In this document: positions 1-64,000 of the stretch, in pieces
Layout of the letters: the number at the start of each line of letters is the position of its first letter
How positions within the stretch are numbered: the stretch's first letter is position 1
IMG/VR virus record: IMGVR_UViG_3300043571_000425
Origin: a virus
Strand: one strand, 5' to 3'
Length of the DNA: 64,000 nucleotides
The notes under the pieces: generated by a model
Databases searched by the model: none
What the model saw: only the letters and a program-made list of their open reading frames with translations
What the model was told of the DNA's origin: nothing
Translations under genes and position numbers: made by a program

Positions 1-2
1 AC

Positions 3-497
3 TTTGACCAGGTAGGCTATCACTGGACAAACGATCTAGACCCGTCGGTTGATGCAGATTTTAACCTTGACGCGGCTGATCCAAAGTCATGGGAACAACT
101 GCCTGAAGCTGATTGGATTATCACAAATCCGCCATTTAATGCAGCTTTACCAATTCTCAAAAACAGCTTAAATCATGCGCGATTGGGCGTGGTTTTCTTC
201 CTAAGACTATCGTTTGTCGAACCAACAGAAGAACGCGGACAATGGTTGTTTGCAAACCCTCGCAATTTAGATTTAATTTACCCAAGATTCAAATTTAGAA
301 AACGTAAGGATGGTAAGCAATGGCAGACGGATTCAGTGCCAATTATCGCTATGATTTGGCGCAAAGATTCAGATGAAAGATTAGGATCAATCACCATTCC
401 CCAATCACATATTTTGGGGTTTCACGACAACCCTGAGAATGCGCCAAGTTTTGATCGGCAAGTGGAAATTTTGCGACAAGTTCAGTCTAATACTTAG
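3..497 (+). CDS. DNA N6-adenine methyltransferase, C-terminal part (5' end outside window)
   Basis: Frame 3 is open from the window edge to TAG 495-497. Nt 111-137 translate to DWIITNPPF, the NPPF catalytic motif IV of amino-methyltransferases. The listed ORF 183..497 is only the part after an internal start codon. Confidence 0.7.
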   Translation, partial: FDQVGYHWTNDLDPSVDADFNLDAADPKSWEQLPEADWIITNPPFNAALPILKNSLNHARLGVVFFLRLSFVEPTEERGQWLFANPRNLDLIYPRFKFRKRKDGKQWQTDSVPIIAMIWRKDSDERLGSITIPQSHILGFHDNPENAPSFDRQVEILRQVQSNT

Positions 498-563
498 GAG
501 GCGATTAATCATGGATACATTGCTAATCTCGCTACATCCGCGCCAAATTAGGAGTTAAATTCA

Positions 564-1931
564 ATGGATGATGACGATCTAATCCCCTGGAATCCTGCCC
601 ATTTCGGACACACGGATTTTCAAAAAGAAACCGACGGGCAACTAACAATCTTCTTTGAAGACACGAACGAACCACCAGACCCGGACGATTTCGCCAGTAT
701 TGCAGACTACGAAATCGCCTGGACTGAATGGGAACAAACACAAACTTTACCACAAGAGGGCAAACAAATGACATTCAATATCACAACACCGTTTGACAGC
801 GAAATCGAACAACTCAAAGCTAAATTAGCGGAACTGGAAACCCAAAAGCACCGCGTCTCTACCTGTGCGAATAGGATTGTTGAGCAGATTGGGGAATGTG
901 TTGTTGAGATGAAAGAAGCGGGGGTAGGAAAGGATAGTTTATTTTCGTGGGCTGAAACAATTTTCAGTACAATCACCGGAGACTTTTTGCCTCAAGAAAA
1001 ATTAAATGAATCTCAAGATCAGATTGACGATTTAACCAAAGAGCGTAATGAGGCACTACAAAAAATCACCGATTTAACTGCGGCCAGTTTACGAGTTTCT
1101 GAAGAATTGAAAGGTGTCCGCGACAGTTTAGCGATCGCCAATCAAGAATCTTTTGACGCTCGGAAGGAATTGGCGGATCTTGAACTAAAGCGGTTGGACA
1201 TAAACCAAGAAACTTCTAGCAGCAATTTAATTGAAGGCTACAAAAAGACCATTGTAGAGTTAACTATCGCCAATCAAAAAATAACTGAAGAGTTGTTAAA
1301 ACTACGCGGTGAATTACCATTAGTGGAATTGGTAAAGCACATGGAAGAAACTAGCACTCAACCCGAAGAATCAGAGAAAGATCCGCGCCAAAACGCGGCA
1401 TTTTTAGAGGCTACAAACAATCAAGAAATTGTCTCAGAATTTCTCAGAAAACTAGACAGAATCGCCCGTGTTGATAAGTTGGATTGGGTGAAAATCAAAG
1501 AACTCCCTCTCAATCTTGAAACCATGCGGGAGTTAGGATTGCAAGTAAGTTCTAAGTCCAAAACCCACAAATACCTATTGGAACAAATGCCCGTAATGTG
1601 CGCCAAGTACATTGAAGAGACTGGCGATAGTTCGGATTTAGATTGGTTGCCAGGACATTTTGTGGAGTCAGTTCGTGAGGCTTTAGTAGAGATTGACAGT
1701 GAATCAACAGGTGAGGAAGATGAGGAAGTAAAAAAGTCTCCTCGATCTACGTCCCTTTCTGAAGTAAAACCAGTATTCCAGCGTGGTGATATTGTCCGCC
1801 ACGTAATCACAAATCAACAATTCACGGTATTAGACGTTAATAACGAATGGTTGAACGTCCAGGACTCTGAGGGACTAACCGATATGTGGCAAGCCTCCAA
1901 TCTTGAATTAGTTGCAGAATTAGCCGCATAA
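564..1931 (+). CDS. hypothetical acidic coiled-coil protein
   Basis: 455-aa ORF with a very acidic N-terminus (MDDDDLIPW, EPPDPDDF) and a long E/K/L-rich central region. It is followed by a rho-independent terminator. No family recognised. Confidence 0.6.
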   Translation: MDDDDLIPWNPAHFGHTDFQKETDGQLTIFFEDTNEPPDPDDFASIADYEIAWTEWEQTQTLPQEGKQMTFNITTPFDSEIEQLKAKLAELETQKHRVSTCANRIVEQIGECVVEMKEAGVGKDSLFSWAETIFSTITGDFLPQEKLNESQDQIDDLTKERNEALQKITDLTAASLRVSEELKGVRDSLAIANQESFDARKELADLELKRLDINQETSSSNLIEGYKKTIVELTIANQKITEELLKLRGELPLVELVKHMEETSTQPEESEKDPRQNAAFLEATNNQEIVSEFLRKLDRIARVDKLDWVKIKELPLNLETMRELGLQVSSKSKTHKYLLEQMPVMCAKYIEETGDSSDLDWLPGHFVESVREALVEIDSESTGEEDEEVKKSPRSTSLSEVKPVFQRGDIVRHVITNQQFTVLDVNNEWLNVQDSEGLTDMWQASNLELVAELAA

Positions 1932-2000
1932 GGTATATTATCGGTATATCTATAGAAGAACTGATATACCGAAACCCAGATTACACCCCAATCACTCCTA

Positions 2001-2029
2001 ACCACCTCTGCGCGGGGGTGGTTTTTTTA
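2001..2029 (+). terminator. rho-independent terminator
   Basis: ACCACC(2001-2006)...GGTGGT(2017-2022) GC-rich hairpin followed by T7 (2022-2028), directly after the 564..1931 gene. Confidence 0.75.
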
Positions 2030-2054
2030 TTGGGGAAATCTCAAATAAAAAACT

Positions 2055-3539
2055 ATGCCAACACTAGAAGCACTTAAACGCCGTCATCCTGAACATATCC
2101 AATTTTGCGAGTATTGGGAATTGCTCACCGCAGTAGTTGAGGGTGGCGACTCAATAACCGATGTTATGAAACGGAAGTTACTCCCCAACCCTGACGGCAG
2201 GCCAGAGGAAATCATGAAGGAGCGGGTCAAGCTGGCGACGTACTGCAATAAAATCTCACCAATTTTGAGCCGCTTCAATTCAGAACTTTTTAAAAACCCG
2301 GCTGTACCAACTGGCAGTAATGACCCGTTTTGGAGTGATGAGTTTTTAAAGAATGGCGCATTATTAGAAGGTGACGACGACGGGCGGGCATCGTTCAATA
2401 CTTTCTTGATGAATAGTATGTTTATGGCGTTAACGACTGGTAAAGCTATTGCACAAATAGATACTAAATCAGCGGTTGGGGCGGTTTCGCTTGCACAGCA
2501 AAAAGAGTCAGGAGAGTTAAATCCGTATGTAATTCTCCACCCTAGAACTGCTTTATGGGATTGGAAAAGCGGACGGGACGGGTTCAGTTTTTGCAAATTA
2601 CACCAGTTTCAATTAGTGCAGCAAACGTGGGATAGTGCGCCAGTTCCACAGCATATTTTTACTATTTTTTACCGTAGAGACGGGGCGGTTTTTACTTCTA
2701 AATATATTGCTAGGTTAATTCCCAAAGACAATAAACCCGTACCGCCAAATCCATTTATTAACACGGCAACTGATAAAGAAATAACGATTGAAACTGTTAT
2801 CGAAGACCAGCCAATTTTCAATGTGCGAGGTAAGTTTGAATTTCCAATCGTTACTCTGACTTTACCTAAATCACTATGGATGGCGGCGCAATTGTTTGAT
2901 TGTCAAAAGTCGTATTTCAATCAAACCGCAGCGATGGAATACGCGCTTTACACAAATAATTACGCAATGCCCGTGATTACGGGCGTGGACGATGAAGATG
3001 ATGATCCACTGCAAAATCGGAAAATGGGAGACGGGTATTATCTGACTCTGAAAACCGGACAATCAATAACATCATTTGAACGTAGCGGGGCAAATATTCA
3101 AACTGCCATTGGGTATCGTTCCGAGATTAAACGGGATATTTATGATGTTTTGCAGCAAATAGCCATGAGTGCGTCTGATGGCGCGGCTATCATTGCCCGT
3201 TCTGGAGTCTCTAAGGCTGAGGATAGAAGGCCAGAAGAAATCCTGCTAGAACGCTACGGACAATGTGTTAAGGAATTTGTTTTGCAAGTTTTGAAACCCG
3301 CAGCGATCGCTCACGGGGAATTAGTTGATTGGGAAATTACAGGCTATGACGAGTTTCTGGGGTTTTCACTGACAGAACTTTTAGAGGATATGGCTCTCAT
3401 TGACGCTGCAAATATTCCGTCCCCAATATTTAAAAAGGAAGTGCAAAAGCATTTTGTGAAACGGGCTGCCAGAAGTTATGACCTTGATCCGCAAGCCGTT
3501 CAATTGGCACTTGCGGAAATTGACGCAACGGATTTGTGA
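2055..3539 (+). CDS. putative portal protein
   Basis: 494-aa ORF of portal-typical size, upstream of scaffold-like and capsid-like genes, with an acidic DDEDDD loop. The call rests on size and position only, with no motif proof. Confidence 0.5.
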   Translation: MPTLEALKRRHPEHIQFCEYWELLTAVVEGGDSITDVMKRKLLPNPDGRPEEIMKERVKLATYCNKISPILSRFNSELFKNPAVPTGSNDPFWSDEFLKNGALLEGDDDGRASFNTFLMNSMFMALTTGKAIAQIDTKSAVGAVSLAQQKESGELNPYVILHPRTALWDWKSGRDGFSFCKLHQFQLVQQTWDSAPVPQHIFTIFYRRDGAVFTSKYIARLIPKDNKPVPPNPFINTATDKEITIETVIEDQPIFNVRGKFEFPIVTLTLPKSLWMAAQLFDCQKSYFNQTAAMEYALYTNNYAMPVITGVDDEDDDPLQNRKMGDGYYLTLKTGQSITSFERSGANIQTAIGYRSEIKRDIYDVLQQIAMSASDGAAIIARSGVSKAEDRRPEEILLERYGQCVKEFVLQVLKPAAIAHGELVDWEITGYDEFLGFSLTELLEDMALIDAANIPSPIFKKEVQKHFVKRAARSYDLDPQAVQLALAEIDATDL

Positions 3540-3550
3540 TGCGATCGCTA

Positions 3551-3985
3551 TTAGACCATCAATTCTTCCACATCGCTCACTAAAATAGCTCCATATCCTG
3601 CCAATTCAGCAGGGCTTATTAATATTTGTGCTTGATAATTAGGGTCTAATTCAGTTCTTTGAAGTAAAGCTATGATGGCATCAAAACTTCCCTGACTTAA
3701 TTTCCCACCACGCTTTAAAGTGGTCAGATTCCCAACAATCCAATCAGGTCTATTCTGATTAATTGCGTCAAGAATCTTATCGTAAATTGGACTCTCAGCT
3801 ATAGCTAATACTTCATTGTCAGCAACTACATCCGATACTTCCTCTAAGGTAGTTGTCACAGGGACTTGTCCTATAGGAACTGGATTATTAACTAATACCT
3901 TATCGTTTAAATATGAAGTTAATTCCCTAGCAGACAATTCAGGGAATTGTGCAATTTGAGAAAGCAGCCATTGTTGTTTTGTCAT
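3551..3985 (-). CDS. hypothetical protein
   Basis: 144-aa ORF convergent with the portal-like gene. No recognisable motif. Confidence 0.5.
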   Translation of the reverse strand: MTKQQWLLSQIAQFPELSARELTSYLNDKVLVNNPVPIGQVPVTTTLEEVSDVVADNEVLAIAESPIYDKILDAINQNRPDWIVGNLTTLKRGGKLSQGSFDAIIALLQRTELDPNYQAQILISPAELAGYGAILVSDVEELMV

Positions 3986-4052
3986 GATTTAATCAGCTAT
4001 AGGAGGAGTAAATTTAAAAGGATGGTTGCTCGCCTGCTGTTTCTAAAAACTG

Positions 4053-4196
4053 GAGTTTGGACTAATTTCTTCGGCTAAAGCTTCAGACGCAAGCTGAGAG
4101 AAGGTTTCAGGCTTTAGAAGTCTCCTTTGGATTCGTAAGTTCCAATGCTTATCTCGTAAGGGTTTCAGGCTATGGAAGTCAATTTAGTCCAAACTC
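4053..4196. repeat. structured intergenic element: 13-bp inverted repeat enclosing two 22-nt direct repeats
   Basis: GAGTTTGGACTAA (4053-4065) is the exact reverse complement of TTAGTCCAAACTC (4184-4196). Inside lie AAGGTTTCAGGCTTTAGAAGTC (4101-4122) and AGGGTTTCAGGCTATGGAAGTC (4159-4180), which match at 19/22 and are spaced 58 nt apart. On the minus strand the outer stem is followed by CAGTTTTTAG. Confidence 0.6.
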
Positions 4197-4652
4197 AAAT
4201 AAATACTCCACCATTGAGAATCCGTAAAAAGTGCTTGAGTCTGACGACCCACTTGCAGAAGCAGAAAGACGCCGAATAGTGACTTCGACATTTACCGCAG
4301 TAGCAGGAGCAGTAAAAGAAAAATCCGTAGTACTAACTGCAAAAGTGGCAACAAATCCACTCAAAGTTGTACCATTATTCGACCAACTTACGACTATGTC
4401 CCACGCTCCAGATGTTGGAGATGCCGCCTGTGGTGATGTAACTCTATAACGTTTATTTGGTGTTACATTTGCGCGATAAGACCATCCATTAAATACCCCC
4501 GAAGTTGACGTGAGGACATTTCCAGTACGAGACATAGGATTCCAATTATCATAGGCACCGCGTGAATAGCCCTGTCCAGAAAATAATTCGGTTCCCCATC
4601 TCGGTGTCCACAACTTTCTACCCAACACCACCATTCTTGTAGAAGCTCTCAT
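4179..4652 (-). CDS. hypothetical protein (co-transcribed with fiber-like gene)
   Basis: 157-aa ORF whose ATG overlaps the stop of 4649..5719 (ATGA coupling). Its last codons form the right arm of the 4053-4196 inverted repeat. Confidence 0.55.
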   Translation of the reverse strand: MRASTRMVVLGRKLWTPRWGTELFSGQGYSRGAYDNWNPMSRTGNVLTSTSGVFNGWSYRANVTPNKRYRVTSPQAASPTSGAWDIVVSWSNNGTTLSGFVATFAVSTTDFSFTAPATAVNVEVTIRRLSASASGSSDSSTFYGFSMVEYLFEFGLN

Positions 4653-5719
4653 ACAGCAAAGCTCCTTGCGCGAACAGTAAAACTTTCACTATTGGCAGCA
4701 GGGGCAAATGCTCCATTAGTAACCACATATCCAAACAGAGAAGTTCCAGTTAGTTTATAAAGTTGGTTTAGGTTTCTCTCTTCAGCAACTACACTACCAC
4801 CACCCTGAGCCAGTGATGCAGACAATGCGATACCTCTAGGATTCATAATACTAGCTCTATCTCCAGAAGATAAAGAAAAAGCTAGATTATCTGCTATAGC
4901 AGATGGTGGAGTAACATCGTATAGATATACCGTAAAGCTACTCATACCACTAGGGACTGCTGTGATATTAAAAATAATATCTAAGCTTTCAATAAATACA
5001 AATCCGCCACTAGCACCAATATTTGTTAACTCAAATACACCGCCATAAACATCATTAGCCGTATACGGTGTAACGTTAGCAGGTCTTGTTACTAACCTCG
5101 ACGCAACATAAGCTAGTCCTGCTGGTGCAGTAGCCATGCTTACAGGTTGTGTTGCTTGCCAGAATGTACCGTCTACAGTAATACTACCGCCTGCATCGCT
5201 TATTGGAATAGGATTACCGACATCATTAGCTATTTCTAAAGCAGGTGCAGTCCCTATATTAAAAGTAGGTGTAGATGTAAATGCTGGTAATGTACCACTG
5301 ATACCCACAGAGGTTGGTGGGGTAAGTGTGGTAATTTGTGCGGCTGGTAAAACAACTGGCACGCTTGCGGTAGCTAGAGCCTGCCCTAATACTGGAGTTT
5401 TGGTGTCAATATTAGATAAAGATGTATTGGCGGTAGTTTGTAAACTACTAGTAGCAGCACCGCTTGGTAAAGGCAGGCTACTAGCACTTACAGGTTGTGT
5501 CGTTTGCCAGAATGTACCGTCTACAGTAATACTACCGCCTGCATCGCTTATTGGAATAGGATTACCGACATCATTAGCTATTTCTAAAGAAGCATTGCCG
5601 ACCGTGACATTTAAGCTACCAACTTCTACAGGGATTTTGCCGTTGGACAATACAGGGATGCGATCTCTCGTTACCCCCCAAATAGCTGACAACAAATCTT
5701 TGATATCTGATAAAGCCAT
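4649..5719 (-). CDS. putative fiber or decoration protein with an internal 116-codon-spaced duplication
   Basis: 356-aa Ala/Ser/Thr/Gly-rich ORF. The segment LEIANDVGNPIPISDAGGSITVDGTFWQ(T/A)TQPVS occurs twice. The function is inferred only from composition and repeat structure. Confidence 0.45.
   Translation of the reverse strand: MALSDIKDLLSAIWGVTRDRIPVLSNGKIPVEVGSLNVTVGNASLEIANDVGNPIPISDAGGSITVDGTFWQTTQPVSASSLPLPSGAATSSLQTTANTSLSNIDTKTPVLGQALATASVPVVLPAAQITTLTPPTSVGISGTLPAFTSTPTFNIGTAPALEIANDVGNPIPISDAGGSITVDGTFWQATQPVSMATAPAGLAYVASRLVTRPANVTPYTANDVYGGVFELTNIGASGGFVFIESLDIIFNITAVPSGMSSFTVYLYDVTPPSAIADNLAFSLSSGDRASIMNPRGIALSASLAQGGGSVVAEERNLNQLYKLTGTSLFGYVVTNGAFAPAANSESFTVRARSFAV
5139..5241. 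repeat. 103-bp direct repeat, copy 1
   Basis: Near-identical to 5487-5589. The offset is 348 bp (116 codons), in frame within the 4649..5719 gene. Differences are clustered in GTTGCT versus GTCGTT. Confidence 0.9.
5487..5589. repeat. 103-bp direct repeat, copy 2
   Basis: See copy 1 (5139-5241). Confidence 0.9.
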
Positions 5720-5739
5720 AAGTTTTCACATTTTAATTT

Positions 5740-5760
5740 ATATTTCCCGGTGGGAAATAT
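5740..5760. promoter_or_regulatory. perfect 21-bp palindrome in a 64-nt divergent intergenic region
   Basis: ATATTTCCC-GGT-GGGAAATAT lies between the start of the minus gene (5719) and the start of the scaffold-like gene (5784). It is a candidate operator. Confidence 0.4.
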
Positions 5761-5783
5761 ATTAAAAATTTTGATTCAACCTT

Positions 5784-6563
5784 ATGTCGCTAGAACCAGA
5801 AATCCTTGCAGCTATTCAAGAAGCCGTCAAAGGCACGATAACAGAAGTTGTTAAGCCCCTATCAGAACAGCTAGAAAAAGTCCAGTACGACAACGGGAAG
5901 TTGACTGAAGCATTAACAGGGTTATCAACCTCAATCCCTAGCCAACTTGACGAACGGTTTGGGGCGATTAATCCGACCTTGGAATTTTTAAACGAACTCA
6001 GGAAAGAAGCCGAAGCGGAACAGCAGGAAAAACCCAAGAAACAATCTGAAATTGATGCAGCTTTAGTTAAAGCTAAACAGGAATACGAGGCTAAATTTAA
6101 CCAGCTTCAACGAGAACTTGAGGAACGGGACAAAGAAGCTCAAGCCCTCAGAGAAGCGGATCGCAAATCTCGCATGAGAAATGATGTATTAGGGCAGATG
6201 AGAGCGCTTGGTACGGTACGTCCAAATACGGAAGAGGATTTACTGACTCTCCTAGAAAAACGCGGTTTGATTGTCGAAGATGGCGATAAATTTTTCGTTA
6301 AATCTCAGGATAAATTTGGCGGACAAATTAACGCCGAATTTAAAGATATTCTACCCAAAATGCTGGAGTCAGATTTTGCTCACTTTGCCGTCCCGCGCGG
6401 TGGCACTGGCACGGATGGACAGCCGGGAAATCGTGCGCCTCAAACTTCTCAATATAACTTTGGTGGTATGACTGCTCAGGAAATTTACGACACTTACAGC
6501 AAAGATCCTGAAGCGATGAAAGCTTATAACCAACTACTCGAACAGCAGTTCGGGAAAGCTTAA
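5784..6563 (+). CDS. putative scaffolding protein
   Basis: 259-aa, highly charged, helical or coiled-coil-like protein (EAEAEQQEKPKKQSEIDAALVKAKQEYEAKFNQLQRELEERDKEAQALREADRK), immediately upstream of the capsid-like gene. Confidence 0.5.
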   Translation: MSLEPEILAAIQEAVKGTITEVVKPLSEQLEKVQYDNGKLTEALTGLSTSIPSQLDERFGAINPTLEFLNELRKEAEAEQQEKPKKQSEIDAALVKAKQEYEAKFNQLQRELEERDKEAQALREADRKSRMRNDVLGQMRALGTVRPNTEEDLLTLLEKRGLIVEDGDKFFVKSQDKFGGQINAEFKDILPKMLESDFAHFAVPRGGTGTDGQPGNRAPQTSQYNFGGMTAQEIYDTYSKDPEAMKAYNQLLEQQFGKA

Positions 6564-6590
6564 TTCAAATAATTCTTAAAAGGAATTTTT

Positions 6591-7910
6591 ATGCCACCAA
6601 CCTTTACCGCTAATGATGCACTTTTAGAAACTCGCATTGCCCAAAGTGCATTAACCCAATTAAACCTGATGGCGATGTACCCCCGTGTCGCTGTCACTAA
6701 CTACGAACCCGGGGCTTTTGAAGTTGGCAATGATGTTAAAATCCGTCGTCCCAAGCGTCGCCGTGCCACTGAATTAAATCCCCGTTCTGCGGCTGGTACT
6801 TTTAATGAAGCTGCGTTTTTCTCAGGTTCTATCACCTTAGAAAAACTTTGGTTTGATGGCTGGCAGACTTACGGAATTGATCCACGTCAAACCATTGAAA
6901 AATATTTAGCGGAAACTGGATCTCAAATGGCGGATGCGATCGCTACGCCAAATGATGAGTACATGAACTCATTATTCACTACTTGGACGGCAACGACTGG
7001 CACGGTGGCTTTAGGCGCTAACGCTCCGGTAGGTGTTGCGGCTTGTGTAGATTCCACTACTGGTGCATTGACCAATTTCAATAGTGCTGGGTTAGTTGGC
7101 GCGGGTGTAATTCTTGATAGAGAGAATGTTCCTAAAACTGACAGATTTGGGTTAATTTCCCCTGTTGCGGCTGGTGCATTCTTGCAGGATTCCGTAGCTA
7201 TTACCGGATTTGCGGCTGCAACCATTGGCGGTGGTCAAGCAATCCAAAATGGTTTTCAATCATTCCTACCCCGGTTTGGTTTCTTGGTTGGACAAAGTAA
7301 CGTCATTTCTAGCCAAGCTGGTGTTGCAGATTTAGACACTAACGCAGGTGTACAGGCAACTTTAGCGATCGCATCAGTTGCCGCTAATACTGATTTCACC
7401 TACGCTGACAACGCCGCAACTACCTCCGTCGGTGCGGTTAATTTAACCCTAACTTGTACCACAGCCTTATCTACTAGCGTGGCAGTTGGGCAAATTATCA
7501 GAATTGGTACAAGTGGCGTAGCTAAAGCATTTGGCGTGATTTTGAGGCTGGATAAAACCACAGCCACCGCGCCCGTCGTTACTGTTGTACCTTTCTCCCC
7601 CAATGGCGCAAAACTATTGGCAGCGCAAATCATTCCCGGTACTGACTTGTTTAGTGTGCCTAGTATCCCATCAATCAACACTGTCAACCACCGTGAAGGC
7701 TTATTGATGGCTACCCGTCGGATTGCTGAACCATCCCCCGGTAGTGGTGCGGTAGCTGCTTCAATTACCGACCCCGACACAAACCTGACCATTCAGGTAT
7801 TCCGGGGCAACTACGACACCGGAACAGTAAGCGAGAAAAACGCTTACTATATGCTGACTGGTTCTAAAATCAGCGACTTCCGTAAATGTGCGTTAATCCT
7901 ATCTCTGTAA
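6591..7910 (+). CDS. putative major capsid protein
   Basis: 439-aa Ala/Thr/Gly/Val-rich ORF, 27 nt after the scaffold-like gene. The call rests on position and size; homology has not been tested. Confidence 0.55.
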   Translation: MPPTFTANDALLETRIAQSALTQLNLMAMYPRVAVTNYEPGAFEVGNDVKIRRPKRRRATELNPRSAAGTFNEAAFFSGSITLEKLWFDGWQTYGIDPRQTIEKYLAETGSQMADAIATPNDEYMNSLFTTWTATTGTVALGANAPVGVAACVDSTTGALTNFNSAGLVGAGVILDRENVPKTDRFGLISPVAAGAFLQDSVAITGFAAATIGGGQAIQNGFQSFLPRFGFLVGQSNVISSQAGVADLDTNAGVQATLAIASVAANTDFTYADNAATTSVGAVNLTLTCTTALSTSVAVGQIIRIGTSGVAKAFGVILRLDKTTATAPVVTVVPFSPNGAKLLAAQIIPGTDLFSVPSIPSINTVNHREGLLMATRRIAEPSPGSGAVAASITDPDTNLTIQVFRGNYDTGTVSEKNAYYMLTGSKISDFRKCALILSL

Positions 7911-7913
7911 TTT

Positions 7914-8240
7914 ATGCCTATACTTTTTGCGCCAGACGGTCAAGGGGTACAGGTTCATGAAATGCAGGTAAATAGCTTTTTGCAGCAGGGGTACAGAACG
8001 ACTGACCCCACTGAAGTTAAACCCGCACCTAGACCAGTCACCCCGCCCAAAGAACCGGACACAAGCTTGATTTTGATTAATTCCGCATCCCTTAAAGATT
8101 TAACGGAAAAATTGGGATTGACAACAGCCCAATCTAAGGAGGTCAGGGACGGCAGACCCTATGCCAGTGTTGAGGATTTAATCGCCAAAATCCCCGCTGT
8201 TCAATGGACCACATTCACTAATTTAAGTTACGAGGTGTAG
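7914..8240 (+). CDS. small protein with helix-hairpin-helix-like C-terminus
   Basis: 108 aa. SLKDLTEKLGLTTAQSKEVRDGRPYASVEDLIAKIPAV resembles a ComEA-type HhH motif. Confidence 0.4.
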   Translation: MPILFAPDGQGVQVHEMQVNSFLQQGYRTTDPTEVKPAPRPVTPPKEPDTSLILINSASLKDLTEKLGLTTAQSKEVRDGRPYASVEDLIAKIPAVQWTTFTNLSYEV

Positions 8241-8241
8241 G

Positions 8242-8607
8242 ATGCTGACTGATCACGAAATCGGGTTGCTTTACGAAGTGTACGAAATCACCATGCGAGA
8301 TAATACCGTTGTCTCCGGTGGTAGTGGTCAGTCGCGCCTTATGCCGGATTTATTTAGCAGTGGGCAATCCATTCGGCAAAGACTGCAATCATCAATAGAA
8401 CAAATCAATCTTTTCCCCTCTCAAGTTGAGAGGGTTCAGGCGATTCTCGCAGAATTTGAAGAACTTAGCCTAGACCCTTCAAAAATAGATAAAGACGGCT
8501 ATCAATTACGCCCAGCTAATAATTTAGCCGCTATTAGGAGAAGGTTGTATATTTACACCGGGATACTATTTAATTCATCTGCCACCCAAAGACTATCAGT
8601 AGGATAA
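8242..8607 (+). CDS. hypothetical protein
   Basis: 121-aa ORF tightly packed after 7914..8240. Confidence 0.5.
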   Translation: MLTDHEIGLLYEVYEITMRDNTVVSGGSGQSRLMPDLFSSGQSIRQRLQSSIEQINLFPSQVERVQAILAEFEELSLDPSKIDKDGYQLRPANNLAAIRRRLYIYTGILFNSSATQRLSVG

Positions 8608-8957
8608 TGCTAATTTTATTGTTGCTATTACCAAACGGAATTAAACAAGAATATAGCTTTGAGGCTAATAGCAGCATAAAAATAGGTAGCGATCCTATCT
8701 GTGATGTCGTAATTCCTAGCGATATTGTTGATAAGGTGCATTGCACTTTAATTTTATATTACGACGATGTTTTTTATTATTTATTGTTTGATGGTGAAAT
8801 CCAGGGAAGCCCGTCTAATAGCGGCACTTGGGTTAATAATAAGAGAATTTTTCTAAGGCGTAAGGTCAACAATCGGGATGTAGTAACGTTTTCTGAAGAT
8901 TATATTTATCCCCATTTAATATTATTTCCTGATGGGAGGAGTATTGACGGAGTGTAA
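8607..8957 (+). CDS. FHA-domain protein
   Basis: IKIGSDPICDVVIPSDIVDKVHCTLI...LLFDGEIQGSPSNSGTWVNNKRI...NRDVVTF matches the FHA pattern (G-R/S...D..l....vS..H..l....D..S.NGT.vN...i...gD). The start overlaps the preceding stop. The local segment is AT-rich. Confidence 0.6.
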   Translation: MLILLLLLPNGIKQEYSFEANSSIKIGSDPICDVVIPSDIVDKVHCTLILYYDDVFYYLLFDGEIQGSPSNSGTWVNNKRIFLRRKVNNRDVVTFSEDYIYPHLILFPDGRSIDGV

Positions 8958-8962
8958 AATCA

Positions 8963-9433
8963 ATGAGAACTAAAACAATAATCTTATTCGCCATTTCTAT
9001 TCTATCTTTTGCCTTTTTAGTTATTAGTAAAAAACTTGGTTTGTCGTGGGTAGAAATATTAGGAATATTTATAGGATTACTTGGGCTTGTTTTGTCGGTG
9101 TGGATGGGACTCAAATCTGTTAGTGATGCTGAACAAAACTCAATTAGTGATGTAAAAAAAGATTTAATTTCTTTGATCGATAATATTAAACATGACAAGG
9201 AAGCGACGGATAGATCCCAAAACAAGGATCTTGAATTTGTTAAACAGCAAACGTCCTTATTGTCGGGGATAATTCAAGAGCAAAACCGCATTAACGCCGA
9301 AATATCCAGTATGGCGCGAGATTTTGAGCAGCTATCCGCAGCACTCGCGCAAAACTCAAAGTATACCGAAGTGCTGAAACGTCAATCTAATATTGAGCGG
9401 CGGGTTGAGAAGCTGGAAAATGCGAATCATTAG
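8963..9433 (+). CDS. membrane protein with coiled-coil C-terminus
   Basis: Two N-terminal hydrophobic helices (IILFAISILSFAFLVI, ILGIFIGLLGLVLSVWMGL) followed by a charged helical region. Confidence 0.5.
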   Translation: MRTKTIILFAISILSFAFLVISKKLGLSWVEILGIFIGLLGLVLSVWMGLKSVSDAEQNSISDVKKDLISLIDNIKHDKEATDRSQNKDLEFVKQQTSLLSGIIQEQNRINAEISSMARDFEQLSAALAQNSKYTEVLKRQSNIERRVEKLENANH

Positions 9434-9478
9434 GTGAAACTATTGAAACATCAATAGGATAATTGGTAAATAAATATA

Positions 9479-9561
9479 TTGACAACCTATAAAGTTAGAG
9501 GTTATAAGTATAAACATAAAGAAGGCGATCGTCTGTCTCGCAAACTAAAACGATCGCCTTC
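9479..9561 (+). promoter_or_regulatory. sigma70-like promoter plus conserved leader and 11-bp-stem hairpin (module copy 1)
   Basis: TTGACA (9479-9484), 18 nt, TATAAG (9503-9508), then ACATAAAGAAGGC and hairpin GAAGGCGATCG (9521-9531)/CGATCGCCTTC (9551-9561). About 49 nt are shared with 11784-11832. Confidence 0.6.
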
Positions 9562-9585
9562 TAATCCACATGAGAGAACTCTATT

Positions 9586-10443
9586 ATGGCACAGAAGTCC
9601 GGTAGCGGTAGTTTAACTTTGGTTTTAGAACAGGTTAAACAAGAAATTCAAGTTGATTCCGAGGGTAAAGGTAAAGCATCAATTCGGGCGGTTGCAAGAT
9701 TGGTTGATGTTAGTGATATGGCTATTTCCAAGGCATTAAGCACTGCAAACCTAGAGCCATCCAAAATGTCCCAATCCCTTATAGAGCAAGGTTTTGATAG
9801 TGCAAACCAAGCCACCTGGAAAACCAACGGGATACCAGATATTGCGATCGCCTCCATAGCCCATTATTACGCTTACGAAGCTGGTAGATATTGCACAAGT
9901 CAAGCTAAGTTAGTTTGTAAGGCATTTACCGCAATTGGTATTAGAGCGTGGATGCAACAAGTCGCCGGATGGTCTACCCCAAATTCGCACGCCCCAAAAA
10001 CTCCTTCCTTGTCACCCAGCCCTCAAGATATCGCCCAGTTGTACGACTTGATACTCGGCAATACCAATTTAGACCCCAAACTAATCGCAGGGGTCAAATT
10101 AAACGCGATTGCTACCCTACATCCTCAACTAGCATCTGCGGCGGAAATGATTAAGCCAGTGTTACAGATTCCGGTGGATGATCAACTAATATCTCCTACC
10201 CAAATAGCTGAAGCCCTCACACGCCGCACGCAAAAAACCTGGACCGCTAGGGAAGTTAACAAGCTGTTGATCAAAGAAGGCTTTCAACAGCCACACCCAG
10301 AAGGTAGCAGCAGCCCCGCGTATCTCCCAACCCAGAAAGGGGAAAGGTTTTCAAAAATCATCCTTAACACAGCGAAAAACACCAATAAAACTATCCAGAC
10401 TTTGCGGTGGCTTCCTGCGATTCTAAAGGAATTGGGAGTGTAA
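9586..10443 (+). CDS. putative antirepressor-like DNA-binding protein
   Basis: 285 aa. It has an N-terminal HTH-like IRAVARLVDVSDMAISKAL. The C-terminal LISPTQIAEALTRRTQKTWTAREVNKLLIKEGF resembles KilA-C/Ant C-terminal domains. Confidence 0.35.
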   Translation: MAQKSGSGSLTLVLEQVKQEIQVDSEGKGKASIRAVARLVDVSDMAISKALSTANLEPSKMSQSLIEQGFDSANQATWKTNGIPDIAIASIAHYYAYEAGRYCTSQAKLVCKAFTAIGIRAWMQQVAGWSTPNSHAPKTPSLSPSPQDIAQLYDLILGNTNLDPKLIAGVKLNAIATLHPQLASAAEMIKPVLQIPVDDQLISPTQIAEALTRRTQKTWTAREVNKLLIKEGFQQPHPEGSSSPAYLPTQKGERFSKIILNTAKNTNKTIQTLRWLPAILKELGV

Positions 10444-10446
10444 GTT

Positions 10447-10929
10447 ATGAGAATACCAGAAGGTTGGACACAGCCCAAATACGGGTTAGGCGAACGGACA
10501 AAGCAGGGTATGATCATCGGCATTGATTACTATCCAAAATACACAAGGGCGGCTCATGAGTACGGTAATATATGGCGTTACTTGGTGACTAGAAGCCCTT
10601 TTGATAACCCTGATGACCTCATTTATTATGAAGAGTCAGAAGTTGAGCCGCTTCCACAGGATCAATTACGCGCTCAAATCCAGGATGAGATTGATTTTCA
10701 CACCAAGCGTTTAGAATTTCTCAAAAAGGAATTGCTGTTTTCTGGGTGCAACGTTTCAATGATTGGTAGTGATGTACTCGTATCCTGTGAATCCGATGAT
10801 ATTCTCTTTGAATTAGTCAAGAAGCAGCATAAAATGATCTGTAAATTGACGACAGGACGGCATATTAACCGGATCATTCTGATCTCCAAAAAAGGTGAAC
10901 GTACTACCTTCTACCCCAAAAATAAATAG
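10447..10929 (+). CDS. hypothetical protein
   Basis: 160-aa ORF, 3 nt after the previous stop. Confidence 0.5.
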   Translation: MRIPEGWTQPKYGLGERTKQGMIIGIDYYPKYTRAAHEYGNIWRYLVTRSPFDNPDDLIYYEESEVEPLPQDQLRAQIQDEIDFHTKRLEFLKKELLFSGCNVSMIGSDVLVSCESDDILFELVKKQHKMICKLTTGRHINRIILISKKGERTTFYPKNK

Positions 10930-10966
10930 GTAAAAGTCACAATTCGCTTTATCACTAAGTAAAGGT

Positions 10967-10994
10967 ATCCTCATGTATAACATGAGGATTTTTT
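10967..10994 (+). terminator. rho-independent terminator
   Basis: ATCCTCATG (10967-10975), loop TATAA, CATGAGGAT (10981-10989), then T5 (10990-10994). Confidence 0.7.
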
Positions 10995-11429
10995 ATGCTG
11001 AAAAATATCGTTTTAACTGGTGTTTTGTCGTTGTCTACCGCGTTACCTGTGTTAGCAAAACCTTATCCTGTGTATCCAACAGAATCAGAATTTTTGCGGT
11101 ATGAATATGGATTAGCCAGCTTTTTCAATAACTCCAGCACAGCACAACACAACAGCATATATATACGGAAAAGTGACCGCCAGAGAAGATTTGATGGGCA
11201 GATAGTCTGTGGTATGTTGACGGACTATTCGGTGGGGAAATACTTGTCTATCAGGATTCAGACGATAAAAATAGTTGACAGAAGCGATCCTAAAAAAATG
11301 ACTGACGAGCTTGCCTATTTATTCGGCGTTACTGCGTCAGCTATTGACAATATGTGTAGCGAAAATCGAGCGGAATTTATGGACTTTGTGGATGAACTAA
11401 AGAGAAAAGGGTTTTCAGTATTTCAATAG
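10995..11429 (+). CDS. secreted or periplasmic protein
   Basis: 144 aa with a signal-peptide-like N-terminus MLKNIVLTGVLSLSTALPVLAKP. Confidence 0.5.
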   Translation: MLKNIVLTGVLSLSTALPVLAKPYPVYPTESEFLRYEYGLASFFNNSSTAQHNSIYIRKSDRQRRFDGQIVCGMLTDYSVGKYLSIRIQTIKIVDRSDPKKMTDELAYLFGVTASAIDNMCSENRAEFMDFVDELKRKGFSVFQ

Positions 11430-11493
11430 ATTATTGAATTTTTCGATAATTAGGATCACATAACCATTAGCTCGGTGTTTGCGGCGAACCGAG

Positions 11494-11733
11494 TTAATGA
11501 TTGTCGAAACTTACGCCAAAATCAACGCCTAATACTTTTTCAATTTTATGTAGCGTCTCTTCTGGGATATTCTGCTGCTCTTTTTCGATCCGATACCAAT
11601 TCATAGGAGAAAACCCTATTTCTCTGCAAAGCTCAAGTAGCGGCTTTGGGCTAGATTTTCTGGCGGCTTTTATCCTTTCCCCTAGTCCGGGGACATCAAT
11701 AGACATCTGTTTTGTAACTTTCATTGTTGGCAT
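11494..11733 (-). CDS. XRE/Cro-CI family HTH regulator
   Basis: 79 aa. GERIKAARKSSPKPLLELCREIGFSPMNWYRIEKEQQNIPEETLHKIEKVLGV matches the HTH_3 pattern. It is divergent from promoter module copy 2. Confidence 0.7.
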   Translation of the reverse strand: MPTMKVTKQMSIDVPGLGERIKAARKSSPKPLLELCREIGFSPMNWYRIEKEQQNIPEETLHKIEKVLGVDFGVSFDNH

Positions 11734-11783
11734 GGCGGTGATCTCAGTTATTTATAAATTTACCATAACTTATAAATTGGTAC

Positions 11784-11867
11784 TTGACAACCTATAAAGT
11801 TATGGGTTATAGTGGTAGACATAAAGAAGGCAGTTGCTCAACTCCTGAGAAAAGTAAACAACTGCCT
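11784..11867 (+). promoter_or_regulatory. sigma70-like promoter plus conserved leader and hairpin (module copy 2)
   Basis: TTGACA (11784-11789), 18 nt, TATAGT (11808-11813), ACATAAAGAAGGC, then hairpin AGGCAGTTG (11828-11836)/CAACTGCCT (11859-11867). The stem sequence differs from copy 1 but the structure is kept. Confidence 0.6.
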
Positions 11868-11898
11868 CCTGTCAACCCAATAAAAGGTTTAACCAACT

Positions 11899-12771
11899 AT
11901 GTCACACCCAATTTACAGCCGTCAACAACTCGGTGGCAAAAAACTTTCAAAAGTAAAACAAATTGCTGCTGAATTAGGAGTCGTTCCATCTGGCAACAAA
12001 ACTTTCTTGGTTAGTTGGATTGATGCAATTGTTGAGCATCAAGCCGCACAAGTCCAGAAGATTCAAGCCGTAGAAGCAACCATTGATTTTGAGAGTGAAA
12101 GTTTTGAGGGTTCTACCCAGCCTTACATGGTTTTGGTTGGCGGCGAGATTGTCCACCGTGCTGCAACCTACCAACAAGCAGAAAGATATTGTAAATGGCA
12201 CTCACTCACTCTCGTTGATAGCCAAACCTTAGCCCAAAGTGAACTTGAAACGGAGATGGAAGTTCAAAGCATTGCTGCAACAGAAGCTGAAAATATTCAA
12301 TTTGCCGATATTGACTTCGGACACCATGAAGCCGTCATTTATGGTGAGGTAGTCGCTACAATAAGCACGATTTTTGATCGTGATACTGATAATATGAGTT
12401 GGCGTGCTGAGGGTAGCATTGAGCCTCGCAGTTTTGACTGCTATGAAGAGGCGGAAACCTATGTAAAATCAGAATACATGAATAAAATCATTAAATTGCA
12501 TAGGGGGTCGGGTCGCATTGGCGATGATGAGCGCGGCAGTGGTCGCATAACTCCCCCTATCGGAGACATGGGTATGAGCATCGAAGACACCCATTTTCAG
12601 GACGAAATCGGACAGCAATACTCAGTTAGGATTCATGGGATTCTCGCAGGAACTATCTGGCTATCCGACGACGACGGCTGGACAATGGATGGTTTGTATT
12701 TTCAAGATGACTGGCGACCTGTAGCCAGAGAACTAGCGATGCTGACACGCCGTGACTTGGTAGCAGCTTAG
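11899..12771 (+). CDS. hypothetical protein with N-terminal SAP/HeH-like motif
   Basis: 290 aa. LSKVKQIAAELGVVPSGNKTFLVSWIDAIVEH resembles a SAP/HeH DNA-binding motif. The remainder is acidic. Confidence 0.45.
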   Translation: MSHPIYSRQQLGGKKLSKVKQIAAELGVVPSGNKTFLVSWIDAIVEHQAAQVQKIQAVEATIDFESESFEGSTQPYMVLVGGEIVHRAATYQQAERYCKWHSLTLVDSQTLAQSELETEMEVQSIAATEAENIQFADIDFGHHEAVIYGEVVATISTIFDRDTDNMSWRAEGSIEPRSFDCYEEAETYVKSEYMNKIIKLHRGSGRIGDDERGSGRITPPIGDMGMSIEDTHFQDEIGQQYSVRIHGILAGTIWLSDDDGWTMDGLYFQDDWRPVARELAMLTRRDLVAA

Positions 12772-12837
12772 TTAATCGGCTGGGTGCGATGCCGTACAAA
12801 TCCGCACAGACAAAACAACGATGAGCAGGATAAAACA

Positions 12838-13752
12838 ATGACAAACGCAGTATTAGCACCAGATTTTGAAGATCAACAGTTTTCCGCGCCAGTCTCTGAG
12901 CGTCCGCCAATTGCTCTAATAATTAATCCCAGGTTTGGAAGAACTGGTATTCTTCCTTACGGATTTGCGATAACTAAAAAAGATGCAGAATCATGTTCCT
13001 TTGATCTCCCTGAAAATTGGGAGATAGTAGAACATGAGTGGCCTAGTGGCGACAAAGAAATTGTTCTAATGACTTTAAAGCCAAGACTATTAATCCTCTC
13101 TAGCACCCCTGTTTACTTGAAAAGCAGGAACGAAGGATTCTTGTCTGGGAAGATGAGAGAAAAAAACGAACTCATCGGCGAGATGAGAAAATTCAGTGAT
13201 TTTTGGAAGAATAAAAATCTCTACAAAACAGCAAGTTGGAGTTATTGCTACGTCTTAGGACAAGACAATAAACCCTGTCACACTGCGCCAATCAGGATAT
13301 CCCTTGGTGGGGCAAGCGGGGCTTCGTTTAACGCTTCATGGTTGCAACATCAAACTAAAGAGACAAATCGAGGTGGTTTTTGCTGTGACATGGAGAAAGC
13401 TTACGCTCAAAGCAGGAAACAGCCATATAAACCGATGGGGGACTTGTTTCATGCTCATTGCATTTATGAACCCACAATAACAGATGCCGTGCGGGGCATA
13501 GCTCCTAACACAGCAAATGTAGCTGTTGTTGAGAGCTATAAACCAGCTACCATGTCTTCTCTTGTGACAAACGGCAGTGAGTTGAGTGAGCAAATAAAAC
13601 TCAGCAGAGAGTTAGTCAAGGATTGGAGACCGTCACTAAAAGAAACTGCTACCGAAGATGAAGGCAAACCCAATCCGAATGAGTTTAATGCGGCTGCTCA
13701 ATCGGCAGGACAAAACCCAGAAGATGACGAATTTGGCTATCCTCCATACTAA
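12838..13752 (+). CDS. hypothetical protein
   Basis: The ORF track starts at GTG 12784. ATG 12838 (MTNAVL) has an AGGA about 10 nt upstream and is preferred. No family recognised. Confidence 0.5.
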   Translation: MTNAVLAPDFEDQQFSAPVSERPPIALIINPRFGRTGILPYGFAITKKDAESCSFDLPENWEIVEHEWPSGDKEIVLMTLKPRLLILSSTPVYLKSRNEGFLSGKMREKNELIGEMRKFSDFWKNKNLYKTASWSYCYVLGQDNKPCHTAPIRISLGGASGASFNASWLQHQTKETNRGGFCCDMEKAYAQSRKQPYKPMGDLFHAHCIYEPTITDAVRGIAPNTANVAVVESYKPATMSSLVTNGSELSEQIKLSRELVKDWRPSLKETATEDEGKPNPNEFNAAAQSAGQNPEDDEFGYPPY

Positions 13753-13845
13753 TTAATCCTGTAGGGTGCATCGTTGCACCCTAAAATGAAATTGTTTGTA
13801 GAAAGCCTGGAAAATGAAAACAAGGAAGAGTAGCGAGGAAAAGAA

Positions 13846-14049
13846 ATGACTGTAAAAGAGTTTAAAGAATATTTGGATAAATTCTTAACGGAAAATCCAG
13901 AATTAGAAAATCAGGAATTTGTAATTTACGATGAGTCTAATATGACTCATCACACGATAGAAACAATCAGAGACGACGGGTATCATGATGTTGTTTCTGT
14001 AGTGATTTATACGCTAACCCGCCAAACCCCTGATTTTTTTCTTCCCTAA
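13846..14049 (+). CDS. hypothetical small protein
   Basis: 67-aa ORF. Its 3' end overlaps the 3' end of the convergent terminase gene by 36 nt, so its reality is uncertain. Confidence 0.35.
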   Translation: MTVKEFKEYLDKFLTENPELENQEFVIYDESNMTHHTIETIRDDGYHDVVSVVIYTLTRQTPDFFLP

Positions 14050-15513
14050 CTTCCGTTCTCGCGTCTCTTTCTTGAACGGATAGATTGAATGAATTAGATA
14101 ACCCGCTGCGTCGCTTAAATGTGATAGCAGCGGGTTATCGCTTTTATTGATGCCCTCATCGCTCCATGTCACCTGTTCCAAATCCTTGATAAAGTTTTGG
14201 CAGTTAGCAAAGTGAATATAGCAACGGTTTTGGCGGAAAAGTTGATTAACTGAGTGAACCCGATTCACAACAAACGGGTTAGCGTCGGCAAACTTGCGAA
14301 CCAAATAACCTTTACCTCCCAGTGCTGCTAGTGGCTCTAATCCCTGAAAAACGATATCCCACGATGACAACCGACTAGCCGCAGTTCGAGCGCGTCCGGT
14401 GGCATCTCCAAATATCTGGATTTCTGGGGGTATGCCGTATTTCTCTACCCAGTCCACAATACTTTCTGTGAGTTCCCAAATGTCGGAGTCCATGATTGAC
14501 CATTCCCGGCAAAAATGAACCTCATTGCCCCGTTGTTGAGCCGCTAGACAAACTATAGGCGTGTGGTTAAAGTCAAAGGTTAGGAGTAGTGGTAAATTTG
14601 GGTCATATTCCAAAAGTTCGGCATCTTCACCTTGCAAGGCATGAGTTTGACGGTCAAAGTATTTGTAAATTAATCCGATTGAAGTATTAACAAACTTACC
14701 TTCAATTTCTTGCTGGTAAAGTTCATCACTATAATTACCTTTTAATGACTCTACATAGTCATCGCTTAAATGGATATTATCTATTGTGGAAATATTTGTC
14801 ATTTGGTGATTTTGAATCAGCTTCTCACTTCTTTTTGGATCACCAAATTTTGCATATAAATAGTTATATCCTGCGGGGGATGTCGTCAATAATCCATGCC
14901 CTTTCTCTTTATTCTTTTCTCTACCTAACCGCCCATCAATTGTTAAAAAAGCCTGTTCCGGTGCGTAGGCAAACTCATCACCCCAAAACCAATCAATTTG
15001 CAACCCACGTCCGCTTTGCACTTTACCAGAAAAGTTATTTGCTGAAATTACATAAGCGAAAGCCTTTTCATGTCCAATATAGCAATGTTGCGCCCGTGCG
15101 ATCGCTATGGCATTATCTTCTATGGTTTCACGCCAAGGCACAAGCGGGATATTGAAAGTACGACATACTTCAACAAATGTCACAAGGGTGGCTCTCGCCA
15201 ATTGTCCATAATCATTTGCGCTGATCATGCCTCTGGATTTGGGGCTGGAGATTGCACGGTCACAAACCCACACACCGCCCATAAAGGTTTTCCCGCTTCC
15301 TATGCCACCCAGCAAAAGAGTCCATCTGTGTTCAGGCAATTCATTTGTATTCCACCGGACTAAATTAATAAACTCAGTTTGTCCGCCGGGGTTAGGAGAG
15401 AATGACTCATACAGCGTTATCGGGTTTATTGTTGGCGTTACCCTCGCTCTGGTATTTTGCTGTGTCTTAATCTTATTTTTAGGATTTAATCTGGCAGGGG
15501 ATGGAAAAATCAT
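14014..15513 (-). CDS. terL: terminase large subunit
   Basis: Walker A LLLGGIGSGKTFMGG, Walker B-like DWFWGDEFAY, and a C-terminal nuclease-like region with acidic motifs (LLTFDFNHT, IFGDATGRART). The 499-aa size is typical. Confidence 0.85.
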   Translation of the reverse strand: MIFPSPARLNPKNKIKTQQNTRARVTPTINPITLYESFSPNPGGQTEFINLVRWNTNELPEHRWTLLLGGIGSGKTFMGGVWVCDRAISSPKSRGMISANDYGQLARATLVTFVEVCRTFNIPLVPWRETIEDNAIAIARAQHCYIGHEKAFAYVISANNFSGKVQSGRGLQIDWFWGDEFAYAPEQAFLTIDGRLGREKNKEKGHGLLTTSPAGYNYLYAKFGDPKRSEKLIQNHQMTNISTIDNIHLSDDYVESLKGNYSDELYQQEIEGKFVNTSIGLIYKYFDRQTHALQGEDAELLEYDPNLPLLLTFDFNHTPIVCLAAQQRGNEVHFCREWSIMDSDIWELTESIVDWVEKYGIPPEIQIFGDATGRARTAASRLSSWDIVFQGLEPLAALGGKGYLVRKFADANPFVVNRVHSVNQLFRQNRCYIHFANCQNFIKDLEQVTWSDEGINKSDNPLLSHLSDAAGYLIHSIYPFKKETRERKLGKKKIRGLAG

Positions 15514-15530
15514 AATAAATTATCTTAAAT

Positions 15531-15863
15531 ATGCCTAATTATAAAGCCCGTTATGGCAACCTGAAAAAGCACAAGAAGAAATGCAGAAAAGCACACCTTA
15601 GAACTCATGGACTTTGTACGGTGTGCTTGGTTAATAAGTCGGAACAGGTGCATCATTCCAGTTATCGGAAGTCGGGGGACAGGTACGGCATTAACATTTT
15701 CCCCTCGTGTTTTCACTGTCATAAATATATCTGCCATAGTCCTAAAAATTGGATTGTTCACCCCACAGATCCGGAATGGAAGAATCACAACACCCCGGCA
15801 TTTACTAAGATGCTACAGGCGAATTATAGGAAGATTCAGAAGTTTTATAATCAAAAACCCTAG
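15531..15863 (+). CDS. HNH endonuclease-like protein
   Basis: CTVCLVNKSEQVHHSSY...NIFPSCFHCHKYICH fits CxxC...HH...N...CxxCH of the beta-beta-alpha-Me zinc finger. It lies divergently next to terL, as in many cos/HNH packaging systems. Confidence 0.5.
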   Translation: MPNYKARYGNLKKHKKKCRKAHLRTHGLCTVCLVNKSEQVHHSSYRKSGDRYGINIFPSCFHCHKYICHSPKNWIVHPTDPEWKNHNTPAFTKMLQANYRKIQKFYNQKP

Positions 15864-16004
15864 CCTGTTTTTGATATTGTAAGTAGCTGCCAATCACTTT
15901 CAAAATAACTGATTTTTGTCGGATATTTTGCTATATAATATTAATATTCCCCTGCGGTACTGCTAATACCCAGGGATTGAGTCAACCTGATTGGAGATCG
16001 ACTA

Positions 16005-16820
16005 ATGACTAATATATCAAATGATGCACAGAATATCATCAAGTTTCATCAAGAACTTAAATCATCTTTTGAGGAAACAAATATAGAAGGCGTGAAAGCC
16101 AAGTTTTCAATGGCGATGACAGCCCAACACGCCTTTTTTGCTGAGTTAAGAGAAGATTTAATTCCTGTTCTGTCTAATATATGTGAAGACGAGTGCTTAA
16201 TCATTGATCTATGGGTGAAAGATGCCCTGGTGTTTGATGGAGACTACCGTAAATCAAAATTATCTTCTGTTGTGGAGAAAGATAATGTTAATCAATGTCT
16301 TAGTAATGCGTTAATTAACATAAAGGGAATGTATGCTAATTTGATTCCCGTACTGTTTATTTTTAGGGAGTCTTTTGGGCAGTCGGATTACCTATCTTTT
16401 GGTTTTGACTTAATTGAAAAGCCCTTCACATGGGGCAAGGAAGATAAAAAATCGCCGTCACCTAAAATAGTCAAGCCCAAAGAAAAAGACCTGGAAAAAG
16501 AATTATTAGATTGGCTTTTTTCTTATGGGATTCAAGCCGATAGCCAAGTTAAAACTTCAAAACATCGAACCGATATTTGGATACCGTCAAAATGTTTTCT
16601 TGAACTGAAGCGAGACAAGGTAACTGGCGATGATGTTTGTCAGGCAATTGATTATTGTGTAGAGTACAAAATGCCTATCATAATAGTCGGAAACAATATC
16701 ACAGAAATGGCTTGTCGTGGGATAACAGCATTTAATAAAGCCGTTGACGCTGACTTGATTTGTTTTGTTCAGTGGAGTGCTATCAAGGTATATCTCAAAG
16801 GAATGTTTGGGCTAAGATAG
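16005..16820 (+). CDS. hypothetical protein with C-terminal PD-(D/E)XK-like motif
   Basis: 271 aa. The C-terminal LEKELLDWLFSYGIQADSQVKTSKHRTDIWIPSKCFLELKRDKVTGDDVCQAIDY fits E..L..G...D-x(n)-E-x-K...Q..Y. The pattern is similar to the C-terminus of 57235..59157. Confidence 0.4.
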   Translation: MTNISNDAQNIIKFHQELKSSFEETNIEGVKAKFSMAMTAQHAFFAELREDLIPVLSNICEDECLIIDLWVKDALVFDGDYRKSKLSSVVEKDNVNQCLSNALINIKGMYANLIPVLFIFRESFGQSDYLSFGFDLIEKPFTWGKEDKKSPSPKIVKPKEKDLEKELLDWLFSYGIQADSQVKTSKHRTDIWIPSKCFLELKRDKVTGDDVCQAIDYCVEYKMPIIIVGNNITEMACRGITAFNKAVDADLICFVQWSAIKVYLKGMFGLR

Positions 16821-16875
16821 ATAAAACAATCCCCTGTTGGACTCGGTGCTGATAACACCATCCGGTGAGGGGATT
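16821..16875 (-). terminator. putative terminator hairpin for the minus-strand sigma-ParB-Mom-tRNA unit
   Basis: Outer stem AATCCCCT (16828-16835)/AGGGGATT (16868-16875) with inner alternative GGTG/CACC helices. On the minus strand it is followed by GTTTTATCT. Confidence 0.45.
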
Positions 16876-16945
16876 ACATGATAATTGTAACACAATTTAT
16901 AGGTATTTCAAACAGTTGTACTATGGTTTCGATAAGCAACGTTAA

Positions 16946-17017
16946 AGCGAGTAGGTAGGATTTGAACCTCCGATCATGGGTTGGACACCCACAGCTTTAC
17001 CACTCAGCTATACTCGC
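16946..17017 (-). tRNA. tRNA-like gene, anticodon UCC (Gly) by position, non-canonical
   Basis: The reverse complement reads GCGAGTA-TA-GCTG-AGTGGTA-AAGC-T-GTGGG-TGTCCAA-CCCAT-GATC-GGAGG-TTCAAAT-CCT(A)CC-TACTCGC-T. It has a perfect 7-bp acceptor stem, GG in the D loop and a TTCAAAT T loop. However position 33 is G, not U, the T stem carries a bulged A, and no CCA is encoded. Confidence 0.6.
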
Positions 17018-17020
17018 AAT

Positions 17021-17293
17021 CTAATTATATACTATTTTCTCACCTTTATACATTGAGAAACCACGTTTTTTAATCTCATCAAACGGGATTATGGGAACTG
17101 TTAATTTTTCTCTATAAGTAGGATCTAAAAAATAGATATATCTCATTTGGCAGCCGCTTAATAATTCTCCACCATGATCTTGTTGTAATTTCTTCAATGG
17201 TGTATTTGGGTTTCCATAGGTGTTTGTTACCCAATGGCTAATTGCAGATGTTTTTGTTTGTACGGTAATTCTATGAACCGTATCCCCCCCCCC
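17021..17293 (-). other. 88-codon open extension of the Mom-like gene in the -1 frame, reached through a G10 tract
   Basis: Removing one G from the C10 run (17284-17293, plus strand) gives ...LSRGGDTVHRITVQTKTSAISHWVTNTYGNPNTPLKKLQQDHGGELLSGCQMRYIYFLDPTYREKLTVPIIPFDEIKKRGFSMYKGEKIVYN* ending at TAG 17023-17021. There is no stop in 88 codons of AT-rich DNA. Confidence 0.6.
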
Positions 17294-17756
17294 GCGAGAG
17301 GTGTCTTAACTTATCAGGCAATCGCCAAATCATATCAGACTTACTATTTATCCCAGTCAAAATAAATCCAGAAGCCCTATAAATAGTACCGTCTCCACAC
17401 TGACAAGCATCAGAAAAGCTAAGAACCCATTTTAGATGCGGCGCGTGTTTTCTTAATAGTTTAAATGCAATTGATAACGCCCTGCTTTCACTATTTCTTG
17501 GCAGATTGTCACTAAATGCCATGCGGTTTAATTCAACAAAATCATTCCATTTTGTATCTTCAACTAACCCGATGACCTTGCTTTTGTCCAGTGGTGAACC
17601 GAACTGCATCGCACCTTCAAGACTACCATTGTAGAAAACACCAATATGTATCCGTGAGTTATTAACAACCTTCCCTGAGTAATGAAGTTTTTTAATAATA
17701 GCGTTAGCTTCCTGGCTGGTGATAGGTTTTAGAATAATGTTTTTAGCTTTACCCAT
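17271..17756 (-). CDS. Mom-like GNAT-fold protein (putative DNA-modification acyltransferase), apparently truncated
   Basis: The motifs LHYSGKVV, VELNRMAFSDNLPRNSESRALS and VLSFSDACQCGDGTIYRASGFILTG match my recollection of the Mom/GNAT-like phage family (HY..., EL.R...N.eS, s.aD...G.iY.AsnF..G). The ORF stops 4 codons after a G10 tract. Confidence 0.45.
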   Translation of the reverse strand: MGKAKNIILKPITSQEANAIIKKLHYSGKVVNNSRIHIGVFYNGSLEGAMQFGSPLDKSKVIGLVEDTKWNDFVELNRMAFSDNLPRNSESRALSIAFKLLRKHAPHLKWVLSFSDACQCGDGTIYRASGFILTGINSKSDMIWRLPDKLRHLSRGGGYGS

Positions 17757-18396
17757 GACTCCCTACAAACATTTCACATATTCTCGCTAATGAATTGCCG
17801 TTTGAATTTTGATTCGGACTCTCATCAAATTCTCCCATCCCCTTCGCCACGCTAATAGCATCTTTCACGGTGGCAACCTGTTCCTCTGTTAACGTAAAAT
17901 TCATACTTGATAACGTAGCGCGATCGCCAGACGGAATATCGCCAAGCGCGTCCCCCCATTCTGAATCATCGGGCTTTTCCTCATCCAAAAAACTCAACTC
18001 CAGTTCACTAAACCCAGTCAAGTCCAAATCAAACCCTTCATCCTGCAAAAACTCAAAATCAATCTTTAACATTTCCGGGTCAAATCCGGTATTCATTGTC
18101 AACTTATTATGAGTCAACCGATAGGCGACTTTTTGGGCTTCAGTCAGTCCCGTTACCTGAATCACTGGAATAGTAGCATCGCCTCGCTTCTTAGCCGCTA
18201 AAAGCCGTCCGTGACCCTCTAGTAATTCCCCTTTCTCGTCAACTGCCACCGGATCTAAAAATGTAAATTCCTCAATGGAGTTTGCTATCTGGTCCACATG
18301 GGAATCAGGATGTAATTTGGCGTTGTGTTTATACGCCATTAATCTGTCAATATCCCATTCCTCAATCTGACTACGCTTAATCGTCTGTTTGTTCAT
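17749..18396 (-). CDS. ParB-like nuclease domain protein
   Basis: The N-terminal IDRLMAYKHNAKLHPDSHVDQIANSIEEFTFLDPVAVDEKGELLEGHGRLLAAKKRG matches the ParB N-terminal (ParBc) pattern. No methyltransferase domain is attached. Confidence 0.7.
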   Translation of the reverse strand: MNKQTIKRSQIEEWDIDRLMAYKHNAKLHPDSHVDQIANSIEEFTFLDPVAVDEKGELLEGHGRLLAAKKRGDATIPVIQVTGLTEAQKVAYRLTHNKLTMNTGFDPEMLKIDFEFLQDEGFDLDLTGFSELELSFLDEEKPDDSEWGDALGDIPSGDRATLSSMNFTLTEEQVATVKDAISVAKGMGEFDESPNQNSNGNSLARICEMFVGSHG

Positions 18397-18961
18397 TTGG
18401 TTTCTCGCTTGGATCTATTATTTCGTAACCTTCCCTAGATAGCTTGTCAGCAGCCGCATTAATGTCAATGAAGTATTTAATACCCCTCACCTCATTAATG
18501 GCATCTGTTGACCGTTTTAACGCCTGTGACCATTGATTAACTTCCGCCGCGTTATGTTGAGCGATCGCCTTCTTCTTTTCCTCACCAACTAACTTTAAAT
18601 CTTCAGCTAATTGTCGAGCTTTAACTTCAATAATTTTAGCAACATAATCCCTCGCTAATTTGTGAACTTTGTAGTTTTCAATAACTATATCTGAGAGTTC
18701 ATCTGATATTTTCTCAGATGTTTTTTCAATAGTCTTCTCCTGAATGGTCGTCTTGAGGGTGTCGCGGTACTGTCGCCTCTGATCTAGCCACAATTCTCGT
18801 TTTACCCAGCCCTCAACCGTCCCCTTTGACTGTCCAGATGCGTCCGCAAGTCCCCTAATTCCTATGTCATCATCAGCCTCAACATAGCGGCGGCGACATT
18901 GTTCTTTAGTCCAAGGGCGTGGTAATTTCTCCCATCTCAATTTAGTAATTCCTATTAGCAA
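18377..18961 (-). CDS. HTH protein, possibly small-terminase-like
   Basis: 194 aa. The N-terminal IGIRGLADASGQSKGTVEGWVKRELW is HTH-like, and the rest is a charged helical region. The functional call is weak. Confidence 0.3.
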   Translation of the reverse strand: MLIGITKLRWEKLPRPWTKEQCRRRYVEADDDIGIRGLADASGQSKGTVEGWVKRELWLDQRRQYRDTLKTTIQEKTIEKTSEKISDELSDIVIENYKVHKLARDYVAKIIEVKARQLAEDLKLVGEEKKKAIAQHNAAEVNQWSQALKRSTDAINEVRGIKYFIDINAAADKLSREGYEIIDPSEKPNEQTDD

Positions 18962-19020
18962 CTAACTCAATAATTGCACATTAATAAAAAATCGCCATCT
19001 TGTGACAGCGATCGCAATTA

Positions 19021-20157
19021 CTATTTTCCAGGTTTCGCCGTCGTAGATTTAACCGCCGTCGTCACAGAACAAGCCAATTGTGATTTTGACATCGCCACAG
19101 TCAACGCCTCTAACGCCGCTTCGCGTTCCACAGTAGCAGGGCATTTTTTAGCTATAAAATCTGCTAAATCAGCAAACTTTGCGGTCAGTTGCCATTGCTC
19201 AGTTAGTGCCATGTGCCGGGTAATCAATAGATTTATAGATTTATCAATAACATATTTTTTCCGCCATTTACAAGCGGTTGTGGAGTCTACGCCCAAAAAT
19301 ATCTCACACCACTGCAAAGATTTTCCAAGCTCAATTGCTTCAATAACTTTTAGCTTTAATTCAATATCAAAACCGACAGGCGCGGTCGGCTTGGGATTGA
19401 CCCTAAACCAATATTTACAATCTTTGCAAGAATACCTACCGCCACGCCTAACGGTGTTGTAACTCTGGCATTTAGGACATTTAACACGCCCGTCAGCAAT
19501 GGCGCGTAACTTTTCCAATCCCTCTTTTTCAATTTGGCGGATCTTCCTGGACCCCATGCCATGAAGTCTGGCAAGTTCCCCAATCGGTATTTTATTAATG
19601 TAAAGTCCGTTGATAATTGCGGCGTGTATTTCCGGCAACTGGTTTATCAATGGCGTGATTCTATCCAGTTCCTCCTGTTGTTCATCCGTCAAAGCCTCCG
19701 GTAATTCTGAATTATGCTGATTACACGCCGTTGCACATTCTTTAGCTAAGTCCAATGGAATATCAAGAGATAAAGCAGCTTGTTCATAGGTAACGCCGTG
19801 CTTTTGTGCATACCGTTTAATCTTTTGGTGAGTTTCTTGTAGTGTTCTAGGAACTTTGATCAGCCGCCCCTTGTCACGGATAAATTGCAAGATTGCACCA
19901 TTAATAAATAGAACCGCAATACTTGATAATTTACACTTCTTTTCAGGGTCAAATCTCTCAATTGCCCTAATTAATCCAGTTGCCCCAATTTGGACTAAAT
20001 CATCATAGGGTAGGTCACAGCAGAAGGTCATTTTATGAGCAACTTTATGGACTAGTCCCATGTTGTTAATAACAATCTTGTTTCTAATTCTTATATCTTT
20101 AGTGGCGTGATAATTGATTAATAATTGAAGATTGTCTTCATAATTGGTATTTGACAT
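19021..20157 (-). CDS. sigma-70 family sigma factor fused to a C-terminal zinc ribbon plus HTH extension
   Basis: Region 2: NNMGLVHKVAHKM...YDDLVQIGATGLIRAIERFDPEKKCKLSSIAVLFINGAILQFIRD. Region 4: INKIPIGELARLHGMGSRKIRQIEKEGLEKLR. This is followed by VKCPKCQSYNTVRRGGRYSCKDCKYWF (a CxxC...CxxC ribbon) and about 140 further residues. Confidence 0.85.
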   Translation of the reverse strand: MSNTNYEDNLQLLINYHATKDIRIRNKIVINNMGLVHKVAHKMTFCCDLPYDDLVQIGATGLIRAIERFDPEKKCKLSSIAVLFINGAILQFIRDKGRLIKVPRTLQETHQKIKRYAQKHGVTYEQAALSLDIPLDLAKECATACNQHNSELPEALTDEQQEELDRITPLINQLPEIHAAIINGLYINKIPIGELARLHGMGSRKIRQIEKEGLEKLRAIADGRVKCPKCQSYNTVRRGGRYSCKDCKYWFRVNPKPTAPVGFDIELKLKVIEAIELGKSLQWCEIFLGVDSTTACKWRKKYVIDKSINLLITRHMALTEQWQLTAKFADLADFIAKKCPATVEREAALEALTVAMSKSQLACSVTTAVKSTTAKPGK

Positions 20158-20210
20158 AAGTGATTGAAGTTGTGATAAAATTATCTGAATATCTATAATC
20201 TAATACAATC

Positions 20211-20384
20211 ATGGATGATTTAACGCAGAAACTTCAATCATTATTAGACGGATTTGGGAATAGAGGTAGTGGCAGAATTGAACGACGGAGCGACGGTTTT
20301 TATTATGTGAATAAAATCGTTGTCATGCACCTTGACCGCAACTATCACAACGCAGTTTCAATATTAAAGCAATTGTTTATTTAA
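20211..20384 (+). CDS. possible small ORF (57 aa), below the ORF-track cutoff
   Basis: Runs from ATG 20211 to TAA 20382-20384 (MDDLTQKLQSLLDGFGNRGSGRIERRSDGFYYVNKIVVMHLDRNYHNAVSILKQLFI). A TATAAT at 20194-20199 lies just upstream, and there is no clear SD. Confidence 0.3.
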   Translation: MDDLTQKLQSLLDGFGNRGSGRIERRSDGFYYVNKIVVMHLDRNYHNAVSILKQLFI

Positions 20385-20393
20385 GAGTTAATC

Positions 20394-21005
20394 ATGATTT
20401 TAAACGATGCACAGATAACGGAATTGGCAGCTAGTGGGATGATCAACCCATTTCAGCCTCAATTAATTAGAGAGGTTAGTATCTGCGGTCATGAACTAAT
20501 GGAGAATCAGATCAGGAAAGTGATTAGTTATGGGCTGTCGTCTTACGGTTACGATATCCGATTAAGCCCTAAAGAATTTAAAGTTTTTAAGCATATTCCG
20601 GGTACAATTGTTAACCCTAAGAACTTTAATTCTGGTAATTTAGAGTCAGTAGAATTACAGCGTGATCAATGGGGTGATTTTTTCATAATCCCCGCTCATT
20701 CTTACGGGCTGGGTGTGGCAATTGAAAGGTTAGAAATGCCGTCAGATTTAACAGCTATTTGTGTGGGAAAATCAACTTATGCGAGGGCTGGTTTAATAGC
20801 TAATTTAACACCTGTAGAAAGTTCGTGGCGAGGGAATTTAACTATCGAGATATCCAATTCATCAAGTGCAGATTGTCGAGTGTATGCGAATGAAGGTATT
20901 TGTCAACTGCTATTTTTCAAAGGTGAACCATGCGCTGTTTCTTATGAAGATAGGCATGGTAAATATCAAGATCAACCTGAGCAAATTGTACTAGCAAAAG
21001 TTTAA
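20394..21005 (+). CDS. dcd: dCTP deaminase
   Basis: MILNDAQI...INPF, SSYGYDIRL, GKSTYARAGLIANLTPVESSWRGNLTIEISN and GICQLLFF are the conserved Dcd blocks. Confidence 0.9.
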   Translation: MILNDAQITELAASGMINPFQPQLIREVSICGHELMENQIRKVISYGLSSYGYDIRLSPKEFKVFKHIPGTIVNPKNFNSGNLESVELQRDQWGDFFIIPAHSYGLGVAIERLEMPSDLTAICVGKSTYARAGLIANLTPVESSWRGNLTIEISNSSSADCRVYANEGICQLLFFKGEPCAVSYEDRHGKYQDQPEQIVLAKV

Positions 21006-21006
21006 T

Positions 21007-21231
21007 ATGAATCACGATCATCCATCTCATTACAACCAAGGCAATATAGAGTGTATTGACGCGATCGCCTCCGCACTTTCTCCCCAAGAATTAGACGGTT
21101 TTGTTCGCGGTAATGTAATGAAATATATATGGCGATCGCCTCACAAAAATAAAGTTGAGGACTTGAAAAAAGCCCTATGGTATTTGAGTTGGTATATATC
21201 TAGGTTGGAGAAAGATGATGCAACTAATTAA
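21007..21231 (+). CDS. DUF3310-family protein
   Basis: HYNQGNIECIDAI...GFVRGNVMKYIWRSPHKNKVEDLKKALWYL matches the DUF3310 signature (HY..g.iE.id.i...gf..gN..KY..R...K....dl.Ka..Yl). Confidence 0.65.
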   Translation: MNHDHPSHYNQGNIECIDAIASALSPQELDGFVRGNVMKYIWRSPHKNKVEDLKKALWYLSWYISRLEKDDATN

Positions 21232-21952
21232 AGATTCTCGATTTCAAGTAGTTATTGATAAAGATGCGAGTTCCCCAAACCCCCAAGTCGCTATATGGAA
21301 AGGTCAGCATAGATGTGTTGCCGAAAAGTTTTTACCCGACGATAAGACACCTACCCCAGAAAGCTGTGGAGAAGCCGTCATCAAATATCAGTTAGCAGGT
21401 GACAGGGGGCATTATTCAGTTCTCAGAAAAGCCTTTGTTAGTTTCCACTGTTTAGGATTTCCCCATAGTGTCGTGAGTCAAATCACAAGACATCAAGATT
21501 CAGCTTTTCTTGTTCAGTCAATGCGATATACAGGACAAAGAATTGTTGATTGTGCTGAGGGTGATATTCCTATTGAGGATGTTTTCTATTTCCGTCCTGT
21601 GGGGAGTTATTTTGACAGGAAAGGGAAAAAATATGAATACACGGAAGAGAGAAGAGAGAAGCAAAAAAGAAGCAGATTGTTAGCAGCAAAAGAATATGCT
21701 AATGAAATGAGTCTGGGATATTCTGAGGAGCATTCCAGAGATGATTTACCTTATGGATTCCGCCAAGATTTTGACCTTAGTGGAGACTTGCAAGCTGTTT
21801 GGCATTTGCTTGACCAGCGCACCAAAGCCGATTCTCAAATAGAAGTCAGAACACTTGCATGGATGATATTAGATTGTTTGAAAGAATTTACTCCTGAGCT
21901 TACCCAATGGTATTTAGAAAATCGTGCGGGTAAAGCTAGACTTGCTCCTTGA
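21215..21952 (+). CDS. thyX: ThyX-like flavin-dependent thymidylate synthase (divergent motif)
   Basis: ITRHQDSAFLVQSMRY aligns with the ThyX signature RHRxxSxxxQSxRY, but reads RHQ-DSA in place of RHR-xxS. The gene overlaps the preceding gene by 17 nt. Confidence 0.6.
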   Translation: MMQLIKDSRFQVVIDKDASSPNPQVAIWKGQHRCVAEKFLPDDKTPTPESCGEAVIKYQLAGDRGHYSVLRKAFVSFHCLGFPHSVVSQITRHQDSAFLVQSMRYTGQRIVDCAEGDIPIEDVFYFRPVGSYFDRKGKKYEYTEERREKQKRSRLLAAKEYANEMSLGYSEEHSRDDLPYGFRQDFDLSGDLQAVWHLLDQRTKADSQIEVRTLAWMILDCLKEFTPELTQWYLENRAGKARLAP

Positions 21953-22157
21953 TGTTTAACGCGATCGCTTTTCCATCTTGTAGGGATTGGTGCGCGATCG
22001 CATTTCTATTATACCGAATTATGTTATTATTAGTAAATACCCAAAAACGCGACTATTCAAAGTAGCCACGTTTTTAATTATCGGGTATGCGAATTATTTG
22101 TGATGTAGCAATATTTAAACAATGTTATTATTTATGGAATAACTATTAATAAATAAC

Positions 22158-23075
22158 ATGAAAAATCAAATTATTCACGGTGATTGTTTTGAGGTTTTAA
22201 AGAGTATTTCTGATAAATCAATTGATGCTGTAATCACAGATCCGCCTTATAAGTATTTAAAGCATAAACTAGAAACTAACTGGGATGAGAAACTATTTTT
22301 CATTGAGGTTTTACGCATCCTCAAAAAAGATAGTTTCTTAGTATTTTTCGGCAGGGGTGAATCTTGGTTTAGGTGGAATTATCTTTGTCAGGAATTAGGC
22401 TTTAATTTTAAAGAAGAGATTATATGGGACAAGGTTAGAACTTCTAATCCTATGTGTACGATGCCACGTTCTCATGAAAATATTGCTATTTATACAAATG
22501 GTAAAGGTACATTAAACGAAGCTAGGATAGATAAGCTGGAATATGATTCAATCGCAAACCCAAAAGCTATGGTTAATGATTTCAAGAGAATGCTGGCAAC
22601 TATTAAAAATATTAATTCATGGGATGATTTTATATTATTTAAAAGCGGTACTCTAGGTAGTTCTGATGTTATTAGGCGCAGTGAGGTTACGATACAAGGC
22701 GGAATGAAAAAATGTGATAGAGGTTCAGGAACTTTTAAATCTCACGACAAAGGGCGGAGAATACCCTCTATTTTCAGATGTTTGAACGATTACTATAATT
22801 ACGTACACCCCACACAAAAGCCATTATTACTTATACAGAAATTAATAGAATTGACCACTGTTTCAGGTGCTATGATCTTAGATCCCTTTTGTGGTAGTGG
22901 TACAACTGCCGTAGCCTGTAAAGAACTTGGTAGAAATTATATTTGCATTGAGAAAGAATTAGAATATTATCAAATAGCTTGTCAACGCATAAACCAACCT
23001 ATTGAACCTGAAAAAGAGGTTGTTCCGGTGGTTGAGGAGTTGCCGAAAGTTGAGCAATTATCACTATTTGGTTAA
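22158..23075 (+). CDS. DNA methyltransferase (N6-A/N4-C, beta class)
   Basis: Motif IV VITDPPY lies near the N-terminus. The C-terminal HPTQKPLLLIQKLIELTT...ILDPFCGSGTTAVACKELGRNYICIE carries motif I (FxGSGTT). This is the typical permuted N6_N4_Mtase order. Confidence 0.9.
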   Translation: MKNQIIHGDCFEVLKSISDKSIDAVITDPPYKYLKHKLETNWDEKLFFIEVLRILKKDSFLVFFGRGESWFRWNYLCQELGFNFKEEIIWDKVRTSNPMCTMPRSHENIAIYTNGKGTLNEARIDKLEYDSIANPKAMVNDFKRMLATIKNINSWDDFILFKSGTLGSSDVIRRSEVTIQGGMKKCDRGSGTFKSHDKGRRIPSIFRCLNDYYNYVHPTQKPLLLIQKLIELTTVSGAMILDPFCGSGTTAVACKELGRNYICIEKELEYYQIACQRINQPIEPEKEVVPVVEELPKVEQLSLFG

Positions 23076-23291
23076 TCCCTAAAACCCTTACCCTGCCTAC
23101 GTTCCCAGCTTTCCCTACAGAATCTTATTCATGGTTGCCAAAAGTGAAGAATTTAATTAATTTTTTCTTCTGATTGATCTGTTTCCCCTAAAATCCTCTT
23201 TTTGATTAAACGCATTTAAGTTATATGGCATGAAGAAAAAGATTCTGTATGGAAAATCCAGAACCTAGTCACAGCAAGGGTTATTGAAATA

Positions 23292-23320
23292 TTGATAATC
23301 TTATTAAAATAGCCTATAAT
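23292..23320 (+). promoter_or_regulatory. near-consensus sigma70 promoter upstream of the Csf-like operon
   Basis: TTGATA (23292-23297), exactly 17 nt, TATAAT (23315-23320), within a 270-nt non-coding gap. Confidence 0.6.
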
Positions 23321-23344
23321 ACCCATAACGGACAAAACGCCCCA

Positions 23345-24304
23345 GTGGCCCTGAACCCACCAAGACGTTTTTTATCAGTCCGCTCAATCTGCTCATTTTT
23401 CACCCGCACAGATCAAGAAATATATATGAATAATAACGTAAAACTCCCAGAATTGCAAGGTACAACCGTACTCACCCGCCAACAAATTTTAGACACCCGT
23501 GAAATGGCGTTTGGCGTGGCGGACAAGATGAGCGATCGCCAACTTCTAACCCACATGGGGATATTAAACTCATTGATATGGCGGGCTGCTACTGACTATC
23601 AGGCTATACGCAAGGATAACGACGGCGTGGAAAGGATTATTCCTGAGAACTGGAATAATTTATTAGCCTGTTCGGTTCAGGGTGAGGTACAAATAACAAT
23701 CCCTATTGACTGGACTGACAAGTATTTAAAAACCTATTGGACGGGCGCGTTCCATGACCAGAAAACCGTGAGAACCTACCGGAAACAGCAGTTATCATGG
23801 GGACTATTTTATTTTGATATTGAGAACCGTCCCAAGGGCGCTATGTGGGGAGCATTCACAGGCACTCCCAACCAAGGAATAGCTACACCGCCCGTATTAG
23901 AACGGGTTGACGTTGCCAGAATATTAATTTTTTATCAGATGTTTGATCAAATTAGGCGCTCCAAAATTAACGAAAAACTTAAAAATTCTGAGGATGTAAC
24001 CGCGTTTGACTGTATGCCGGATCATGGCGGTATGGTGATGGTTGAACTCTACAACGCCTTATTTTTTGGTGTCTCAGAGTTTTTTGGGGGTTCTTATGGG
24101 AGTTCCGATATAGTCATCGGGAGCATAGAACCCTTACCAGCGACTAAGGTGATTGTATGGCAGTGGCAGAAGCCGAAGGGACTATTTAGGGCATTATGGG
24201 AACGGATGGTGATTAAGGCTGGATTTGTTGCTAAACAGGCGTTAAAGATTGTCACTCAGATGGTAGTCGAGCCGATGGGAGAATTAGCAGAAGTTCCGTT
24301 TTAA
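23345..24304 (+). CDS. hypothetical protein, first gene of the Csf-like operon
   Basis: The ORF begins at GTG 23345, with an alternative start at ATG 23426 (MNNNVKL). No motif recognised. It shares strand and promoter with 24351-28155. Confidence 0.5.
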   Translation: MALNPPRRFLSVRSICSFFTRTDQEIYMNNNVKLPELQGTTVLTRQQILDTREMAFGVADKMSDRQLLTHMGILNSLIWRAATDYQAIRKDNDGVERIIPENWNNLLACSVQGEVQITIPIDWTDKYLKTYWTGAFHDQKTVRTYRKQQLSWGLFYFDIENRPKGAMWGAFTGTPNQGIATPPVLERVDVARILIFYQMFDQIRRSKINEKLKNSEDVTAFDCMPDHGGMVMVELYNALFFGVSEFFGGSYGSSDIVIGSIEPLPATKVIVWQWQKPKGLFRALWERMVIKAGFVAKQALKIVTQMVVEPMGELAEVPF

Positions 24305-24350
24305 ATGTCCAATTTTCTCCGATAATAATGTTAGTTAATTTAAAATTAAG

Positions 24351-24869
24351 ATGAACAATAATAATTATGGAATGTCTCAAACACGAGACAAATGTTATGG
24401 CGTAGCCGCTTGTCTTACCTATTGGGCTTTCAAGTGCCGTGACAGAAAACGTAGTCCAGCGATGGGTACTAAAACCTGGACTTACTTGGAATCAAGTATT
24501 AGAAATTCGGCTGAAATATCAACTAATTTAGAAGATTATTTGCAGCGACTTTGTGATAAACTTTGTTCACAATTACGCCCAATCGAGTTAACAAAAATAA
24601 TTCAGCCAACACAACGGATACTAAGAGTAAATGAAGATGCGACGGAAATCAAGGAACTTCCTGTAGATCAAAACTTAGTATTCATGGGATGGTTGGACTT
24701 ATTGAATGACATAGCTCCTCACGGATTTAGTGAATGGGATGTCTTGGAACTACTGAGAACCAAAGCAGGGATTATTCAAGTAATTTGTAGATTACGGTTT
24801 GAGGAAGACCGCAGTTTAGGGTTAGATGAACCAGAAGAGTTTATAGAAGTTGAGGTGACAAATGTTTGA
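24351..24869 (+). CDS. small protein in the cas11 position (Cas11-like, unverified)
   Basis: 172 aa, immediately upstream of and overlapping (ATGTTTGA) the Cas7-like gene. The assignment is by position and size only. Confidence 0.3.
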   Translation: MNNNNYGMSQTRDKCYGVAACLTYWAFKCRDRKRSPAMGTKTWTYLESSIRNSAEISTNLEDYLQRLCDKLCSQLRPIELTKIIQPTQRILRVNEDATEIKELPVDQNLVFMGWLDLLNDIAPHGFSEWDVLELLRTKAGIIQVICRLRFEEDRSLGLDEPEEFIEVEVTNV

Positions 24870-25992
24870 TAATTACGATGTTTTTGACCGTGAAAGATTG
24901 ACATTGCATTGTGTAATTACGACACAAACGCCACTTTCACATATTGGGGAAGTGTCGGGAAATGTGAGCAATTTAAAAACATTAAAATTACTGGATTTTG
25001 AAGGTAATCCCAGAAGTGTTTTCACCTATTCTGGAAATGCCTTGAGAAATGGTTTGTTACGGCGTGTAGGTGTAGCTGCGGCGTTAACTGAATTAGGATT
25101 ACAGGTAAATCCTGATACACACCATACAATGTTTGCAGGTGGCAGGATTGATGCCGGTACAGCTTCAGATATGGAACTTGATAAAAAGATCCGGGTTCTA
25201 ATGCCTTGGTTGTCGGTCTTAGGAACTGCTAAACCTGCTAAAGTGTTTGGTTCTAAAGATGCCCAAATGGTGCAAGGTAGGATTAATGTAGGTTCTGCTT
25301 ACTTGGCTTGTTATGAGTCAGCAGAGTACATCTACAATCAGATACCAGCAATATTACCACCGGAAATACAGCCAGCCATTCAGAAGCTAATTGAGGCTAA
25401 AAATAGACTATCTTCAGACCCATTCACCCCTACAAAGGCTGAGGATTTAGATAATTGGAATCAAGTAAAAAGTGATTATTTACCTTTAATTAGAAAGGTA
25501 ATGAAAACTTGGACTGAGTATTTAACGGTTGATCAAACTACCCGCAGAGATGCAACTTTAGATCCTAATTTGATTAAATTTCTGCCAACAGAAGTACAGG
25601 CGCAACTCAAGGGAGATGGTGCAGCTAAAGAGAAAAAATCAGATCAAATGATTGCTTCCGATAGATTAATTATGCCAGGAGCAAAACTATATTCAAGATG
25701 GGACTTGAACTGCACCAAGGTTGAGCAGGGTTGGATTTTTGATACATTACTCAAGTTTGCACAATTTCCATACTTGGGCGGTAAAGGTAATCGTGGCAAT
25801 GGTCGAGTTAGCATGAATTTCTGGTTTAGTTCTGAATCAGAGCGCGGATTGTTGTGGAGTTCTGAAAGTGGAGTTGAGAGCGATAAATTCAATCTAGCAC
25901 ACGCTAAATATAGGGAATATATCAATCAGTATCAACAGTTTTTAAGTGAAGCGAAAACATCAACTGAATTAAGGAGTCTGTTAGGTGGATAA
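24862..25992 (+). CDS. csf2: RAMP protein, Cas7/Csf2-like
   Basis: N-terminal LTLHCVITTQTPLSHIGE, then FTYSGNALRNGLLRR, and a C-terminal glycine-rich loop FPYLGGKGNRGNGRVSM. These are classic Cas7-type RAMP features. Confidence 0.65.
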   Translation: MFDNYDVFDRERLTLHCVITTQTPLSHIGEVSGNVSNLKTLKLLDFEGNPRSVFTYSGNALRNGLLRRVGVAAALTELGLQVNPDTHHTMFAGGRIDAGTASDMELDKKIRVLMPWLSVLGTAKPAKVFGSKDAQMVQGRINVGSAYLACYESAEYIYNQIPAILPPEIQPAIQKLIEAKNRLSSDPFTPTKAEDLDNWNQVKSDYLPLIRKVMKTWTEYLTVDQTTRRDATLDPNLIKFLPTEVQAQLKGDGAAKEKKSDQMIASDRLIMPGAKLYSRWDLNCTKVEQGWIFDTLLKFAQFPYLGGKGNRGNGRVSMNFWFSSESERGLLWSSESGVESDKFNLAHAKYREYINQYQQFLSEAKTSTELRSLLGG

Positions 25993-26674
25993 TCTAAGAA
26001 TTACAGCCCATTTAGCGACATCTTTAGCAGCTTATGACAATTGGAGTCCATCGTTAGAAGGGATTTTAGTTTATAAACTCTTGGAAGAAAATAATCTATT
26101 TTCACCTAATCCCACGCCTAGTCAAGTAGCAGATGTCCAGACTTTTGTTGAGCAGAATTTACTACTAAAACAGGGGATAATTAAATCAGAGAAATATTGG
26201 TGTGTGAGTTCACCTTATTATGTTTTGCAAGGTGAAGCTACAGACAAATATAGAAAGCGGTGGGATAATCACGACAATAATTTAGATTGGGGTAAGCGCA
26301 AACCTAAATTTCTAACAGGTGAAGGTGCGGAAAAGTCCTATGATTTACCTCTTTACACAAGGTCAATTAATTCTATTTCTTGGTTTGCTGTAGGCGATAA
26401 GTCAAAAATTAAGGATTTATTGCAAACTGTTACTCACATTCAGAAAAAACGTAGTTACGGAAATGGTGAAGTTAGGGAATGGGAAATAGGGATAATTTAC
26501 AATGATTACCATCTGTGGCGTGACAGTAAATTAATGCGCCCAATTCCTGTTAGATTACTTGATCAGAAAATAGATAATCCTCAGATGATCTGGGGGTGGA
26601 GAAGCCCCGCGTGGTTAGCTGCAAATAAGGAGTTATGCTATATGCCAAAGGATAATGTGATTTATGCTAAGTAA
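25985..26674 (+). CDS. csf3: RAMP protein, Cas5/Csf3-like
   Basis: GTG start overlapping the csf2 stop (GTGGATAA). N-terminal ITAHLATSLAAYDNWSPSLEGILVYKL and glycine loop KKRSYGNGEVREWEI. 229 aa. Confidence 0.55.
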   Translation: MDNLRITAHLATSLAAYDNWSPSLEGILVYKLLEENNLFSPNPTPSQVADVQTFVEQNLLLKQGIIKSEKYWCVSSPYYVLQGEATDKYRKRWDNHDNNLDWGKRKPKFLTGEGAEKSYDLPLYTRSINSISWFAVGDKSKIKDLLQTVTHIQKKRSYGNGEVREWEIGIIYNDYHLWRDSKLMRPIPVRLLDQKIDNPQMIWGWRSPAWLAANKELCYMPKDNVIYAK

Positions 26675-27410
26675 CGGATCTGGCGTTCAATATCCCTGGT
26701 TAAAAAAGAAAATAATCAGGGCAAAAGACTCAATTAAAACCTGGTTAGAGCAATGCGATTATCAGGTTTACGCCAGCATTTCGGGCGGTAAAGATAGCTT
26801 GGTGATGTCGCATTTAATTAGGCAAATTTATCCTGATTGTCCTTTGGTATGGGTAAATCAGGGTTCGCTTGCCGAATGGGACGATTGCATTGAACTATTA
26901 GGGTTTTTGAAAACTCAAGGCTGGAATATTATTGAACTTTGTCCAGTTCGTGATCTGTGGCATTTATATCTTGATTATGGCGTTCCTCTTGAAGGAACAA
27001 TGGACACAAAAGCCGATAAAATAATCAACCAAAAATTGATTTATGACCCTCTTAATGAGTACCAAGAACTGAATCAAATTAAGGGTTATGCGTGGGGAAT
27101 ACGTAAGCAAGAAAGCAGAAACCGCGCATTTTATCTCAACAAATATGGTGAAGTGCATACGCTCAAAAACGGGTTGATTTGTTGCTCACCCGTGGCATTT
27201 TGGACTACTCAAAATATCTGGGAATATATTGATATGCACTCGTTAAAATACCCTGCTATTTATGATGTTGATAGAATGACAGTTAGGAATGGATGCCCAA
27301 TCGGTACAACAGGTGCTAACTGGGGAAGATTAGCAGAGTTAAGAAAGCATTACCCAGATATTTATAATCAATTTGCTACTAAATTTCCACAGGTATCAAC
27401 CTATGTCTAA
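26664..27410 (+). CDS. cysH: PAPS reductase family (CysH-like / PP-loop) protein
   Basis: PP-loop YASISGGKDSLVMSHL and WGIRKQESRNR, as in the PF01507 family. It overlaps both neighbouring genes. Confidence 0.8.
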   Translation: MLSNGSGVQYPWLKKKIIRAKDSIKTWLEQCDYQVYASISGGKDSLVMSHLIRQIYPDCPLVWVNQGSLAEWDDCIELLGFLKTQGWNIIELCPVRDLWHLYLDYGVPLEGTMDTKADKIINQKLIYDPLNEYQELNQIKGYAWGIRKQESRNRAFYLNKYGEVHTLKNGLICCSPVAFWTTQNIWEYIDMHSLKYPAIYDVDRMTVRNGCPIGTTGANWGRLAELRKHYPDIYNQFATKFPQVSTYV

Positions 27411-28155
27411 TTGCTACCTTTGCGCTAAACCAGGCAACAACCCATTGGAATTATCCAATACATTTACCATGCACTCATCAGCTAAATGCCCGGATTCTAA
27501 AGTGCTTTGTAATCGCTGTCACTCTACAATTTCCGGTAATCAAAAGCAGCTTTGGTACTGGAATGAAGGTAAAAATAAATGGTCAAAGCTGTGGGGACGT
27601 TCTTTGTCCAGGGTTTATCAGGGTGATAAGCTAATTGCGCCTGTCGTTGAAGGTGAATATACAGAAGGCAAGGATACTTTTTCAATAGTTAAAAACTTGC
27701 TGACTAGGGTGGGAATTAGGCAATACTTGTTAAATCCACCTGAACCGCCTTTTACTATAGCCATAGCAGAATCGGGGCAAAAACATATTATCCCTTGGGC
27801 GTTAGAAGGTCAAAACAGAGATTTATTCCCTGTGCAATTTGAACTCGACACTATTTATATTGACAATAGATTTAGAGAATATTTGGAAATTTACGAACAA
27901 TTGATGGGGTTGGGCTTTAGTAAGTCTGAAATTGATTCTGGAGATTATCGAAGCGATCGCCTAATGAAAGTTTTTGATCAATATGGGGAACTTGAGGAAC
28001 GGATAGCGCGTATTAGGGGAACGAGATTAATGCAATTAATTAGCTATGTTGCCCAAGTGCAAGACGCGCCGCCAATTACGGAAGTAGTGCAAATTCCCGT
28101 AATGCCTGTTTCACCAAAAACACTTGAGAAGCCACTGCAATTATCTTTGTTTTAG
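27403..28155 (+). CDS. csf1: Cys-rich protein, Csf1-like (putative large subunit)
   Basis: The preferred start ATG 27403 (MSNCYLCAKPG) overlaps the cysH-like stop (ATGTCTAA). The N-terminus has CxxC-x20-C-x6-CxxC, as I recall for Csf1 zinc fingers. 250 aa. Confidence 0.45.
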   Translation: MSNCYLCAKPGNNPLELSNTFTMHSSAKCPDSKVLCNRCHSTISGNQKQLWYWNEGKNKWSKLWGRSLSRVYQGDKLIAPVVEGEYTEGKDTFSIVKNLLTRVGIRQYLLNPPEPPFTIAIAESGQKHIIPWALEGQNRDLFPVQFELDTIYIDNRFREYLEIYEQLMGLGFSKSEIDSGDYRSDRLMKVFDQYGELEERIARIRGTRLMQLISYVAQVQDAPPITEVVQIPVMPVSPKTLEKPLQLSLF

Positions 28156-28173
28156 GCAAAAATAAAATCAAAA

Positions 28174-28617
28174 ATGTCCAAACTATTCATCCCCAATTTC
28201 ATCATTTACGCCACGCTCCCAACCATAGAAGCGACTTGTGGAGACTATGAAGTTGACCCGGAAACCGGAAACCCGATTGCAGTCAATACCACCCTGGAGA
28301 TTAAGGCATGGATGCAAGGCTATGATCAGCTACGGCAGGGGCGAACCACGGCTAAACCGGAACATCCAAGCGTAGATTTTAACACCGTTTATTTGTCAGG
28401 TTATGCCGTCACACCTAAAGCCATACCCGCCCGGACATTGTTGGCGCGTGAAAAATATAACGCCAAATACATAGAACCAATTACAGGAACGGAACAGCAG
28501 GGAACTTTCGTACTAGCACCTCAAGTAAACGAACAACGCCCTAGAGTTGCTAAGGCGTTGGCAAAAAGATTGGGGATGGAACTGCAAGGAACTTTTGAAT
28601 TTGGTTATGGAAGTTGA
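28174..28617 (+). CDS. hypothetical protein
   Basis: 147-aa ORF, 18 nt after the Csf1-like gene. It may be the last gene of the operon or a virion protein. Confidence 0.5.
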   Translation: MSKLFIPNFIIYATLPTIEATCGDYEVDPETGNPIAVNTTLEIKAWMQGYDQLRQGRTTAKPEHPSVDFNTVYLSGYAVTPKAIPARTLLAREKYNAKYIEPITGTEQQGTFVLAPQVNEQRPRVAKALAKRLGMELQGTFEFGYGS

Positions 28618-28823
28618 GAATTAATAAACTGTTTTAACCTGTTATCCCAGTCTACCCAGCCACAATCAAATACTGGGTTATTGTCTTGATCGTGAATTAC
28701 ATTTGATTCGCCGTCAATTTCTCTATCAATACTACCGTCAACCAATATTTTCTTACACTTGAATTTATCGCCTAATCCTTTACTTACCAATATTTCGTTG
28801 ATACTGTCTCTAGTTAATGCCAT
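28605..28823 (-). CDS. hypothetical small protein
   Basis: 72-aa ORF preceded on the minus strand by the conserved leader AAGATTAAACAAC. Confidence 0.5.
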   Translation of the reverse strand: MALTRDSINEILVSKGLGDKFKCKKILVDGSIDREIDGESNVIHDQDNNPVFDCGWVDWDNRLKQFINSQLP

Positions 28824-28853
28824 GATATAATACCTCTAGTTGTTTAATCTTAT

Positions 28854-28886
28854 CCCCTGTAATTTGCGTTACAGGGGTTTTGTTTT
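28854..28886. promoter_or_regulatory. intercistronic hairpin (type B module, copy 1)
   Basis: CCCCTGTAA (28854-28862)/TTACAGGGG (28869-28877), then TTTTGTTTT on the plus strand. It sits between a stop codon (28885) and the next minus-strand start (28823). A paralogous copy lies at 29637-29670. Confidence 0.5.
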
Positions 28887-29319
28887 ATGCTGCGCTGTAT
28901 TGATACATTCCGTCAATGACAGTTTCTCGCCCGTATTTAATCGCTATTCTCTTTTTGCCCTGATAACAAAATCCATTTTTATCTCCATCAACAATATTTT
29001 CAAACCACACAGTCTTATCTGTTCTTTTGGTGATTTGAATTTTGAATGACTGGTTAGTGGTTGCGTAGACCTTGCCAACTTCAAATTTAACCACGCTATC
29101 AATGCTATCAATTTTGTTTTCAATATCAACCACTTGAATTTTGATGAAACTTTCGCCGTTTAATCGTAGTTGCATCTCTTCTTTCATCATTTCTACTACA
29201 ATCATTCCAAAGTCATCAGTAGTAAAACCTTCTTGTCCTGCTTCGTTAATTGATTCTGTTAATACTTCAGTTGTTAATGTGGCTACTTGCAATCTGGTGT
29301 AATCTAAATCGTAAGTCAT
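28885..29319 (-). CDS. hypothetical protein
   Basis: 144-aa acidic ORF downstream of a consensus minus-strand promoter. Confidence 0.55.
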   Translation of the reverse strand: MTYDLDYTRLQVATLTTEVLTESINEAGQEGFTTDDFGMIVVEMMKEEMQLRLNGESFIKIQVVDIENKIDSIDSVVKFEVGKVYATTNQSFKIQITKRTDKTVWFENIVDGDKNGFCYQGKKRIAIKYGRETVIDGMYQYSAA

Positions 29320-29354
29320 TTGTCCGCTTCCTTGTTGTTGTTTAATCTTCTTTT

Positions 29355-29383
29355 ATAATAGTGGATAAGCTACATAATGTCAA
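29355..29383 (-). promoter_or_regulatory. consensus sigma70 promoter (type A module, copy 1)
   Basis: The minus strand reads TTGACA (29383-29378), 17 nt, TATTAT (29360-29355), followed by the AAGATTAAACAAC leader. About 75 nt are near-identical to 30241-30310. Confidence 0.65.
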
Positions 29384-29403
29384 CCCCTAAATTAAAATAA
29401 TTT

Positions 29404-29436
29404 CAGACAAAATAAAACCCCGATAAACTCAGGGTT
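29404..29436 (-). terminator. rho-independent terminator (minus strand)
   Basis: The minus strand reads AACCCTG-AGTTTAT-CGGGGTT followed by TTATTTTGT. The U-G pair works only in the minus-strand RNA. It lies directly after the stop of 29446..29655. Confidence 0.6.
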
Positions 29437-29445
29437 GCACAATCA

Positions 29446-29655
29446 TTATTCTTCCTGCTGTTTTTTCTCCGCTCGTTTCCGCCGCATATAATCCCGTTTC
29501 CGTATCCGTTGCAATTCCTTCTGCTCAGGCGATAAATTAGCCTGTGCTTTACGGTTTCGTGCCTTTCCTTTCTCGGTTTGATTGTAGCGGCTAAACCTGT
29601 CTGTCATGATATAATGCTCCTGTTGTTTAATCTTATCCCCAGTAGTTTCGGTCAC
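29446..29655 (-). CDS. small highly basic protein
   Basis: 69 aa, Lys/Arg-rich (KGKARNRKAQANLSPEQKELQRIRKRDYMRRKRAEKKQQEE). Confidence 0.5.
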   Translation of the reverse strand: MTETTGDKIKQQEHYIMTDRFSRYNQTEKGKARNRKAQANLSPEQKELQRIRKRDYMRRKRAEKKQQEE

Positions 29656-29670
29656 TGGGGATTTTATTTT
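29637..29670. promoter_or_regulatory. intercistronic hairpin (type B module, copy 2)
   Basis: CCCCAGT (29637-29643)/ACTGGGG (29654-29660), then ATTTTATTTT. The placement and flanking GTTGTTTAATCTTATCCCC match copy 1. Confidence 0.5.
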
Positions 29671-30226
29671 AAAAACTTATTAGTTTTTTCTCGAAGGGTT
29701 TTACATCTTGGCTCAACGCTTCAATTATTTTACTAATTGATTTAATCATTTTTTCACTCATATTAGGCAAGATTTCGTTTGCTATGTCGCTTACACCAAT
29801 TTTTTTATTTTCATAGTAAAAAGATTCTTGGAAATGAGCTATTGTGTAACCTTTTTCGCTCCCAGCCACAAACTTCAATGATTCATATACACCATTGCTG
29901 CAACCGATTCGCCCTGTAGTAAACAAGAAATATAATTTATCAAGATTAATGTTTTCTCTTTTCAGAAAAGACAATAAAATCTGCATTCTTTTACTAGGAG
30001 TAGACTGGTTTATCATCTTTGTCGTCTTGGCTTTTTTTGCCTTTACTAGCTCAGATTGTTTTTCTATTCTTGCAAATACAAGCGTAACTTTCCCACTTGA
30101 ATGATTGATAATTTGATAGTTTAATCCTACAGGACGATCTTTTGTTGCCACGAAATCAGATTGATTGCTGTAGTAGTAATCGTAGGCATCATCTTCTTTG
30201 TTAAAAGTTATAGCTGAATACTTCAT
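29669..30226 (-). CDS. hypothetical protein
   Basis: 185-aa ORF downstream of type A promoter copy 2. Confidence 0.55.
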   Translation of the reverse strand: MKYSAITFNKEDDAYDYYYSNQSDFVATKDRPVGLNYQIINHSSGKVTLVFARIEKQSELVKAKKAKTTKMINQSTPSKRMQILLSFLKRENINLDKLYFLFTTGRIGCSNGVYESLKFVAGSEKGYTIAHFQESFYYENKKIGVSDIANEILPNMSEKMIKSISKIIEALSQDVKPFEKKLISF

Positions 30227-30263
30227 TTTGCCCGTTTCCTTGTTCGTTGTTTAATCTTCTTTT

Positions 30264-30292
30264 ATAATAGTGGATAAGCTACATAATGTCAA
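30264..30292 (-). promoter_or_regulatory. consensus sigma70 promoter (type A module, copy 2)
   Basis: The minus strand reads TTGACA (30292-30287), 17 nt, TATTAT (30269-30264). Confidence 0.65.
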
Positions 30293-30374
30293 CCCCTAAA
30301 GTTAAAATAATTTTCAAATCCCTAAAACCATTACCAGTAGTGGGAAAAATCAGATCAACCTCACAAAACCCGCT

Positions 30375-30767
30375 ATGGTTCAAGTCAACTGGAATAAAAT
30401 CAACATCCCTCGCAAGCAGACGGCGACACTCACCTGGTCAGCAGATCACGCCGCGCTAGTCCATGAGGGTGCGACTTTGAAAAACGGAACAGAATTACCC
30501 GCGCGCCCTTGGGTAGATGAAACAGTGCAACAATTCAACGCCCCCGAAAGTTATGCTGACAGTTTTCAAAAATCAGAAGATTTTGCACAAGCATTTACAG
30601 AAATGGCGGAGGGCTTTGGGGAGAAGGCACAGGAAATTATAGAAACTCAAATGTGGGAATGGACACGCGAAACCGTCAGGCAAAATGGAACGGTAGCCGG
30701 CTCACCCCGTGACATCGTAGATACTGGAGAATTACGAGACTCCTATTCTATAGAGGTGCAGTCATGA
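30375..30767 (+). CDS. putative head-tail joining or neck protein
   Basis: 130 aa and the first gene of the plus-strand tail block. The call rests on position only. Confidence 0.35.
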   Translation: MVQVNWNKINIPRKQTATLTWSADHAALVHEGATLKNGTELPARPWVDETVQQFNAPESYADSFQKSEDFAQAFTEMAEGFGEKAQEIIETQMWEWTRETVRQNGTVAGSPRDIVDTGELRDSYSIEVQS

Positions 30768-31141
30768 CTACAGTTGCAGAACTACGGACAAAACTAGCCG
30801 CGCTGTTAGCTCCCGACTTGGGCAAATACACCAATGGCTGTCCATCTGTTTGGACTTACGGATCTAACGCAGATCCGCCGTCTGCCAGTAACGGACTGGA
30901 GTGCCTGATCAAGCAAGTGCCAATGGGATCCGCGCAGGGTTCTAGTGGCGGACAAAGGTATAAACCCCAGCAATGGGAAGTGGTGCTTAAAAACTTCAAG
31001 AGGTCGTCCAATCTAGCTAACGCACTACGCAAAATTGAGATTAATTTTGTAGTTTATCGCTATTCCCACACACCAGCGACGGACACGACATTTGAGCAAG
31101 CAAGGATTATAATTTTCGCGCCAATTACTATCAATATTTAG
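30764..31141 (+). CDS. putative tail completion or neck protein
   Basis: 125 aa with ATGA overlap to the preceding gene. The call is positional. Confidence 0.35.
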   Translation: MTTVAELRTKLAALLAPDLGKYTNGCPSVWTYGSNADPPSASNGLECLIKQVPMGSAQGSSGGQRYKPQQWEVVLKNFKRSSNLANALRKIEINFVVYRYSHTPATDTTFEQARIIIFAPITINI

Positions 31142-31179
31142 CGATGGGAAAGCTATAAAAAATTCTCACAGGAATTACT

Positions 31180-31890
31180 ATGACTAGACCCGTGCAAGAT
31201 ATTATTCTTCAGGATTACACCCTAGATATCCTGCTACTTAATCCCAATAGCAGAGCAGTGATTAAAGCCGTGATCACTTTTGATGCGCCGGCTGTTGTTG
31301 GCGCAACTAGCGTTAGCCTGACAGCCGCTACCAGTACGACAATCAAGGCAGGAACTTCCCTTAGCTTTGCAGCACCATCAGCACCTACCGACCGCCAACA
31401 AGTTCTATTTACCGCTGACGCAACCATTACAGCAACAGCCGCGTCTTTTGCCGTCGCACCTCTCAAGAAAGCAATCGCTGATTCTTCGGTTGGCGATTTT
31501 GTGGTTGGAACTGTGCCATTGTTTGGGATTCAGACAATGGACAAAACTAACCAAGAAACCCAAGTTGACACCACTAATTTCCAAAGCGGTTCAGGTACAG
31601 AAATGGCCATTGTTCGGAATGCCCGGACGTTGAATATTTCAGGAATCGTCAAAGCTGGTGATTTAGCTTACGTCAATATCATCAAACGTGTATCTGATAA
31701 TTCTGCATTCTTGAATAGAGAGATTTACGCGATCGCGACCTTACCGGACGGCGAAAAATTTGAGGGCGCGACTAAACTCATGGGATTGAACGAACCAGCG
31801 AACCAGAACGAAATCAAAAAATACACTTTTAATCTAACTTTCCAAGGTGACTCATTCATTTGGACACCTGGTTATTACGCTGCTGCATAA
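31180..31890 (+). CDS. putative major tail (tube) protein
   Basis: 236 aa, Ala/Thr/Ser-rich and beta-type composition. It lies upstream of chaperone-like genes and the tape measure gene. Confidence 0.5.
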   Translation: MTRPVQDIILQDYTLDILLLNPNSRAVIKAVITFDAPAVVGATSVSLTAATSTTIKAGTSLSFAAPSAPTDRQQVLFTADATITATAASFAVAPLKKAIADSSVGDFVVGTVPLFGIQTMDKTNQETQVDTTNFQSGSGTEMAIVRNARTLNISGIVKAGDLAYVNIIKRVSDNSAFLNREIYAIATLPDGEKFEGATKLMGLNEPANQNEIKKYTFNLTFQGDSFIWTPGYYAAA

Positions 31891-32129
31891 TGCAACTTTT
31901 GACTGACAAAACACAAGTATTGGCAGTTTTAATAAACTGCCGACTTGATGGCAATTATATCAAGTGTGGCGCGGCTGTATTTAGGGGTGGGATGTCTGGA
32001 GAAATTGAAGTTTCAAATGAGTCCCAAAAGTTCAAAATCAAAATCCCTGAATCAGTTCAAAATTGCGCCACGCATCAAATCTTCACTGACAAAAACGATA
32101 ACCTAGAAATTGAATTATGCGCCCAGTAA
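31890..32129 (+). CDS. hypothetical protein
   Basis: ATG 31890 overlaps the preceding TAA (TAATG). 79 aa. Confidence 0.45.
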   Translation: MQLLTDKTQVLAVLINCRLDGNYIKCGAAVFRGGMSGEIEVSNESQKFKIKIPESVQNCATHQIFTDKNDNLEIELCAQ

Positions 32130-32971
32130 TTAACAGAAAATCTCGTTCCGAAGTAGTAGCCATTGGTGATGAAAATATTGGTATCCTCTATTTAGAAAAA
32201 CGCGGCTTTATTTCCGTTGGGGAACGGATGGAAATTGATGAATATGAATTGAGTAGAAGCAAAGCCCAAATTGTTGCCACAAAATTAATTAAGACTATTG
32301 CCAAAGATAGAAATATTAGTTTTGAAGCTGCACAAGAATTGTTATCACCAAAACCAGTTGACGGCGTGGCAGTAGATAATAGCGATATTGTCTATGATTA
32401 CGTGGAAGAATTTGCGGAATTACAGTCATTAAGCGCACTTAACAGCAATACTTTAGCTGTAGCAATTGCAACTATTTTCATTCAGAATCGCGCTGCATAT
32501 CCTATTCAAATTGATTATGACGCTGCGATTAATGCCACTGCATTGGACATTATTCCGCAGTCGTTACACCTCAAAAATAAACAACAAATTGCATTTGGTG
32601 GATTCACTGGACACAAGGTAATTATCAAGGGTAATCAGTCTAGTGATGTTTCTGTAATTCAAGTTGAACCAATTGAACAACCATTATCGGAGGGTGATAT
32701 TGGCTTTTTAATTGATGGTAGAAAATACATTGTTGGTTCGGATGAGTGGACAATTGAGGATACAAAATCACTTGATGAAAACCTAATTTCCGCTATTTAT
32801 GAGTTCTATCAAAATGAGCGTTTAGGCTGGGTAAAACCTGAACCCGTAGTAACTACAAGTGAGGAAGAAACGGCGGGGGAGTCCCTACAATTGACTGGAG
32901 CGGACTCTACTGGAGAATCCAATACTACGGAATCAGAGACTCGCGTTTTAGTAGCTGGGACTGCTTCTTAG
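32117..32971 (+). CDS. possible tail assembly chaperone (gpG-like position)
   Basis: 284 aa with an acidic C-terminus. The next ORF lies in the -1 frame, and 109 nt of that frame are open across the overlap. Confidence 0.35.
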   Translation: MRPVINRKSRSEVVAIGDENIGILYLEKRGFISVGERMEIDEYELSRSKAQIVATKLIKTIAKDRNISFEAAQELLSPKPVDGVAVDNSDIVYDYVEEFAELQSLSALNSNTLAVAIATIFIQNRAAYPIQIDYDAAINATALDIIPQSLHLKNKQQIAFGGFTGHKVIIKGNQSSDVSVIQVEPIEQPLSEGDIGFLIDGRKYIVGSDEWTIEDTKSLDENLISAIYEFYQNERLGWVKPEPVVTTSEEETAGESLQLTGADSTGESNTTESETRVLVAGTAS

Positions 32972-32985
32972 AACAACCCGACTAC

Positions 32986-33264
32986 GTGGTTTTTGATTGT
33001 GTTAGCAACCTTGAAAAACTGCGTAGGGAAAATGCAAATACAGAAGCCAGAATACACGCTATAGGGTGGTCTGGCTTGTTTAATGCCTTCAAGGGTAAAG
33101 ACGACGCGCCAATGGATTTTGTGGACTTATTGCCGTTTGCAGATGATATTAAAACTGGCAGCAAACGGATAAGTTTCGCCACAGAAAAGGTCATTAAAAA
33201 GTTGGTCAAAGACGAATCTTTGCCAACTCAAATATTATCTATTTTGGGGATGTTGTTAGAATGA
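32986..33264 (+). CDS. possible gpT-like -1 frame extension or separate small gene
   Basis: The frame is -1 relative to 32117..32971 and is open from 32863. GTG start at 32986. Confidence 0.35.
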   Translation: MVFDCVSNLEKLRRENANTEARIHAIGWSGLFNAFKGKDDAPMDFVDLLPFADDIKTGSKRISFATEKVIKKLVKDESLPTQILSILGMLLE

Positions 33265-33325
33265 TTTGTGTTATAATAGTCGCATATATTGAACTTTTAT
33301 AACACTGCTATCTTCGTCTTGGTTG

Positions 33326-33619
33326 TCAGGTTTCCCCGTCCCCTTGGATGGGGTTTTGTTGTTTACAGATGAAACGATCTTTTAGTGACGGAAATTCCTC
33401 TAGAAATTGTTCTAAATTTAACAACTGAAACTCATTTCTGAAATATGAATCTGGCACAGAATTAATGGCATTAGGGAAGGTTATTTTCCCATTTATGTCA
33501 ACAGAAGGATCGTTACAAGTTTGTTGTAGCTCAACTGTTCCGTCATCTGCTATTGCGCGAACAGAATAGTGAGTGCCATTGGTTTTAAGCCGAACGCCAT
33601 AAGGATAATCTTGGTTCAT
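33326..33619 (-). CDS. hypothetical protein
   Basis: 97-aa ORF, the first gene of the minus-strand island. Confidence 0.5.
   Translation of the reverse strand: MNQDYPYGVRLKTNGTHYSVRAIADDGTVELQQTCNDPSVDINGKITFPNAINSVPDSYFRNEFQLLNLEQFLEEFPSLKDRFICKQQNPIQGDGET
33334..33365 (+). terminator. rho-independent terminator ending the first tail-gene block
   Basis: CCCCGTCC (33334-33341), loop CCTT, GGATGGGG (33346-33353), then TTTTGTTGTTT. It overlaps the 3' end of the convergent 33326..33619 gene. Confidence 0.6.
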
Positions 33620-33787
33620 CTTGGTTTTTGTTCTTTACTTCGTGAAATACCACACGCAAAATATTAACACTACCAACTAAATTACCTGCTCACCAATTAA
33701 TCTTTGTCTAGCAGTTCCGAATACCAAATCAATCACCTCATCCAGTGAGTCGGGCGCGATGTATTCATTGGTGCTGTGACGTTAGGT

Positions 33788-34189
33788 TCATTGGTTTTGG
33801 TGTGCGACAAATAACATAAGTCTGTTCTTTTCTGGGTTGATATTACAAGCTGCTAAATTCCTATTCCCCCAAATCAGAAGTAATCCTAATGGGAATTTGT
33901 CAGCAATATCGTGTGTGATAATTTCTGCGCTGTAAGCCGCTTTTGTAAATTCTATTACTTGTTGGTGAGATATAGAATCAGTTGATAATATGTCTCCTGC
34001 TTGGGTATCGTGGTGAATTTGGATGGTGTGATCGCCTATCAGGTACAGCCAAGCAAATACAGGTAATTTAGAATCAAGTTGCAAGTGGAATAACCACTCA
34101 TCAAGTCTTTTTTGGTTTTTGGTTCTTTGATCATTCATGGTTTTAGCTAGTTGATTCAGTTGTTTATTTGCTTCTTTAATTGACAACAC
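33788..34189 (-). CDS. hypothetical protein
   Basis: 133 aa with GTG start 34189 and GAGG 5 nt upstream. Its leader is shared with 54353 (see findings). Confidence 0.5.
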   Translation of the reverse strand: MLSIKEANKQLNQLAKTMNDQRTKNQKRLDEWLFHLQLDSKLPVFAWLYLIGDHTIQIHHDTQAGDILSTDSISHQQVIEFTKAAYSAEIITHDIADKFPLGLLLIWGNRNLAACNINPEKNRLMLFVAHQNQ

Positions 34190-34324
34190 AATTACCTCAC
34201 AACTGGATATATTGAAACTAATTTTGTAAATTACTTAAACCTAAAAGTCGGGTAAGTGGTGATGGATTTTACTGTTGCTATGCCTTCTTCTTCCTCTTGT
34301 TTTTGGGATTGTTTTAATAATTCC

Positions 34325-35500
34325 TTAAGGGAATCCACTTTTGATGAATACTGGTAGGATTTTCTTGACAATTTGAGGTAGTTCTTTTTGACAGTGGTTC
34401 ATGTTTAACGGCGGATCAAATTTTCGGATATAACCTATTTCCCATTCCTCCAGGTCGTTTGCATCAGTCCAGGTGAAATAAGCTATATGTTGTATTTTGT
34501 GTTCTTTAAATTCTGATATTTTTTCGTGTTTAGCATGGCGATTTCTTAGGCTAGTAGTTGATATACCAACGTACCATACACGACTAGCAGCGTCTAAAGC
34601 AAAGTAAATACCGGGTGAATCTGGCAGATTATTGTGATCTCCCAATAGCGTTTTTGCTAGTTTCTTGATAGAAAAACTAGGGATAAATTGATTGTCGTCT
34701 GCTTCTATTTCTACTGTATTTTGTGGTTCAGTCTTAGGACTATTTGGCAAAAAAGATGCTAACTCGCTATCTTTAATATATTCTTGATAAATTTCTGGCT
34801 TAACAAAAAACATATTCCAGTCTTCATCCATGCAATGAATCATCCTATCTGCTATTTCTCTTATTAAACACATCCATTTTTTATTTACGTCTTTATTGTC
34901 TGAATCACAAAAATCATTTGCGCTTTTTGGGTAATTTTCCTCAAAAAAGCTTCTTTGTTCTTCCTCTGTCTCCCATCCGTAATAGCTAATATCCTTTTCC
35001 TGTTGGAAAAAATCATTTAATACTGCTGTTTCCCAGATGTGATTCAAGACTTCAGGACGATCCTCAGAGAAAACCGAGAATTGAATTTTACATTGATAAG
35101 ATAGCCAGTATAAGGGTGCTAACGCAAGTGCCTCAGAAGCAATACCTACAGGTGAAAGATTGTATCCCAATGCGGGTAGAACTGATTTGGGATTAGTCAG
35201 AATATCACGGCAATGCCTAATCGCTATTGGCTTCAGGTGCGCCGGAAAACCAAAATCGAAGCCACTTATGCCCGTCATTAGCGAATTAACGCACTGATCT
35301 TTTTGATAATCTGTGAAATCGACATATTGACTGTATTCTCCTTCCCAAAAACATTCTTCTTCTATATCAAAATTCTCAAGGAACAAATCACAAGCCAACA
35401 TATAAAGCTTAGATTCTATTCCTTTTAGTAGTAGTTTTTCCTCGCCAGTATGGTAGTAACCTGTTTCAAGTGCTGTTTGTTTTTCAATTACGATAGTCAT
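34325..35500 (-). CDS. protein with C-terminal GIY-YIG nuclease domain
   Basis: The C-terminus PGIYFALDAASRVWYVGISTTSLRNRHAKHE...EEWEIGYIRKFDPPLN fits GIY-x(10)-YVG...R...H...E...N. Confidence 0.6.
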   Translation of the reverse strand: MTIVIEKQTALETGYYHTGEEKLLLKGIESKLYMLACDLFLENFDIEEECFWEGEYSQYVDFTDYQKDQCVNSLMTGISGFDFGFPAHLKPIAIRHCRDILTNPKSVLPALGYNLSPVGIASEALALAPLYWLSYQCKIQFSVFSEDRPEVLNHIWETAVLNDFFQQEKDISYYGWETEEEQRSFFEENYPKSANDFCDSDNKDVNKKWMCLIREIADRMIHCMDEDWNMFFVKPEIYQEYIKDSELASFLPNSPKTEPQNTVEIEADDNQFIPSFSIKKLAKTLLGDHNNLPDSPGIYFALDAASRVWYVGISTTSLRNRHAKHEKISEFKEHKIQHIAYFTWTDANDLEEWEIGYIRKFDPPLNMNHCQKELPQIVKKILPVFIKSGFP

Positions 35501-35554
35501 AAAATCCTTCCTTCGCTTTAATGTATTGTTCAGTTTCTTGATGAGCGTAATAGA

Positions 35555-36292
35555 TTAATCTGCTGTAGTTATTTCATCCGTTGCGCCTACCTTCTTATAA
35601 GGACGGTATCTAACACCGTCTTGTTTTTTAAGATTGCAATCAGAACAGAGTATTTGATAGTCAGCTTGATTGTCATGGAAAAGTTGCCATGCTTCAATAA
35701 ACGCAGTAAAGGCTTTTCTGGTTTTCTTGAACCGATAAGTGTGGATTGAGTTACATCTTTCTATTGTTGGATATTTTTCTGGTTTGTAAAATAACTCAAA
35801 CTGATTGACAATAGAAATAAAGCTTTTGCTTTTATGGTCAATTTGCAGCTTCACATTAGAACCACAACAGGAACACGCTGAATTATTTGCAAAAAGAGAC
35901 TCGCCAGCTTTTTGTACTTGATAAAATACAGATTCCCTGTAACTTTCAAGTCTACTTCTATTCTCAATTGAGTTAATAACTTTGTCTCTGTTTTTGATAC
36001 TGCGCGGGGAACATTTTTTGTAGGAAAAATCCTGTTCATTGCCTTTTGCATCAACAATAACAAAGCAGCAATATTGACTGACTGCTGGAAATTCAGGATA
36101 CCCTACTTTAATTGTAGAAACGCCGTCTCGCTTCTTTTTCCGCTTGTGAGGGTGAAATTCTAGTAAATCTTTTGTAAACTTGAGATCGTTGCCAGTGAGT
36201 ATTCTTGCACCTTTCGCAAGCATTGATCTAGCGTGATCTTTGACATCCTCCCACGTATTGAATGACTGGTTTCCTAACTGGTATTTATTCAT
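35555..36292 (-). CDS. HNH endonuclease-like protein
   Basis: CSCCGSNVKLQIDHKS...HDNQADYQILCSDCNLKK fits CxxC...DH...N...LCxxCN.KK. Confidence 0.55.
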   Translation of the reverse strand: MNKYQLGNQSFNTWEDVKDHARSMLAKGARILTGNDLKFTKDLLEFHPHKRKKKRDGVSTIKVGYPEFPAVSQYCCFVIVDAKGNEQDFSYKKCSPRSIKNRDKVINSIENRSRLESYRESVFYQVQKAGESLFANNSACSCCGSNVKLQIDHKSKSFISIVNQFELFYKPEKYPTIERCNSIHTYRFKKTRKAFTAFIEAWQLFHDNQADYQILCSDCNLKKQDGVRYRPYKKVGATDEITTAD

Positions 36293-36354
36293 CTTGATTT
36301 TCCTGTTTTATAAATGTGCGATCGCTATCCCACCCACCCAGCCAGCGATCTAAA

Positions 36355-37032
36355 TTACTTGAAAACTTCAATCAGAATTGATTCAGGGTACAACCCGACA
36401 TAGCCAAAGCGCGGATCATAAATCCGTTCAATGTCTATTTCCCGTTTACGGCATAGAAGGGATGCTTGCCTACCTTTTTGACTTGCAACTTTAGCAGACA
36501 CTTCCAGCCCTTGTTTAACCGCAAATCCCAAAACAGTGTATTTGTTGCCACTAGGAGCAATGTAACGCCCTTGCTCACATTCAACAGCCGCTAAACGTGC
36601 TTCAGCTAGTTTTAATTGCTGTTCCTGCTCAATCATGCGACGTTCCTGTTCCGCCATTTGATTGACCATGACGGCTAAAGCCTGAATAGTGGTCATAGGT
36701 TGAGGTTGCTGCAATTGCTTACGGGCATTAGAGAAAGCCTTGACTAAGTTCATCTTGCACTGAATGACTCGCTCCGTATTCCGGGAAAGTGTCATCACAA
36801 ACAAAACTTGATCTTCTGTCAACCAAACGAAATTTTCTGATGTAGCACCGATTTCTCTTTTCTTCACTTCGTTTTCAAAACGGAGTGAGCCAAACCCTTG
36901 CTCTATCTGGGCTTGATACTTCTTAATGATATTTCTCATCCAGTCGGAGTGAGTAACATTCAATTCACTGGCAACCAATCGGGAATCTACGACGAGTACC
37001 CCGTTTTGCTCAAAAACTGCTAAATTAGACAT
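36355..37032 (-). CDS. Rha-family phage regulatory protein
   Basis: LVVDSRLVASELNVTHSDWMRNIIKKYQ...FVWLTEDQVLFVMTLSRNTERVIQCKMNLVKAF matches the Phage_pRha pattern. Confidence 0.65.
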   Translation of the reverse strand: MSNLAVFEQNGVLVVDSRLVASELNVTHSDWMRNIIKKYQAQIEQGFGSLRFENEVKKREIGATSENFVWLTEDQVLFVMTLSRNTERVIQCKMNLVKAFSNARKQLQQPQPMTTIQALAVMVNQMAEQERRMIEQEQQLKLAEARLAAVECEQGRYIAPSGNKYTVLGFAVKQGLEVSAKVASQKGRQASLLCRKREIDIERIYDPRFGYVGLYPESILIEVFK

Positions 37033-37257
37033 AGTAGAGTAACCCGTCCTTTCCGGGTGAAAAACTAACCATTGAAACCACCGGAATACTGCAATATTCC
37101 TGCGTGGTATGGTTACGATAATTTTATCATGTTTTCAATAGTCTTATTAATTCTTCAATAACTTAGGATACAATATTATCCAGTCGCGTGATGGTGTTGG
37201 TAGCACCGATTCACCACTGGCTGTAGGTCTTGTACACCCACATTGATATTATTCCCA

Positions 37258-39126
37258 ATGAAAACTATTAAAATCAAGGTCAAACTTCTTGCTGAACAGG
37301 CGCAATCATGCGATCGCTACCTAGAAGAATTGACATGGCTATGGAATCAGGTATTGGCTAATCAATTGCATAACCATTGCATCACCTGGTACAACTGGGC
37401 TGGTAAGTTGAGCGCAGATTTAGCTAAGGCGACGGAAAAGTTAGAGAAGCTAAAACCGGAACAACAGCAGCTTGTTAGGAACTACTACCGCAGCAAAGAC
37501 AAGCCAAAACTCAACAAAAAAGAACAGGAATTAGTTGCCAAATTTGATATATTTTCCCGGTGGTTGCCGTTTGACTTAGAAAATATTATTCCCGTACCTT
37601 TGCGAGTTGGCAACAGTGGCTACGAGGGCTTATCGTGCCAGATTGCTACAGGCGGAAGTTACTGGAAACGGGACGATAATTTTAATATTCCAATCAAAAC
37701 CAAAAAGGGGATTATTCACGTCAAAGGGTCTAAATTAGTTAAGGGTGATTACCCCTGGAAACGAATACAAATAATGCCACATCAATATAAAACTTTCCCC
37801 AGTGGTAAGTTTGAGGGGAGGGAATTAATAGATTTAATGAAGTTTGATAATTTGAACGGGTTAAACGGGTTAAGAGCGATGCAAAATCTACCTGATTTAT
37901 CCGTTTCCTCGCACTACGTCGGAGGCTTGTTAGAGTTTTTCAAACAGTCATGGTTAGCATTTTTAGACCCCAAAAGGATAAACAGCAGGAAGCCAAAATT
38001 CAAAAAAGATGCTGATAAGATTAGCACTTTATTTAATAAGCAATGTCCACCAAATAAGATAGACATAAAGAATAATTCAGTTGAAATTACTGGATTTGGC
38101 AATTTAATCGTTACTGATAGAAGTTGGGGGGAAAGACTGAACCTAGATAGCAGTCTTCCTCGGACGTATATGCTAACCAAAAAAGCATCTGGCTACTATA
38201 TCAATATTGTCCTTGCTCACCCATTGCAAGAAGAAAAAGCGGTTTTAACAAAGAAATTACCCAAGGTTAAAAAGGAGCTTGGAGAAGACAGCCAAGAGTA
38301 CGAAGATATTAAGTCTAAAATCAAGTTTATTGAACAGCAAATCAAGGATTCGTTAATCGTAGTGGGAAAGAATTTAAGTGTAGGGATTGACCCTGGAGTA
38401 CAGGCTATTGTGGCGACAGATCACGGGGCGTTATTCCTCCCAAATCTAAGCAGGGAAAGAGTGTCAATCCATATAGAGGAACTACAATCAAGGCTTGATA
38501 ACCTTGAATTAATTAATGATAAAAAGTGGAAAGATTCAGGAAGCAAAGGTGCTAGACCTAAGACAAAAAACGAGATTAAGATACAAGATAAAATTACCAG
38601 ATTACATGAACGTGGGGCTAATTCTTCTAATGCCTTTAATCATAAAATGTCAACTAGATTAAGCAGGACTTACGAGCATATAGCATGGGAGGATACCCAG
38701 TTAACCAATCTCCTAAAACAAACAGAAGCTAAAGCATTGCCTGAAGGGGTGGGATATGCTCACAACGGCGCGTCTGCTAAACGGGGTTTAAATTGGATTA
38801 TGAGACAAAGATGCTTGGGTGATTTAAAAGCTAAAACTAAGCAAAAAGTTGAGAACAGAGGCGGTAGTTTTCATGAACCACCTGCTAACTACAGTTCTCA
38901 ACTATGCCATTGTTGTCATCAGAAAGGTGAGCGATTATCACAGTATGAGTTTGTCTGCAAAAACTCTGAATGTGAGTTATTTGAACAGGTGCAACAAGCT
39001 GACACCAATGCGGCTAGGAATCACAAACATAATAGTAGTTTTGAACTAGGAGAAGTCAAATATCACAACACTAGATTGGTTTACCAAAAACCCAAGAGAT
39101 TTAAAAAGAAACGCTTGACAAAGTAG
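37258..39126 (+). CDS. TnpB-like compact Cas12 (type V) nuclease candidate with intact RuvC triad and zinc ribbon
   Basis: N-terminal TnpB-style KTIKIKVKLLAEQAQSCDRYLEELTWLWNQV. RuvC-I is GIDPGV (D codon 38389-38391), RuvC-II is IAWEDT (E codon 38689-38691), and RuvC-III is QQADTNAARN (D codon 39001-39003). A CHCCH...CKNSEC zinc ribbon lies between RuvC-II and RuvC-III. A CRISPR array lies 350 nt downstream on the same strand. Confidence 0.75.
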   Translation: MKTIKIKVKLLAEQAQSCDRYLEELTWLWNQVLANQLHNHCITWYNWAGKLSADLAKATEKLEKLKPEQQQLVRNYYRSKDKPKLNKKEQELVAKFDIFSRWLPFDLENIIPVPLRVGNSGYEGLSCQIATGGSYWKRDDNFNIPIKTKKGIIHVKGSKLVKGDYPWKRIQIMPHQYKTFPSGKFEGRELIDLMKFDNLNGLNGLRAMQNLPDLSVSSHYVGGLLEFFKQSWLAFLDPKRINSRKPKFKKDADKISTLFNKQCPPNKIDIKNNSVEITGFGNLIVTDRSWGERLNLDSSLPRTYMLTKKASGYYINIVLAHPLQEEKAVLTKKLPKVKKELGEDSQEYEDIKSKIKFIEQQIKDSLIVVGKNLSVGIDPGVQAIVATDHGALFLPNLSRERVSIHIEELQSRLDNLELINDKKWKDSGSKGARPKTKNEIKIQDKITRLHERGANSSNAFNHKMSTRLSRTYEHIAWEDTQLTNLLKQTEAKALPEGVGYAHNGASAKRGLNWIMRQRCLGDLKAKTKQKVENRGGSFHEPPANYSSQLCHCCHQKGERLSQYEFVCKNSECELFEQVQQADTNAARNHKHNSSFELGEVKYHNTRLVYQKPKRFKKKRLTK

Positions 39127-39475
39127 ATGGTTTTAGTTATTATCAATTTACCGCAGTTTGGACGGGATGACTGGTTCTGTCAGTCTATGACTTGATGATT
39201 TTACGATCAAAAAGTAAGGGAGATGGTGACTACTCCCATAGACCAGCCGGAACTATGGCTGGCAATCCTCAGAAGGGATTAATCATTTTGCAATCATCGA
39301 AGCAGCGTGGCTAAAACAAACCCGCGCGCAAATCCAGAACCTAGACAAGCGAAGGGATTAGAGCTATCTTTGCAGAATATCAAAAGGGATTTAAGCGGCT
39401 GTAATGGACTTTTTGGATTAGCTCGCGCAAACAGCCTCTAGGATTCAAGTATATCAAGGGTTTCAGGTTGCCGCA
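39127..39475 (+). ncRNA. putative tracrRNA/leader region containing an anti-repeat
   Basis: 39263-39293 (CAATCCTCAGAAGGGATTAATCATTTTGCAA) matches the reverse complement of the CRISPR repeat at 28 of 33 positions, and two of the mismatches keep G-U pairing. A second fragment, GAAGGGATTAGAGC, lies at 39351-39364. Local hairpins occur at 39218-39236 and 39243-39262. The transcript ends are unknown. Confidence 0.45.
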
Positions 39476-40433
39476 CTTGCAGGATGACTAATCCCTTCTG
39501 AGGGATTGAAACAAGTACAATTGATGGAAATAAAATATTAAGCATAGACTTGCAGGATGACTAATCCCTTCTGAGGGATTGAAACAATTTTGAGCTTGAC
39601 ATAATCATCGTTATGTCACTTGCAGGATGACTAATCCCTTCTGAGGGATTGAAACGTCATGCTTATCAGATGAACTTCACCCAAATACGCTTGCAGGATG
39701 ACTAATCCCTTCTGAGGGATTGAAACAACTTGCTCCTGCACTGCCTTGCAGGATGACTAATCCCCTTGCAGGATGACTAATCCCTTCTGAGGGATTGAAA
39801 CAGGCGTGAGTTTGGCGTGACGTGGCGTAAATCTCTTGCAGGATGACTAATCCCTTCTGAGGGATTGAAACCTTAGATGTTAAGACTGTCAGAAAATATC
39901 AAGGTAGACTTGCAGGATGACTAATCCCTTCTGAGGGATTGAAACGTCGGTTCTTCATTAATTTGCTTGCAGGATGACTAATCCCTTCTGAGGGATTGAA
40001 ACTACCGTTAAAGTGTTCATGAATCTTTTGGGGATGACTTGCAGGATGACTAATCCCTTCTGAGGGATTGAAACAGTGTGTGCAGTCAAATACTTAGATA
40101 TTCCATCTGGATTGCAACTTGCAGGATGACTAATCCCTTCTGAGGGATTGAAACAACTTATGACCCTAACATTGCTTGCAGGATGACTAATCCCTTCTGA
40201 GGGATTGAAACCGACTGATAGCTGATTTTTCCAAATAAACGGAGTCCTTGCAGGATGACTAATCCCTTCTGAGGGATTGAAACTGTACTCTTTTGGCAAT
40301 TGTGGTTAACATCTTCCTACGCTCCTTGCAGGATGACTAATCCCTTCTGAGGGATTGAAACTTCTAATATCTGCGAGCGATATTTATTAAAACCATCTTG
40401 CAGGATGACTAATCCCTTCTGAGGGATTGAAAC
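39476..40433 (+). CRISPR. CRISPR array: 14 identical 37-nt repeats plus one 20-nt truncated repeat, 13 spacers
   Basis: The repeat is CTTGCAGGATGACTAATCCCTTCTGAGGGATTGAAAC. Repeat starts are 39476, 39549, 39619, 39690, 39765, 39835, 39909, 39966, 40038, 40118, 40175, 40247, 40325 and 40397. Spacer lengths are 36, 33, 34, 18, 33, 37, 20, 35, 43, 20, 35, 41 and 35 nt. The truncated repeat lies at 39745-39764. Confidence 0.97.
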
Positions 40434-40477
40434 GAGGCGTGGCAACTATAAGGAAAATCCCTTACCAGTTGCCAGTT

Positions 40478-43400
40478 ATGAATTTAGGCGAACTAATTGT
40501 TGACCTGTCACTCGACTATGCAGAATTTAACCAGTCATTAGAACAGGCGAAAAAAGCCGCATCTAGCGCCGCCGCAAGTATTGAGAAATCATTCCAGAAA
40601 TTATCCCTATCCGTTGACATTGACGACAAGTCACTAACGGATTTAAACCAGCACATCAACATATCCGTACAACACTTAAAGCAAGCTAATACCTTCTTTA
40701 GAAACAACCCGATTACAACTTACGTCAATGATGACAGCCTCACGGACTTAAACGAACACCTCAACGTGAAAGTCCGTCATTTAAAAGAGGTTAACCATTT
40801 TTACGCCCAAAATCCTATCACCGTCCGCACCAATACCGGACAACTCGATGAGCTAGAGGAACGACTAGACAGACTTGGTAACAGAAAGGTGACGATGGAA
40901 GTTGACACCATAGTTCTGAACCAATACCAGGACAAAACCGCAGAAGTTGTGGAACAGGCTATTTCTAATGCCATCCGTCAAATGCAAGTTCCCCAATCTA
41001 GCGGACAATCGGCGCAACAATCACCACAATCTCAACAAAATAGAGTCCAGCGGGTTCAACTGGGATTAGACCCTTTGAGGTCAATTGGCGAGGGCGTTTT
41101 TGAAAATGTCGGGAAACAGTTGAGCAAAGGCGTTGGATCGTCAATGCAGGACTCATTGGGCGTGGATATGAAGTCTTTTACTCAAATAGCCTCTAACTCA
41201 GTTCTACGTTATTTTGGCGTTGGTAAAAAAGCGCAAAAAGACCCCAAAAACAATAAATCAAAAATCAAATCTATTGTTGAGGATGCAATTAAAGATTACT
41301 CTACGGCTGTTGACAAAGGGTCAGGATCTATCAGAGGTGAACTTGACGACGTTGATTTAAGTTCAGTTGATGCGATCGCAAGAAACAGTTTATTGAGATA
41401 TTTTGGAGTAGGCAAAAAAGCACAATCAGACCCCAAAAATAACCAAGCTAAGATTAAATCTATAATTGAAGATGCTGTTAAACAATATTCAGGAACTGAT
41501 GTAAAAAAAGAAAATTCCGGCGTTATATCAAATACATTCTCTGAAATAAATAAAGCATTTTCAGAAACAGTTAATAAAGGTGTTCAGGGAATAGCAGAAC
41601 GAGCTAAACTCGCAACTATCAAGGAAGTTAGAAGGGCATCAACTAACGTTTTAGCCAACTCATCAAGTGGTGTTAGAGACAGCGTAAATGGTCTTTTTGA
41701 CGCTGCCGAAAGTGGTAAAAAAGGGTCTGTCAGTCAATATATCGGGCGTGGTTTAGCATCACAATCCAGGAAGGCTGTGGAAGGAACTTTTAGCAATTTA
41801 TTCCCTACAGTTGCACCGATAGTTAAAGAATTTTTAGCCACTGGGAACAAACCACCTGTAGAAAAACAAGCTCCTAAACAACGCCCAGCAGACGGATTAT
41901 TAGAAGCGGCCAATCAACTCAAGGAAGCCGCGAAGGCAATCAGTGAATCAGCGATTAAAGTACAATCTGTAGCACCTGTTATTCATGAACAAATAGCAGA
42001 TCCTTGGGGTAGTGCTGACTTAACGCCAGTTCAAATTCCACTGAAACCAGCGAAACAGAAAACCAAGAAACAAGAGCCTGAACCCGAATTAGTTTTACTA
42101 GAACTTCCACAACAAACACAACAGCATTTTAAGACATTAAATGCAGAAGTAGGGAAGAATACCGCTAAATCTCTGGAGTTTTTAAAAGCAACTACACAGG
42201 AAAATATTAAGCAACAAACTACACAATCAATCGCTAATATTAAGGCTGCTTTAGCTGCTATTAATCAATATTTCAAAACAGAATACAAGCAGGTAAAAGA
42301 CGCTGTAGATAATGCAAAATCTACAGGGCATATTGACGATATTAACGCTGCTAGAAGTGCAGCTAAAAATTATCAGCGTAGATTATCTGGTGCGGTTAAA
42401 GAGATAGATAGAATTGTTAAATCTGGCGAGGATGCTGGTTTTAGTAAAGAATTTGGATCTGAATTAAGTCAAGTACACGCAACTGGCAAAGGTCAACTTG
42501 TAGCTAGTGACAAGCGTGTTGGACAGCAATTAGGTGGATTAAACTTACTCGAAGCTAATCAGTTTAAGAAAGACGTAAAAACCTACACAGAACTAGCTAA
42601 AAAAGCGGGCATTGAGATTGACGCAGGATTAATCAAAGGATTAGATATTGGTTCAGCGGGTGTAACGGCTGAAACACGCGACCTGCTAAACGGATTGATC
42701 GCCACTGTTAAGAAAACAATGGGTATTCAGTCGCCATCATGGGTAATGATGGGAATTGGTGCGATGATTGCGGCTGGTTTAGGACTAGGTATTAAAAACG
42801 GTGTCGTTGACGTTTCTAGTGCCGTTGGGCTGTTAACGGATGCTATTGGGGATGGATTAAAAGATATTCAGTCTATTCCATCAGAAGGAATTGAGGCATA
42901 TAATCAGGCGTTAGAAAATGCAGTAAGCGACAAATCGGAACTGACCAAGAAAGTATTTGAGGAAGCTAAGGGAGCAAGCAAAGCGACATTACCTGGAATG
43001 GTATTAGGTACAACCATGATGGGTGTTGCTAACGCGGGTTTAGTCCCTAAATCAATTGAAACACCGTTAAGGCATTTAGGAGCATTTTATCAAGGGAAAG
43101 CAGGGGTTCATCAGATGAATCCGCAATTGGCTAGAGAGGCTGAAATTGCAACTATCTTTAATATGATGCAATTGGCTGAAAAAGGCGACGGGTATTTTCC
43201 TGATAGTGGTTTTGTGGGCATGGTTAAACACAAAACTTTGCCTACTTTAGCTCATACATTGGGAGGTTTTAACTACACACAAAACAAAGACAAGGGGTTG
43301 CAAATTAACGATGTTTACGACTGGCATCAAGATACTAATACAGACAAAAATACACCATTCAAACTACCTAAAAATTTAGGTAGTAAAATATATAAATTCC

Positions 43401-46400
43401 TGGAGTCAAAGAAATGGCTACAAGATTTATTAGGAGTTGAAGAGAATTTATTTGGTAATACCAAAGCATTTACTAAATACAATAAAAAAACAGGGCGTGA
43501 ATTATTCTCAGTCCTTAACACTCAATCTGGGAATGATTTTCAATTAGGGCATTCAGTCCATTCTGAATTAATTGGTGGTAATCCCTACATTCAAACGCAC
43601 CGATTGGATGGGAAAGGGCTGGATGATTTAACAGACTTAGCAACAAACCCTTATATTGCATCTAAAGGCAATTTTGGGCAATTCTTGAATCACCCTAAAA
43701 TTCAAGAATACGTTTTAGGCGGTAGTCAACAAAATCAACAACCGTCTGGATTATTAGGACAATTATTACCAGCATTAAAGAAAGATTTAGGCAGCAATCC
43801 CATACTCACAAATCTATTCAGTAGTGCTACAAAAGCAATTGGTAAAGGTGGCAGTTTCAAAGATATTGGTACTAATCTAATAACGTCATTTGGGCAGGGT
43901 ATTTTATCATCAGATGATGGTGTTTTTGGAATACTTGGAACTTTTGCTAAGTCTGCAATTGGTTTAGTTAAAAAGATTTTTGGTATTGCATCACCATCTA
44001 AGATATTTCATTGGATAGGATTGATGCTTGGGCTAGGATTGGAAGAAGGTGCAATGTCTTCTTTGTCTAAGGCAAATCAAAAAATAACTGGTTCAGTAAA
44101 AGCTACGACAAATAACGCAAAAACAATAATTCAGGGGGATCATTCACTTGGATTAATTGGGAACATACCCCTAGGCGTTAAAAAAGAAGTTTCAATAGGC
44201 AATCAAGTACAGGGGGCTGACGGCACTGTGTCTGGTAGTGCTGGGTATGTAAAAAACGTTCCTTACACAATAAATGACTTACGGAATCACGTAGGAGATA
44301 TACTATCTGCTAACAAAAATTACGGGACTTCGGTAGTACCAGGACTGAGTGGTATCTTGGAAAATAATTTATTTCCGACTTTTAGCAAGGCGTTTAAAAC
44401 AATAAAGTCTTCTCCTGTTTATACTCAAAAAAATCAACAAAAAAATCCTCAAGCTGTATATGCTGCAACACCAAATATTCACTCACAGCCTACGATACTA
44501 AACCACGCTCAACATGCATTTAACACATTATCAAGTATTCACTCACAGCCCACTAGGTTAAACGCACCTCAGCAATCACAAGCTACAGTTTTACAGCCTA
44601 CCAATACAATTTTACAGCCCTTACAGTCAAATACTCTAAGACAGGCTAATACAGTTTTACAGCCTACCAATACAATTTTACAGCCCTTACAGTCAAATAC
44701 TCTAAGACAGGCTAATACAGTTTTACAGCCTAATTGGATGTTCCACAATCCAACAAGTCCCCAAACCGTATCTGCTGCTATCCCCCTACAGCAAATTACG
44801 CAGCTAGGGACTGAATTAGGGAATAACGTAATTTCCGCAGTCGGGAACAGCATTAAACAGACAAGGGGGTTAAGCTATCCAACATTAGGGCAATATATGA
44901 GAAATGCCGTAGTTGCTGCGGGTTCTGCTATGTCAGGGTCACTTATGGGGATGTTAGGAGGGCATTTAAAAACCTTCTTCCCCATGATCATGAAAGTTGC
45001 TTTACCAATGGCAGGTGTAGCGGCGTTGAAACTTGGTGACGGCATTACAGGCAACTTACTGAAAAATGGAATATTCAAGCAAGGCGGATTTTTAACCGAA
45101 TTACTCAGTGCTTTTAGTGGCATTAAACTGGGTTCTATGGGTGGTGCAGGTATTAAATCTGCGATTACCGGGATTACACAGTTTTTGGGCGTATTTCCGA
45201 TGCTGTCACCATTGGCAAGAATTGGATCAATGGCTGCTAATGCGGGTGTAGTGGCTCACGATGTTTTTAGTGGTGGCAACGGGGGACGGAAATCAGTTAA
45301 TACAGTTTTAGAAAACAAGACTACTGAAAACCTGAAAGAAGCGGGTTTAAACTCTACAGGAAATTCCACCGCAGATTTAGTAGAGAATTTGGCAGAAACT
45401 ACCGTCGGTGCTTTGTTTAGGATGATTGGGTTCGATGGTGTAAAAGCATCCGCCGTACAAGCATTAATCAAGGGTAAAGTTAAGCAACATTCTGAACAAA
45501 TCGCTAACGCCGTTGGTGGTGTTGGTAACGGTCAAATATCCGCATTGATAGATGGATACGTAAAAGGCGATTCTACCCAATTGGCGGGTACAGCGGAATC
45601 CATGCTCAAAAACATGGGTATCACCGGATTGGACTCTAAGCAAATTAAGCTTGCTGCTAATGCAATTACGGCTACCCTATCAGGTCTTCATGCCAAATTC
45701 GGACAGGAAGGATTTGGACTTGGTGAGTCAATTAATAAGGGATTTAGAAAATCTTTAGCAAATCTAGCTAACGCCAAAGATGATCTAGAATACAACCTCA
45801 AAAAGGCTGTAGGAAAAGCCAGCGCAGGTGACGTAATCGGCAACATCTTCAAACGGATGTCACGCGGTTTCGTTGTTGACAAGGGGATGTTTGATGAAAT
45901 GTGGAATCAGGTGGGAGCATCCTTTAAAAAAGGTGCTTTCAAAGGCATGAGTGGCAACGAACAAGAGGGAATGTTCGGGAATATGATGGGATTCATGGCA
46001 TCCGCTACAGCTATGTTTGCGCCGATTACCGCAATGGCTGCATCTCTAGCTCCTTTATTCCTCCCTCTAATGCCTATAATCGCGGGTATTGGCGGTGCTA
46101 TCAGGATGGTAATGCCCCAATTGAGCAAGCTGTTTGAGGGTATGCAACGGGTAGAAACCTTGCAACGCCGATTCACCTTTTTGGGTGGCTCTAAAGCGGG
46201 CGGTATCGCCGAATTGAACTACGCCAAGGGTGTCGCCAATCAAATGAATGTTCCGTCAGAAGTTGCGGCCAACTCATATTCTCAGTTGGCAATTGCGTCC
46301 AAAGGAACAAAGATGGAGGGGCAAGGCGTAAAAGACTTGTTTGAAGGTATCACCGCTTCCCTAAGTGCTTTAGGCATCAGCGGTCAAGATGCCTCCCTGG

Positions 46401-49400
46401 TATTTATGGCATACACTCAGATCATGGCAAAAGGCAAGCTGTCAATGGAAGAATTGAGACAGCAGTTAGGCGAGAAATTCCCACCGGCAATGGGTGTATT
46501 TGCTAAAGCAATGGGTGTTTCTGTGGCAGAAATGAATGATTTAGTCGCAAGCGGTTCTATTCTGTCACAGGATATTTTACCCAAGGTCGCCAAAGTCTTA
46601 AAGCTGGATTACGGTAAATCAGCTTCAGGTAGTGCCGACAGCCTAGTTTTGGCACTTACTAAACTTGGTAACGTAGGGTTTGAAATCACTTCAATATTTA
46701 CTGATAAACTATCTGGAGCGCTTGCAGGGATTGTTAATTTTGCATCGAACGGACTGGGGTTTCTAAAAGATTCTCTAGGTACTTTGATCCCATTAGGGCA
46801 ATCTTTTGTAATCGGTTTTACCGCAACGATAGCGGTAGGATTGACGGTCATGATGACAAAAATTAAGCCTGTAGTAGTGCTATTGGGAACTCTACAAAGC
46901 CTTGTATTATCAACCTTTTCAGCGATTGCATCCAATTTAATGCCAATGATCATAGGCATAACCTCAGACGTTGCAGACGGTTGGTTAGGGGCTGAAAGTG
47001 ATTTGATGCAAAACATGACGCGCGGGTTCACCAATATGTTTACCGGATTGTTTTCGGCAATTGATTCCGGTGTCCGTGCCATGTCAGGCAAACCACTATT
47101 TGCTGAAGGTTTAATCGGTGGTAAAGGTGTAAATCTAATAGTCGCTGGTATAGATGCTATCAAGGGAGCGTTGGGTGCGGTGTTTTCGATTATTCCCCCT
47201 GGAGTCGTTGAACTTGGGGCGTTGGTGTTCATGCTTGAGCAAGCGATCGCTCTTGGAAGTATGGCACTTGGTCCGGCGTTAGTCGGTGGCGGAAAAGCAT
47301 TATTGGGAATGGTAGTAGGCATCAAAAACGCTTTCATCGGAACAGTTGGGACGGTGAAGATTTGGGGTGAGTTAATGATGACCTCAATGAACGCTGGTGC
47401 AGTAGCTACAGAAAAAGCAGCGGCTAGAGCGATGATTGCTAATCAAGGTTGGAAAATGAGTCTGATAGCACTCAGATCAATGGCTACTCACGTGGCTATT
47501 GCGATGGGTATCTTGATGTTTTCCAAAGGTGATTTCAGCAATCCACTGGGTGACAAGATTGGCGAAACTAGCAAGAAAGTTACAGTAAATCTAAATAACA
47601 TGAAATCGGCTGCTTTATCGCTGGGTGAGGCGTTTGATAAAGCCGCTGGACAGTTGGTGAACTTAAACAATAAATTGACGGATACCCTGCCATCTAAAGG
47701 CGTACAGCTTGATATTCGTAACTTCTGGGATAAGACGAAAAGCACTACTTCAGATGATTTGATTCGGAATAGTAACCGCGCAGAAGTTGAAAGACGACAA
47801 CGCGAAAAAGACGGCAAGCAAACTTTTGGCGATAAAGCCTTAAACGTTGCGGACAAAGCTCTAAAATACAGCGGGATTACAACACCAATGTATTTGTACA
47901 ACTCTTGGTTAAGCGATCGCTTAGTCCCAAAAACGGACGATGCAACGATTGATTTAGTCAAGAAATACGGACTAGAAAAATATATTGCCCCTGACAAAAA
48001 CCTACGGGTTGATATGGCGCAATCCCAAGTAATCAAGGCTTTGCAGGATTCAGAAGCTAACACCAAAGCATTAGCAAGCACCTATTCTAAATTAGGACTA
48101 ACGAAACAGACTCAACAAAATTATTTAATCCCTGAAAAAATGGGTCCAGTCAGCAACACTTTTGATATTGACGCGCAGATTAAAGCCGCTAACGACAAAA
48201 TAGCGCGGCTTAATGAATTAGATAAAAAATATACTTTTTATCAAAGCAGTAGAGCTGATGGAAGAATCTCAAAAGAAGAGGATCTATCAGGTTTTAGTTT
48301 TGGCGGAAAAACAGCAAATCCAGAAAGAATAATCAGGGGTGATTTGGATATTGAAAAAAACATTATCAGGGAACAAATAAAACAACTTGAAAACCAGCGT
48401 GCATCAACAGCCCAAGGTGTGGAACGGTTCAAATCTAACAAAGAAATTCAACTGATTGACGCGCAGATTTTAGCTAGAGTTAAGCGTGGTGTACAACTTG
48501 AAAAAGCCAACCCTTCTGATGCTACAAGAAAGGAGCTTGGTGGAATTGATACCGCAGTCCTGGAACTCAAAACCAGACGGGAGAAAATCATCAATGGCAT
48601 GGGTTCAGATGTCAAAGACGCAAAAGAAACCCTTGATATATTAGAACAGCACAAGAAAGACATCCTGGATGGTGCTGATGAAGCCACTAAATCATTTAAC
48701 ATCCAAATCCGGCGAGCGATCGCCAAAAACATAGATCAGCAAATTGAGCTTGCTAAAAATGCTTTTGACATTGCACAAAAATCCGTACCCGCGCAGTTTG
48801 GAGACGACCTGTACAAAAATGCAGCTAACAAGTTACGAGACACACAAATTGCATTTGATAGGACTTCCAGTGCTGATAAAATTGCATCTGCAACCTTCAG
48901 GGCATCGGTTAATAGTTCTTCTGAAAGATCCGCTAATGTAGCCCCTATTCTGGCGAATAGACAAGTTGCTGATTTAGAAAAACAGCAGAAAGAATTAGAC
49001 AATTTAACATCTCGCAAAAAAGAAACTATTGACGCTTATGCAGCTATTCTCAGATATGGTGCGAACAAAGATGTTAAAGATGAACTAGAAAAACTCAAAG
49101 CCGAAGTTTTAAAAGATGATGAAAGCTTGGCTCAACTACAAGATGATGTTGCTACAGCAAAGCGCGGTATCCGTCAAACTTTAGTGGATCAAACTAAGCA
49201 AGTAGCCGACTATTACCGCACCGCAGTTAGAGAAGCTCAAGCTGTTAGCATCGAGTTCCAAAAAGCCCAAAAGACCCTTGAGAACTCCAGAATGCAAAAC
49301 AAACTGAGAGAGGCTTTAATAGGTGCTGGCGATAACATCTACACTCAGTTTATTGAAGGAATTATTAATATAATTTCGCAAACAACTGAGATTGAAAAAC

Positions 49401-52400
49401 AACAATTAGAAGCCAGGAAACAACGCATTGACTATGAGAATAATATTGAGGATATCCGGTTACAAGCGGCAGAATTACAGCGCAGCTTACCAGGGAAGAT
49501 AATTCCGCTAGATTCTAGCATGGCGGATAATTTTAATCTCAGTCTTGAGGAGATAAACGGCACGGTTAACACGATTAACAACAGTGTTAAAAATGTCGCA
49601 AATACCCTGTCGAATGACGTTGTAGATGCCGCTAAAAAAGCTAATACTGAACTGGATAAACTGAACCAAAGTATCAAAACCATTGACAATAGCAGCAATT
49701 CATGGATAGAAGGTTTTGGCAGTAAGTTTGCTGATTTGACTAAATCACTTGAAAACGGTTTTGATGGTGTTGGAAATGCGATCGCTGATATGACACTAAA
49801 AACCTCTAGCTGGTTAGCGTCAATGGCTACCGGACAAGGTTTGTTGCAGAATTTAGCAGGTGGCGTTAAATCGGTAGTTAGTGGCGTATTTGGACAACAA
49901 GCGGGACAGCAATTAGATCAGGGTGTTCAGCAGCTTGCTAGTAATCCGATTGGGGCTATCAATAACTTCTTGGGCGCAAAAAACAAAATTCTCTCCCCAA
50001 TCCAAGGAACTACAGTAGAAGATTTACTTAGGTACAAGCCGTCGTATCAGCAGGGCTTTTATGGAAGTAGAGACAAAGGTGCGAGACAACACAGCAAGGT
50101 GGATTTCGACTCACGCGCCAAAGCCGGACAAAATGCTGAAATAATTGCCAGCCTACCGGGTACAGCTACAGCTAAAAAATGGACTGGCAATAGCGGCGGC
50201 GTGTTCATTAATAGTATTTTGCCATCAGGTCAAAAAATAACCCTGGAATACGGGCATCTGTCACTTGAGAGCATTAAAAAGACTTTTGGTGGACAGCTTG
50301 GCAAAAGTATTGAGGTTCAGGCGGGGCAAAAACTAGGCAACGTGATTCATGATGCTTTATCATCTGGTCCACATTTAGATTTTGGGGTGAGACTGAATGG
50401 TAAATACATTGAACCTCAGAAATTCTTGCAAGATTTCATGGGTGGTAAATATGGTGGGGTGGTAAGTGGAAAAACCATGCAACAGCGTCAACCAGTCCCC
50501 AAAGTCCCGCCCATTCCCGGTCTAGATCCACGCATAGATACCAAATTCCTGCAAACTGTAGCTAATATAGCTCAAAGCGTAGGAGCGAAACCTGAAGACC
50601 TGCTCAAAACAATGCTGTATGAAACAGGTGGTACACTTTCACCATCTGCCAGAAACAGCCGCACCAGTGCCACAGGCTTAATTCAGTTCATGCCAGCTAC
50701 AGCTAGAGGGCTGGGAACGAATATCAACGCTTTAGCACAAATGAGTCCACAAGATCAATTAGTATTTGTTCAAAAATATTTGAAACAAAATAGTAGGGGG
50801 CAAAAACTGGACTCTTTTAGAAAAGTTTTGTCAACTGTTTTTGCTGGTAATCCTAACGCTTCATTGGGAATAGGTGATGGGGACATTACCCTTGGTAATT
50901 ACCTCAAAAAAGCAGAAAGCCGATATGGAAACACAGCACGACAATTAACACAAATTGCTATGCAAGGCGGAGCAATAGACCCAAATTCAATGCAGCAAGC
51001 GGTAACTCAAGCGGGTAGACTCAAGTTAAATACAGCAGCCCAGCAACTCCAAACCAACCAAATCAACAGCAATTTAACTCCTGAACAAATTAGAGAAAAT
51101 GAACTGAGGCAAAGGTTAGAAGCTTACAGATTTATTAGATCAACTCGAAAATCGGCATTGGGAGACATCAGCAGCACGAAAGATTCCACATTAGGAACGC
51201 AAAGAACCGTATTAGAGGGACTATCCCCTAATATGAGCAATGCTGACAGATTTGGAATTCAGCTTGCCGATTTGCGCCGAAAAATAGAGAAGGATATGGA
51301 GGCACTACAGCAGATTATTGATGATACGGATGGAGCGATCGCACAAAAACCAGATTTACAGGCTGCTTTTAATTTGGCGATGAAGAAATTCCCCAATGAT
51401 CCAAAGTTAGCGGCTGATGCAGTTAAAGCAAATGATCTGACTTTCAAAGCGACAGCGTTCCGTAATGCAGAAGCCAAAAAGGATCTGGCTTTCTTGAAAT
51501 CTAATGCTGACGACATACTCAAAGCGTCAATAGCAGATTTTGACAAAAAAGAATTTTTCAGATTAAGTGAACAGGATATAGCGCAACAAACGAAGGTTAT
51601 TGAGCAACTACAACAACAGCTACAGTCAATACAAAAATTAGAAGAGATTGACCCGCTGAATCCGTTAGTTTTAAAGATTCCGTCACTCCAGAAAAATATT
51701 GACTTACTATCATTAAACCGTGACCAATACCAACAATTGCTAGACCTCCAAAAACGGTATTACGAAGGTGGTGGTAAGGGTGGCAACATGAGCGAAGAGG
51801 CTTATCAGAAGGAATTTAAAGCCATCCTCAATGTTAATTCTGTCAAAAAAGAAGGCATTGATCTTAACTTCAATTATGCCAATACGGTTAAGAAGATTGA
51901 GCAGGCACAAGTTGAATTAGATACGTCAAGCAAAATGTTTGACCTTTTGAATCAGAATAAATTTGATCTCCGTTCCTCAAACATTGAAACGCTAAAAAGT
52001 GGAATGGCGAATGAATTTTATACTAATCGCCTAACAAGAGATTTGGAGACAGAAAAGGAGATGGAACGCGCCCGGCGTGCCAAAGAACAATTAGCAATTG
52101 ATGTCAATGAATATAATCTTAAATTCCCAGAAAATGCTTTTAATGCAGATCAAATCAAGGAAATGACCGCCGCATTGGATGAATTGAATAAGAAAAAATT
52201 AGACGACATCACCAGATCGGCGAAAACTTTTGATATGGCATTAAAGGAGATGTTCCAGGAGAATCTAATCAATGGATTGACATCTGGATTCACTGAGTTA
52301 ATAAACGGCACTAAATCTTTTGGTGACGTGCTTAACGACTTAGCGAATAACATTTTAAATGGGGTGCTAAATATTGCTCTGAACTCATTACTTAAAGGTG

Positions 52401-52834
52401 CGTTCGGTGGAGGCGGGCTGTTTAACTTCAACAAAGGTGGTAAAGTCCCCAACTATGCCGACGGTGGAGTAATTGGGGCAATTGGTGATGCACTTCAAAG
52501 GGAGCGTCAAGCATCAGGAGTAAAACCAGTATTAGCGGCGTTGACTCCGGGTGAAAGGGTGCTAACGGTACGCCAGAACAAACGGTTTGAGGAATTGCAA
52601 ATGGAACGGGTTCTCAATTACGCCGGAGGTGGCGTGGTTGGCGGTTCAGTTCCCAACATGAACTTTACCGCTCCCAGTCAATCATCAACCGTTAATGTCA
52701 ATGTACCCGTCAATGTGAATGGGGGACAGGGTGATACATCTGTTAATGTGCCACAACTACAAAACGCCGTCCGGTCTGCGGTATTGTCAGAAATTCAGAA
52801 ACAGCAAAGGCCAGGTGGTGCGTTGAATAAGTAG
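40478..52834 (+). CDS. giant tape measure protein (4118 aa) with M23 peptidase-like and SLT-like domains
   Basis: The track start TTG 40427 lies inside the last CRISPR repeat, so ATG 40478 (MNLGELIVDLSLDYAEFNQSLEQAKKA) is preferred. The protein has long helical and Gly/Ala hydrophobic tracts typical of tape measure proteins. An M23-like block (QHSKVDFD...EYGHLS...GPHLDFGV) lies at about 50020-50430. An SLT-like block (LYETGGTLSPSARNSRTSATGLIQFMPATARGLG) lies at about 50530-50950. Confidence 0.8.
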   Translation: MNLGELIVDLSLDYAEFNQSLEQAKKAASSAAASIEKSFQKLSLSVDIDDKSLTDLNQHINISVQHLKQANTFFRNNPITTYVNDDSLTDLNEHLNVKVRHLKEVNHFYAQNPITVRTNTGQLDELEERLDRLGNRKVTMEVDTIVLNQYQDKTAEVVEQAISNAIRQMQVPQSSGQSAQQSPQSQQNRVQRVQLGLDPLRSIGEGVFENVGKQLSKGVGSSMQDSLGVDMKSFTQIASNSVLRYFGVGKKAQKDPKNNKSKIKSIVEDAIKDYSTAVDKGSGSIRGELDDVDLSSVDAIARNSLLRYFGVGKKAQSDPKNNQAKIKSIIEDAVKQYSGTDVKKENSGVISNTFSEINKAFSETVNKGVQGIAERAKLATIKEVRRASTNVLANSSSGVRDSVNGLFDAAESGKKGSVSQYIGRGLASQSRKAVEGTFSNLFPTVAPIVKEFLATGNKPPVEKQAPKQRPADGLLEAANQLKEAAKAISESAIKVQSVAPVIHEQIADPWGSADLTPVQIPLKPAKQKTKKQEPEPELVLLELPQQTQQHFKTLNAEVGKNTAKSLEFLKATTQENIKQQTTQSIANIKAALAAINQYFKTEYKQVKDAVDNAKSTGHIDDINAARSAAKNYQRRLSGAVKEIDRIVKSGEDAGFSKEFGSELSQVHATGKGQLVASDKRVGQQLGGLNLLEANQFKKDVKTYTELAKKAGIEIDAGLIKGLDIGSAGVTAETRDLLNGLIATVKKTMGIQSPSWVMMGIGAMIAAGLGLGIKNGVVDVSSAVGLLTDAIGDGLKDIQSIPSEGIEAYNQALENAVSDKSELTKKVFEEAKGASKATLPGMVLGTTMMGVANAGLVPKSIETPLRHLGAFYQGKAGVHQMNPQLAREAEIATIFNMMQLAEKGDGYFPDSGFVGMVKHKTLPTLAHTLGGFNYTQNKDKGLQINDVYDWHQDTNTDKNTPFKLPKNLGSKIYKFLESKKWLQDLLGVEENLFGNTKAFTKYNKKTGRELFSVLNTQSGNDFQLGHSVHSELIGGNPYIQTHRLDGKGLDDLTDLATNPYIASKGNFGQFLNHPKIQEYVLGGSQQNQQPSGLLGQLLPALKKDLGSNPILTNLFSSATKAIGKGGSFKDIGTNLITSFGQGILSSDDGVFGILGTFAKSAIGLVKKIFGIASPSKIFHWIGLMLGLGLEEGAMSSLSKANQKITGSVKATTNNAKTIIQGDHSLGLIGNIPLGVKKEVSIGNQVQGADGTVSGSAGYVKNVPYTINDLRNHVGDILSANKNYGTSVVPGLSGILENNLFPTFSKAFKTIKSSPVYTQKNQQKNPQAVYAATPNIHSQPTILNHAQHAFNTLSSIHSQPTRLNAPQQSQATVLQPTNTILQPLQSNTLRQANTVLQPTNTILQPLQSNTLRQANTVLQPNWMFHNPTSPQTVSAAIPLQQITQLGTELGNNVISAVGNSIKQTRGLSYPTLGQYMRNAVVAAGSAMSGSLMGMLGGHLKTFFPMIMKVALPMAGVAALKLGDGITGNLLKNGIFKQGGFLTELLSAFSGIKLGSMGGAGIKSAITGITQFLGVFPMLSPLARIGSMAANAGVVAHDVFSGGNGGRKSVNTVLENKTTENLKEAGLNSTGNSTADLVENLAETTVGALFRMIGFDGVKASAVQALIKGKVKQHSEQIANAVGGVGNGQISALIDGYVKGDSTQLAGTAESMLKNMGITGLDSKQIKLAANAITATLSGLHAKFGQEGFGLGESINKGFRKSLANLANAKDDLEYNLKKAVGKASAGDVIGNIFKRMSRGFVVDKGMFDEMWNQVGASFKKGAFKGMSGNEQEGMFGNMMGFMASATAMFAPITAMAASLAPLFLPLMPIIAGIGGAIRMVMPQLSKLFEGMQRVETLQRRFTFLGGSKAGGIAELNYAKGVANQMNVPSEVAANSYSQLAIASKGTKMEGQGVKDLFEGITASLSALGISGQDASLVFMAYTQIMAKGKLSMEELRQQLGEKFPPAMGVFAKAMGVSVAEMNDLVASGSILSQDILPKVAKVLKLDYGKSASGSADSLVLALTKLGNVGFEITSIFTDKLSGALAGIVNFASNGLGFLKDSLGTLIPLGQSFVIGFTATIAVGLTVMMTKIKPVVVLLGTLQSLVLSTFSAIASNLMPMIIGITSDVADGWLGAESDLMQNMTRGFTNMFTGLFSAIDSGVRAMSGKPLFAEGLIGGKGVNLIVAGIDAIKGALGAVFSIIPPGVVELGALVFMLEQAIALGSMALGPALVGGGKALLGMVVGIKNAFIGTVGTVKIWGELMMTSMNAGAVATEKAAARAMIANQGWKMSLIALRSMATHVAIAMGILMFSKGDFSNPLGDKIGETSKKVTVNLNNMKSAALSLGEAFDKAAGQLVNLNNKLTDTLPSKGVQLDIRNFWDKTKSTTSDDLIRNSNRAEVERRQREKDGKQTFGDKALNVADKALKYSGITTPMYLYNSWLSDRLVPKTDDATIDLVKKYGLEKYIAPDKNLRVDMAQSQVIKALQDSEANTKALASTYSKLGLTKQTQQNYLIPEKMGPVSNTFDIDAQIKAANDKIARLNELDKKYTFYQSSRADGRISKEEDLSGFSFGGKTANPERIIRGDLDIEKNIIREQIKQLENQRASTAQGVERFKSNKEIQLIDAQILARVKRGVQLEKANPSDATRKELGGIDTAVLELKTRREKIINGMGSDVKDAKETLDILEQHKKDILDGADEATKSFNIQIRRAIAKNIDQQIELAKNAFDIAQKSVPAQFGDDLYKNAANKLRDTQIAFDRTSSADKIASATFRASVNSSSERSANVAPILANRQVADLEKQQKELDNLTSRKKETIDAYAAILRYGANKDVKDELEKLKAEVLKDDESLAQLQDDVATAKRGIRQTLVDQTKQVADYYRTAVREAQAVSIEFQKAQKTLENSRMQNKLREALIGAGDNIYTQFIEGIINIISQTTEIEKQQLEARKQRIDYENNIEDIRLQAAELQRSLPGKIIPLDSSMADNFNLSLEEINGTVNTINNSVKNVANTLSNDVVDAAKKANTELDKLNQSIKTIDNSSNSWIEGFGSKFADLTKSLENGFDGVGNAIADMTLKTSSWLASMATGQGLLQNLAGGVKSVVSGVFGQQAGQQLDQGVQQLASNPIGAINNFLGAKNKILSPIQGTTVEDLLRYKPSYQQGFYGSRDKGARQHSKVDFDSRAKAGQNAEIIASLPGTATAKKWTGNSGGVFINSILPSGQKITLEYGHLSLESIKKTFGGQLGKSIEVQAGQKLGNVIHDALSSGPHLDFGVRLNGKYIEPQKFLQDFMGGKYGGVVSGKTMQQRQPVPKVPPIPGLDPRIDTKFLQTVANIAQSVGAKPEDLLKTMLYETGGTLSPSARNSRTSATGLIQFMPATARGLGTNINALAQMSPQDQLVFVQKYLKQNSRGQKLDSFRKVLSTVFAGNPNASLGIGDGDITLGNYLKKAESRYGNTARQLTQIAMQGGAIDPNSMQQAVTQAGRLKLNTAAQQLQTNQINSNLTPEQIRENELRQRLEAYRFIRSTRKSALGDISSTKDSTLGTQRTVLEGLSPNMSNADRFGIQLADLRRKIEKDMEALQQIIDDTDGAIAQKPDLQAAFNLAMKKFPNDPKLAADAVKANDLTFKATAFRNAEAKKDLAFLKSNADDILKASIADFDKKEFFRLSEQDIAQQTKVIEQLQQQLQSIQKLEEIDPLNPLVLKIPSLQKNIDLLSLNRDQYQQLLDLQKRYYEGGGKGGNMSEEAYQKEFKAILNVNSVKKEGIDLNFNYANTVKKIEQAQVELDTSSKMFDLLNQNKFDLRSSNIETLKSGMANEFYTNRLTRDLETEKEMERARRAKEQLAIDVNEYNLKFPENAFNADQIKEMTAALDELNKKKLDDITRSAKTFDMALKEMFQENLINGLTSGFTELINGTKSFGDVLNDLANNILNGVLNIALNSLLKGAFGGGGLFNFNKGGKVPNYADGGVIGAIGDALQRERQASGVKPVLAALTPGERVLTVRQNKRFEELQMERVLNYAGGGVVGGSVPNMNFTAPSQSSTVNVNVPVNVNGGQGDTSVNVPQLQNAVRSAVLSEIQKQQRPGGALNK
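44585..44732. repeat. perfect 66-bp tandem repeat, 2.2 copies, inside the tape measure gene
   Basis: The unit ACAGTTTTACAGCCTACCAATACAATTTTACAGCCCTTACAGTCAAATACTCTAAGACAGGCTAAT occurs at 44585-44650 and 44651-44716, with a partial third copy to 44732. It encodes (TVLQPTNTILQPLQSNTLRQAN)x2. Confidence 0.9.
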
Positions 52835-53155
52835 TTATCGAGACCGCATTAACACAAACTCTACTTCCCAATTCCGATCATCTAATTCTTGTTGGGAAAA
52901 AACGGCTGCCCCTCTATTTCCTACTCCAATGCTGTAAAACCTTGATTTTGGTATGTTTTTGATGCTGAAAGAAAAGATACATCTAACACCAGAGTCTTCT
53001 GTTGGACGCTTGCCAAGTCCAGTAGATCCTGAAGTAATTATCTTTTCTTGCTCATCTTTCACAATCACAGGCATTGGTCTGGTTACATTTCTAAACCTTT
53101 CTGTTCCATAACAGTCATCGTCCGTTCCTTTAATACCAGCCGCTAATGTTTTCAT
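52835..53155 (-). CDS. hypothetical protein
   Basis: Trimmed to ATG 53155 (MKTLAAGIKG), 4 nt after the KilA-N gene stop. The longer track ORF overlaps that gene by 140 nt. The stop codon abuts the tape measure stop with 0 nt between them. Confidence 0.45.
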   Translation of the reverse strand: MKTLAAGIKGTDDDCYGTERFRNVTRPMPVIVKDEQEKIITSGSTGLGKRPTEDSGVRCIFSFSIKNIPKSRFYSIGVGNRGAAVFSQQELDDRNWEVEFVLMRSR

Positions 53156-53159
53156 TGTT

Positions 53160-53954
53160 TTACTCCCCAAACCACAATTGGCGGGAATCATCGAGAATCT
53201 TCTTATCCAATTCTTCAAGGTAGTCGCGGCGTAATTCTTGGTTTTCACGGACGCTCGACACATTTTCCCAGGCATAATCAGGAATTTTGATTGACTCAAG
53301 ATGCTTGTTTAGCTTTTTGTAGTCAGGATTACCACTTTTAGTCATGAACCCGTACCGTTTGCACAGTTCCGTTTTGTTGACTGTTGATCCGTCATTAATT
53401 ATTTGATCATCTTGGATTATGCGATCACGGTATTCAATTTCCTTGACCGTTGAATAGCCTAAAACTTTTTGCTGTACGAGTTCAGGGAGTGCCGTTGCTA
53501 CGTATTGTCTAAGTTGTAGCAACTTTAATTCCGCCTGAACTTTGTCATTTTCCAGTTTTGCCAATTCCAGTTTTAGTTTCATTTCTTCAACGGGGTTTAT
53601 CTCAATTGAAGTTGAGCCAGATGCCATTAGATTGAAAATATGCGCGTTACACCAAACATGGAATGACGGGCTAATCCACTGAGCCAAGTGCAATGCTATT
53701 AATGGATGACCCCATGTACCTTGTGTAAATTCTGCGGAATTTCCTTTTTTGATTACTAAAAGTTCCGATATTGTGATCCCAATATCACTCGAAACTGCCT
53801 CTAGGTAAGACTTTGTGGACTTGAGATTATTCCAGTTCCCTAGTAGCTTTCCATTCGCTTGGCACATTTGGGTTAAGTTGACAAACCCATCTGCGCGTCG
53901 TTGAATTAATTGCCCGTTGTAATCAAAATTCTGTATCATAGTCATTATGTTCAC
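53160..53954 (-). CDS. KilA-N domain protein
   Basis: FDYNGQLIQRRADGFVNLTQMCQANGKLLGNWNNLKSTKSYLEAVS...GTWGHPLIALHLAQWISPSFHVW is the KilA-N signature. The C-terminus is coiled coil. Confidence 0.8.
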   Translation of the reverse strand: MNIMTMIQNFDYNGQLIQRRADGFVNLTQMCQANGKLLGNWNNLKSTKSYLEAVSSDIGITISELLVIKKGNSAEFTQGTWGHPLIALHLAQWISPSFHVWCNAHIFNLMASGSTSIEINPVEEMKLKLELAKLENDKVQAELKLLQLRQYVATALPELVQQKVLGYSTVKEIEYRDRIIQDDQIINDGSTVNKTELCKRYGFMTKSGNPDYKKLNKHLESIKIPDYAWENVSSVRENQELRRDYLEELDKKILDDSRQLWFGE

Positions 53955-54098
53955 TTCGCAGTTAGTGGACGGTCAGTTGTAACGGCGGGAGTGTTGACTA
54001 CTCCCATCCCGTGCTGACACTATTTATTGATTATACGATGAGATTACTGATTTTTCGATAAGCACGGGTAAATGAAAACGCCCGGCGTGTTTGTAAGG

Positions 54099-54353
54099 TC
54101 AAGAATCAAAATTTACTCCACTTATCCAAGCGCGATCAACCGCGATAGAATATTCTAAGTTTAATGCTGCCATAGACAAAATGCGGCGATATTTCCCCCG
54201 TCGTAGAGAGTCAATATCGCCGTTTAGTGAATTTGAATAATTATTTATAGGTGCGGCTGGTTGTATATTTGCAATATTTTCAAGCCACACAATATGAGAT
54301 TCATATTTTTTTATCCAGTTCATTGACTCAATAGATGTTATTGGATGCGCCAT
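54099..54353 (-). CDS. hypothetical small protein
   Basis: 84 aa. Its leader is shared with 34189 (GTGAGGTA SD context). Confidence 0.5.
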   Translation of the reverse strand: MAHPITSIESMNWIKKYESHIVWLENIANIQPAAPINNYSNSLNGDIDSLRRGKYRRILSMAALNLEYSIAVDRAWISGVNFDS

Positions 54354-54600
54354 ATCTACCTCACTACTGGATATATTGAAACTGATTTAATTGTAGCAAT
54401 TCCTTCTGATTCTTCCTGTTTTTTGTATTCTTTAATTCGTTTTTCCTCGGTTTCTATCCAACGTGAATATTCATAAGTCACCCGTTTGCATCTGGATTAT
54501 GTATGCCACTACTGGAACTGGCACGTTAGACAAGTATAATATATGCGACGGTTATTATTTTAACTTGTTTCGATTATAAGTTAAGCGATCGCAATGGTAA

Positions 54601-54825
54601 CTATTTAGATGTTGCTGAGTCTTGGATTGGTACGGACATGACGACTACATAGTGCCAATCAACCCAGAATTTAAAGCAAGCGAATTGAATTATCAAGTTG
54701 CCGTAAAGCGTGGTGAAGTAAAACCATTTCCAATTGAGTAAAGTTATTTGGAATTTTACCTCAATTCCATCAATAGTTTGTCCGTTATATTTGCCTTTGG
54801 GAAGTTTATTTTTGAGTTGGTTCAC
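54601..54825 (-). CDS. hypothetical small protein
   Basis: 74-aa ORF. No motif. Confidence 0.4.
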   Translation of the reverse strand: MNQLKNKLPKGKYNGQTIDGIEVKFQITLLNWKWFYFTTLYGNLIIQFACFKFWVDWHYVVVMSVPIQDSATSK

Positions 54826-54991
54826 GGTTTTTAATAATTGTATTAATCTATAATATTATACATATTTGTGAAACTATTTATGATCAAAAAAGCCCCTGAT
54901 TTCTCAGAGGCTAATTTCTAAAATGGCAGAAAATCGTATAAATTTCTTTTACCAGATAGACTTTCTCTACCACTTAAATTCCTCCAAAAGA

Positions 54992-55210
54992 TTAATCTTC
55001 ATCAGCTTCATAGTCAGGGCGATCGCCAGTGAGTAGCTGAAATATTTCTTCAGCCGCGCAAAGAATTGATTTTTCTGTTGGATGCTGGGAATTAAAAAAA
55101 TAGCCCGGATTTTGCCGTTTTGCATACCCTAGATACCCGTAGATGATCCAACAAAGGTCTTCAATAAACTCTTTTTGATTGCAGTCAAATGATGTGTCGA
55201 TCTTCATCAT
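54992..55210 (-). CDS. hypothetical small protein
   Basis: 72-aa acidic ORF. Confidence 0.45.
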   Translation of the reverse strand: MMKIDTSFDCNQKEFIEDLCWIIYGYLGYAKRQNPGYFFNSQHPTEKSILCAAEEIFQLLTGDRPDYEADED

Positions 55211-55318
55211 GCTATTTGCTCTTTTGAATTAAATAAAACTTCTCCAACAAATCCTTTCTGTCTTTGATCGTTTGCGCGATCGCTCAAATATTTTAACTAA
55301 AGCGATCGTGCTAACTAA

Positions 55319-56338
55319 TTAAATTGATAAAACAATATCAATTATTTCTGACGGGCTTAACCGACTTGGTGTGTTCCAACCGCTTCCACCAACTGTTTTA
55401 CGCCCTCCCCAACCGTCTGCATTAGGGTTAATTTTGCGTTCGGCTTCTGTCAAGGCTTCAAAAGTGCCTTGTGTGTAGTCTAGGGTTGAGAGTTTGGGGT
55501 GTAGCGGAATACAACCGATTGTGTAACTAAATCCTTTAAATTCGTTGTCTACGAATACTTCTCGCTGCGCTAGAGTAATCGGTGTTGCACAGTCGTGACC
55601 GTGATTTTCCCGAATAAAATCGTAGGCTTTTAGAGCGCAACGCGGATCTATGTACCGCCCTTGTAAACCTTTGTAGTCAATTAACAAAGTATCTTTGTAG
55701 AAAGTTACACGGTTTTCATCAAGTAGTAGCTGCGTATTACTTTCAACCTTCTCCCAATATTCCTTAGCTTCCCCACATTCTCCAGGGAATTTACGTTCAC
55801 CCTTGCAAGCAGCTATTAGGGATTCTGTACCGCGTTGGAAAGCTAGAGAAGCATATTCTTCTTTTTGCTCAATTGTCCACTGTTTACGGTCTTTCGGAAG
55901 ACCTAATTCAATAATTAAACTATCTGAATCGGATTTCATTGCTGCTACGCATTGAGCGGCAAAGTTGGATAGGTGCGACAATTCGGACGGAACACCAAGA
56001 TGATCGCAGTCGTAGGCGATCGACCGGAGTTTGTTCAATGTTTCTTGGCTTAAATTATTAATCTGAAGATAAGCAGCAGCTACGCAAGCATCTGCATCAA
56101 CCTGAGTAGTCACAATCAACCCTTGTAAATCAGAATTGATCATCAACTCATTACTTTTAGGCATTTCATCAATCTGAATGTCTGCACCATCTTGGCGATG
56201 ATGATCAAAATGGTAATCCTCCCCTTTCATTGAGTTTATTAACCATCCCGGAACAGTCCCATCAACCATGAAAACTTGGCATCCAGATGATGCTTTTTCT
56301 AAAACTTCTAAACGAGTTGTCACCAAATATTTGACCAT
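55319..56338 (-). CDS. hypothetical protein
   Basis: 339-aa ORF. It contains YHFDHH and VDADACVAAAYL, which is too little to assign a family. Confidence 0.55.
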   Translation of the reverse strand: MVKYLVTTRLEVLEKASSGCQVFMVDGTVPGWLINSMKGEDYHFDHHRQDGADIQIDEMPKSNELMINSDLQGLIVTTQVDADACVAAAYLQINNLSQETLNKLRSIAYDCDHLGVPSELSHLSNFAAQCVAAMKSDSDSLIIELGLPKDRKQWTIEQKEEYASLAFQRGTESLIAACKGERKFPGECGEAKEYWEKVESNTQLLLDENRVTFYKDTLLIDYKGLQGRYIDPRCALKAYDFIRENHGHDCATPITLAQREVFVDNEFKGFSYTIGCIPLHPKLSTLDYTQGTFEALTEAERKINPNADGWGGRKTVGGSGWNTPSRLSPSEIIDIVLSI

Positions 56339-56558
56339 TTTGAATCCTTTTAGGTAAATTAATTAGCAGTTTAACGACTTACTCAGGTCAATTGATGTTT
56401 ACTTTCCTGCAAGCTCATAGGCATTTTCAACTAATTCTGCCACAGCTTCATAGGGCGTAGTTAGCAGACTTATACTGAGGCTGGTTATCCACAGCCCTGA
56501 ATAATTGCACGATATTTCTCTTCTTTGCCGGAGGGGCGATCGCTTTGCTTATACAATA

Positions 56559-56576
56559 ATTCTATGTCCATAGAAT
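56559..56576. promoter_or_regulatory. 18-bp palindrome (operator-like), copy B
   Basis: ATTCTATGTCCATAGAAT lies just downstream of the RHH-like gene and about 220 nt upstream of 56338. Confidence 0.5.
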
Positions 56577-56583
56577 AAATTTG

Positions 56584-56790
56584 TCAAGCTATTTTTGAAG
56601 ATTTTTCTTTGTTCTCAATAAAAACAGCCAAACCCCTTGCTACAGAAGGAATACGAACTACTTGCTCTAGTAGCTCACTCAGTTTTAAATTAAGATTAGC
56701 AGCATATTCCTCATACAATGCGATCGCTGTAGGAGTGAGGTTAATGTGCTTAGAAACCTTCTTTTCACTATATTTCTGACTTCGTGCCAT
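56584..56790 (-). CDS. ribbon-helix-helix-like regulator
   Basis: The preferred start ATG 56790 (MARSQKY) has AAGGAG 6 nt upstream. KVSKHINLTPTAIALYEEYAANLNLKLSELLEQ fits an RHH strand-helix-helix. Palindromes flank the gene. Confidence 0.4.
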   Translation of the reverse strand: MARSQKYSEKKVSKHINLTPTAIALYEEYAANLNLKLSELLEQVVRIPSVARGLAVFIENKEKSSKIA

Positions 56791-56799
56791 ATCTCTCCT

Positions 56800-56816
56800 T
56801 TCTATGTCCATAGAAT
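56800..56816. promoter_or_regulatory. palindrome (operator-like), copy A
   Basis: TTCTATGTCCATAGAAT lies immediately upstream (minus sense) of the RHH-like gene SD. Confidence 0.5.
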
Positions 56817-57067
56817 AGAGAATATCACAAAAAATCCCCACTGCCTTCAGTCCAGCAGGGATTTTTGTAGTGGTAGTGCGATCGCTAAAATACGAGTAAC
56901 AAATAAGATTCCTAGAACATCACTCCCAGGAAGTAAAAATCCCCAGCTTACTAGCCAGGGATATAAACCAGATCTTAACCGCAGAGGGAGGAGTTGAACC
57001 GTCCATAGAAGATAACAAAATACCCACCGATGTCTTACCATTTAAACGACTCTGCATATTTATTATA

Positions 57068-57226
57068 TCAAAAATCTGATAATGTACCAGTATTAAACCG
57101 CCAATATTTTGCAATCATTTTGTCAATTAGCCGTTGAGTTTTTGATGGTAATTCCCAATAGATGCTATTGATTGCATCGGCGTTTTGCTCATCAATTAAT
57201 TGATTAATTTGTTGTTGATTCAACAT
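57068..57226 (-). CDS. small ORF (52 aa), below the ORF-track cutoff
   Basis: ATG 57226 has AGGTGA upstream and lies 8 nt after the ATPase gene stop. It translates to MLNQQQINQLIDEQNADAINSIYWELPSKTQRLIDKMIAKYWRFNTGTLSDF*. Confidence 0.45.
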   Translation of the reverse strand: MLNQQQINQLIDEQNADAINSIYWELPSKTQRLIDKMIAKYWRFNTGTLSDF

Positions 57227-57234
57227 GATTTCAC

Positions 57235-59157
57235 CTAAATAAACAAAACTTTGATTCTCTCACCCTGCGACACCATTGAGGCTGTAGTTTTCGCTTGCGC
57301 TTGATCACCGTCGTTACTTGGTAAAAAACCTATAGCAAGCAATTTATATTCATTACCAATACCATACAGGTGCAATTGTCCAGCCGCTTGGTAAATTGTA
57401 TCTCTGGTCAGATATTTTTTGACTTCAACAATAGTACCGCCATTAAAATCAGTGGCAATATCAATGAAGCCGCCATTGCTTTTAACTTCTGTTTGCACCT
57501 TATAGCCGTGTTCAGTTAGTCGAGTTGCTATAGCTTTTTGTAAATCTTCCTCCCGCCATTTTTCGGGCAATTCTAAATTAGCGGTAATCATTGCCCAAGT
57601 GACAACTTCATCCGTTAGTTCCAAAGCATTTTTTAAAAGTTTTAGAGCGTCAGGAGTTAAAGTTTCACCCTTTACCTGTTGCCATGCTTGAGTTAATTCG
57701 GAATCAGTGGGATTCCTACCTAATTTGTCTATCCATGAGCCTATAACATGATAAGGATTTATGTCTTCTTTCTGCTCCGGTTGTGGTGTGTCTTGTGGTT
57801 TTTCAGTTTGCTCCAAATCATCAATATTAAATTGAGGAATTAGAGCAATATAAGGATTACCTTTAGTGGGAATTACTAGCGCATAGCGTACACCCTGCTT
57901 ATCAAGTAGCTCACAAACTTCTTTCAATAAGTCAAGAATATCACCTTTAACATTAAGAAAGTCGGATGGATTACTTAATATATAGCCTGACACTTTACCC
58001 AGTGCAATAAAGCAAATATTCTTGTAACTAGGACGACTAAAACCAGTGCAGCCACTTAGCGGATTTTGCCCCATAAACACGCCATGAATTTTCATTGCGG
58101 CTGTGAAATTAATGATGTAATTCCACATTCCCTGCAAGTTAAGTGCGGTTTCTTTGGTTACTTGTTTTTTGCCTGTTCCTGGTAGTCCCTTCCCTCCACC
58201 GTAGACGACATTTACCTCATCCTGAATTAAGAATATTTCTGATAGACCCGCACCTTTCCGATTGTGTTCAAATTCTTGTTGCCTCTCATCAATAATCTTA
58301 GTGGCAAACTTAATCCATTCTGGCAATGATTCCAGTCCCTCAAACTTTTTAGAGAACTTGCACAACCAACGGGTGACAAAATTCTTGGGGTCACTCCCAA
58401 TCACATAAGCAGCACCTTGTGATTGAGCCGCAATCTTATTAATGATTACCCCTGCCAGAGTTGATTTACCAGACTGAGTTTCACCCCATAATCCAAAGTG
58501 GTGGTTAGCCCTATTCCCCATATCCTGAACTGCGGAACTATCACACAATTCATCAATCCAATTATCATCAATTCTGATGTATTCAGGATATTCTGTAGCT
58601 AATTCTTGCAGCACAGCCATCACGCCAGGGTTAATGATTTCTTGGACTGCATCCTCATTAAATTCCGCTACTTCAGGACTAGGGATAGAAGATTGAGAGC
58701 TTGGTAATTGTCGAGGTTGTTCAATTACCGCTTGTTGGACTTGCGGCAGTTCCACTAATCCCTGAAGCCCATATTGTTGCATCCATCTACCGCGTTCTTC
58801 CACTGGCAGGGAGTTAACGTAAGCTGCTAATTCCCGTTTGGAATTAATCTGTTGACGGGCTTGCTCAAATGCAAATTCACCCTTCAAACTTTCTTTAACA
58901 ATAGCGTGGTTAGCCGTTCCAATAGCTTGGTAATCTTTCTCTTTTTGACTTCTATCTAGCGCAGAAGTTGTAAATATTCCGCCTGAAACTAATCCCCAAA
59001 TTGATTGAATTAATTTAACTTCTGGTAGTTGCTGTGGGAACATTACAGGTGCAAAAGTTCCAGTAATTGCGGACGCTGCAACCAATCCCATCAGCCACCG
59101 TTCAGCGTTCATTAAAGGGCTAAATGCCTCCTTTCTCGTAGCAAATGGATTGGTCAT
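57235..59157 (-). CDS. membrane-anchored FtsK/VirD4-like P-loop ATPase with C-terminal PD-(D/E)XK-like domain
   Basis: Two N-terminal hydrophobic helices. Walker A HHFGLWGETQSGKSTLAG and Walker B-like EIFLIQDEVN. The C-terminus LTEHGYKVQTEVKSNGGFIDIATDFNGGTIVEVKKY...AAGQLHLY fits a D...E.K nuclease fold motif. Confidence 0.6.
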   Translation of the reverse strand: MTNPFATRKEAFSPLMNAERWLMGLVAASAITGTFAPVMFPQQLPEVKLIQSIWGLVSGGIFTTSALDRSQKEKDYQAIGTANHAIVKESLKGEFAFEQARQQINSKRELAAYVNSLPVEERGRWMQQYGLQGLVELPQVQQAVIEQPRQLPSSQSSIPSPEVAEFNEDAVQEIINPGVMAVLQELATEYPEYIRIDDNWIDELCDSSAVQDMGNRANHHFGLWGETQSGKSTLAGVIINKIAAQSQGAAYVIGSDPKNFVTRWLCKFSKKFEGLESLPEWIKFATKIIDERQQEFEHNRKGAGLSEIFLIQDEVNVVYGGGKGLPGTGKKQVTKETALNLQGMWNYIINFTAAMKIHGVFMGQNPLSGCTGFSRPSYKNICFIALGKVSGYILSNPSDFLNVKGDILDLLKEVCELLDKQGVRYALVIPTKGNPYIALIPQFNIDDLEQTEKPQDTPQPEQKEDINPYHVIGSWIDKLGRNPTDSELTQAWQQVKGETLTPDALKLLKNALELTDEVVTWAMITANLELPEKWREEDLQKAIATRLTEHGYKVQTEVKSNGGFIDIATDFNGGTIVEVKKYLTRDTIYQAAGQLHLYGIGNEYKLLAIGFLPSNDGDQAQAKTTASMVSQGERIKVLFI

Positions 59158-59158
59158 T

Positions 59159-59458
59159 TTATCCCCCTACGTTAATTCCAATTATCAAAGCCGTGATTGC
59201 AAATGCCCCAAAAACAAGGCTCGGAGCAAACCCAATTATTGTTTGGTTTTGATTTAAAATCCCCCTGGACTTGTACCAGAGTCCACACCAATTTGTGAAT
59301 CCCAGTGCGAATATTAAGAACATTCCTAAAATGAATAGCGCGATCGCCCCAACTCTACTATTGGGAAAGCTTCTGATTACTATTCCTAATAATTGAAAGA
59401 AGGCGTATCCGCAGAATAGACATCCGCTAATAAACAATTCCTTCATTGTGATCTTCAT
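59159..59458 (-). CDS. small membrane protein
   Basis: 99 aa with 3 predicted hydrophobic helices. It ends 1 nt before the ATPase start. Confidence 0.55.
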   Translation of the reverse strand: MKITMKELFISGCLFCGYAFFQLLGIVIRSFPNSRVGAIALFILGMFLIFALGFTNWCGLWYKSRGILNQNQTIIGFAPSLVFGAFAITALIIGINVGG

Positions 59459-59537
59459 TTTTTACCTTCTCATGTCGTATTGCAACCAAAGAATCATGCC
59501 CAAAAACAGGGCAACCAACAGAATTACAATCACACCT

Positions 59538-60041
59538 TTAGCGTCTGGAACTATCATTCACACTACTCTCCTTACTAGATAAATAAAATATATTTGCACA
59601 TCCAAAAGCTAATTCTGCACCAATTACAAATACAGCACAGAGAACTTTTACAAACATTACGCTAGGATTACCTAATTGCTTCAAATTAATTTGATAATCC
59701 GTCCAAAAAGTGTAAGCAGCAATTAACAAGAAAGTCGCTATCCCCAAGAAACTAACAATATCAAAAACTTGTTTAGCTTCAGTTTCAATTTTGGGCTTGT
59801 CCAGGATTTTAAGTAAAATTCTGGGGTCAAAAATCACAGTCATTACACTAGCTTCAATGCCGATGATTAATGCAATTGACGCGCTAGTTGCAAAGATTCT
59901 CTGCCAGTATGCAGTGCCTTTCAAGATATCGTAAAAATAGGGGAATAGGGTGTAGGCATTAAACGCCATAATTCCCCAACCTACTTTATTAAAAGTAGTA
60001 AATAGCGCGGTGTCCGCCTCGCTATTACGCTTAAATATCAT
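59538..60041 (-). CDS. membrane protein
   Basis: 167 aa with about 4 hydrophobic helices. ATGA overlap with the upstream gene. Confidence 0.55.
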   Translation of the reverse strand: MIFKRNSEADTALFTTFNKVGWGIMAFNAYTLFPYFYDILKGTAYWQRIFATSASIALIIGIEASVMTVIFDPRILLKILDKPKIETEAKQVFDIVSFLGIATFLLIAAYTFWTDYQINLKQLGNPSVMFVKVLCAVFVIGAELAFGCANIFYLSSKESSVNDSSRR

Positions 60042-60475
60042 CCAAATATCTCCGTGGCTTGAACATCATAAATCTGTTGGAAACCGTCTAAATTAACTTG
60101 AGTTTCAGCAGCATTTAGACCGTAGCGGGAAACTTCTTTGGCGTGGTTTGCTTGCGCTACTCTACGCGCTATATCAGTTTTCATCATGAACTTGGAGTGG
60201 TTCAAGTTCAACTCGTCCAGTTGGGCTAATTTACCAACAATTCCTTGCTCGTATTTAACGATCTCTTGAGCTATTTCTAATTCTCCGTCCATCGCTCCTG
60301 ATTCCCTTGCACTTTTCAATAATTGGTTTGGTGATATTTCCGTTGGCAGTTGATTCTTTGCTTGAATCCGCGTCATGGCATCGCCCATGATGCCTACTTT
60401 TGTCGGGTCAGCACCAATGCCCGATAATCTTGATTTGTCAGTAGGCGCAATTCCGCCGAATAGGTTCTCCAGCAT
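60038..60475 (-). CDS. hypothetical protein
   Basis: 145-aa soluble-looking ORF within the coupled operon. Confidence 0.5.
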   Translation of the reverse strand: MLENLFGGIAPTDKSRLSGIGADPTKVGIMGDAMTRIQAKNQLPTEISPNQLLKSARESGAMDGELEIAQEIVKYEQGIVGKLAQLDELNLNHSKFMMKTDIARRVAQANHAKEVSRYGLNAAETQVNLDGFQQIYDVQATEIFG

Positions 60476-60815
60476 AGTTTAAATTCCCCTGGTTTTGGTT
60501 TTGATTTTTGTTGATTGATAGAAAAAAACACAAGATACATACTAAGAATGATGTTCCTAAAAACCCAATGGTCATTAAGTTAATCATCCTGGATTCATCG
60601 TCAATTCGTTTTTCTGATTCAGATTGTTGTCGCCGATTTTGGTCTTTGTGATAGTCAGAAGTTATTATCAATTGTCTGACTATATCTGAATCAGGAACAC
60701 CCTTAAAACTCATCTCACCAGTTGGCTTGACGGTAAATTCGATTGGTTTCTCCCGTGATTTTTCCTGAGTTTGTGTCTCCTCCTCCCATAGATCGGGGAG
60801 GTCTGGAAATTGCAT
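60438..60815 (-). CDS. membrane protein
   Basis: 125 aa with one C-terminal hydrophobic helix (MINLMTIGFLGTSFLVCILCFFLSI). Confidence 0.5.
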   Translation of the reverse strand: MQFPDLPDLWEEETQTQEKSREKPIEFTVKPTGEMSFKGVPDSDIVRQLIITSDYHKDQNRRQQSESEKRIDDESRMINLMTIGFLGTSFLVCILCFFLSINKNQNQNQGNLNYAGEPIRRNCAY

Positions 60816-60880
60816 AAAACAGAACTCCTACTAATACAAAACATTGAATAAACACGGCTACAGTCATCCAATTAGAAGGT

Positions 60881-61417
60881 CTAATTATCGAGGAAACCGC
60901 TAAAAGCCTCTTCGATGATTCCTGTAATTTGTCCGTGAAAGATTTCTGAATCTGCTTTGTAGCCCTCCAATTCTTCAGCTACGTAATTGACAACATTAGG
61001 AGCAAATTGCTTGGCTCTCTGTGTGATTTTTTGGGCTGCGTTTTTCTCGTGCTTGGTAAACTCTGAGTCAAAAGCATTGGATAGACCAGATACTTCCGAT
61101 TCAATAGCATTTCTCAATCCAATAACTGCGGGCTTCAGGGTTTGCGCTTGCTGTGAATCATTGGTAGTCGCTGGGGTATTCTTCTTATTTTTCTTCCCCT
61201 TAGTTTCATCGGTTGTTGCTAATTGTCCGCCGTTTCCACCAACAGTCAAACCAGCATTCTCCTTATCAATTTCACCCGCTACAAATTGAGCATTTGCATC
61301 ATCTAAAGCAGCGGGGTCAATACCGTATTGAGCGCAGATAGATTGGGTCTTTTCCCAAACTGTCTCTATTGTCATTTCTGACTTCATGAAACTTTTAACT
61401 AAATCTGCAACTGTCAT
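60881..61417 (-). CDS. hypothetical protein
   Basis: 178 aa with a low-complexity central KGKKNKKNTPATT region. Confidence 0.5.
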   Translation of the reverse strand: MTVADLVKSFMKSEMTIETVWEKTQSICAQYGIDPAALDDANAQFVAGEIDKENAGLTVGGNGGQLATTDETKGKKNKKNTPATTNDSQQAQTLKPAVIGLRNAIESEVSGLSNAFDSEFTKHEKNAAQKITQRAKQFAPNVVNYVAEELEGYKADSEIFHGQITGIIEEAFSGFLDN

Positions 61418-61566
61418 TTTTCAATCCCCAATAATAATTTTTTGATTTCTTTCCTAACTGTGGCAGTAAAAGCGAGTAGTCCGGGTTTCGTCGTCCACTC
61501 GCTGTAGCTTCCGTCTGGTTCGTGTCGTCTGATAGTGAGAATAATTTCAGTTTCACTGTTTTGCAT
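61414..61566 (-). CDS. small ORF (50 aa), below cutoff
   Basis: ATG 61566 has GAGGT upstream, and its TGA overlaps the next ATG (ATGA at 61414-61417). It begins MQNSETEIILTIRRHEPDGSYSEWTTKPGLLAFTATVRKE... Confidence 0.45.
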   Translation of the reverse strand: MQNSETEIILTIRRHEPDGSYSEWTTKPGLLAFTATVRKEIKKLLLGIEK

Positions 61567-61684
61567 TAACTACCTCGGACTCAACTTTTGTGGTGTGAAT
61601 GTTATTCGCTGCCACTAATGAAAGTGGCGGAATTGCAAACAATAATAAGACAACGATTGCGGCTTCTAACTTAGATTTAAACAT
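61553..61684 (-). CDS. small membrane or secreted ORF (43 aa), below cutoff
   Basis: The ATG at 61684 overlaps the preceding stop (AATGTTTAA). MFKSKLEAAIVVLLLFAIPPLSLVAANN... looks like a signal or transmembrane segment. Its 3' end overlaps the next ATG. Confidence 0.45.
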   Translation of the reverse strand: MFKSKLEAAIVVLLLFAIPPLSLVAANNIHTTKVESEVVNAKQ

Positions 61685-61949
61685 TGCTATCTCCTTGGTT
61701 ATATTTCTCTAGTTCCAGTTGAATCATTTTCGCTTTGCCTCTAAAATTTCTGTATTTTACGACAAGCGATCGCACCAATTTCAATCGCTCAATTTGCTCA
61801 TCAGTCTCAATTGGCATCCCAGTCAATTTGCCTGTTTCTGAATCCATAAAACCGGAAAAAACATTCAAATGCTGGGATGCCAACTTTAAATATCGCTGGA
61901 GTTGCCTTTCCCCTACACCAATCTTTTCCGCAACATCCTTCCTAGTCAT
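61677..61949 (-). CDS. HTH DNA-binding protein
   Basis: The preferred start ATG 61949 (MTRKDVAEKIGVGERQLQRYLKLA) overlaps the preceding stop (AATGACTAG). Upstream of this start the track ORF only translates the 12-bp repeat. Confidence 0.5.
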   Translation of the reverse strand: MTRKDVAEKIGVGERQLQRYLKLASQHLNVFSGFMDSETGKLTGMPIETDEQIERLKLVRSLVVKYRNFRGKAKMIQLELEKYNQGDSNV

Positions 61950-62193
61950 TTTCCTGACTTTGACTTTGATCTTGACTTTGATCTTGGCTTTGATTCCACG
62001 CTCTCCAAACGTTTCTTTGCCCCCTTTCTGTTCTTTCTCCGCATAAATCATTGTTGATTGTTACGGCTGCTTGTTTAGCTAAGGATCGTGAAACTCCTTT
62101 GCTTTCCAGCATTTCTTGAAAAAGCTTTGTTCTTGTCTTTTCCACTGATGTCTGCCTCATGTCTGGTATGTACCCAATATAAAGCCACCTCAA
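61942..62193 (-). CDS. hypothetical protein with (QSQD)n tail
   Basis: 83 aa and the first gene of the long minus-strand operon. The C-terminus is encoded by the 12-bp tandem repeat. Confidence 0.45.
   Translation of the reverse strand: MRWLYIGYIPDMRQTSVEKTRTKLFQEMLESKGVSRSLAKQAAVTINNDLCGERTERGQRNVWRAWNQSQDQSQDQSQSQEND
61956..61997. repeat. 12-bp tandem repeat (about 3.5 units)
   Basis: GACTTT-GACTTTGATCTT-GACTTTGATCTT-GGCTTTGATTCC. Confidence 0.85.
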
Positions 62194-62235
62194 AAGGGTG
62201 GCTATAGGTTTACCTACATTTGTCGGTTCTTCTAT

Positions 62236-62469
62236 TCAAATTGCCTTATTTAAAATAGCGATCGCCCAGTCAGGACAATCTCTCTCAAACCATTTTTCTA
62301 TAGTTTTTCTGGCAGGTGGTTGAACACCAGCGTCATTATAAAATTTCTCTAATTCATAATAAATAGTTTGGATACATCTCGAAACGTACCCATGCTCTCC
62401 AGGATAGATACGTGCATCTTTCATAAGTTTGTCGGCGATCGCTTGGATTCTTGTAGTGGTTTGTGCCAT
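62236..62469 (-). CDS. small regulator-like protein
   Basis: Trimmed to ATG 62469 (MAQTTTRIQAIADKL), which has AGGAG about 10 nt upstream. 77 aa. Confidence 0.45.
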   Translation of the reverse strand: MAQTTTRIQAIADKLMKDARIYPGEHGYVSRCIQTIYYELEKFYNDAGVQPPARKTIEKWFERDCPDWAIAILNKAI

Positions 62470-62511
62470 GATTAGTTTACTCCTAGCAGGTAATAGCTGT
62501 TTGGGGTGAAT

Positions 62512-62552
62512 ATCCCCCAATCCGACGCAACCGGAGAGGGGGATTATTTTTT
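62512..62552 (+). terminator. strong plus-strand hairpin plus U-tract in the leader of the 62587 operon
   Basis: ATCCCCC (62512-62518) AA TCCG (62521-62524) ... CGGA (62532-62535) GA GGGGGAT (62538-62544), followed by TATTTTTT (62545-62552). Confidence 0.5.
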
Positions 62553-62586
62553 CAGTGTACATCATTCCCGCTAAATCTGTGCTAAC

Positions 62587-62988
62587 TTGATGGGACAATC
62601 TACAAATAATTTTATGGTGGAACGCAAAAAACCGCAGACAAAGCAAGAGCTAGAAGCCGATTCAGTCAATCACCCAGAACGGGGTAAAGTTGACGGAAAA
62701 CCAGTTGTAAGCGATGCACCCCGCGAACTTAGAGGGTGCGTACCAGCCGAACTCAAAAGAAAATTCCTCAGAGTTATTGCCTGTTATGGGCTTGATAATT
62801 CTGCTGGGGTGCAACAAGCGCTCACACTCTATTGGAACGAAAACAGAGAAGCGGTAGAATCTCACGAACGGCAAAAGTCTGAAGAGTTGGGAATTTCTGT
62901 TGCAGAAGTTCAGAAAAAAAGTTATGGACATTCCAAAGCTCGGAGTAGGCAGAAAAAATTAAATTTAATGGGTGGTGACAATGAGTAA
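62587..62988 (+). CDS. hypothetical regulator-like protein
   Basis: 133-aa track ORF (TTG start), with alternative ATG starts at 62590 or 62614. VPAELKRKFLRVIACYGLDNSAGVQQALTLYW is RHH- or Arc-like. Confidence 0.4.
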   Translation: MMGQSTNNFMVERKKPQTKQELEADSVNHPERGKVDGKPVVSDAPRELRGCVPAELKRKFLRVIACYGLDNSAGVQQALTLYWNENREAVESHERQKSEELGISVAEVQKKSYGHSKARSRQKKLNLMGGDNE

Positions 62989-63496
62989 AATTCTATTTTT
63001 GGACTTAGATGGTACTGTCCGCAAAAGTAAATCTGGCGCGACTTTCATTAATGATCCCTATGACCAAGAATTGATTGATGGGGTGGAAGATGCGATCGCT
63101 CGCTACCACGACTACAAAATAATTGGGGTTACTAATCAAGGTGGCGTAATTGCTGGACATAAATCGCTGGAGAACTGTTTTGAGGAACAACGCCAAACCC
63201 TGAAACTGTTACCCCAAATGAGTTTGTTGTTATTTTGCACGGATAACGGTGATACCATGTTTCGACTCTCACAAAGAGCATTAGAAATGCACGGTATGCC
63301 GATTATGACTAATCGTTCTAATCATTTTGGCAACTTCAGAAAACCCAACTCAGGAATGATTGTTTTTGGTATGAAATATTCCAGGGAAAAGCTGGAGGAA
63401 GTTTTGATGGTGGGAGATAGATCCGAAGATCAAGAATGTGCTGCTAATGCGAATATTCCATTTATGTGGGCGGAGGACTGGAGAAATGGTAAATAA
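62981..63496 (+). CDS. HAD-IIIA family phosphatase (GmhB / polynucleotide 3'-phosphatase-like)
   Basis: Motif I is FLDLDGTV, motif II IIGVTNQGG, motif III FRKPNSGM and motif IV MVGDRSEDQECAANA. ATG 62981 overlaps the preceding stop (ATGAGTAA). Confidence 0.8.
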   Translation: MSKILFLDLDGTVRKSKSGATFINDPYDQELIDGVEDAIARYHDYKIIGVTNQGGVIAGHKSLENCFEEQRQTLKLLPQMSLLLFCTDNGDTMFRLSQRALEMHGMPIMTNRSNHFGNFRKPNSGMIVFGMKYSREKLEEVLMVGDRSEDQECAANANIPFMWAEDWRNGK

Positions 63497-64000
63497 CCAA
63501 CCCGAAGGATATCCCCAGCGATGGGTGTGGGCTGCTTGCGCTCACATCTACGGCGACCCGATAAGCGATCGCACTTGGAGAAAGTACAAGGATATATGCC
63601 AAGTCCCTGATTTTCGCAAGCTTAAAAAAGGAGAAGAACCGGTTATCAGCAAAACTCATTGTCAATGGCTGATGATGTTGGCTTATATTCGGTTTGAGCA
63701 GAAACGGGAGAACGGAACTAAAAGACCAATGGGATGCAAAACTGGTGTGACCATTCAACAAATTATCAAACGGTTAAACTCAAGTCCTGTTTTAAAAACT
63801 GAACTTGATAAGGCATTAGGTGATGCTGTAATTATTGATGGCATTAAAGGTTCGGAAGTACCAACATGGTTAGGTCGTCAAATCGGCAAGTCTCCAACAA
63901 TTAAAACTCTCAGGCGTTGGGCAAAAAAGCACAATCTGAAGTTCTCAACTCATCTGCCTGTTCCGGTAGAAACGTTAGATACATTTTTGCGAATAGCGTG
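63486..64000 (+). CDS. hypothetical protein, N-terminal part (3' end outside window)
   Basis: ATG 63486 overlaps the HAD gene stop (ATGGTAAATAA). The frame stays open for 171 codons to the window edge (MVNNQPEGYPQRWVWAACAHIYGDPISDRTWRKYKD...). It is absent from the ORF track because no stop is reached. Confidence 0.6.
   Translation, partial: MVNNQPEGYPQRWVWAACAHIYGDPISDRTWRKYKDICQVPDFRKLKKGEEPVISKTHCQWLMMLAYIRFEQKRENGTKRPMGCKTGVTIQQIIKRLNSSPVLKTELDKALGDAVIIDGIKGSEVPTWLGRQIGKSPTIKTLRRWAKKHNLKFSTHLPVPVETLDTFLRIA

Follow-up and report, generated by a model that had tools for sequence, protein, structure and literature searches.

The mom gene of this uncultured freshwater phage is probably a contingency locus, at which slipped-strand mispairing in a poly-G tract would toggle DNA hypermodification, and the copy in the window (the whole 64-kb stretch of viral DNA analyzed here), with its 10 G, is best read as the OFF state. 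The gene carries a frame-setting repeat within its ORF, both ON and OFF alleles occur in nature, and the OFF alleles are otherwise unlesioned, features that are expected of a contingency locus. The first-pass annotation had offered three alternatives, namely a phase-variable switch, programmed frameshifting, and a homopolymer sequencing error. The first of these is favored by tract lengths of 7 to 10 G that differ even on an identical haplotype, by the intactness of the OFF alleles, and by purifying selection on the downstream frame.

A poly-G tract sets the reading frame of a mom-type gene

The complete mom-type gene occupies 17021..17756 on the minus strand and is frameshifted in the window. 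The coordinates first assigned to the tract hold: it is a G10 run on the coding strand, corresponding to C10 at 17284-17293 of the plus strand. Read with these 10 G, the ORF (17271..17756, minus strand) has 161 aa, comprising the GNAT core and an out-of-frame tail, and it stops 4 codons past the tract (GGA TAC GGT TCA TAG), as had been described. The 88 codons beyond it (17021..17283, minus strand), which are untranslated in the 10-G state, become readable to the TAG at 17023-17021 when the tract has 9 or 12 G, and the fused product, earlier estimated at about 240 aa, was computed to have 244 aa with 9 G and 245 aa with 12 G. Tracts of 7, 8, 10, or 11 G break the frame, and those of 8 or 11 G give products of 175 or 176 aa. 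The continuation had been placed in the -1 frame; this is right for the indel, since removal of one nucleotide restores the frame, but not for the ribosome, which would have to shift by +1 on the 10-G sequence. In frame, the tract codes for R-G-G-(D), within the linker that follows strand beta6. In public annotations, gene callers split or shorten mom into 161-, 175-, and 55- to 69-aa fragments.

The Mom assignment, originally made from motifs, was substantiated by Pfam PF25680, by PHROG 1384 ("Mom-like DNA modification protein"), and by phage Mu Mom (8bv8) as the best structural match. Against the PF25680 profile, the 9-G product scored 173.7 bits (E 4.9e-51; score cut-off, 27.1 bits), with residues 7-225 aligned to profile positions 2-200 of 202. 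The 161-aa ORF alone covers positions 2-134 only, and the post-tract part alone covers positions 154-200. An AF2 model of the 244-aa protein (pLDDT 86.5, pTM 0.80) retrieved Mu Mom 8bv8 as its top PDB match in Foldseek (E 2e-17, 224 columns), and generic GNATs matched at E ~1e-5 or weaker. In this model, helices at about 162-194 lie between strands 132-145 and 197-209 and form a Mom-specific HTH-like insertion; the post-tract codons encode this insertion, strand beta7 (197-209, RYIYFLD), and the C-terminal LTVP..PF..MYKG motifs. The methylcarbamoylase Mu Mom (8bv8; Silva et al. 2026, PMC13219725; Karambelkar et al. 2020, PMC7261163), which belongs to the same Pfam family and is 30% identical to the window's Mom over 224 aligned columns, likewise has a GNAT core with an HTH-like insertion between beta6 and beta7.

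A profile alignment to 8bv8 placed H25, Y26, R78, S91, D116, and Y126 opposite Mu H58, Y59, R111, S124, D149, and Y159, and all six residues are invariant across 21 homologs. The same alignment gave no equivalent of Mu R151, so that six of the seven residues required in Mu are matched. All six sit in the 161-aa ORF, within the GNAT core. Because the truncated protein retains every mapped active-site residue, residual or altered activity may be possible. By analogy with Mu, however, the part that it loses is predicted to be essential, since this part contains 13 columns invariant among the 21 homologs and Mu Mom without the HTH-like insertion is abolished in activity (PMC13219725). The truncated product, which lacks both the insertion and beta7, should thus be inactive. 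Furthermore, natural truncation at 161 aa was rejected. The first-pass annotation had proposed that homologs ending at the equivalent of residue 161, with an unconserved downstream frame, would speak against an interrupted gene; instead, the more than 8000 Mom homologs usually have 240-250 aa, and the downstream part holds the invariant columns mentioned above.

Tract length varies among relatives, and the downstream frame is under selection

The G10 tract is the sole homopolymer of at least 8 nt, of any base, in the 64-kb window (40.6% GC), which also contains A7 and T7 runs. No other G or C run exceeds 6 nt, and from base composition only 0.012 G or C runs of at least 10 nt would be expected. 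GGG makes up 18% of Gly codons and CGG 14% of Arg codons, and GGGGGG encodes only 1 of the 83 Gly-Gly pairs in the large ORFs. The tract is therefore no chance feature. The G run, with its rare codons, is uninterrupted in all 11 haplotypes of the clade, at dS up to ~1. It is not a trait of the whole mom family, however: this idea was rejected because, among 159 distant homolog loci, a G9 run in the same linker was found in one (L091), where it is in frame.

Among 40 nonduplicate public contigs of the clade, the tract has 7 G in 2, 8 G in 15, 9 G in 18, and 10 G in 5, so that 18 contigs are in frame and 22 out of frame. Extra contigs came from a metagenome pattern scan (one) and a viral-contig scan (four, of which two were duplicates). 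The exact 726-nt gene haplotype of the window, leaving the tract aside, occurs with 10 G in the window, L003, and L004, and with 9 G in L033 and L034; between L033 and the window there are 5 substitutions in 2218 bp in addition to the 1-nt tract gap. The 10-G state was present in a JGI assembly and an independent Logan assembly, which match the window at 100% identity over 2.9 and 10.8 kb; L003 and L004 possibly derive from the window's own sample, and independent support for 10 G thus amounts to two assemblers. Lineages B and C each contain two or three tract lengths at a divergence of 6-7 nt. In total, at least six independent tract-length changes were counted, and the gene has no other indel except in L032, an old contig in which, apart from the tract, a T4 run has lost 1 nt. 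Likewise, 4.1-kb alignments to strains with 98% identity show no indel other than the tract. A megablast search with a 6.2-kb query spanning the locus gave no match in 50,697 phage records, indicating that there is no close cultured relative among them.

Tract states are mostly lineage specific. Haplotype H2 had 8 G in 11 samples, on which three assembly pipelines agreed, and because this state was unchanged across the 11 samples, switching may be slow or one state may be strongly selected. H2 also has the substitution V220A in a column that is invariant apart from it, a possible sign of early decay.

Every out-of-frame allele gave an intact 244-aa ORF once its tract was put in frame. The post-tract dN/dS was 0.02-0.11 at dS 0.15-1.1, pairs of OFF alleles included, and between OFF alleles from different lineages it was 0.03-0.04. 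The post-tract frame is under strong purifying selection.

Other readings of the tract

We consider it unlikely, although less so than the other rival readings, that the tract is a mutational hotspot without adaptive switching and that out-of-frame copies, the window's included, are early pseudogenes heading for loss. The stable 8 G of H2 and its V220A would fit such decay, as would lineage B, where 6 nonsynonymous and 0 synonymous changes directly past the tract separate the sublineage with 8 G from that with 9 G, and the phage's separate N6/N4 DNA methylase might render Mom dispensable. No OFF allele with a second lesion was found, however, and the low post-tract dN/dS between OFF alleles of different lineages argues against decay. 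The tract has also stayed unbroken through large synonymous divergence, even though one synonymous change would stabilize the gene. Furthermore, in-frame and out-of-frame states alternate inside each lineage, which indicates repeated change and not one-way loss.

Slipped-strand switching at the DNA level also explains the data better than recoding, by which 10-G mRNA would still give full-length Mom through +1 ribosomal frameshifting, maybe aided by the odd tRNA-Gly next to mom, or through RNA polymerase slippage; we regard this as improbable. A G run would let tRNA-Gly re-pair perfectly after the shift, and the tRNA-Gly-like gene that adjoins mom has an abnormal anticodon loop (G33). Programmed frameshifting nevertheless found no support among the relatives, most of which are in frame or shifted the opposite way: beside the 18 in-frame contigs, some are out of frame one way (8 G) and some the other (7 or 10 G), and therefore no single programmed shift rescues all of them. 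None of 159 more distant homolog loci was frameshifted, and the tRNA-like gene is equally present beside mom genes that lack a G tract, which means that it does not serve to rescue frameshifts. A 6-bp hairpin begins 1 nt past the tract, in a 104-nt region with a weak fold (z = -2.2), but it is not kept in lineage B, where its 3' arm is changed, and an RNA structure so weak and unconserved seems unlikely to drive frameshifting. As to RNA polymerase slippage, the efficient cases on record are mainly at A/T runs, which counts against it here.

A sequencing or assembly error that conceals a true 9-G sequence and an intact mom is very improbable: homopolymers are error-prone, the T4-run deletion of L032 may be such an error, and a 9-G version of the exact window haplotype does exist, but two assemblies gave 10 G, three pipelines gave 8 G for H2 in its 11 samples, and the tract lengths, the sole indels in the alignments, are lineage specific rather than random and recur across many samples.

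A ParB-like gene and a tRNA-Gly-like gene flank mom

Immediately upstream of mom lies a ParB_N-like gene (17749..18396, minus strand), which matched PHROG 620, among others, at E 5e-45; its stop and the start of mom overlap (ATGGGTAA). In 148 of 160 Mom-homolog loci, the gene directly upstream, in the same orientation as mom, is a ParB-like homolog; the ParB-like gene is thus a conserved upstream partner of the window's Mom subfamily.

On the other side, the stop of full-length mom lies 3 nt from a tRNA-Gly(UCC)-like gene (16946..17017, minus strand; ARAGORN, Rfam), in agreement with the first-pass annotation. Its Rfam tRNA score was 39.2 bits (threshold, 29), and it is the only match of model R1 in the whole window. 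The gene keeps the GlyRS identity elements G1:C72, C2:G71, U73, C35, and C36 (identity set from PMC10464925). Because it has G33 for U33 and a bulged T-stem, and so departs from the universal U33 and the regular T-arm that decoding requires, it was filed as tRNA-like and not as an ordinary tRNA. Its spacing from mom is the same in all clade lineages, and a member of this tRNA-Gly-like family follows mom in at least 121 of the 160 Mom-homolog loci. U33 is present in only 21 of the 93 unique sequences of the mom-associated family, and its members often have A34, odd loop sizes, degenerate T-loops, or missing D-arms.

The position of this gene takes on meaning because Mom uses Gly-tRNAGly, a link that the first-pass annotation had not drawn. 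Retention of the GlyRS identity elements together with the frequent loss of U33 suggests that the RNA adjoining mom is dedicated to carrying glycine for the tRNA-dependent reaction of Mom. A mere Gly-codon supplement or a GGGG-reading frameshift suppressor is unlikely, given the missing U33, the A34 and odd loops, and the occurrence of the gene beside tract-less mom. In Staphylococcus, nonproteinogenic tRNA-Gly species used by FemXAB in cell-wall synthesis have normal anticodon loops and differ mainly in their EF-Tu contacts. Like the RNA proposed here, they are charged by GlyRS and donate glycine to a GNAT-like transferase, whereas the mom-associated RNAs are phage-encoded beside their enzyme and mostly lack U33. 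Going further, we give roughly even odds to a scheme in which the carrier is a phage-encoded RNA that the host GlyRS charges, that the ribosome passes over, and that Mom uses up in hypermodifying DNA, and in which the ParB-like gene, mom, and the tRNAGly-like gene make up a self-contained, horizontally mobile cassette to which this clade has added the poly-G switch.

Mu itself has neither the ParB-like partner nor a downstream tRNA-like gene (no match of model R1). A literature search that included the two Mom mechanism papers found no account of a phase-variable mom, of ParB together with Mom, or of tRNA genes beside mom.

A model for the proposed switching of Mom

The locus can be seen as a three-part DNA-hypermodification module, consisting of the ParB_N-like gene, mom, and the tRNA-Gly-like gene, in which a hypermutable poly-G tract within mom would decide on production of the enzyme. 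A 9-G tract would yield the full 244-aa Mom. By homology to Mu Mom, which carries out a Gly-tRNAGly-dependent adenine modification in dsDNA, it would presumably move glycine from Gly-tRNAGly onto N6 of adenine, and the product, carbamoylmethyl-adenine, would shield phage DNA from restriction enzymes. G's would be gained or lost through slipped-strand mispairing as the DNA is replicated, and with 7, 8, or 10 G the ribosome would stop shortly past the tract, leaving a product without the HTH-like insertion and beta7. Phage populations would then consist of modified and unmodified subpopulations as a bet hedge, the ON state guarding against classical restriction and the OFF state evading modification-dependent defenses or the cost or toxicity of Mom. 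In this model the Mom chemistry of the window phage, the rate and reversibility of tract switching, and, by analogy, the selective trade-off between ON and OFF are all inferred. Control of mom in Mu lies with Dam/OxyR, the C activator, and the translational activator Com; the window's mom has the repeat tract instead.

In the phasevarions of Haemophilus, Neisseria, and Helicobacter, a simple-sequence repeat in a DNA methyltransferase ORF toggles the enzyme, so that here too the repeat lies in the ORF of a DNA-modifying enzyme. Phasevarions, however, are bacterial and chromosomal and act through gene regulation or restriction-modification specificity, not as phage counter-defense. A closer likeness is agt of phage T2 (Gomez, Barrick and Waters 2025 preprint, PMC12633550), in which reversible frameshifts occur at a homopolymer in a phage DNA-hypermodification gene. 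Its A9 tract was shown experimentally to be a contingency locus, with ON protecting against McrA/BC and OFF escaping TgvAB (PMC12633550), which is the same bet-hedging logic as that proposed for the window's mom. The two differ in that T2 has an A9 tract in a glucosyltransferase gene of a lytic coliphage, whereas the G7-10 tract lies in mom of an uncultured freshwater phage and its switching is deduced from population polymorphism; moreover, unlike in T2 agt, OFF is the majority state in several lineages of the clade. The passage that this preprint gives to Fletchervirus (Campylobacter) phages describes poly-G tracts of 7-11 nt in coding genes that give rise to phenotypic subpopulations (PMC12633550). 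As described there, the genes concerned encode receptor-binding proteins, and it is host recognition that the tracts change, whereas the tract in mom would act on DNA modification.

Mom is the best-known phage adenine hypermodification enzyme, and its tRNA-dependent chemistry was solved only recently. Most members of the window's Mom subfamily carry a ParB-like partner and a putatively GlyRS-chargeable, decoding-defective tRNA-like gene. If confirmed, this would provide an independent genomic argument for the Gly-tRNA mechanism of Mom and would point to a new class of nontranslational, virus-encoded tRNA-like co-substrates, which may outweigh the switch in importance. Psychrobacter phage vB_PmaS_Y8A (OQ059336), which carries a ParB-like gene, a Mom homolog, and two tRNA-like matches, offers a cultured test system for Mom and its partners. 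The switch, for its part, would add uncultured freshwater phages to the laboratory coliphages and Campylobacter phages in which contingency loci are known. Natural phage populations would toggle Mom by a repeat tract, and with about half of the sampled genomes OFF, hypermodification would be costly in the wild or would expose the phage to modification-dependent defenses.

A homopolymer tract inside a mom gene

As read with ten G, the mom frame of the window ran on the minus strand from ATG at 17756 to TAG at 17271 and encoded 161 aa, ending GGA TAC GGT TCA TAG directly after the poly-G tract at 17284-17293 (C10 on the plus strand). With 9 or 12 G, 88 further codons were open to the TAG at 17023-17021, giving products of 244 and 245 aa, and 8 or 11 G gave products of 175 and 176 aa. 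The first-pass annotation had described this interruption, the 88-codon continuation, and a tRNA gene 3 nt past its stop, and all of these were confirmed; its "-1" label is correct only as a 1-nt deletion, since to a ribosome reading the 10-G sequence the continuation is in frame +1. The tract was the only homopolymer of at least 8 nt in the 64-kb window (40.6% GC), where the remaining G/C runs reached at most 6 nt and about 0.012 runs of at least 10 were expected from composition. Its codons, CGG GGG GGG, are minority codons, and GGGGGG encoded just 1 of 83 Gly-Gly pairs.

The Mom assignment, originally proposed from motifs, was verified. The 244-aa product matched Pfam PF25680 "Mom" (E 4.9e-51, profile positions 2-200 of 202) and PHROG 1384 "Mom-like DNA modification protein." The 161-aa ORF by itself spanned profile positions 2-134 only, and the 87 residues past the tract by themselves still matched positions 154-200. 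More than 8000 Mom homologs had a usual length of 240-250 aa, and an alignment of 21 homologs contained 13 invariant columns past the tract, within the RYIYF.D, LTVP..PF, and MYKG motifs. The AlphaFold model (pLDDT 86.5, pTM 0.80) had a GNAT core, with the tract position at residues 155-158 followed by three helices (162-194) and a long strand (197-209). Its top PDB match was the phage Mu Mom crystal structure 8bv8 (E 2e-17, 224 columns, 30% identity), and generic GNATs scored far behind. By profile alignment, Mu residues H58, Y59, R111, S124, D149, and Y159 corresponded to H25, Y26, R78, S91, D116, and Y126.

Mu Mom moves glycine from Gly-tRNAGly onto the N6 of adenine in double-stranded DNA, forming a product that rearranges to 6-NcmdA; each of the three E. 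coli tRNAGly isoacceptors can serve as donor, and Mu Mom without its HTH-like insertion between beta6 and beta7 is inactive (Silva et al. 2026, PMC13219725). The tract studied here lies at the entrance of this required insertion; the 161-aa product retained the mapped active-site residues, but the insertion and beta7 were missing.

Tract length varies among related genomes

DNA was then fetched for members of the 90%-identity protein cluster around mom, and the tract was measured. Besides products of 244, 175-176, and 160-161 aa, the cluster contained C-terminal fragments of 55-69 aa that had been called separately. In 40 nonduplicate records, the tract comprised 7 G (n = 2), 8 G (n = 15), 9 G (n = 18), or 10 G (n = 5), that is, 18 in frame (ON) and 22 out of frame (OFF). 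The exact gene haplotype of the window (726 nt outside the tract) carried 10 G in the window, Logan SRR27430722, and JGI 3300042343 but 9 G in Logan SRR11245131 and SRR11245132; over 2218 bp, one 9-G record (L033) and the window were separated by 5 substitutions and a 1-nt tract gap. A haplotype 8 nt from that of the window (H2) had 8 G in 11 samples. Among the other branches of this freshwater phage clade, lineage B comprised 11 records with 9 G and 3 with 8 G, the two groups diverging by 6-7 nt, lineage C had 7, 8, and 9 G, and lineage D (CGG to CAG) had 10 G, out of frame. The tract was the sole indel in 4.1-kb alignments of 98.1-98.4% identity, and the pattern needs at least six independent tract-length changes. 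The only other mom indel was a 1-nt deletion in a T4 run at nt 216 in an older JGI contig (L032), which shortens the product to 75 aa and represents either a genuine lesion or a sequencing error, a reminder that homopolymer errors exist in some assemblies.

All out-of-frame alleles yielded an uninterrupted 244-aa ORF once the tract was set in frame. For codons 159-244 of the full-length frame, dN/dS was 0.02-0.11 at dS 0.15-1.1, and it remained low between two OFF alleles (0.044 for 8-G lineage A versus 7-G lineage C; 0.028 for the 10-G window versus 10-G lineage D). This result indicated that the untranslated part evolved as coding sequence, and thus that, in evolutionary terms, OFF states are recent or short-lived. 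The G run was uninterrupted in all 11 haplotypes, even though substitutions would be expected at its three fourfold-degenerate sites over such divergence; the chance of no change was roughly estimated at a few per cent.

A probable contingency switch and its alternatives

Given the lengths of 7-10 G, the intact OFF alleles, and the low posttract dN/dS, the phase-variable switch is the most likely of the three alternatives offered in the first-pass annotation. We therefore consider it probable that the tract is a contingency switch between ON and OFF states of a tRNA-dependent DNA hypermodification enzyme, the window copy being OFF.

The main rival is a nonadaptive mutational hotspot in genes heading for loss. 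It is favored by the 8-G haplotype H2 (L005-L013, L028, and L030), which was stable over many samples and carried V220A (LTVP to LTAP) at a column invariant in 21 homologs, possibly the beginning of decay in a lineage that has long been OFF. It is also favored by lineage B, in which the 9-G and 8-G sublineages (L014 versus L035) showed 6 nonsynonymous against 0 synonymous differences at codons ~160-185. All six, however, fell within the HTH-like insertion just past the tract and were derived on both sides, so they may represent diversification of a DNA-contacting element rather than decay, although relaxed constraint could also account for them. The phage has a second DNA-modification gene, an N6/N4 DNA methylase (E 1e-36; 22158-23075, plus strand), which could buffer Mom loss in OFF variants.

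Leaky Mom expression via slippage is possible. A sequencing error as the origin of the 10-G tract, also suggested initially, is unlikely, because 10 G was common to JGI and Logan assemblies, 8 G of one haplotype was agreed by three pipelines in many samples, and tract lengths followed lineages. Programmed frameshifting at the G run, the remaining initial suggestion, was not supported: the out-of-frame arrangement was not conserved, OFF alleles were shifted in both directions, 0 of 159 more distant homolog loci were frameshifted, and a small posttract hairpin (z = -2.2) was not kept in lineage B.

A precedent for the proposed switch exists in phage T2, where an A9 run in the DNA glucosyltransferase gene agt was shown to act as a contingency locus. 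The OFF state evades TgvAB and the ON state gives protection against McrA/BC, with reversion ~1000-fold faster than that of a point mutant (Gomez, Barrick and Waters, 2025 preprint, PMC12633550). The preprint also points to Fletchervirus, whose receptor-binding genes contain poly-G tracts of 7-11 nt. The logic proposed for mom is the same as that of agt, but the enzyme family and environment differ, and the evidence for mom comes from natural polymorphism. The literature searched yielded no report of a repeat-switched mom; Mom systems and phage contingency loci are both known, and the locus combines the two. An in-frame G9 (AAAAGGGGGGGGGAAAA, K-G-G-G-K) was seen at 838-846 of an Omnitrophota MAG contig (L091), in a Mom homolog of 50% identity and again within the variable linker that follows the GNAT core; a similar switch may have arisen there independently.

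Elsewhere in the window, a 4135-aa ORF (40427-52834, plus strand), unusually long for a tape-measure protein, contained a tape-measure domain (aa 1905-2082) and a Peptidase_M23 domain (aa 3232-3330), and a 627-aa ORF (37243-39126, plus strand) inside the phage genome had a Cas12f1-like/TnpB TNB domain (E 7e-8). In related contigs L005 and L006 (1-1338), PAPS-reductase-like and Csf3-like genes were adjacent, upstream of a helicase.

A tRNAGly-like RNA downstream of mom

The tRNA-Gly(UCC) gene (17017..16946, minus strand), 3 nt past the full-length mom stop, was kept in all clade lineages, even with differing genes beyond. The window copy had G33 and a bulged T-stem and scored just 39 bits on the Rfam tRNA model. 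Among 160 distant Mom-homolog loci, 18 had an ARAGORN prediction directly past mom, either a tRNA-Gly (tcc or acc) or a tRNA whose anticodon loop was 6 or 8 nt long; these 18 represented nine Mom clusters with <80% identity to one another. A covariance model built from 12 mom-adjacent RNAs gave a same-strand match by mom in at least 121 of the 160 loci, with few matches elsewhere in those loci; relative to the Mom alignment end, the start of the match lay at -28 to +153 nt (median, +10). Its one match over the whole window was this tRNA-Gly gene, and it had no match at phage Mu mom.

Of 132 same-strand matches, 125 started with GCG, 112 ended with CGCU, and 101 had an encoded CCA behind them. 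Across 93 unique aligned sequences, G1, C2, G71, C72, and U73 were invariant, and C35 and C36 occurred in 90 and 89; position 34 was U in 41, A in 39 (42%), G in 5, and C in 5, and position 33 was U in only 21 (23%). Double-sided compensatory changes numbered 31-60 in acceptor pairs 4-7, which were outside the structure of the covariance model, and the anticodon stem. The conserved positions coincide exactly with the bacterial GlyRS identity set, G1:C72, C2:G71, U73, C35, and C36 (PMC10464925), and features required for decoding were unconserved. Many copies had odd loop sizes, degenerate T-loops, or missing D-arms, and most were invisible to ARAGORN and the Rfam tRNA model, which recognized only 2 of 20 loci; other Rfam families had no match in these 20. 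Because Mom uses Gly-tRNAGly, the simplest reading is that the RNA is probably a phage-supplied, nondecoding, dedicated glycine donor for Mom. Analogously, FemXAB uses nonproteinogenic tRNAGly. The main text of the two Mom mechanism papers makes no mention of a mom-adjacent tRNA-like gene.

A ParB-like/Mom/tRNAGly-like cassette

A ParB_N-like gene (18396..17749, minus strand) overlapped the mom start (ATGGGTAA). In 148 of the 160 loci (genomes and viral contigs; ~860-1505 in L042-L201), mom was directly preceded by a same-strand homolog of this gene, which often overlapped the mom start; phage Mu has no such gene. The ParB_N-like protein may help load or target Mom on DNA. Many Clostridia/Bacillota loci (L062, L064, L065, L083, L090, L093-L095, L099, L103, L107, L111, and L115-L117) had tandem mom paralogs of ~48-50% identity with the tRNA-like element after the second copy, and L093 and L099 had two tRNA-like genes in tandem.

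The same cassette occurred in Psychrobacter phage vB_PmaS_Y8A (L202, OQ059336, record 6521-8000), where a ParB/sulfiredoxin gene accompanies a Mom homolog of 52.5% identity annotated "hypothetical protein" and the unannotated gap before terS holds two weak tRNA-like matches (25.7 and 25.0 bits). This cultured phage is usable as an experimental model for the conserved ParB-like/Mom/tRNAGly-like cassette, which is the most novel lead of this analysis.

Follow-up and report, generated by a model that had tools for sequence, protein, structure and literature searches.

The window, a 64,000-nt stretch of viral DNA (IMG/VR record IMGVR_UViG_3300043571_000425), carries five consecutive genes on its plus strand, which encode an all-alpha, cas11-like small subunit (24351..24869; 172 aa), the type IV Cas7 protein Csf2 (24862..25992; 376 aa, of the 'long' form and with a helical insertion), the type IV Cas5 protein Csf3 (25985..26674; 229 aa), a CasCysH-type, CysH-like PP-loop ATP pyrophosphatase (26664..27410; 248 aa), and Csf1 (27403..28155; 250 aa, with a four-Cys motif, a large-subunit core, a Pro-rich linker and a QLSLF end). 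A preliminary description of this DNA had placed all five open reading frames at these positions, and all are present; the overlaps it gave are exact (ATGTTTGA at 24862-24869, GTGGATAA at 25985-25992, the 11-nt ATGCTAAGTAA at 26664-26674, and ATGTCTAA at 27403-27410), and the five genes are translationally coupled. The motifs it listed (TPLSHIGE, SGNALRNGLLRR, YLGGKGNRGNGRV, SPSLEGILVY, KKRSYGNGEV, SGGKDS, GIRKQESRNR and an N-terminal CxxC...CxxC) were all found in the translations, and its reading of the region as a rearranged Csf module of IV-B-like type that includes a CysH-like gene is supported; the order, cas11-csf2-csf3-cysH-csf1, is non-canonical.

The profile searches suggested as a check agreed with this reading, as type IV profiles matched all four Cas proteins (PADLOC, E 2e-6 to 1.5e-40). 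Csf2 matched Csf2_0_IV (E 1.1e-36); Csf3 matched Csf3_0_IV (E 1.5e-40), with a precomputed Pfam PF27782 (Csf3) match on an identical protein; and Csf1 matched Csf1_0_IV (E 6e-23), its homologs matching Pfam PF27781 (Csf1) and residues C4, C7, C36 and C39 being invariant in an N-terminal zinc-ribbon-like motif. The cas11-like protein matched typeIV_Cas11 (PADLOC, E 2e-6, 2.9e-4 and 6e-3) and aligned over 130 columns (hhalign, E 2e-4) with the Cas11 of a second locus, L054, which we used as a bona fide type IV reference (PADLOC 4e-35); its AF2 model is helical (pLDDT 80), and no significant PDB fold match was found for it. The top PDB sequence match of Csf2 is the Csf2 of 7JHY (E 6e-4), and the structural comparison that had been called for (AF2 and Foldseek) likewise recovered type IV Cas7 structures: each of the leading 34 matches is a chain from a type IV-A effector complex (8RC2_D scoring best, E 8.8e-10), and 7JHY is also matched (E 8e-4). 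We count the proximity of this model to the DNA-binding type IV-A complexes in favor of DNA binding.

The CysH-like protein matches Pfam PAPS_reduct (E 4.5e-15); its homologs have an invariant SGGKDS PP-loop and R..ES..R motif, and no C-terminal catalytic cysteine is conserved among them. A PP-loop without the catalytic cysteine is a described feature of CasCysH (PMC8175902), with which the protein here agrees, and nucleic-acid modification by CysH is a hypothesis already in the literature (PMC7038947, PMC8175902). The genes said to be missing did not turn up here either: Cas6, Cas1/2/4, DinG, RecD, Cas3 and Cas10 were not matched in a PADLOC scan of 54 window ORFs, which took in every main ORF of 110 aa or longer apart from the tape-measure ORF, for which Pfam alone was used.

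The promoter named in the preliminary description (TTGATA-17-TATAAT, 23292..23320, plus strand; score 11/12) is present, but its assignment to the operon is weakened, as promoter-like sites occur at chance level in the region (23 found vs. 19.1 ± 4.5 expected), leaving this one suggestive, and a sixth gene intervenes. That gene (plus strand, 23345/23426..24304; phrog_34986, PHROG E 2.7e-127) lies 5' of the cas11-like gene and outside the conserved module, occurs in the closest relatives only, and encodes a product 58% identical to gp018 of phage CL131, beside which csf genes are absent; it is probably co-transcribed with the csf module. A 147-aa gene 3' of csf1 (28174..28617, plus strand), which gave no match in family searches and is also confined to the closest relatives, is probably the final gene of the csf transcription unit, and a hairpin followed by a T-run at 28854..28877 is the sole terminator-like site on the plus strand in 22900-29400.

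That the DNA belongs to a tailed phage is supported by portal, head protein, TerL and tape measure genes, and the proposed cyanobacterial host by relatives that fall into bins of Dolichospermum and Sphaerospermopsis MAGs. Among GenBank phages the nearest one is Aphanizomenon phage CL131, and the host of the Cas12p phage is likely of the Dolichospermum/Aphanizomenon type. The csf module lies directly 3' of genes for dCTP deaminase, ThyX and an N6/N4 DNA methyltransferase (22158..23075, plus strand; Pfam N6_N4_Mtase, E 1e-36) that ends in QLSLF(G) (nt 23055-23069).

Farther along the same strand lies cas12p ('Cas12 hacker'; 37243..39126), encoding a 627-aa type V effector with ~80% identity to PDB 9JFS/9JG3 (phmmer, E 0, 1145 bits), a PADLOC Cas12u2 match (E 3.8e-57), and invariant RuvC residues D383, E483 and D587 and thioredoxin-binding Cys132. 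The intergenic region that follows (39127-39475) holds a putative tracrRNA anti-repeat (39263..39293, plus strand), matching the reverse complement of the repeat at 28/32 positions (score 42, null maximum 24), and then comes a CRISPR array (39476..40433, plus strand) in which 14 identical 37-nt repeats alternate with 13 spacers, each 20-43 nt long (chance expectation 0). The array begins 11.3 kb 3' of csf1, and between csf1 and cas12p lie 9 kb of unrelated genes. The array previously noted 11 kb away is therefore real, but it is no orphan, lying directly 3' of the Cas12p gene with the anti-repeat between them; similarly, the description of the module as having no array holds for the window genome under a 10-kb rule but not in relatives, where the operon is 0-1 kb from arrays or Cas12p. 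Cas12p is known to use a tracrRNA and is active alone in E. coli with its own tracrRNA (bioRxiv 10.1101/2025.01.20.633832), and so the array does not need a second effector. The repeat forms a hairpin followed by GAAAC and does resemble those of class 1: it is identical at 29/37 positions to a repeat that a cyanobacterial MAG has beside type III genes, and the two have the stem and the ATTGAAAC tag in common; the hairpin is not kept in the arrays of relatives. No protospacers were found for any array spacer, and no spacers are shared with the arrays of near-identical phages.

Of the IMG/VR viral contigs that carry Cas12p and reach at least 30 kb, 9/9 have the Csf operon upstream on the same strand (a raw count that ignores kinship), and the smallest Csf-Cas12p gap is 0.9 kb (L032/L033). 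Other relatives have a mini-array 4 bp 3' of csf1 (L035) or an array 0.9 kb 3' of csf1 (L030), while L034 and L036, the latter with an in-frame stop in csf1, bear Csf with no Cas12p or array within reach. Distant phage relatives have an added Cas6 gene, and L052 (32% identity) combines Csf and CysH with Cas6 (4e-35), a Cas12 fragment and an array. An Actinomyces plasmid provides an independent precedent, with IV-B beside V-B3 and a mini-array (PMC12669027, Extended Data Fig. 7). The co-occurrence of Csf and Cas12p may also mean simply that both sit in the same hypervariable accessory slot within a single phage lineage. Intact co-linear operons occur in 16 viral contigs (Csf2 identity down to 63%), and metagenomic homologs number in the hundreds and are plentiful in Dolichospermum-type metagenomes, which together argue for maintained function. 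The module is essentially phage-only, with 1 match in 185,579 species genomes, found in a Dolichospermum MAG on a contig of 4.6 kb. We conclude that this is almost certainly a functional type IV-B-class effector operon on a tailed phage that infects bloom-forming, heterocystous cyanobacteria, and one half of a 'CRISPR island' with Cas12p, a tracrRNA and a fast-evolving array.

The Csf1 C-terminus, QLSLF (nt 28138-28152), follows a Pro-rich hypervariable linker and fits exactly the beta-clamp-binding consensus QL[SD]LF (PMC12867686). Only Csf1 and the DNA methyltransferase end in QLSLF among the window proteins (expected 0.04, P(>=2) = 0.0015), and in related loci the terminal motif is restricted to Csf1 and methyltransferases of several subfamilies, divergent ones included. 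QLSLF occurs in 31/44 tailed Csf1 cluster representatives, with near-variants in most others, and the terminal motif is kept in L050 (QLALF) and L052 (QLSLF) at 32-38% Csf2 identity. Short Csf1 forms (76/120 representatives) lack the motif in 75/76 cases, most of them lacking the whole tail, and clamp docking thus cannot be essential for core function. Known clamp binders (polymerases, Hda, MutS, transposases and phage Mu MuC; PMC12867686) have the same terminal QL[SD]LF, to which the Csf1 pentapeptide corresponds exactly, at the extreme C-terminus and behind a disordered, variable linker. We infer that the Csf1 tail is a putative sliding-clamp docking peptide; no earlier report of a terminal clamp motif in type IV Cas proteins was found in the searchable literature.

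Carriage of IV-B by phages and viruses is already known (PMC7038947, PMC10848311), and L054, in an unrelated siphophage, is a further instance; what is added here is a rearranged variant with Cas12p linkage and a clamp-type Csf1 tail, both testable leads on the function of this CRISPR subtype. The phage module shares five protein families with the IV-B system of the Mycobacterium sp. JS623 plasmid (PDB 7JHY), along with mobile-element carriage, the lack of DinG/RecD, Cas6, adaptation genes and nuclease, and a CysH-like protein with a PP-loop but no catalytic cysteine. It differs from this canonical form in having csf1 at the end and cysH internal to the operon, a Csf2 of 376 aa vs. ~300, the QLSLF tail, a distribution limited to cyanobacterial phages, and consistent linkage to a type V array. 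The IV-B locus of Bathyarchaeia 'Fuxiviridae' also joins an effector module, a CysH-like gene and a CRISPR array on a virus genome, and virus-encoded crRNA use in host or inter-MGE conflict was proposed for it (PMC10848311); however, that locus is archaeal, contains a two-repeat mini-array and Cas4, and has no reported clamp motif (PMC10848311), whereas here a bacterial tailed phage has a 14-repeat array, Cas12p with a tracrRNA, and QLSLF on Csf1. The described Cas12p system (PDB 9JFS; bioRxiv 10.1101/2025.01.20.633832) resembles ours in effector sequence (~80% identity, intact RuvC and thioredoxin-binding residues), in its tracrRNA anti-repeat followed by an array, and in phage origin; that preprint is silent on type IV, Csf and cyanobacteria and calls the hosts unknown; to that account the present analysis adds the IV-B operon upstream and a likely host of the Dolichospermum/Aphanizomenon type. 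Type IV-A (PDB 8RC2, 7XG1), the best structural match of the phage Csf2, performs nuclease-free crRNA-guided DNA binding in mobile-element conflicts with spacers acquired in trans, but has a DinG helicase, Cas6/Csf5 and an array of its own, and is without Cas11 and CysH; in the phage module, the CysH-like protein, perhaps together with clamp docking, possibly replaces the helicase.

We tentatively propose that a guide-loaded, clamp-docked, CysH-modifying Csf complex may operate alongside Cas12p. Csf2, Cas11, Csf3 and Csf1 would form, on a small RNA, a Cascade/Csm-like filament that has no nuclease, the guide in this phage lineage most plausibly being a crRNA of the phage's own array, with its class 1-type 3' repeat tag ATTGAAAC, processed by host Cas6 or through a Cas12p/tracrRNA/RNase III route, or in some relatives by their own Cas6. 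Through the flexible QLSLF end of Csf1, the complex would dock on the beta sliding clamp and be positioned at replicating DNA, making a helicase unnecessary for exposing target strands; the coupled CysH-like enzyme would adenylate or otherwise modify a replisome component or the nucleic acid that the complex binds, and would in this way stop a competing element, or host DNA, from being replicated or expressed while leaving it uncut, an action complementing the DNA-cutting Cas12p with an array common to both. Counting against this proposal, no Cas6 is detectable in the window, and the sole IV-B complex studied bound a heterogeneous mix of non-CRISPR RNA and did not take up co-expressed crRNAs (PMC7937560, PMC8175902); so do the activity of Cas12p alone, the Csf-bearing relatives with no Cas12p or array within reach, the short Csf1 forms, the repeat hairpin that relatives do not keep, and the spacers for which no protospacers were found.

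Somewhat more doubtfully, Csf-CysH might instead act without CRISPR guides on non-CRISPR RNA or DNA, Cas12p lying nearby through a common accessory hot spot; guide-free roles may include replication-coupled nucleic-acid modification or host takeover. The placement of the module directly after dCTP deaminase, ThyX and the QLSLF-tailed methyltransferase would suit this, as would the 9 kb of unrelated genes before cas12p, the variable Csf-Cas12p distance with some relatives lacking Cas12p, the array-less state of canonical IV-B modules (L054 in its unrelated siphophage included), and the part that PAPS-reductase-like proteins play in modifying DNA, as in Dnd and BREX type 4 (PMC8175902). However, order and strand are the same in 9/9 large Cas12p contigs, the linkage recurs with other array/effector types (L035, L030, L052) and on an unrelated plasmid (PMC12669027), and the Csf proteins keep the full RNP-forming set.

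An unlikely alternative to guided targeting is an anti-CRISPR sponge, in which the Csf filament would sequester host type III/I-D crRNAs, or other small guide RNAs, with no targeting. Such sequestration or retargeting has been raised before (PMC7038947, PMC8175902), yet so complex an Acr was judged unlikely by Pinilla-Redondo et al. (PMC7038947), and a sponge would leave the invariant coupled CysH-like enzyme and the conserved clamp-type Csf1 end unexplained, would trap the phage's own Cas12p crRNAs too, and sits poorly with relatives that have added Cas6 and arrays (L052), which resemble guide users. It does accord with a module without nuclease, Cas6 or adaptation genes, with the heterogeneous RNA taken by the solved IV-B complex (PMC7937560), with the class 1-type ATTGAAAC tag common to the repeat beside type III genes in the cyanobacterial MAG, and with the III-B and I-D systems, holding several spacers against CL131, in the hosts of that related phage (PMC6293099). 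Lastly, a decaying, non-functional relic of a formerly complete type IV system, as the lack of an array within 10 kb, of Cas6, helicase and nuclease, and the csf1 stop in L036 might suggest, is very improbable, given hundreds of variants at 60-98% identity with intact, tightly coupled ORFs, invariant residues for catalysis and zinc binding, and a conserved terminal peptide.

The five plus-strand genes of the Csf module, in the order cas11-csf2-csf3-cysH-csf1, were recovered by ORF translation at 24351-24869, 24862-25992, 25985-26674, 26664-27410 and 27403-28155, exactly where the preliminary description had placed them; all four start/stop overlaps that it reported are exact (ATGTTTGA, GTGGATAA, the 11-nt ATGCTAAGTAA and ATGTCTAA), and every peptide motif it quoted is present in the translations. 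This gene order is unusual for type IV-B, with cysH lying within the operon and csf1 coming last. The TTGATA-17-TATAAT promoter proposed for the operon stood less well: the site exists (23292-23320, 11/12), but promoter-like sites around the operon occur at chance density (23 vs. 19.1 ± 4.5 in shuffled sequence, no excess), and what follows it is a sixth gene (23345/23426-24304, phrog_34986) with 58% identity to gp018 of Aphanizomenon phage CL131. The sole plus-strand terminator-like hairpin found (28854-28877) lies 3' of a small extra gene, orf147 (28174-28617). We considered both the phrog_34986 gene and orf147 as members of the module and rejected them, since conservation of both stops at the closest relatives. 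Genes for a dCTP deaminase, ThyX and a DNA methyltransferase lie a short way upstream of the module; the dCTP deaminase-like and ThyX-like genes (20394-21952) directly precede the methyltransferase and the Csf operon, a block for nucleotide metabolism or possibly DNA modification.

The profile and fold comparisons agreed with the earlier reading of these genes as a IV-B-like Csf module with a CysH-like gene. The two RAMP proteins matched the PADLOC profiles Csf2_0_IV (E 1.1e-36) and Csf3_0_IV (E 1.5e-40), and the Pfam Csf3 family (PF27782) is a precomputed match on an identical Csf3 protein from a public contig. The best PDB sequence match of Csf2 was the Csf2 of 7JHY, the solved type IV-B complex from a Mycobacterium sp. 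JS623 plasmid (E 6e-4, with both RAMP motifs aligned); when its AlphaFold2 model (pLDDT 72.8, pTM 0.72) was searched with Foldseek, the top 34 matches were all chains of type IV-A effector complexes (best E 8.8e-10), followed by 7JHY and type III Csm3 proteins. Csf1 matched Csf1_0_IV (E 6e-23), its cysteines C4, C7, C36 and C39 are invariant, and many of its homologs carry the Pfam Csf1 family (PF27781). NCBIfam models for csf1, csf2 and csf3 gave weak matches only, under their cut-offs, and the identities therefore rest on the PADLOC profiles and on structure.

A Cas11-like small subunit separates IV-B and IV-C from IV-A. The protein encoded immediately upstream of csf2 is all-alpha, matches typeIV_Cas11 (PADLOC, E 2e-6) and is modelled as a confident helical bundle (pLDDT 80); this model had no significant Foldseek match among PDB folds, nor did the family profile match any PDB sequence. 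Aligned by hhalign to an unambiguous type IV Cas11 (PADLOC 4e-35), the small protein of the siphophage locus L054, the family profile matched end to end (E 2e-4, 47% probability). Because the fold search was uninformative, support for the Cas11-like assignment is moderate, the weakest of our identity calls.

The CysH-like protein has a PAPS-reductase fold (Pfam PAPS_reduct, E 4.5e-15) and an invariant SGGKDS PP-loop, and it has no conserved C-terminal cysteine. A canonical PAPS reductase works with thioredoxin through its cysteine, and we had entertained a thioredoxin tie between the CysH-like protein and the Cas12p nuclease encoded downstream; this idea is unsupported, since the CysH-like protein is without that cysteine. 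The combination of a PP-loop with an absent C-terminal cysteine sets CRISPR-associated CysH proteins apart from true PAPS reductases and from DndC (PMC8175902).

That cas6, dinG and adaptation genes are absent, as first proposed, was borne out by a PADLOC scan of 54 window ORFs (the main ORFs of at least 110 aa; the tape-measure ORF was searched with Pfam only), in which there was no match to Cas6, Cas1/2/4, DinG, RecD, Cas3 or Cas10; the same scan gave no match to a Cas10-like HD protein or effector nuclease in the Csf module. Because type IV proteins are present and helicase, Cas6, adaptation and Cas10 matches are absent, the module, judged on its predicted proteins, is of subtype IV-B. A virion or pure DNA-modification operon as its primary identity is contradicted by the strength of the type IV profile and fold matches. 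The components are homologous to those of 7JHY, and a Csf2/Cas11 ribonucleoprotein filament like that of the solved complex is putative here.

Downstream of the module we found a complete Cas12p ('Cas12 hacker') type V locus at 37243-40433, comprising the effector, a tracrRNA anti-repeat and an array. The cas12p gene (37243-39126, 627 aa) encodes a protein ~80% identical over 615 residues to PDB 9JFS (1145 bits), with invariant RuvC residues D383, E483 and D587 and an invariant thioredoxin-bonding C132. Between cas12p and the array lies a putative anti-repeat (39263-39293; 28/32 positions match the reverse complement of the repeat), whose score exceeds those of all null and control windows. 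The array itself (39476-40433) has 14 perfect 37-nt repeats. The preliminary description put it 11 kb from the Csf module; the distance holds, as the array begins 11.3 kb past csf1, and the array is no orphan, with Cas12p and the anti-repeat adjoining it. The IV-B criteria ask that no array lie within 10 kb (PMC7038947); the window array falls just beyond that limit, and the arrays of related loci lie 0-7 kb from their operons. According to its published description, Cas12p is encoded by phages, depends on a tracrRNA, cuts dsDNA with a GTN PAM and is activated by host thioredoxin; the hosts are given as unknown, and type IV, Csf and cyanobacteria are unmentioned (bioRxiv 10.1101/2025.01.20.633832). 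The present context adds the genomic setting that Cas12p had lacked, and a probable host.

The repeats had also been called Cas6-compatible, which stood in part. The repeat has a predicted 8-bp hairpin and is 29/37 identical to that of a cyanobacterial MAG array beside Cas10 and Csx1, sharing its stem and ATTGAAAC 3' tag, but the Cas12p-array repeats of related phages have no such fold. We rejected host mimicry, in which the array would copy host arrays: the repeat core occurs in just one contig of a Dolichospermum MAG, probably of phage origin, and elsewhere in arrays of Anaerolineae, Dactylococcopsis and Halothece. Phages with a Cas12p and a Csf2 93-99% identical to those of the window (among them L041, L044 and L043) carry arrays of 3 to 20 repeats, and no spacer is common to the window array and theirs, although adaptation genes went undetected in the window; this suggests spacer acquisition in trans. 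We found no protospacer for the window spacers in the window itself or for the array in INPHARED (distant mode), for 99 unique phage-array spacers in any of the compared loci, or for exact 24-mers from three window spacers in IMG/VR. The array shows irregularities at 39745-39764, 39946-39965 and 40155-40174, namely a truncated 20-nt half-repeat within 'spacer 4' and two 20-nt spacers, the remaining spacers being 33-43 nt.

The operon and the type V locus recur together in relatives. The order cas11-csf2-csf3-cysH-csf1 is kept in 16 IMG/VR loci whose Csf2 identity goes as low as 63%, and the distance from csf1 to cas12p is 9 kb in the window, 6 kb in L028 and L029, 5 kb in L030, 4.4 kb in L024, 2.4 kb in L031 and 0.9 kb in L032 and L033. 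Every one of the IMG/VR contigs of at least 30 kb with a Cas12p homolog (9/9) has the Csf operon upstream on the same strand; the converse is not universal, L034 and L036 being Csf-bearing exceptions. Arrays also lie close to the operon: L035 has a two-repeat mini-array 4 bp past csf1, and L030 a seven-repeat array 0.9 kb past it. At L033 14188-20480, cas12p and an 11-repeat array are followed by an abutting 28-repeat array, with a different, unstructured repeat (CTTGCAATTAACTCAGTTCCCCAAGTCCGGTTTCACC), and by a convergent second TnpB/Cas12-like gene, which look like two type V systems tail to tail beside the Csf operon. An independent precedent for pairing IV-B with type V is an Actinomyces plasmid on which IV-B lies beside an inactivated Cas12b3 and a mini-array (2025 classification, PMC12669027). 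More distantly, the phage-like locus L052 (602-14708, 32% Csf2 identity) combines a rearranged Csf and CysH set with a full-length Cas6 (4e-35), an HNH protein, a Cas12 C-terminal fragment and a four-repeat array, and the phage-like L050 (7049-11916, 38% Csf2 identity) has the C-terminal half of Cas6 inside a rearranged operon; both are rare Cas6-bearing IV-B-like variants.

Some related loci differ in copy number and content. In the viral contig L037 (1393-8665), csf3-cysH-csf1 occurs in additional tandem sets that have diverged to different degrees, accompanied by incomplete copies of cas11 and csf2. The csf1 of L036 has an in-frame stop. At the same operon position, L030 (13364-14080), L031 (11806-12522) and L037 (4088-4819) encode a second CysH-like subfamily of 238-243 aa and 23-30% identity, in which SWGKDS or SWGTDS replaces SGGKDS; the accessory CysH-type enzyme is apparently swappable while the Csf genes remain.

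Csf1 ends in QLSLF after a hypervariable Pro/Glu/Lys-rich stretch, and QL[SD]LF is a bacterial beta-clamp-binding consensus (PMC12867686). Among the window proteins, the motif is C-terminal only in Csf1 and in the N6/N4 DNA methyltransferase (22158-23075), which ends in EQLSLFG (motif at nt 23055-23069; expected number of such proteins 0.04, P(≥2) = 0.0015). A DNA methyltransferase must work on DNA that has just been replicated. The C-termini of divergent methyltransferases (30-37% identical) from related phage loci read QQLSLF or GQLVLF, and across these loci the motif is restricted to Csf1 and DNA methyltransferases of several subfamilies. A tail is present in 44 of 120 Csf1 cluster representatives, 31 of which end in Q[LM]x[LM]F (22 in exactly QLSLF), the others being mostly near-variants such as QLTLL and QLALW; the other 76 are short forms, and 75 of these lack the motif. 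It is retained in the Cas6-bearing L050 (QLALF) and L052 (QLSLF) and absent from the Csf1 of L048 and of the siphophage L054. Because the terminal pentapeptide is conserved, the linker is not and the motif is common to the methyltransferase, the tail is best read as a putative clamp-docking peptide. Our search of the accessible literature turned up no type IV protein described with such a motif.

We regard three points as firmly established: that this is a maintained phage-borne operon of the type IV-B class, that Cas12p, a tracrRNA and an array recur as its genomic partners, and that its Csf1 has a conserved clamp-type tail. On mechanism we tentatively prefer a model in which a nuclease-free Csf ribonucleoprotein would be guided by array-derived crRNAs and would sit on the sliding clamp where DNA is being replicated; there the PP-loop CysH-like enzyme would modify or block the target alongside the DNA-cutting Cas12p. 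Three findings weigh against this model: the RNA bound in the one IV-B complex studied biochemically was non-CRISPR RNA (PMC7937560), Cas12p works by itself in E. coli (bioRxiv 10.1101/2025.01.20.633832), and the tail is missing from many Csf1 proteins. Guide-independent Csf action, with Cas12p only co-located, is a rival that we hold to be only slightly less likely. The two modules could share a single hypervariable slot as its cargo; the pairing observed favours a link between Csf, array and type V that is functional or at least selective, in counts that ignore shared ancestry. Sponging of crRNAs, by which the Csf complex would serve as an anti-CRISPR, had been raised in the preliminary description; we think it unlikely. 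Decay is highly improbable for an operon so maintained, and the remaining probability we assign to mechanisms outside those considered.

An extended form of the preferred clamp-docked, crRNA-guided model, which we hold to be improbable as a whole, would make the locus a hybrid class 1/class 2 island: a fast-turnover array, whose spacers host adaptation enzymes would replenish in trans, would supply both the thioredoxin-dependent, DNA-cutting Cas12p and the nuclease-free IV-B Csf-CysH complex, and Csf1 would tether that complex to the replication sliding clamp, so that it could mark or block replicating target DNA. If true, the guide source, the cellular partner and the place of action of type IV-B would each be defined for the first time. 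To our knowledge, type IV-B is the sole widespread CRISPR-Cas subtype still without an assigned guide RNA, target and biological role. The phage loci offer handles without a plasmid counterpart, namely a naturally occurring array near the operon together with an already characterised type V partner, relatives with an added Cas6, and a conserved clamp-binding-type Csf1 peptide that suggests action at the replisome, and with these the open question of IV-B function becomes a set of specific experiments.

Phage-borne IV-B is not new in itself, since it has been published on prophages and, with a mini-array, on an archaeal virus (PMC7038947, PMC10848311); L054, with a canonical-order IV-B and no array in an unrelated siphophage, is a further phage example. 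Three things appear to be new: the cyanophage clade itself, which is abundant and has a long Csf2 in a rearranged operon; the consistent pairing of this clade's operon with a Cas12p array locus, which gives Cas12p a context and a probable host; and a Csf1 tail of the clamp-binding type. Metagenomes contain more than 120 cluster representatives of Csf2 (60-98% identity, all unannotated), many of them binned with Dolichospermum or Sphaerospermopsis MAGs, and a search of one genome per species (185,579) returned a single match, a 4.6-kb contig of a Dolichospermum MAG; given this abundance and this single match, the module looks specific to free phage genomes rather than prophages or plasmids. INPHARED phages matched neither the region (megablast) nor Csf2 (tblastn), and similarity to CL131, the nearest GenBank phage, is confined to the phrog_34986 gene, which is unrelated to the module. 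From the binning and the CL131 relationship we infer Dolichospermum/Aphanizomenon-type cyanobacteria as hosts. These abundant phages, probably of toxic-bloom cyanobacteria, bear two CRISPR effector modules, which is relevant to phage-phage and phage-host dynamics in blooms.

Other window genes are those for a portal, a head protein, a large terminase and a sigma factor, and an ORF at 40427-52834 encodes a tape measure of 4135 aa (TMP_3, E 1e-24) in which there is an M23 peptidase domain. The tape-measure ORF begins immediately past the last repeat of the array and contains a perfect 66-nt tandem repeat (2.3 copies, 44584-44732). Between the Csf operon and cas12p, the minus strand (34325-37032) carries a GIY-YIG-like gene (weak match), a DUF3223/HamC-like gene (35555-36292; PADLOC HamC, E 4.7e-10) and a gene for a Rha-family regulator (36355-37032). 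A KilA-N protein is encoded at 53160-53954, and a single tRNA gene, for tRNA-Gly (anticodon TCC), lies on the minus strand at 16946-17017.

What the first reader, a model, noticed from the sequence alone, without database searches (positions are those of the whole stretch)
57068..62193. Long translationally coupled minus-strand operon: small membrane proteins plus a membrane-anchored FtsK/VirD4-like ATPase fused to a PD-(D/E)XK-like domain
Seen in sequence:
- At least 11 consecutive minus-strand genes run from 62193 down to 57068.
- Many starts overlap the preceding stop: AATGACTAG at about 61942-61950, AATGTTTAA at about 61677-61685, ATGA at 61414-61417, ATGA at 60038-60041, and a 1-nt gap at 59158.
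- Three of the ORFs (43, 50 and 52 aa) fall below the ORF-track cutoff.
- Four products are clearly hydrophobic.
- The 640-aa product has two N-terminal helices, a Walker A motif (GETQSGKST), a Walker B-like motif (LIQDE), and a C-terminal E..G...D...EVK...Q..Y motif.

Established knowledge: the topology of two transmembrane helices followed by an FtsK/HerA-type P-loop is that of type IV coupling proteins and DNA translocases. D-x(n)-E-x-K is the restriction-endonuclease fold.

Inference:
- This is a membrane DNA-handling machine encoded by a tailed phage that already has a TerL.
- Candidate functions are superinfection exclusion, degradation of incoming DNA at the membrane, DNA export or import, or a conjugation remnant.
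- I do not recognise the arrangement as a named defense or transfer system.
Basis: partly seen in the sequence, partly recalled or inferred. Interest (0 to 1): 0.6.

Follow-up and report, generated by a model that had tools for sequence, protein, structure and literature searches.

The report
Membrane DNA-pump cassette in a cyanophage
A virus of bloom-forming filamentous cyanobacteria carries a conserved, uncharacterised operon for a membrane-anchored FtsK/TcpA-type motor fused to a nuclease, with several small membrane partners. The same cassette sits on Nostoc plasmids, so it probably cuts and pumps mobile-element DNA at the cell membrane, possibly from cell to cell.

Summary
A translationally coupled minus-strand operon runs from 62193 to 57068 and ends at a terminator at 56962-56939. 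It has 12 supported ORFs; a 13th (60715-60867) is probably spurious. The window is a relative of Aphanizomenon siphophage CL131.

The 640-aa product has a two-helix membrane hairpin, a coiled-coil stalk and an FtsK/HerA-superfamily ATPase core. Its best structural matches are TcpA (Z 16.7), EssC (15.5) and FtsK (15.1). A small three-helix domain and an intact PD-(D/E)XK nuclease domain follow (Z 10.0 to AF1548).

The main new result is that five genes (178, 125, 145, 99 aa and the ATPase) keep one order in about 75-85 of 100 related loci. These loci are cyanophages of several types, large Nostoc plasmids and one chromosome. An HTH-like protein and an HNH-like protein travel with them. No VirB4, relaxase or known defence family is present, and I found no paper on the module.

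The best reading (about 0.4) is a TraB/Spd-like "cut-and-pump" dsDNA translocation machine. Exclusion or defence, intracellular DNA handling and protein secretion remain open.

Two expected TraB features were not found: a clt-like repeat array, and replicon-specific C-terminal domains.

This scan has flagged the same module on other DNA before.

The parts
61942..62193 (-). 83-aa ORF (TTG start) at the head of the operon, with a (QSQD)n tail. It occurs only in the CL131-like lineage and is weakly constrained.
   Evidence: homologues in 16 of 100 loci; pN/pS 0.5-0.6
61677..61949 (-). 90-aa HTH protein read from the ATG at 61949. It is a candidate operon regulator and is lineage-specific.
   Evidence: weak HTH_3, MerR_1 and HTH_23 matches; PHROG transcription regulator; 19 of 100 loci; start overlaps the preceding stop
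61553..61684 (-). 43-aa single-TM peptide
   Evidence: 10 of 100 loci; pN/pS about 0.5
61414..61566 (-). 50-aa soluble ORF; its stop overlaps the next start (ATGA)
   Evidence: 20 of 100 loci; pN/pS 0.25-0.48
60881..61417 (-). Core gene 1: a 178-aa soluble protein with a small N-terminal helical domain, a Lys-rich linker and a C-terminal helical domain. It belongs to an orphan cyanobacterial family.
   Evidence: homologues in 74 of 100 loci, always first in the cassette; alignment A5; no Pfam or PDB match; Atlas shows only cyanobacterial hypotheticals
60715..60867 (-). 50-aa ORF overlapping the start of the 125-aa gene; probably not a gene
   Evidence: pN/pS 1.56 and 0.80; overlaps 60715-60815 of the 125-aa gene, whose N-terminus is conserved
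60438..60815 (-). Core gene 2: a 125-aa tail-anchored membrane protein with a small conserved N-terminal domain and a C-terminal TM at residues 77-103
   Evidence: 74 of 100 loci; alignment A9; TM
60038..60475 (-). Core gene 3: a 145-aa soluble protein. I read it as mostly helical from its sequence and alignment, with no confident model. It belongs to an orphan family.
   Evidence: 84 of 100 loci; alignment A4; no PDB or Pfam match; Atlas model pLDDT 0.49
59538..60041 (-). 167-aa membrane protein with about 4 TM, inserted into the cassette only in the CL131-like and related phage groups
   Evidence: 21 of 100 loci; 98% identical to CL131 gp110, pN/pS 0.07
59462..59557 (-). 31-aa single-TM peptide that travels with the 167-aa gene
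   Evidence: 21 of 100 loci; pN/pS 0.23 against L076
59159..59458 (-). Core gene 4: a 99-aa protein with 3 TM and invariant Gly, Pro and Asn residues. It always lies immediately before the ATPase gene.
   Evidence: 77 of 100 loci; alignment A8; 1-nt gap to the ATPase start
57235..59157 (-). Core gene 5: the 640-aa membrane-anchored FtsK/TcpA-like ATPase, with a C-terminal three-helix domain and a PD-(D/E)XK nuclease domain
   Evidence: AF2 model pLDDT 89; Foldseek TcpA E 3e-6, FtsK 1e-5; VIA Z 16.7, 15.5 and 15.1
58957..59097 (-). Residues 21-67: a two-helix membrane hairpin, followed by a long stalk helix running to about residue 115
57808..58656 (-). Residues 168-450: the P-loop motor core, with R216-x-N-H-H, Walker A K231, D256-P-K258, Walker B D313-E314 and G363-Q-x-P-L-S
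   Evidence: invariant columns of A3; positions checked; profile matches to EssC, FtsK and HerA at E about 1e-5
57625..57756 (-). Residues 468-511: a conserved three-helix domain (W475, P483, W492). It is possibly HTH-like and DNA-binding.
   Evidence: only weak HTH_Tnp_Tc5 and HNH_repeat matches
57238..57555 (-). Residues 535-640: the PD-(D/E)XK nuclease domain (E557, D566, E578, K580, Q594, Y598)
   Evidence: AF2 pLDDT 94; VIA Z 10.0 to AF1548, 9.3 to NucS, 9.2 to a CdiA-CT nuclease; Foldseek hits are all restriction-fold nucleases; invariant residues
57068..57226 (-). 52-aa ORF at the 3' end of the operon; poorly conserved, and replaced by another gene in CL131
   Evidence: 4 of 100 loci; no match in L001
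56939..56962 (-). Terminator-like hairpin with a T run; the likely end of the operon
63438..63998 (+). Member of a conserved HTH-like family (about 150-190 aa). The ORF runs off the window end. The family accompanies the cassette, either just upstream on the same strand or divergent.
   Evidence: 73 of 100 loci including this window, E 2e-41; no Pfam family
15519..15860 (+). Cys/His-rich HNH-like protein (coordinates are the stop-to-stop frame), lying beside TerL. It is a homologue of the gene that overlaps the 3' end of the ATPase gene on Nostoc plasmids.
   Evidence: hmmsearch E 1.6e-38; family present in 71 of 100 loci; alignment A10 with invariant CxxC...HH...CxxC...H; weak PDB match to the HNH domain of an HNH-Cascade Cas5, E 0.05

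Best explanation
The operon encodes a membrane-embedded DNA-translocation machine that belongs to cyanobacterial mobile elements, both phages and plasmids.

**Shown**
- The 640-aa protein has a membrane hairpin and stalk, an FtsK/TcpA-type motor core with intact ATPase motifs, a small helical domain, and an intact PD-(D/E)XK nuclease domain.
- Four orphan proteins are co-inherited with it in a fixed order: 178 aa soluble, 125 aa tail-anchored, 145 aa soluble and 99 aa with three TM helices.
- An HTH-like protein and an HNH-like protein usually accompany them.

**Inferred**
- The motor forms a ring at the cytoplasmic membrane, and the small membrane proteins form or gate its channel.
- A nuclease opens the element's DNA. 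In this phage that nuclease is the fused PD-(D/E)XK domain.
- The motor pumps double-stranded DNA across the membrane or septum. The element's genome would then spread to neighbouring cells of a filament, or to another filament, without a relaxase or a type IV secretion system.
- This is the logic of Streptomyces TraB with its Spd proteins.
For: **Fold and motifs**
- TcpA, EssC and FtsK are the top structural matches (Foldseek E 3e-6 to 1e-5; VIA Z 16.7, 15.5 and 15.1).
- Walker A, D-P-K, Walker B and GQxPLS are invariant across relatives.
- A profile of the family matches EssC, FtsK and HerA in the PDB at about 1e-5.

**Membrane anchor and partners**
- The N-terminus is a membrane hairpin.
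- The partner genes are tightly coupled to the ATPase gene.

**Conservation across mobile elements**
- The five-gene order is kept in about 75-85 of 100 loci.
- These loci include CL131-like siphophages, a phage with a tail tube (L101) and a Leptolyngbya phage.
- They also include 15 large Nostoc or Halotia plasmids. Each of several co-resident plasmids carries its own copy.

**Nuclease partners**
- The PD-(D/E)XK domain is fused in this lineage and lies as a separate gene within 2 kb in three other loci.
- An HNH-like gene overlaps the ATPase 3' end on plasmids.

**What is absent**
- Neither VirB4 nor a relaxase was among the Pfam hits on record for the called genes within 10 kb of the ATPase in L003, L100 and L101, and Pfam gave neither for the operon's products here.
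- There is no PADLOC defence match beyond a P-loop.

**Distribution**
- The family is concentrated in the filamentous, heterocyst-forming family. It was found in 29 of 301 genomes there.
- The matching counts were 3 of 301 in the order sample and 2 of 401 in the phylum sample.

**Analogy**
- Streptomyces needs TraB plus 3-7 diverse spd genes. These are often arranged with overlapping stop and start codons, and they act under a regulator (PMC4447253).
Against: - No experiment bears on this family, and I found no paper on it.
- I found no clt-like array of short direct repeats near the ATPase gene, either in the window or in 14 related loci.
- The C-terminal helical domain is 87-100% identical between co-resident Nostoc plasmids, so there is no sign of replicon-specific recognition.
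- Its HTH nature rests on matches of E 0.01-0.1 only.
- The FtsK 'QRP' arginine is not at the equivalent position; the family has GQ(S/N)P. This is my own reading of the alignment.
- CL131 is described as a lytic phage, and cell-to-cell DNA passage in cyanobacterial filaments has never been reported.
- EssC (protein secretion) and defence HerA proteins score within about 1.5 Z units of TcpA, so the fold alone does not fix the substrate.
Confidence: 0.4

Rival explanations
1. Exclusion or inter-element warfare. The membrane-anchored motor and its nuclease capture and destroy DNA of competing phages or plasmids as it enters. This would be superinfection or entry exclusion, in the manner of the HerA-nuclease defence complexes.
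For: - Defence HerA complexes with nuclease partners (8xaw, 8ziq, Sir2-HerA) score Z 13.6-15.0 against the motor core.
- The nearest folds of the nuclease domain include toxin and CRISPR-ancillary nucleases: CdiA-CT, Card1 and Can2.
- Two very different motor-core alleles share the same N- and C-termini in the CL131-like population. That pattern fits an arms race.
Against: - No PADLOC family matches beyond a P-loop stretch (E 2e-4).
- The cassette lies in the backbone of plasmids, near parAB in pNPUN02 and at the record start of pNPUN01, and among early or replication genes of phages. It is not in the variable parts of these elements.
- Every co-resident plasmid keeps a nearly identical copy. 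That is unusual for a defence gene and would make the copies target one another unless there is immunity.
- The nuclease fusion is confined to one lineage.
Confidence: 0.2
2. Intracellular DNA handling for the element itself. The motor and nuclease would resolve, segregate or clear large replicons or concatemers at the membrane or at the closing septum. This would be an element-owned FtsK-plus-resolvase function, or a membrane anchor for replication.
For: - The motor is of FtsK type.
- The best sequence-level PDB match of the nuclease domain, though weak, is to an archaeal protein (ST1444) that I recall as a Holliday-junction resolvase (E 0.61).
- In pNPUN02 the cassette lies some 10 kb from parAB and a sigma-factor gene. 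In phages it lies among RecT, DnaN and polymerase genes.
- Near-identical copies on co-resident plasmids are compatible with a sequence-independent housekeeping role.
Against: - Hosts already have FtsK.
- A lytic phage has little need for septal segregation.
- Four dedicated membrane and soluble partners kept in a fixed order suggest a trans-envelope assembly rather than a simple pump.
- No XerCD-like recombinase is part of the cassette.
Confidence: 0.2
3. Protein secretion. The system would be a minimal type-VII-like apparatus in which the single-domain EssC-like ATPase exports the small soluble proteins of 178 and 145 aa.
For: - EssC and EccC ATPase domains are among the best matches (Z 15.5 and 14.5; profile E 1.8e-5).
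- The cassette encodes two small soluble proteins of unknown function alongside membrane partners.
Against: - The protein has one ATPase domain, not three, and the model shows no FHA or DUF domain.
- Neither WXG100 nor EssB appeared among the Pfam matches of the operon's products.
- The motor carries a nuclease domain here and is linked to an HNH-like gene elsewhere. Both point to DNA as the substrate.
Confidence: 0.05

Closest known systems
TcpA, the FtsK-like coupling protein of Clostridium perfringens plasmid pCW3 (PDB 6o1w-6o1z)
   Same: It is the best structural match to the motor core: Foldseek E 3e-6, and VIA Z 16.7 over 245 residues at 15% identity. From my own knowledge, TcpA also has an N-terminal membrane anchor of two helices. 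Both are encoded by mobile elements.
   Different: - TcpA works with a VirB4-like ATPase, a VirB6-like channel and a relaxase in a type IV secretion system (PMC4027160). None of these appears in this cassette or its neighbourhood.
- TcpA has no nuclease domain.
- The partner proteins here are orphans.
Streptomyces TraB with Spd proteins (pSVH1, pIJ101): double-stranded DNA conjugation and intramycelial spreading
   Same: - A single membrane-associated FtsK-like ATPase with no relaxase.
- An operon of 3-7 small, diverse and often membrane-bound proteins with overlapping stop and start codons.
- A regulator gene (PMC4447253).
- A multicellular filamentous host.
   Different: - No sequence relationship to TraB was tested.
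- No clt-like repeat array was found.
- The C-terminal domain is not replicon-specific.
- Nuclease partners are present here but are not known for TraB.
- The host is a diderm cyanobacterium, and here the carrier is a tailed phage.
FtsK / SpoIIIE chromosomal DNA translocases (PDB 2ius, 2iut, 6t8b)
   Same: The layout is alike: a membrane anchor, a linker, a RecA-like motor and a small C-terminal domain. Walker A, D-P-K and Walker B motifs are shared. VIA Z is 15.1.
   Different: - Pfam FtsK_SpoIIIE is not reached by the window's protein. Only 12 of 52 relatives give sub-threshold hits, best 8e-6.
- There is no alpha domain.
- The arginine of the QRP motif is not conserved.
- The carrier is a mobile element, with dedicated partners and a nuclease.
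TdtA, the DNA-donation ATPase of Thermus thermophilus transjugation (ICETh1)
   Same: It is an element-encoded hexameric FtsK/HerA-type ATPase that pushes DNA out of the donor without a classical type IV system (abstract of PMC5365140). From my memory, ICETh1 also encodes nucleases.
   Different: It was not compared here by sequence or structure. Uptake in Thermus depends on natural competence of the recipient. It has no equivalent small-membrane-protein cassette.
HerA-nuclease anti-phage complexes (HerA-DUF4297, Sir2-HerA; PDB 8xaw, 8ziq, 8woc)
   Same: They pair an FtsK/HerA-type ring ATPase with a nuclease effector. VIA Z is 13.6-15.0.
   Different: They are cytosolic, with no membrane anchor or membrane partners. 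PADLOC gives no defence family for the operon's products beyond short marginal matches: mad8 over the P-loop and mad1 over the 90-aa protein's first 22 residues.

Membership tests
FtsK/SpoIIIE/TraB/TcpA branch of the FtsK-HerA P-loop ATPases | Walker A GxxxxGK[ST] and Walker B hhhhDE | tested here: met
   GETQSGKST (K231) and FLIQDE (D313, E314) are invariant in 18 relatives.
FtsK/SpoIIIE/TraB/TcpA branch of the FtsK-HerA P-loop ATPases | D-P-K motif on the strand after the Walker A helix (a hallmark recalled from FtsK sequences) | tested here: met
   D256-P-K258 is present, with D256 and K258 invariant. That this motif is a family hallmark is my own knowledge.
FtsK/SpoIIIE/TraB/TcpA branch of the FtsK-HerA P-loop ATPases | Motor-core fold superposes on solved FtsK or TcpA motors | tested here: met
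   Foldseek probability 1.0, E 3e-6 (TcpA) and 1.4e-5 (FtsK). VIA Z 16.7 at rmsd 5.9 over 245 aligned residues, and Z 15.1 at rmsd 3.9 over 244 aligned.
FtsK/SpoIIIE/TraB/TcpA branch of the FtsK-HerA P-loop ATPases | Pfam PF01580 (FtsK_SpoIIIE) at or above its gathering score | tested here: not met
   The window protein gives no PF01580 hit; its only related match is DUF87 at 20.8 bits against a cut-off of 23.2. Twelve of 52 relatives match PF01580 at E down to 8e-6; their scores against the cut-off were not listed.
FtsK/SpoIIIE/TraB/TcpA branch of the FtsK-HerA P-loop ATPases | Arginine finger in the T-Q-R-P motif | tested here: inconclusive
   The family has G-Q-(S/N)-P-L-S at the corresponding place, and an Arg lies nearby in GFSRP. 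The equivalence was judged by eye only.
FtsK/SpoIIIE/TraB/TcpA branch of the FtsK-HerA P-loop ATPases | Hexameric ring with a DNA-sized pore and DNA-stimulated ATPase activity | not testable with these tools
   The protein is too large for the complex tool, and the test needs biochemistry or cryo-EM.
FtsK/SpoIIIE/TraB/TcpA branch of the FtsK-HerA P-loop ATPases | C-terminal winged-helix DNA-recognition domain (FtsK gamma, TraB C-terminus) | tested here: inconclusive
   A conserved three-helix domain occupies residues 468-511. Only weak HTH_Tnp_Tc5 and HNH_repeat matches were found (E 0.014-0.13), and the fold searches were dominated by the nuclease domain.
Streptomyces TraB/Spd-type dsDNA transfer system | A single FtsK-like ATPase with no relaxase and no VirB4 in the module | tested here: met
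   Pfam on the operon's products and the precomputed Pfam hits within 10 kb in L003, L100 and L101 show neither a relaxase nor VirB4.
Streptomyces TraB/Spd-type dsDNA transfer system | Operon of several small, diverse, partly membrane-bound proteins with overlapping stop and start codons | tested here: met
   The description of spd operons is in PMC4447253.
Streptomyces TraB/Spd-type dsDNA transfer system | clt locus: an array of about 8-bp direct repeats next to the translocase gene | tested here: inconclusive
   No array was found by exact 6-mer counts in 200-bp windows, or by 7-mers with one mismatch in the 420 bp downstream, in the window and 14 loci. Degenerate or distant sites are not excluded.
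Streptomyces TraB/Spd-type dsDNA transfer system | Sequence homology to TraB | not tested
   No TraB sequence was available through the tools used.
Type IV secretion / conjugation module (TcpA- or VirD4-coupled) | VirB4-family ATPase and a relaxase encoded with the coupling protein | tested here: not met
   Neither is in the operon nor within 10-12 kb on the Nodularia and Nostoc plasmids. MOB-suite calls some of these plasmids conjugative, but the T4SS genes must lie elsewhere.
PD-(D/E)XK nuclease superfamily | Alpha-beta-beta-beta-alpha-beta core fold | tested here: met
   AF2 pLDDT 93.8. VIA Z 10.0 to AF1548 (rmsd 2.5, 98 aligned) and 9.3 to NucS. All top Foldseek hits are restriction-fold nucleases.
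PD-(D/E)XK nuclease superfamily | Catalytic D ... (D/E)-x-K, with the accessory E and QxxxY | tested here: met
   E557, D566, E578, K580, Q594 and Y598 are invariant in 32 sequences.
PD-(D/E)XK nuclease superfamily | A Pfam family at its gathering score (PDDEXK_9) | tested here: not met
   The domain scores 22.4 bits against a cut-off of 25.5. Fourteen of 32 relatives match, best 3.9e-7.
Known anti-phage defence systems (PADLOC-DB 2.0) | A match of any operon product to a defence-system model | tested here: not met
   Only mad8 over the P-loop (E 2e-4) and mad1 over 22 residues (E 7e-4).
Type VII secretion EssC/EccC | Three tandem FtsK-like ATPase domains behind the membrane anchor | tested here: not met
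   The model shows a single ATPase domain, at residues 168-450.

The most novel reading that the evidence does not exclude
The phage uses this cassette as a bacterial 'movement' apparatus. After infecting one cell of an Aphanizomenon or Dolichospermum filament, it cuts its replicated genome and pumps it through the septum into neighbouring cells. Infection would then spread along the filament without virions. Nostoc plasmids would use the same cassette to colonise whole filaments. This would be the first dsDNA cell-to-cell transfer system described in cyanobacteria, and the first virus-encoded one in bacteria.
Probability: 0.2. Interest if true: 0.9.

Novelty: new variant of a known kind. Interest (0 to 1): 0.62.

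Why it matters
Bloom-forming and symbiotic filamentous cyanobacteria carry many large plasmids and are hit by poorly known phages. How DNA moves among their cells is almost unstudied.

This cassette is a compact and widely shared candidate for that job. It consists of one motor, four to six small partners and a nuclease, and it is found in phages and in the backbone of Nostoc megaplasmids.

If it moves double-stranded DNA, several things would follow:
- The Streptomyces-type, relaxase-free mode of transfer would extend to a second multicellular bacterial lineage and to viruses.
- It would help explain how plasmids and infections spread through filaments.
- It would offer a tool for delivering DNA into strains that are hard to transform.

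If instead it is an exclusion device, it would be a new membrane-based defence type.

Either way the claim is directly testable with point mutants of K231 and of D566/K580.

Tried and rejected
**Searches that gave nothing useful**
- Complex prediction of the ATPase N-terminus (residues 1-135) with the 99-aa protein gave no verdict (score 0.00). It counts neither for nor against binding.
- The window's own assembly is not held.
- PHROGs, NCBIfam and PADLOC gave nothing useful for any operon product.
- Profile searches of the 145-aa and 178-aa families against the PDB found nothing credible.
- ESM Atlas look-alikes were only cyanobacterial hypothetical clusters with scores below 0.9.
- Pfam gave no family for the HTH-like family or for the HNH-like family. 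The 'NinG protein' label on the Leptolyngbya phage homologue is the depositor's own. I recall lambda NinG as a structure-specific DNA endonuclease; the label is unverified here.
- VirD4 and TrwB did not appear among the 50 best structural matches shown.

**Ideas tested and dropped**
- I looked for a clt-like repeat array, following earlier scan notes on other plasmid families, and found none.
- I considered that the fused PD-(D/E)XK domain replaces the HNH-like gene in this lineage. I rejected this as a simple replacement, because the window has an HNH-like homologue at 15519-15860 beside TerL.
- I tested whether co-resident plasmids have diverged C-terminal domains, which would indicate replicon-specific recognition. 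They have not; identity is 87-100%.
- The 50-aa ORF at 60715-60867 was rejected as a gene.
- The first alignment (A1) was too diverse for locus searches, so A3 was used instead.

Full report
**1. Observation**

A run of minus-strand genes extends from 62193 to 57068. The starts overlap or abut the preceding stops exactly as quoted:
- AATGACTAG at 61942-61950
- AATGTTTAA at 61677-61685
- ATGA at 61414-61417 and at 60038-60041
- a 1-nt gap before the ATG at 59157

Hydropathy windows show transmembrane segments in five products:
- 43 aa: 1 TM
- 125 aa: a C-terminal TM
- 167 aa: about 4 TM
- 31 aa: 1 TM
- 99 aa: 3 TM

A terminator-like hairpin at 56962-56939 follows the last ORF.

Comparison with the homologous genes of phage CL131 and of a more distant viral contig gives pN/pS of 0.07-0.36 for the larger genes. 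The 31-aa peptide gives 0.23 against the distant contig, so these are real genes. The 50-aa ORF at 60715-60867 overlaps the conserved start of the 125-aa gene and has pN/pS of 0.8-1.6, so I do not count it.

**2. Context**

The window is a tailed phage. It has a T4-type TerL and a 4135-aa tape measure protein with an M23 domain. The 640-aa protein is 88% identical to gp108 of Aphanizomenon flos-aquae siphophage vB_AphaS-CL131. There the whole block (gp107-gp117) is annotated as hypothetical. The CL131 paper does not discuss these genes in its main text. The supplementary passages I retrieved list them only as hypothetical proteins.

**3. The large protein**

With an alignment of 52 relatives, AlphaFold2 gives a confident model (mean pLDDT 89). 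Its parts are:
- Helices at residues 4-39 and 45-115. These form a membrane hairpin at about residues 21-40 and 49-67, the second helix being only moderately hydrophobic. A long stalk follows.
- A disordered linker at 141-166.
- An alpha/beta ATPase core at 168-450.
- Three short helices at 468-511.
- An alpha-beta-beta-beta-alpha-beta domain at 535-640.

Foldseek ranks the pCW3 coupling protein TcpA first (E 3e-6), then FtsK motors (1e-5) and EssC/EccC domains. Re-alignment gives these Z-scores:

| Match | Z |
|---|---|
| TcpA | 16.7 |
| EssC | 15.5 |
| FtsK | 15.1 |
| HerA | 13.4-15.0 |

These are effectively tied, and no VirD4-type protein is among the rows shown. A family profile matches EssC, FtsK and HerA chains at about 1e-5.

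The following are invariant across 18 relatives that reach down to 27% identity: R216-x-N-H-H, Walker A K231, D256-P-K258, Q-D313-E314 and G-Q-x-P-L.

Pfam's FtsK_SpoIIIE model is not reached by the window's protein, and only 12 of 52 relatives match it, at E down to 8e-6. The family is therefore a divergent branch of the FtsK/TcpA group and not a recognised member.

**4. The C-terminal domains**

Folded alone (pLDDT 94), residues 535-640 match only restriction-endonuclease-fold proteins:

| Match | Z |
|---|---|
| AF1548 | 10.0 |
| NucS/EndoMS | 9.3 |
| a CdiA-CT nuclease | 9.2 |
| Card1 | 8.8 |
| Can2 | 8.1 |
| XisH family | 7.5 |

E557, D566, E578, K580, Q594 and Y598 are invariant in 32 relatives, most of which are stand-alone cyanobacterial proteins. 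The nuclease call is sound.

The three-helix domain at 468-511 is conserved in every family member, with or without the nuclease. I could only obtain weak hints that it is an HTH: HTH_Tnp_Tc5 and HNH_repeat at E 0.014-0.13.

**5. The cassette**

I gathered 100 loci from several sources:
- public phage records
- PLSDB plasmids
- one genome per species
- IMG/VR viral contigs
- metagenome contigs

I then ran iterated profile searches of each window protein against all their ORFs. Five genes recur in the same order:

| Gene | Loci with a homologue |
|---|---|
| 178 aa | 74 |
| 125 aa | 74 |
| 145 aa | 84 |
| 99 aa | 77 |
| ATPase | 99 |

Most of the missing cases are truncated contigs.

The carriers are diverse:
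- CL131-like siphophages.
- A second phage group at about 60% identity.
- A third at about 36% identity.
- A phage with tail-tube and DNA polymerase B genes (L101).
- Leptolyngbya phage Lbo402-yong5, whose depositors called the ATPase a 'DNA translocase coupling protein'.
- A Nodularia plasmid.
- Fifteen Nostoc or Halotia megaplasmids.
- The Chlorogloeopsis chromosome.

The 167-aa and 31-aa membrane genes, and the four small genes at the head of the operon, occur only in the CL131-like and neighbouring phage groups.

Two further families travel with the core:
- **An HTH-like protein of about 150-190 aa.** It occurs in 73 loci. In this window it is the plus-strand ORF at 63438-63998, which runs off the window end.
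- **A Cys/His-rich protein of 110-150 aa.** It occurs in 71 loci. On Nostoc plasmids its gene overlaps the last 80-140 nt of the ATPase gene. Its invariant CxxC...HH...CxxC...H pattern and a weak match to the HNH domain of an HNH-Cascade Cas5 (E 0.05) suggest an HNH nuclease, though Pfam does not confirm this. In this window its homologue lies at 15519-15860, beside TerL.

The PD-(D/E)XK domain is fused to the ATPase only in the CL131-like lineage. It lies as a separate gene 1.4-2 kb downstream in three other loci.

**6. What it is not**

- No operon product matches a PADLOC defence model beyond short marginal stretches: a P-loop stretch of the ATPase and 22 residues of the 90-aa protein.
- Neither VirB4 nor a relaxase was among the Pfam hits on record for the called genes within 10 kb on the Nodularia plasmid and two metagenomic elements, and neither is annotated within 12 kb on two Nostoc plasmids. 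It is therefore not part of a type IV secretion locus, including the cyanobacterial MPF_C class described by Guglielmini et al. (PMC4027160).
- The single ATPase domain rules out a canonical EssC.

**7. Distribution**

A family profile found matches in the following samples of species genomes:

| Sample | Genomes with a match |
|---|---|
| Phylum of the Chlorogloeopsis genome | 2 of 401 |
| Its order | 3 of 301 |
| Its family | 29 of 301 |

Each count includes the Chlorogloeopsis genome itself, the centre of every sample. All named hits are Nostocales, apart from one 2.3-kb contig binned to Acetobacteraceae, which I take to be mis-binned.

Strains often hold several copies, one per plasmid, and some copies are fragments or carry stop codons. 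Copies on co-resident plasmids are 87-100% identical throughout, including the C-terminal domain.

**8. Mechanism**

The anatomy is closest in logic to Streptomyces TraB and its Spd proteins. That system has these features (PMC4447253):
- one membrane-associated FtsK-like motor and no relaxase
- several small, fast-evolving, translationally coupled membrane proteins, needed to pass double-stranded plasmid DNA across septa
- control by a regulator

My best explanation (0.4) is that this cassette is an element-owned 'cut-and-pump' dsDNA translocation machine acting at the membrane or septum of filamentous cyanobacteria.

- **Shown:** the folds, the motifs, the membrane anchoring, the fixed gene order, and the linkage to nucleases and to mobile elements.
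- **Inferred:** ring formation, the channel role of the small proteins, DNA as the substrate, and the direction and purpose of transport.

Two TraB hallmarks that I tested were not found. There is no clt-like repeat array near the gene, and the C-terminal domain does not diverge between replicons. I therefore claim analogy and not membership.

The rivals are exclusion or defence (0.2), intracellular resolution, segregation or replication anchoring (0.2), and protein secretion (0.05). The remainder is unknown.

**9. Novelty**

I found no paper that describes or tests this module. Earlier notes of this scan describe the same or sister modules on other DNA, with similar TraB-like or 'cut-and-pump' readings. 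I treated those as leads only. My own tests agree on the fold and on the phage-plasmid sharing, but they did not reproduce a clt-like array for this family.

I rate it a new variant of a known kind: an FtsK-type membrane translocase module of mobile elements. Its partner proteins are entirely orphan, and here it has a lineage-specific nuclease fusion.

Noticed in passing
window 57808-58656 (ATPase core) compared with proteins P0065, P0074 and P0091: CL131-like populations hold a second allele of about 612 aa. It shares the N-terminal anchor (about 65% identity) and the C-terminal helical and nuclease domains (about 85%). Its P-loop core, however, is almost unrelated (GPKGSGKS / LICDEFE). This looks like a motor swap inside a conserved frame.
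   Followed up: partly
L077-L090 (IMG/VR contigs), about 6986-9035 in each locus: In the phage group at about 60% identity, an extra ORF of about 170 aa precedes a 516-aa ATPase and matches the same profile. It looks like a truncated paralogue or a split gene.
   Followed up: no
window 15519-15860 (+), next to TerL at 14014-15513 (-): A Cys/His-rich HNH-like protein is homologous to the gene that overlaps the ATPase 3' end on Nostoc plasmids. Its position beside the terminase recalls, from my memory, the HNH-terminase pairs of cos phages. The ORF at 16005-16820 also gives a weak hit to the PD-(D/E)XK profile (E 2e-4).
   Followed up: partly
window 63438-63998 (+), runs off the window end: This ORF belongs to an orphan HTH-like family (conserved DRTW and TxYRWG motifs) found beside the cassette in 73 of 100 loci. 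It is a candidate regulator or DNA-recognition factor of the system.
   Followed up: partly
window 56560-56817 and 57001-57010: Two identical 18-bp palindromic sites (TTCTATGTCCATAGAATA) bracket the 85-aa gene at 56584-56841, which an earlier scan note reads as ribbon-helix-helix. A third half-site, GTCCATAGAA, lies between the operon's terminator and its last ORF.
   Followed up: no
L005 (pNPUN02) 13574-13600: The HNH-like gene of pNPUN02 carries a 21-bp insertion with an in-frame stop, relative to pNsp_a and others. This plasmid's copy is probably inactivated.
   Followed up: no
L005, L006, L104 and L105 (Nostoc plasmids), between the 145-aa gene homologue and the ATPase gene: A gene annotated 'four helix bundle protein' is inserted at variable positions inside the cassette on several Nostoc plasmids. 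It looks like a mobile insertion.
   Followed up: no
window 40427-52834 (+): A single 4135-aa ORF carries a tape-measure domain (TMP_3, E 1e-24) and an M23 peptidase domain, which implies an exceptionally long tail. The scan has already noted this.
   Followed up: no
window 19021-20157 (-); L003 and L005: The phage encodes a sigma-70-family factor. Sigma-factor genes also lie on the Nodularia and Nostoc plasmids about 10 kb from the cassette, beside parAB in pNPUN02. This hints at shared backbone content between these phages and plasmids.
   Followed up: no
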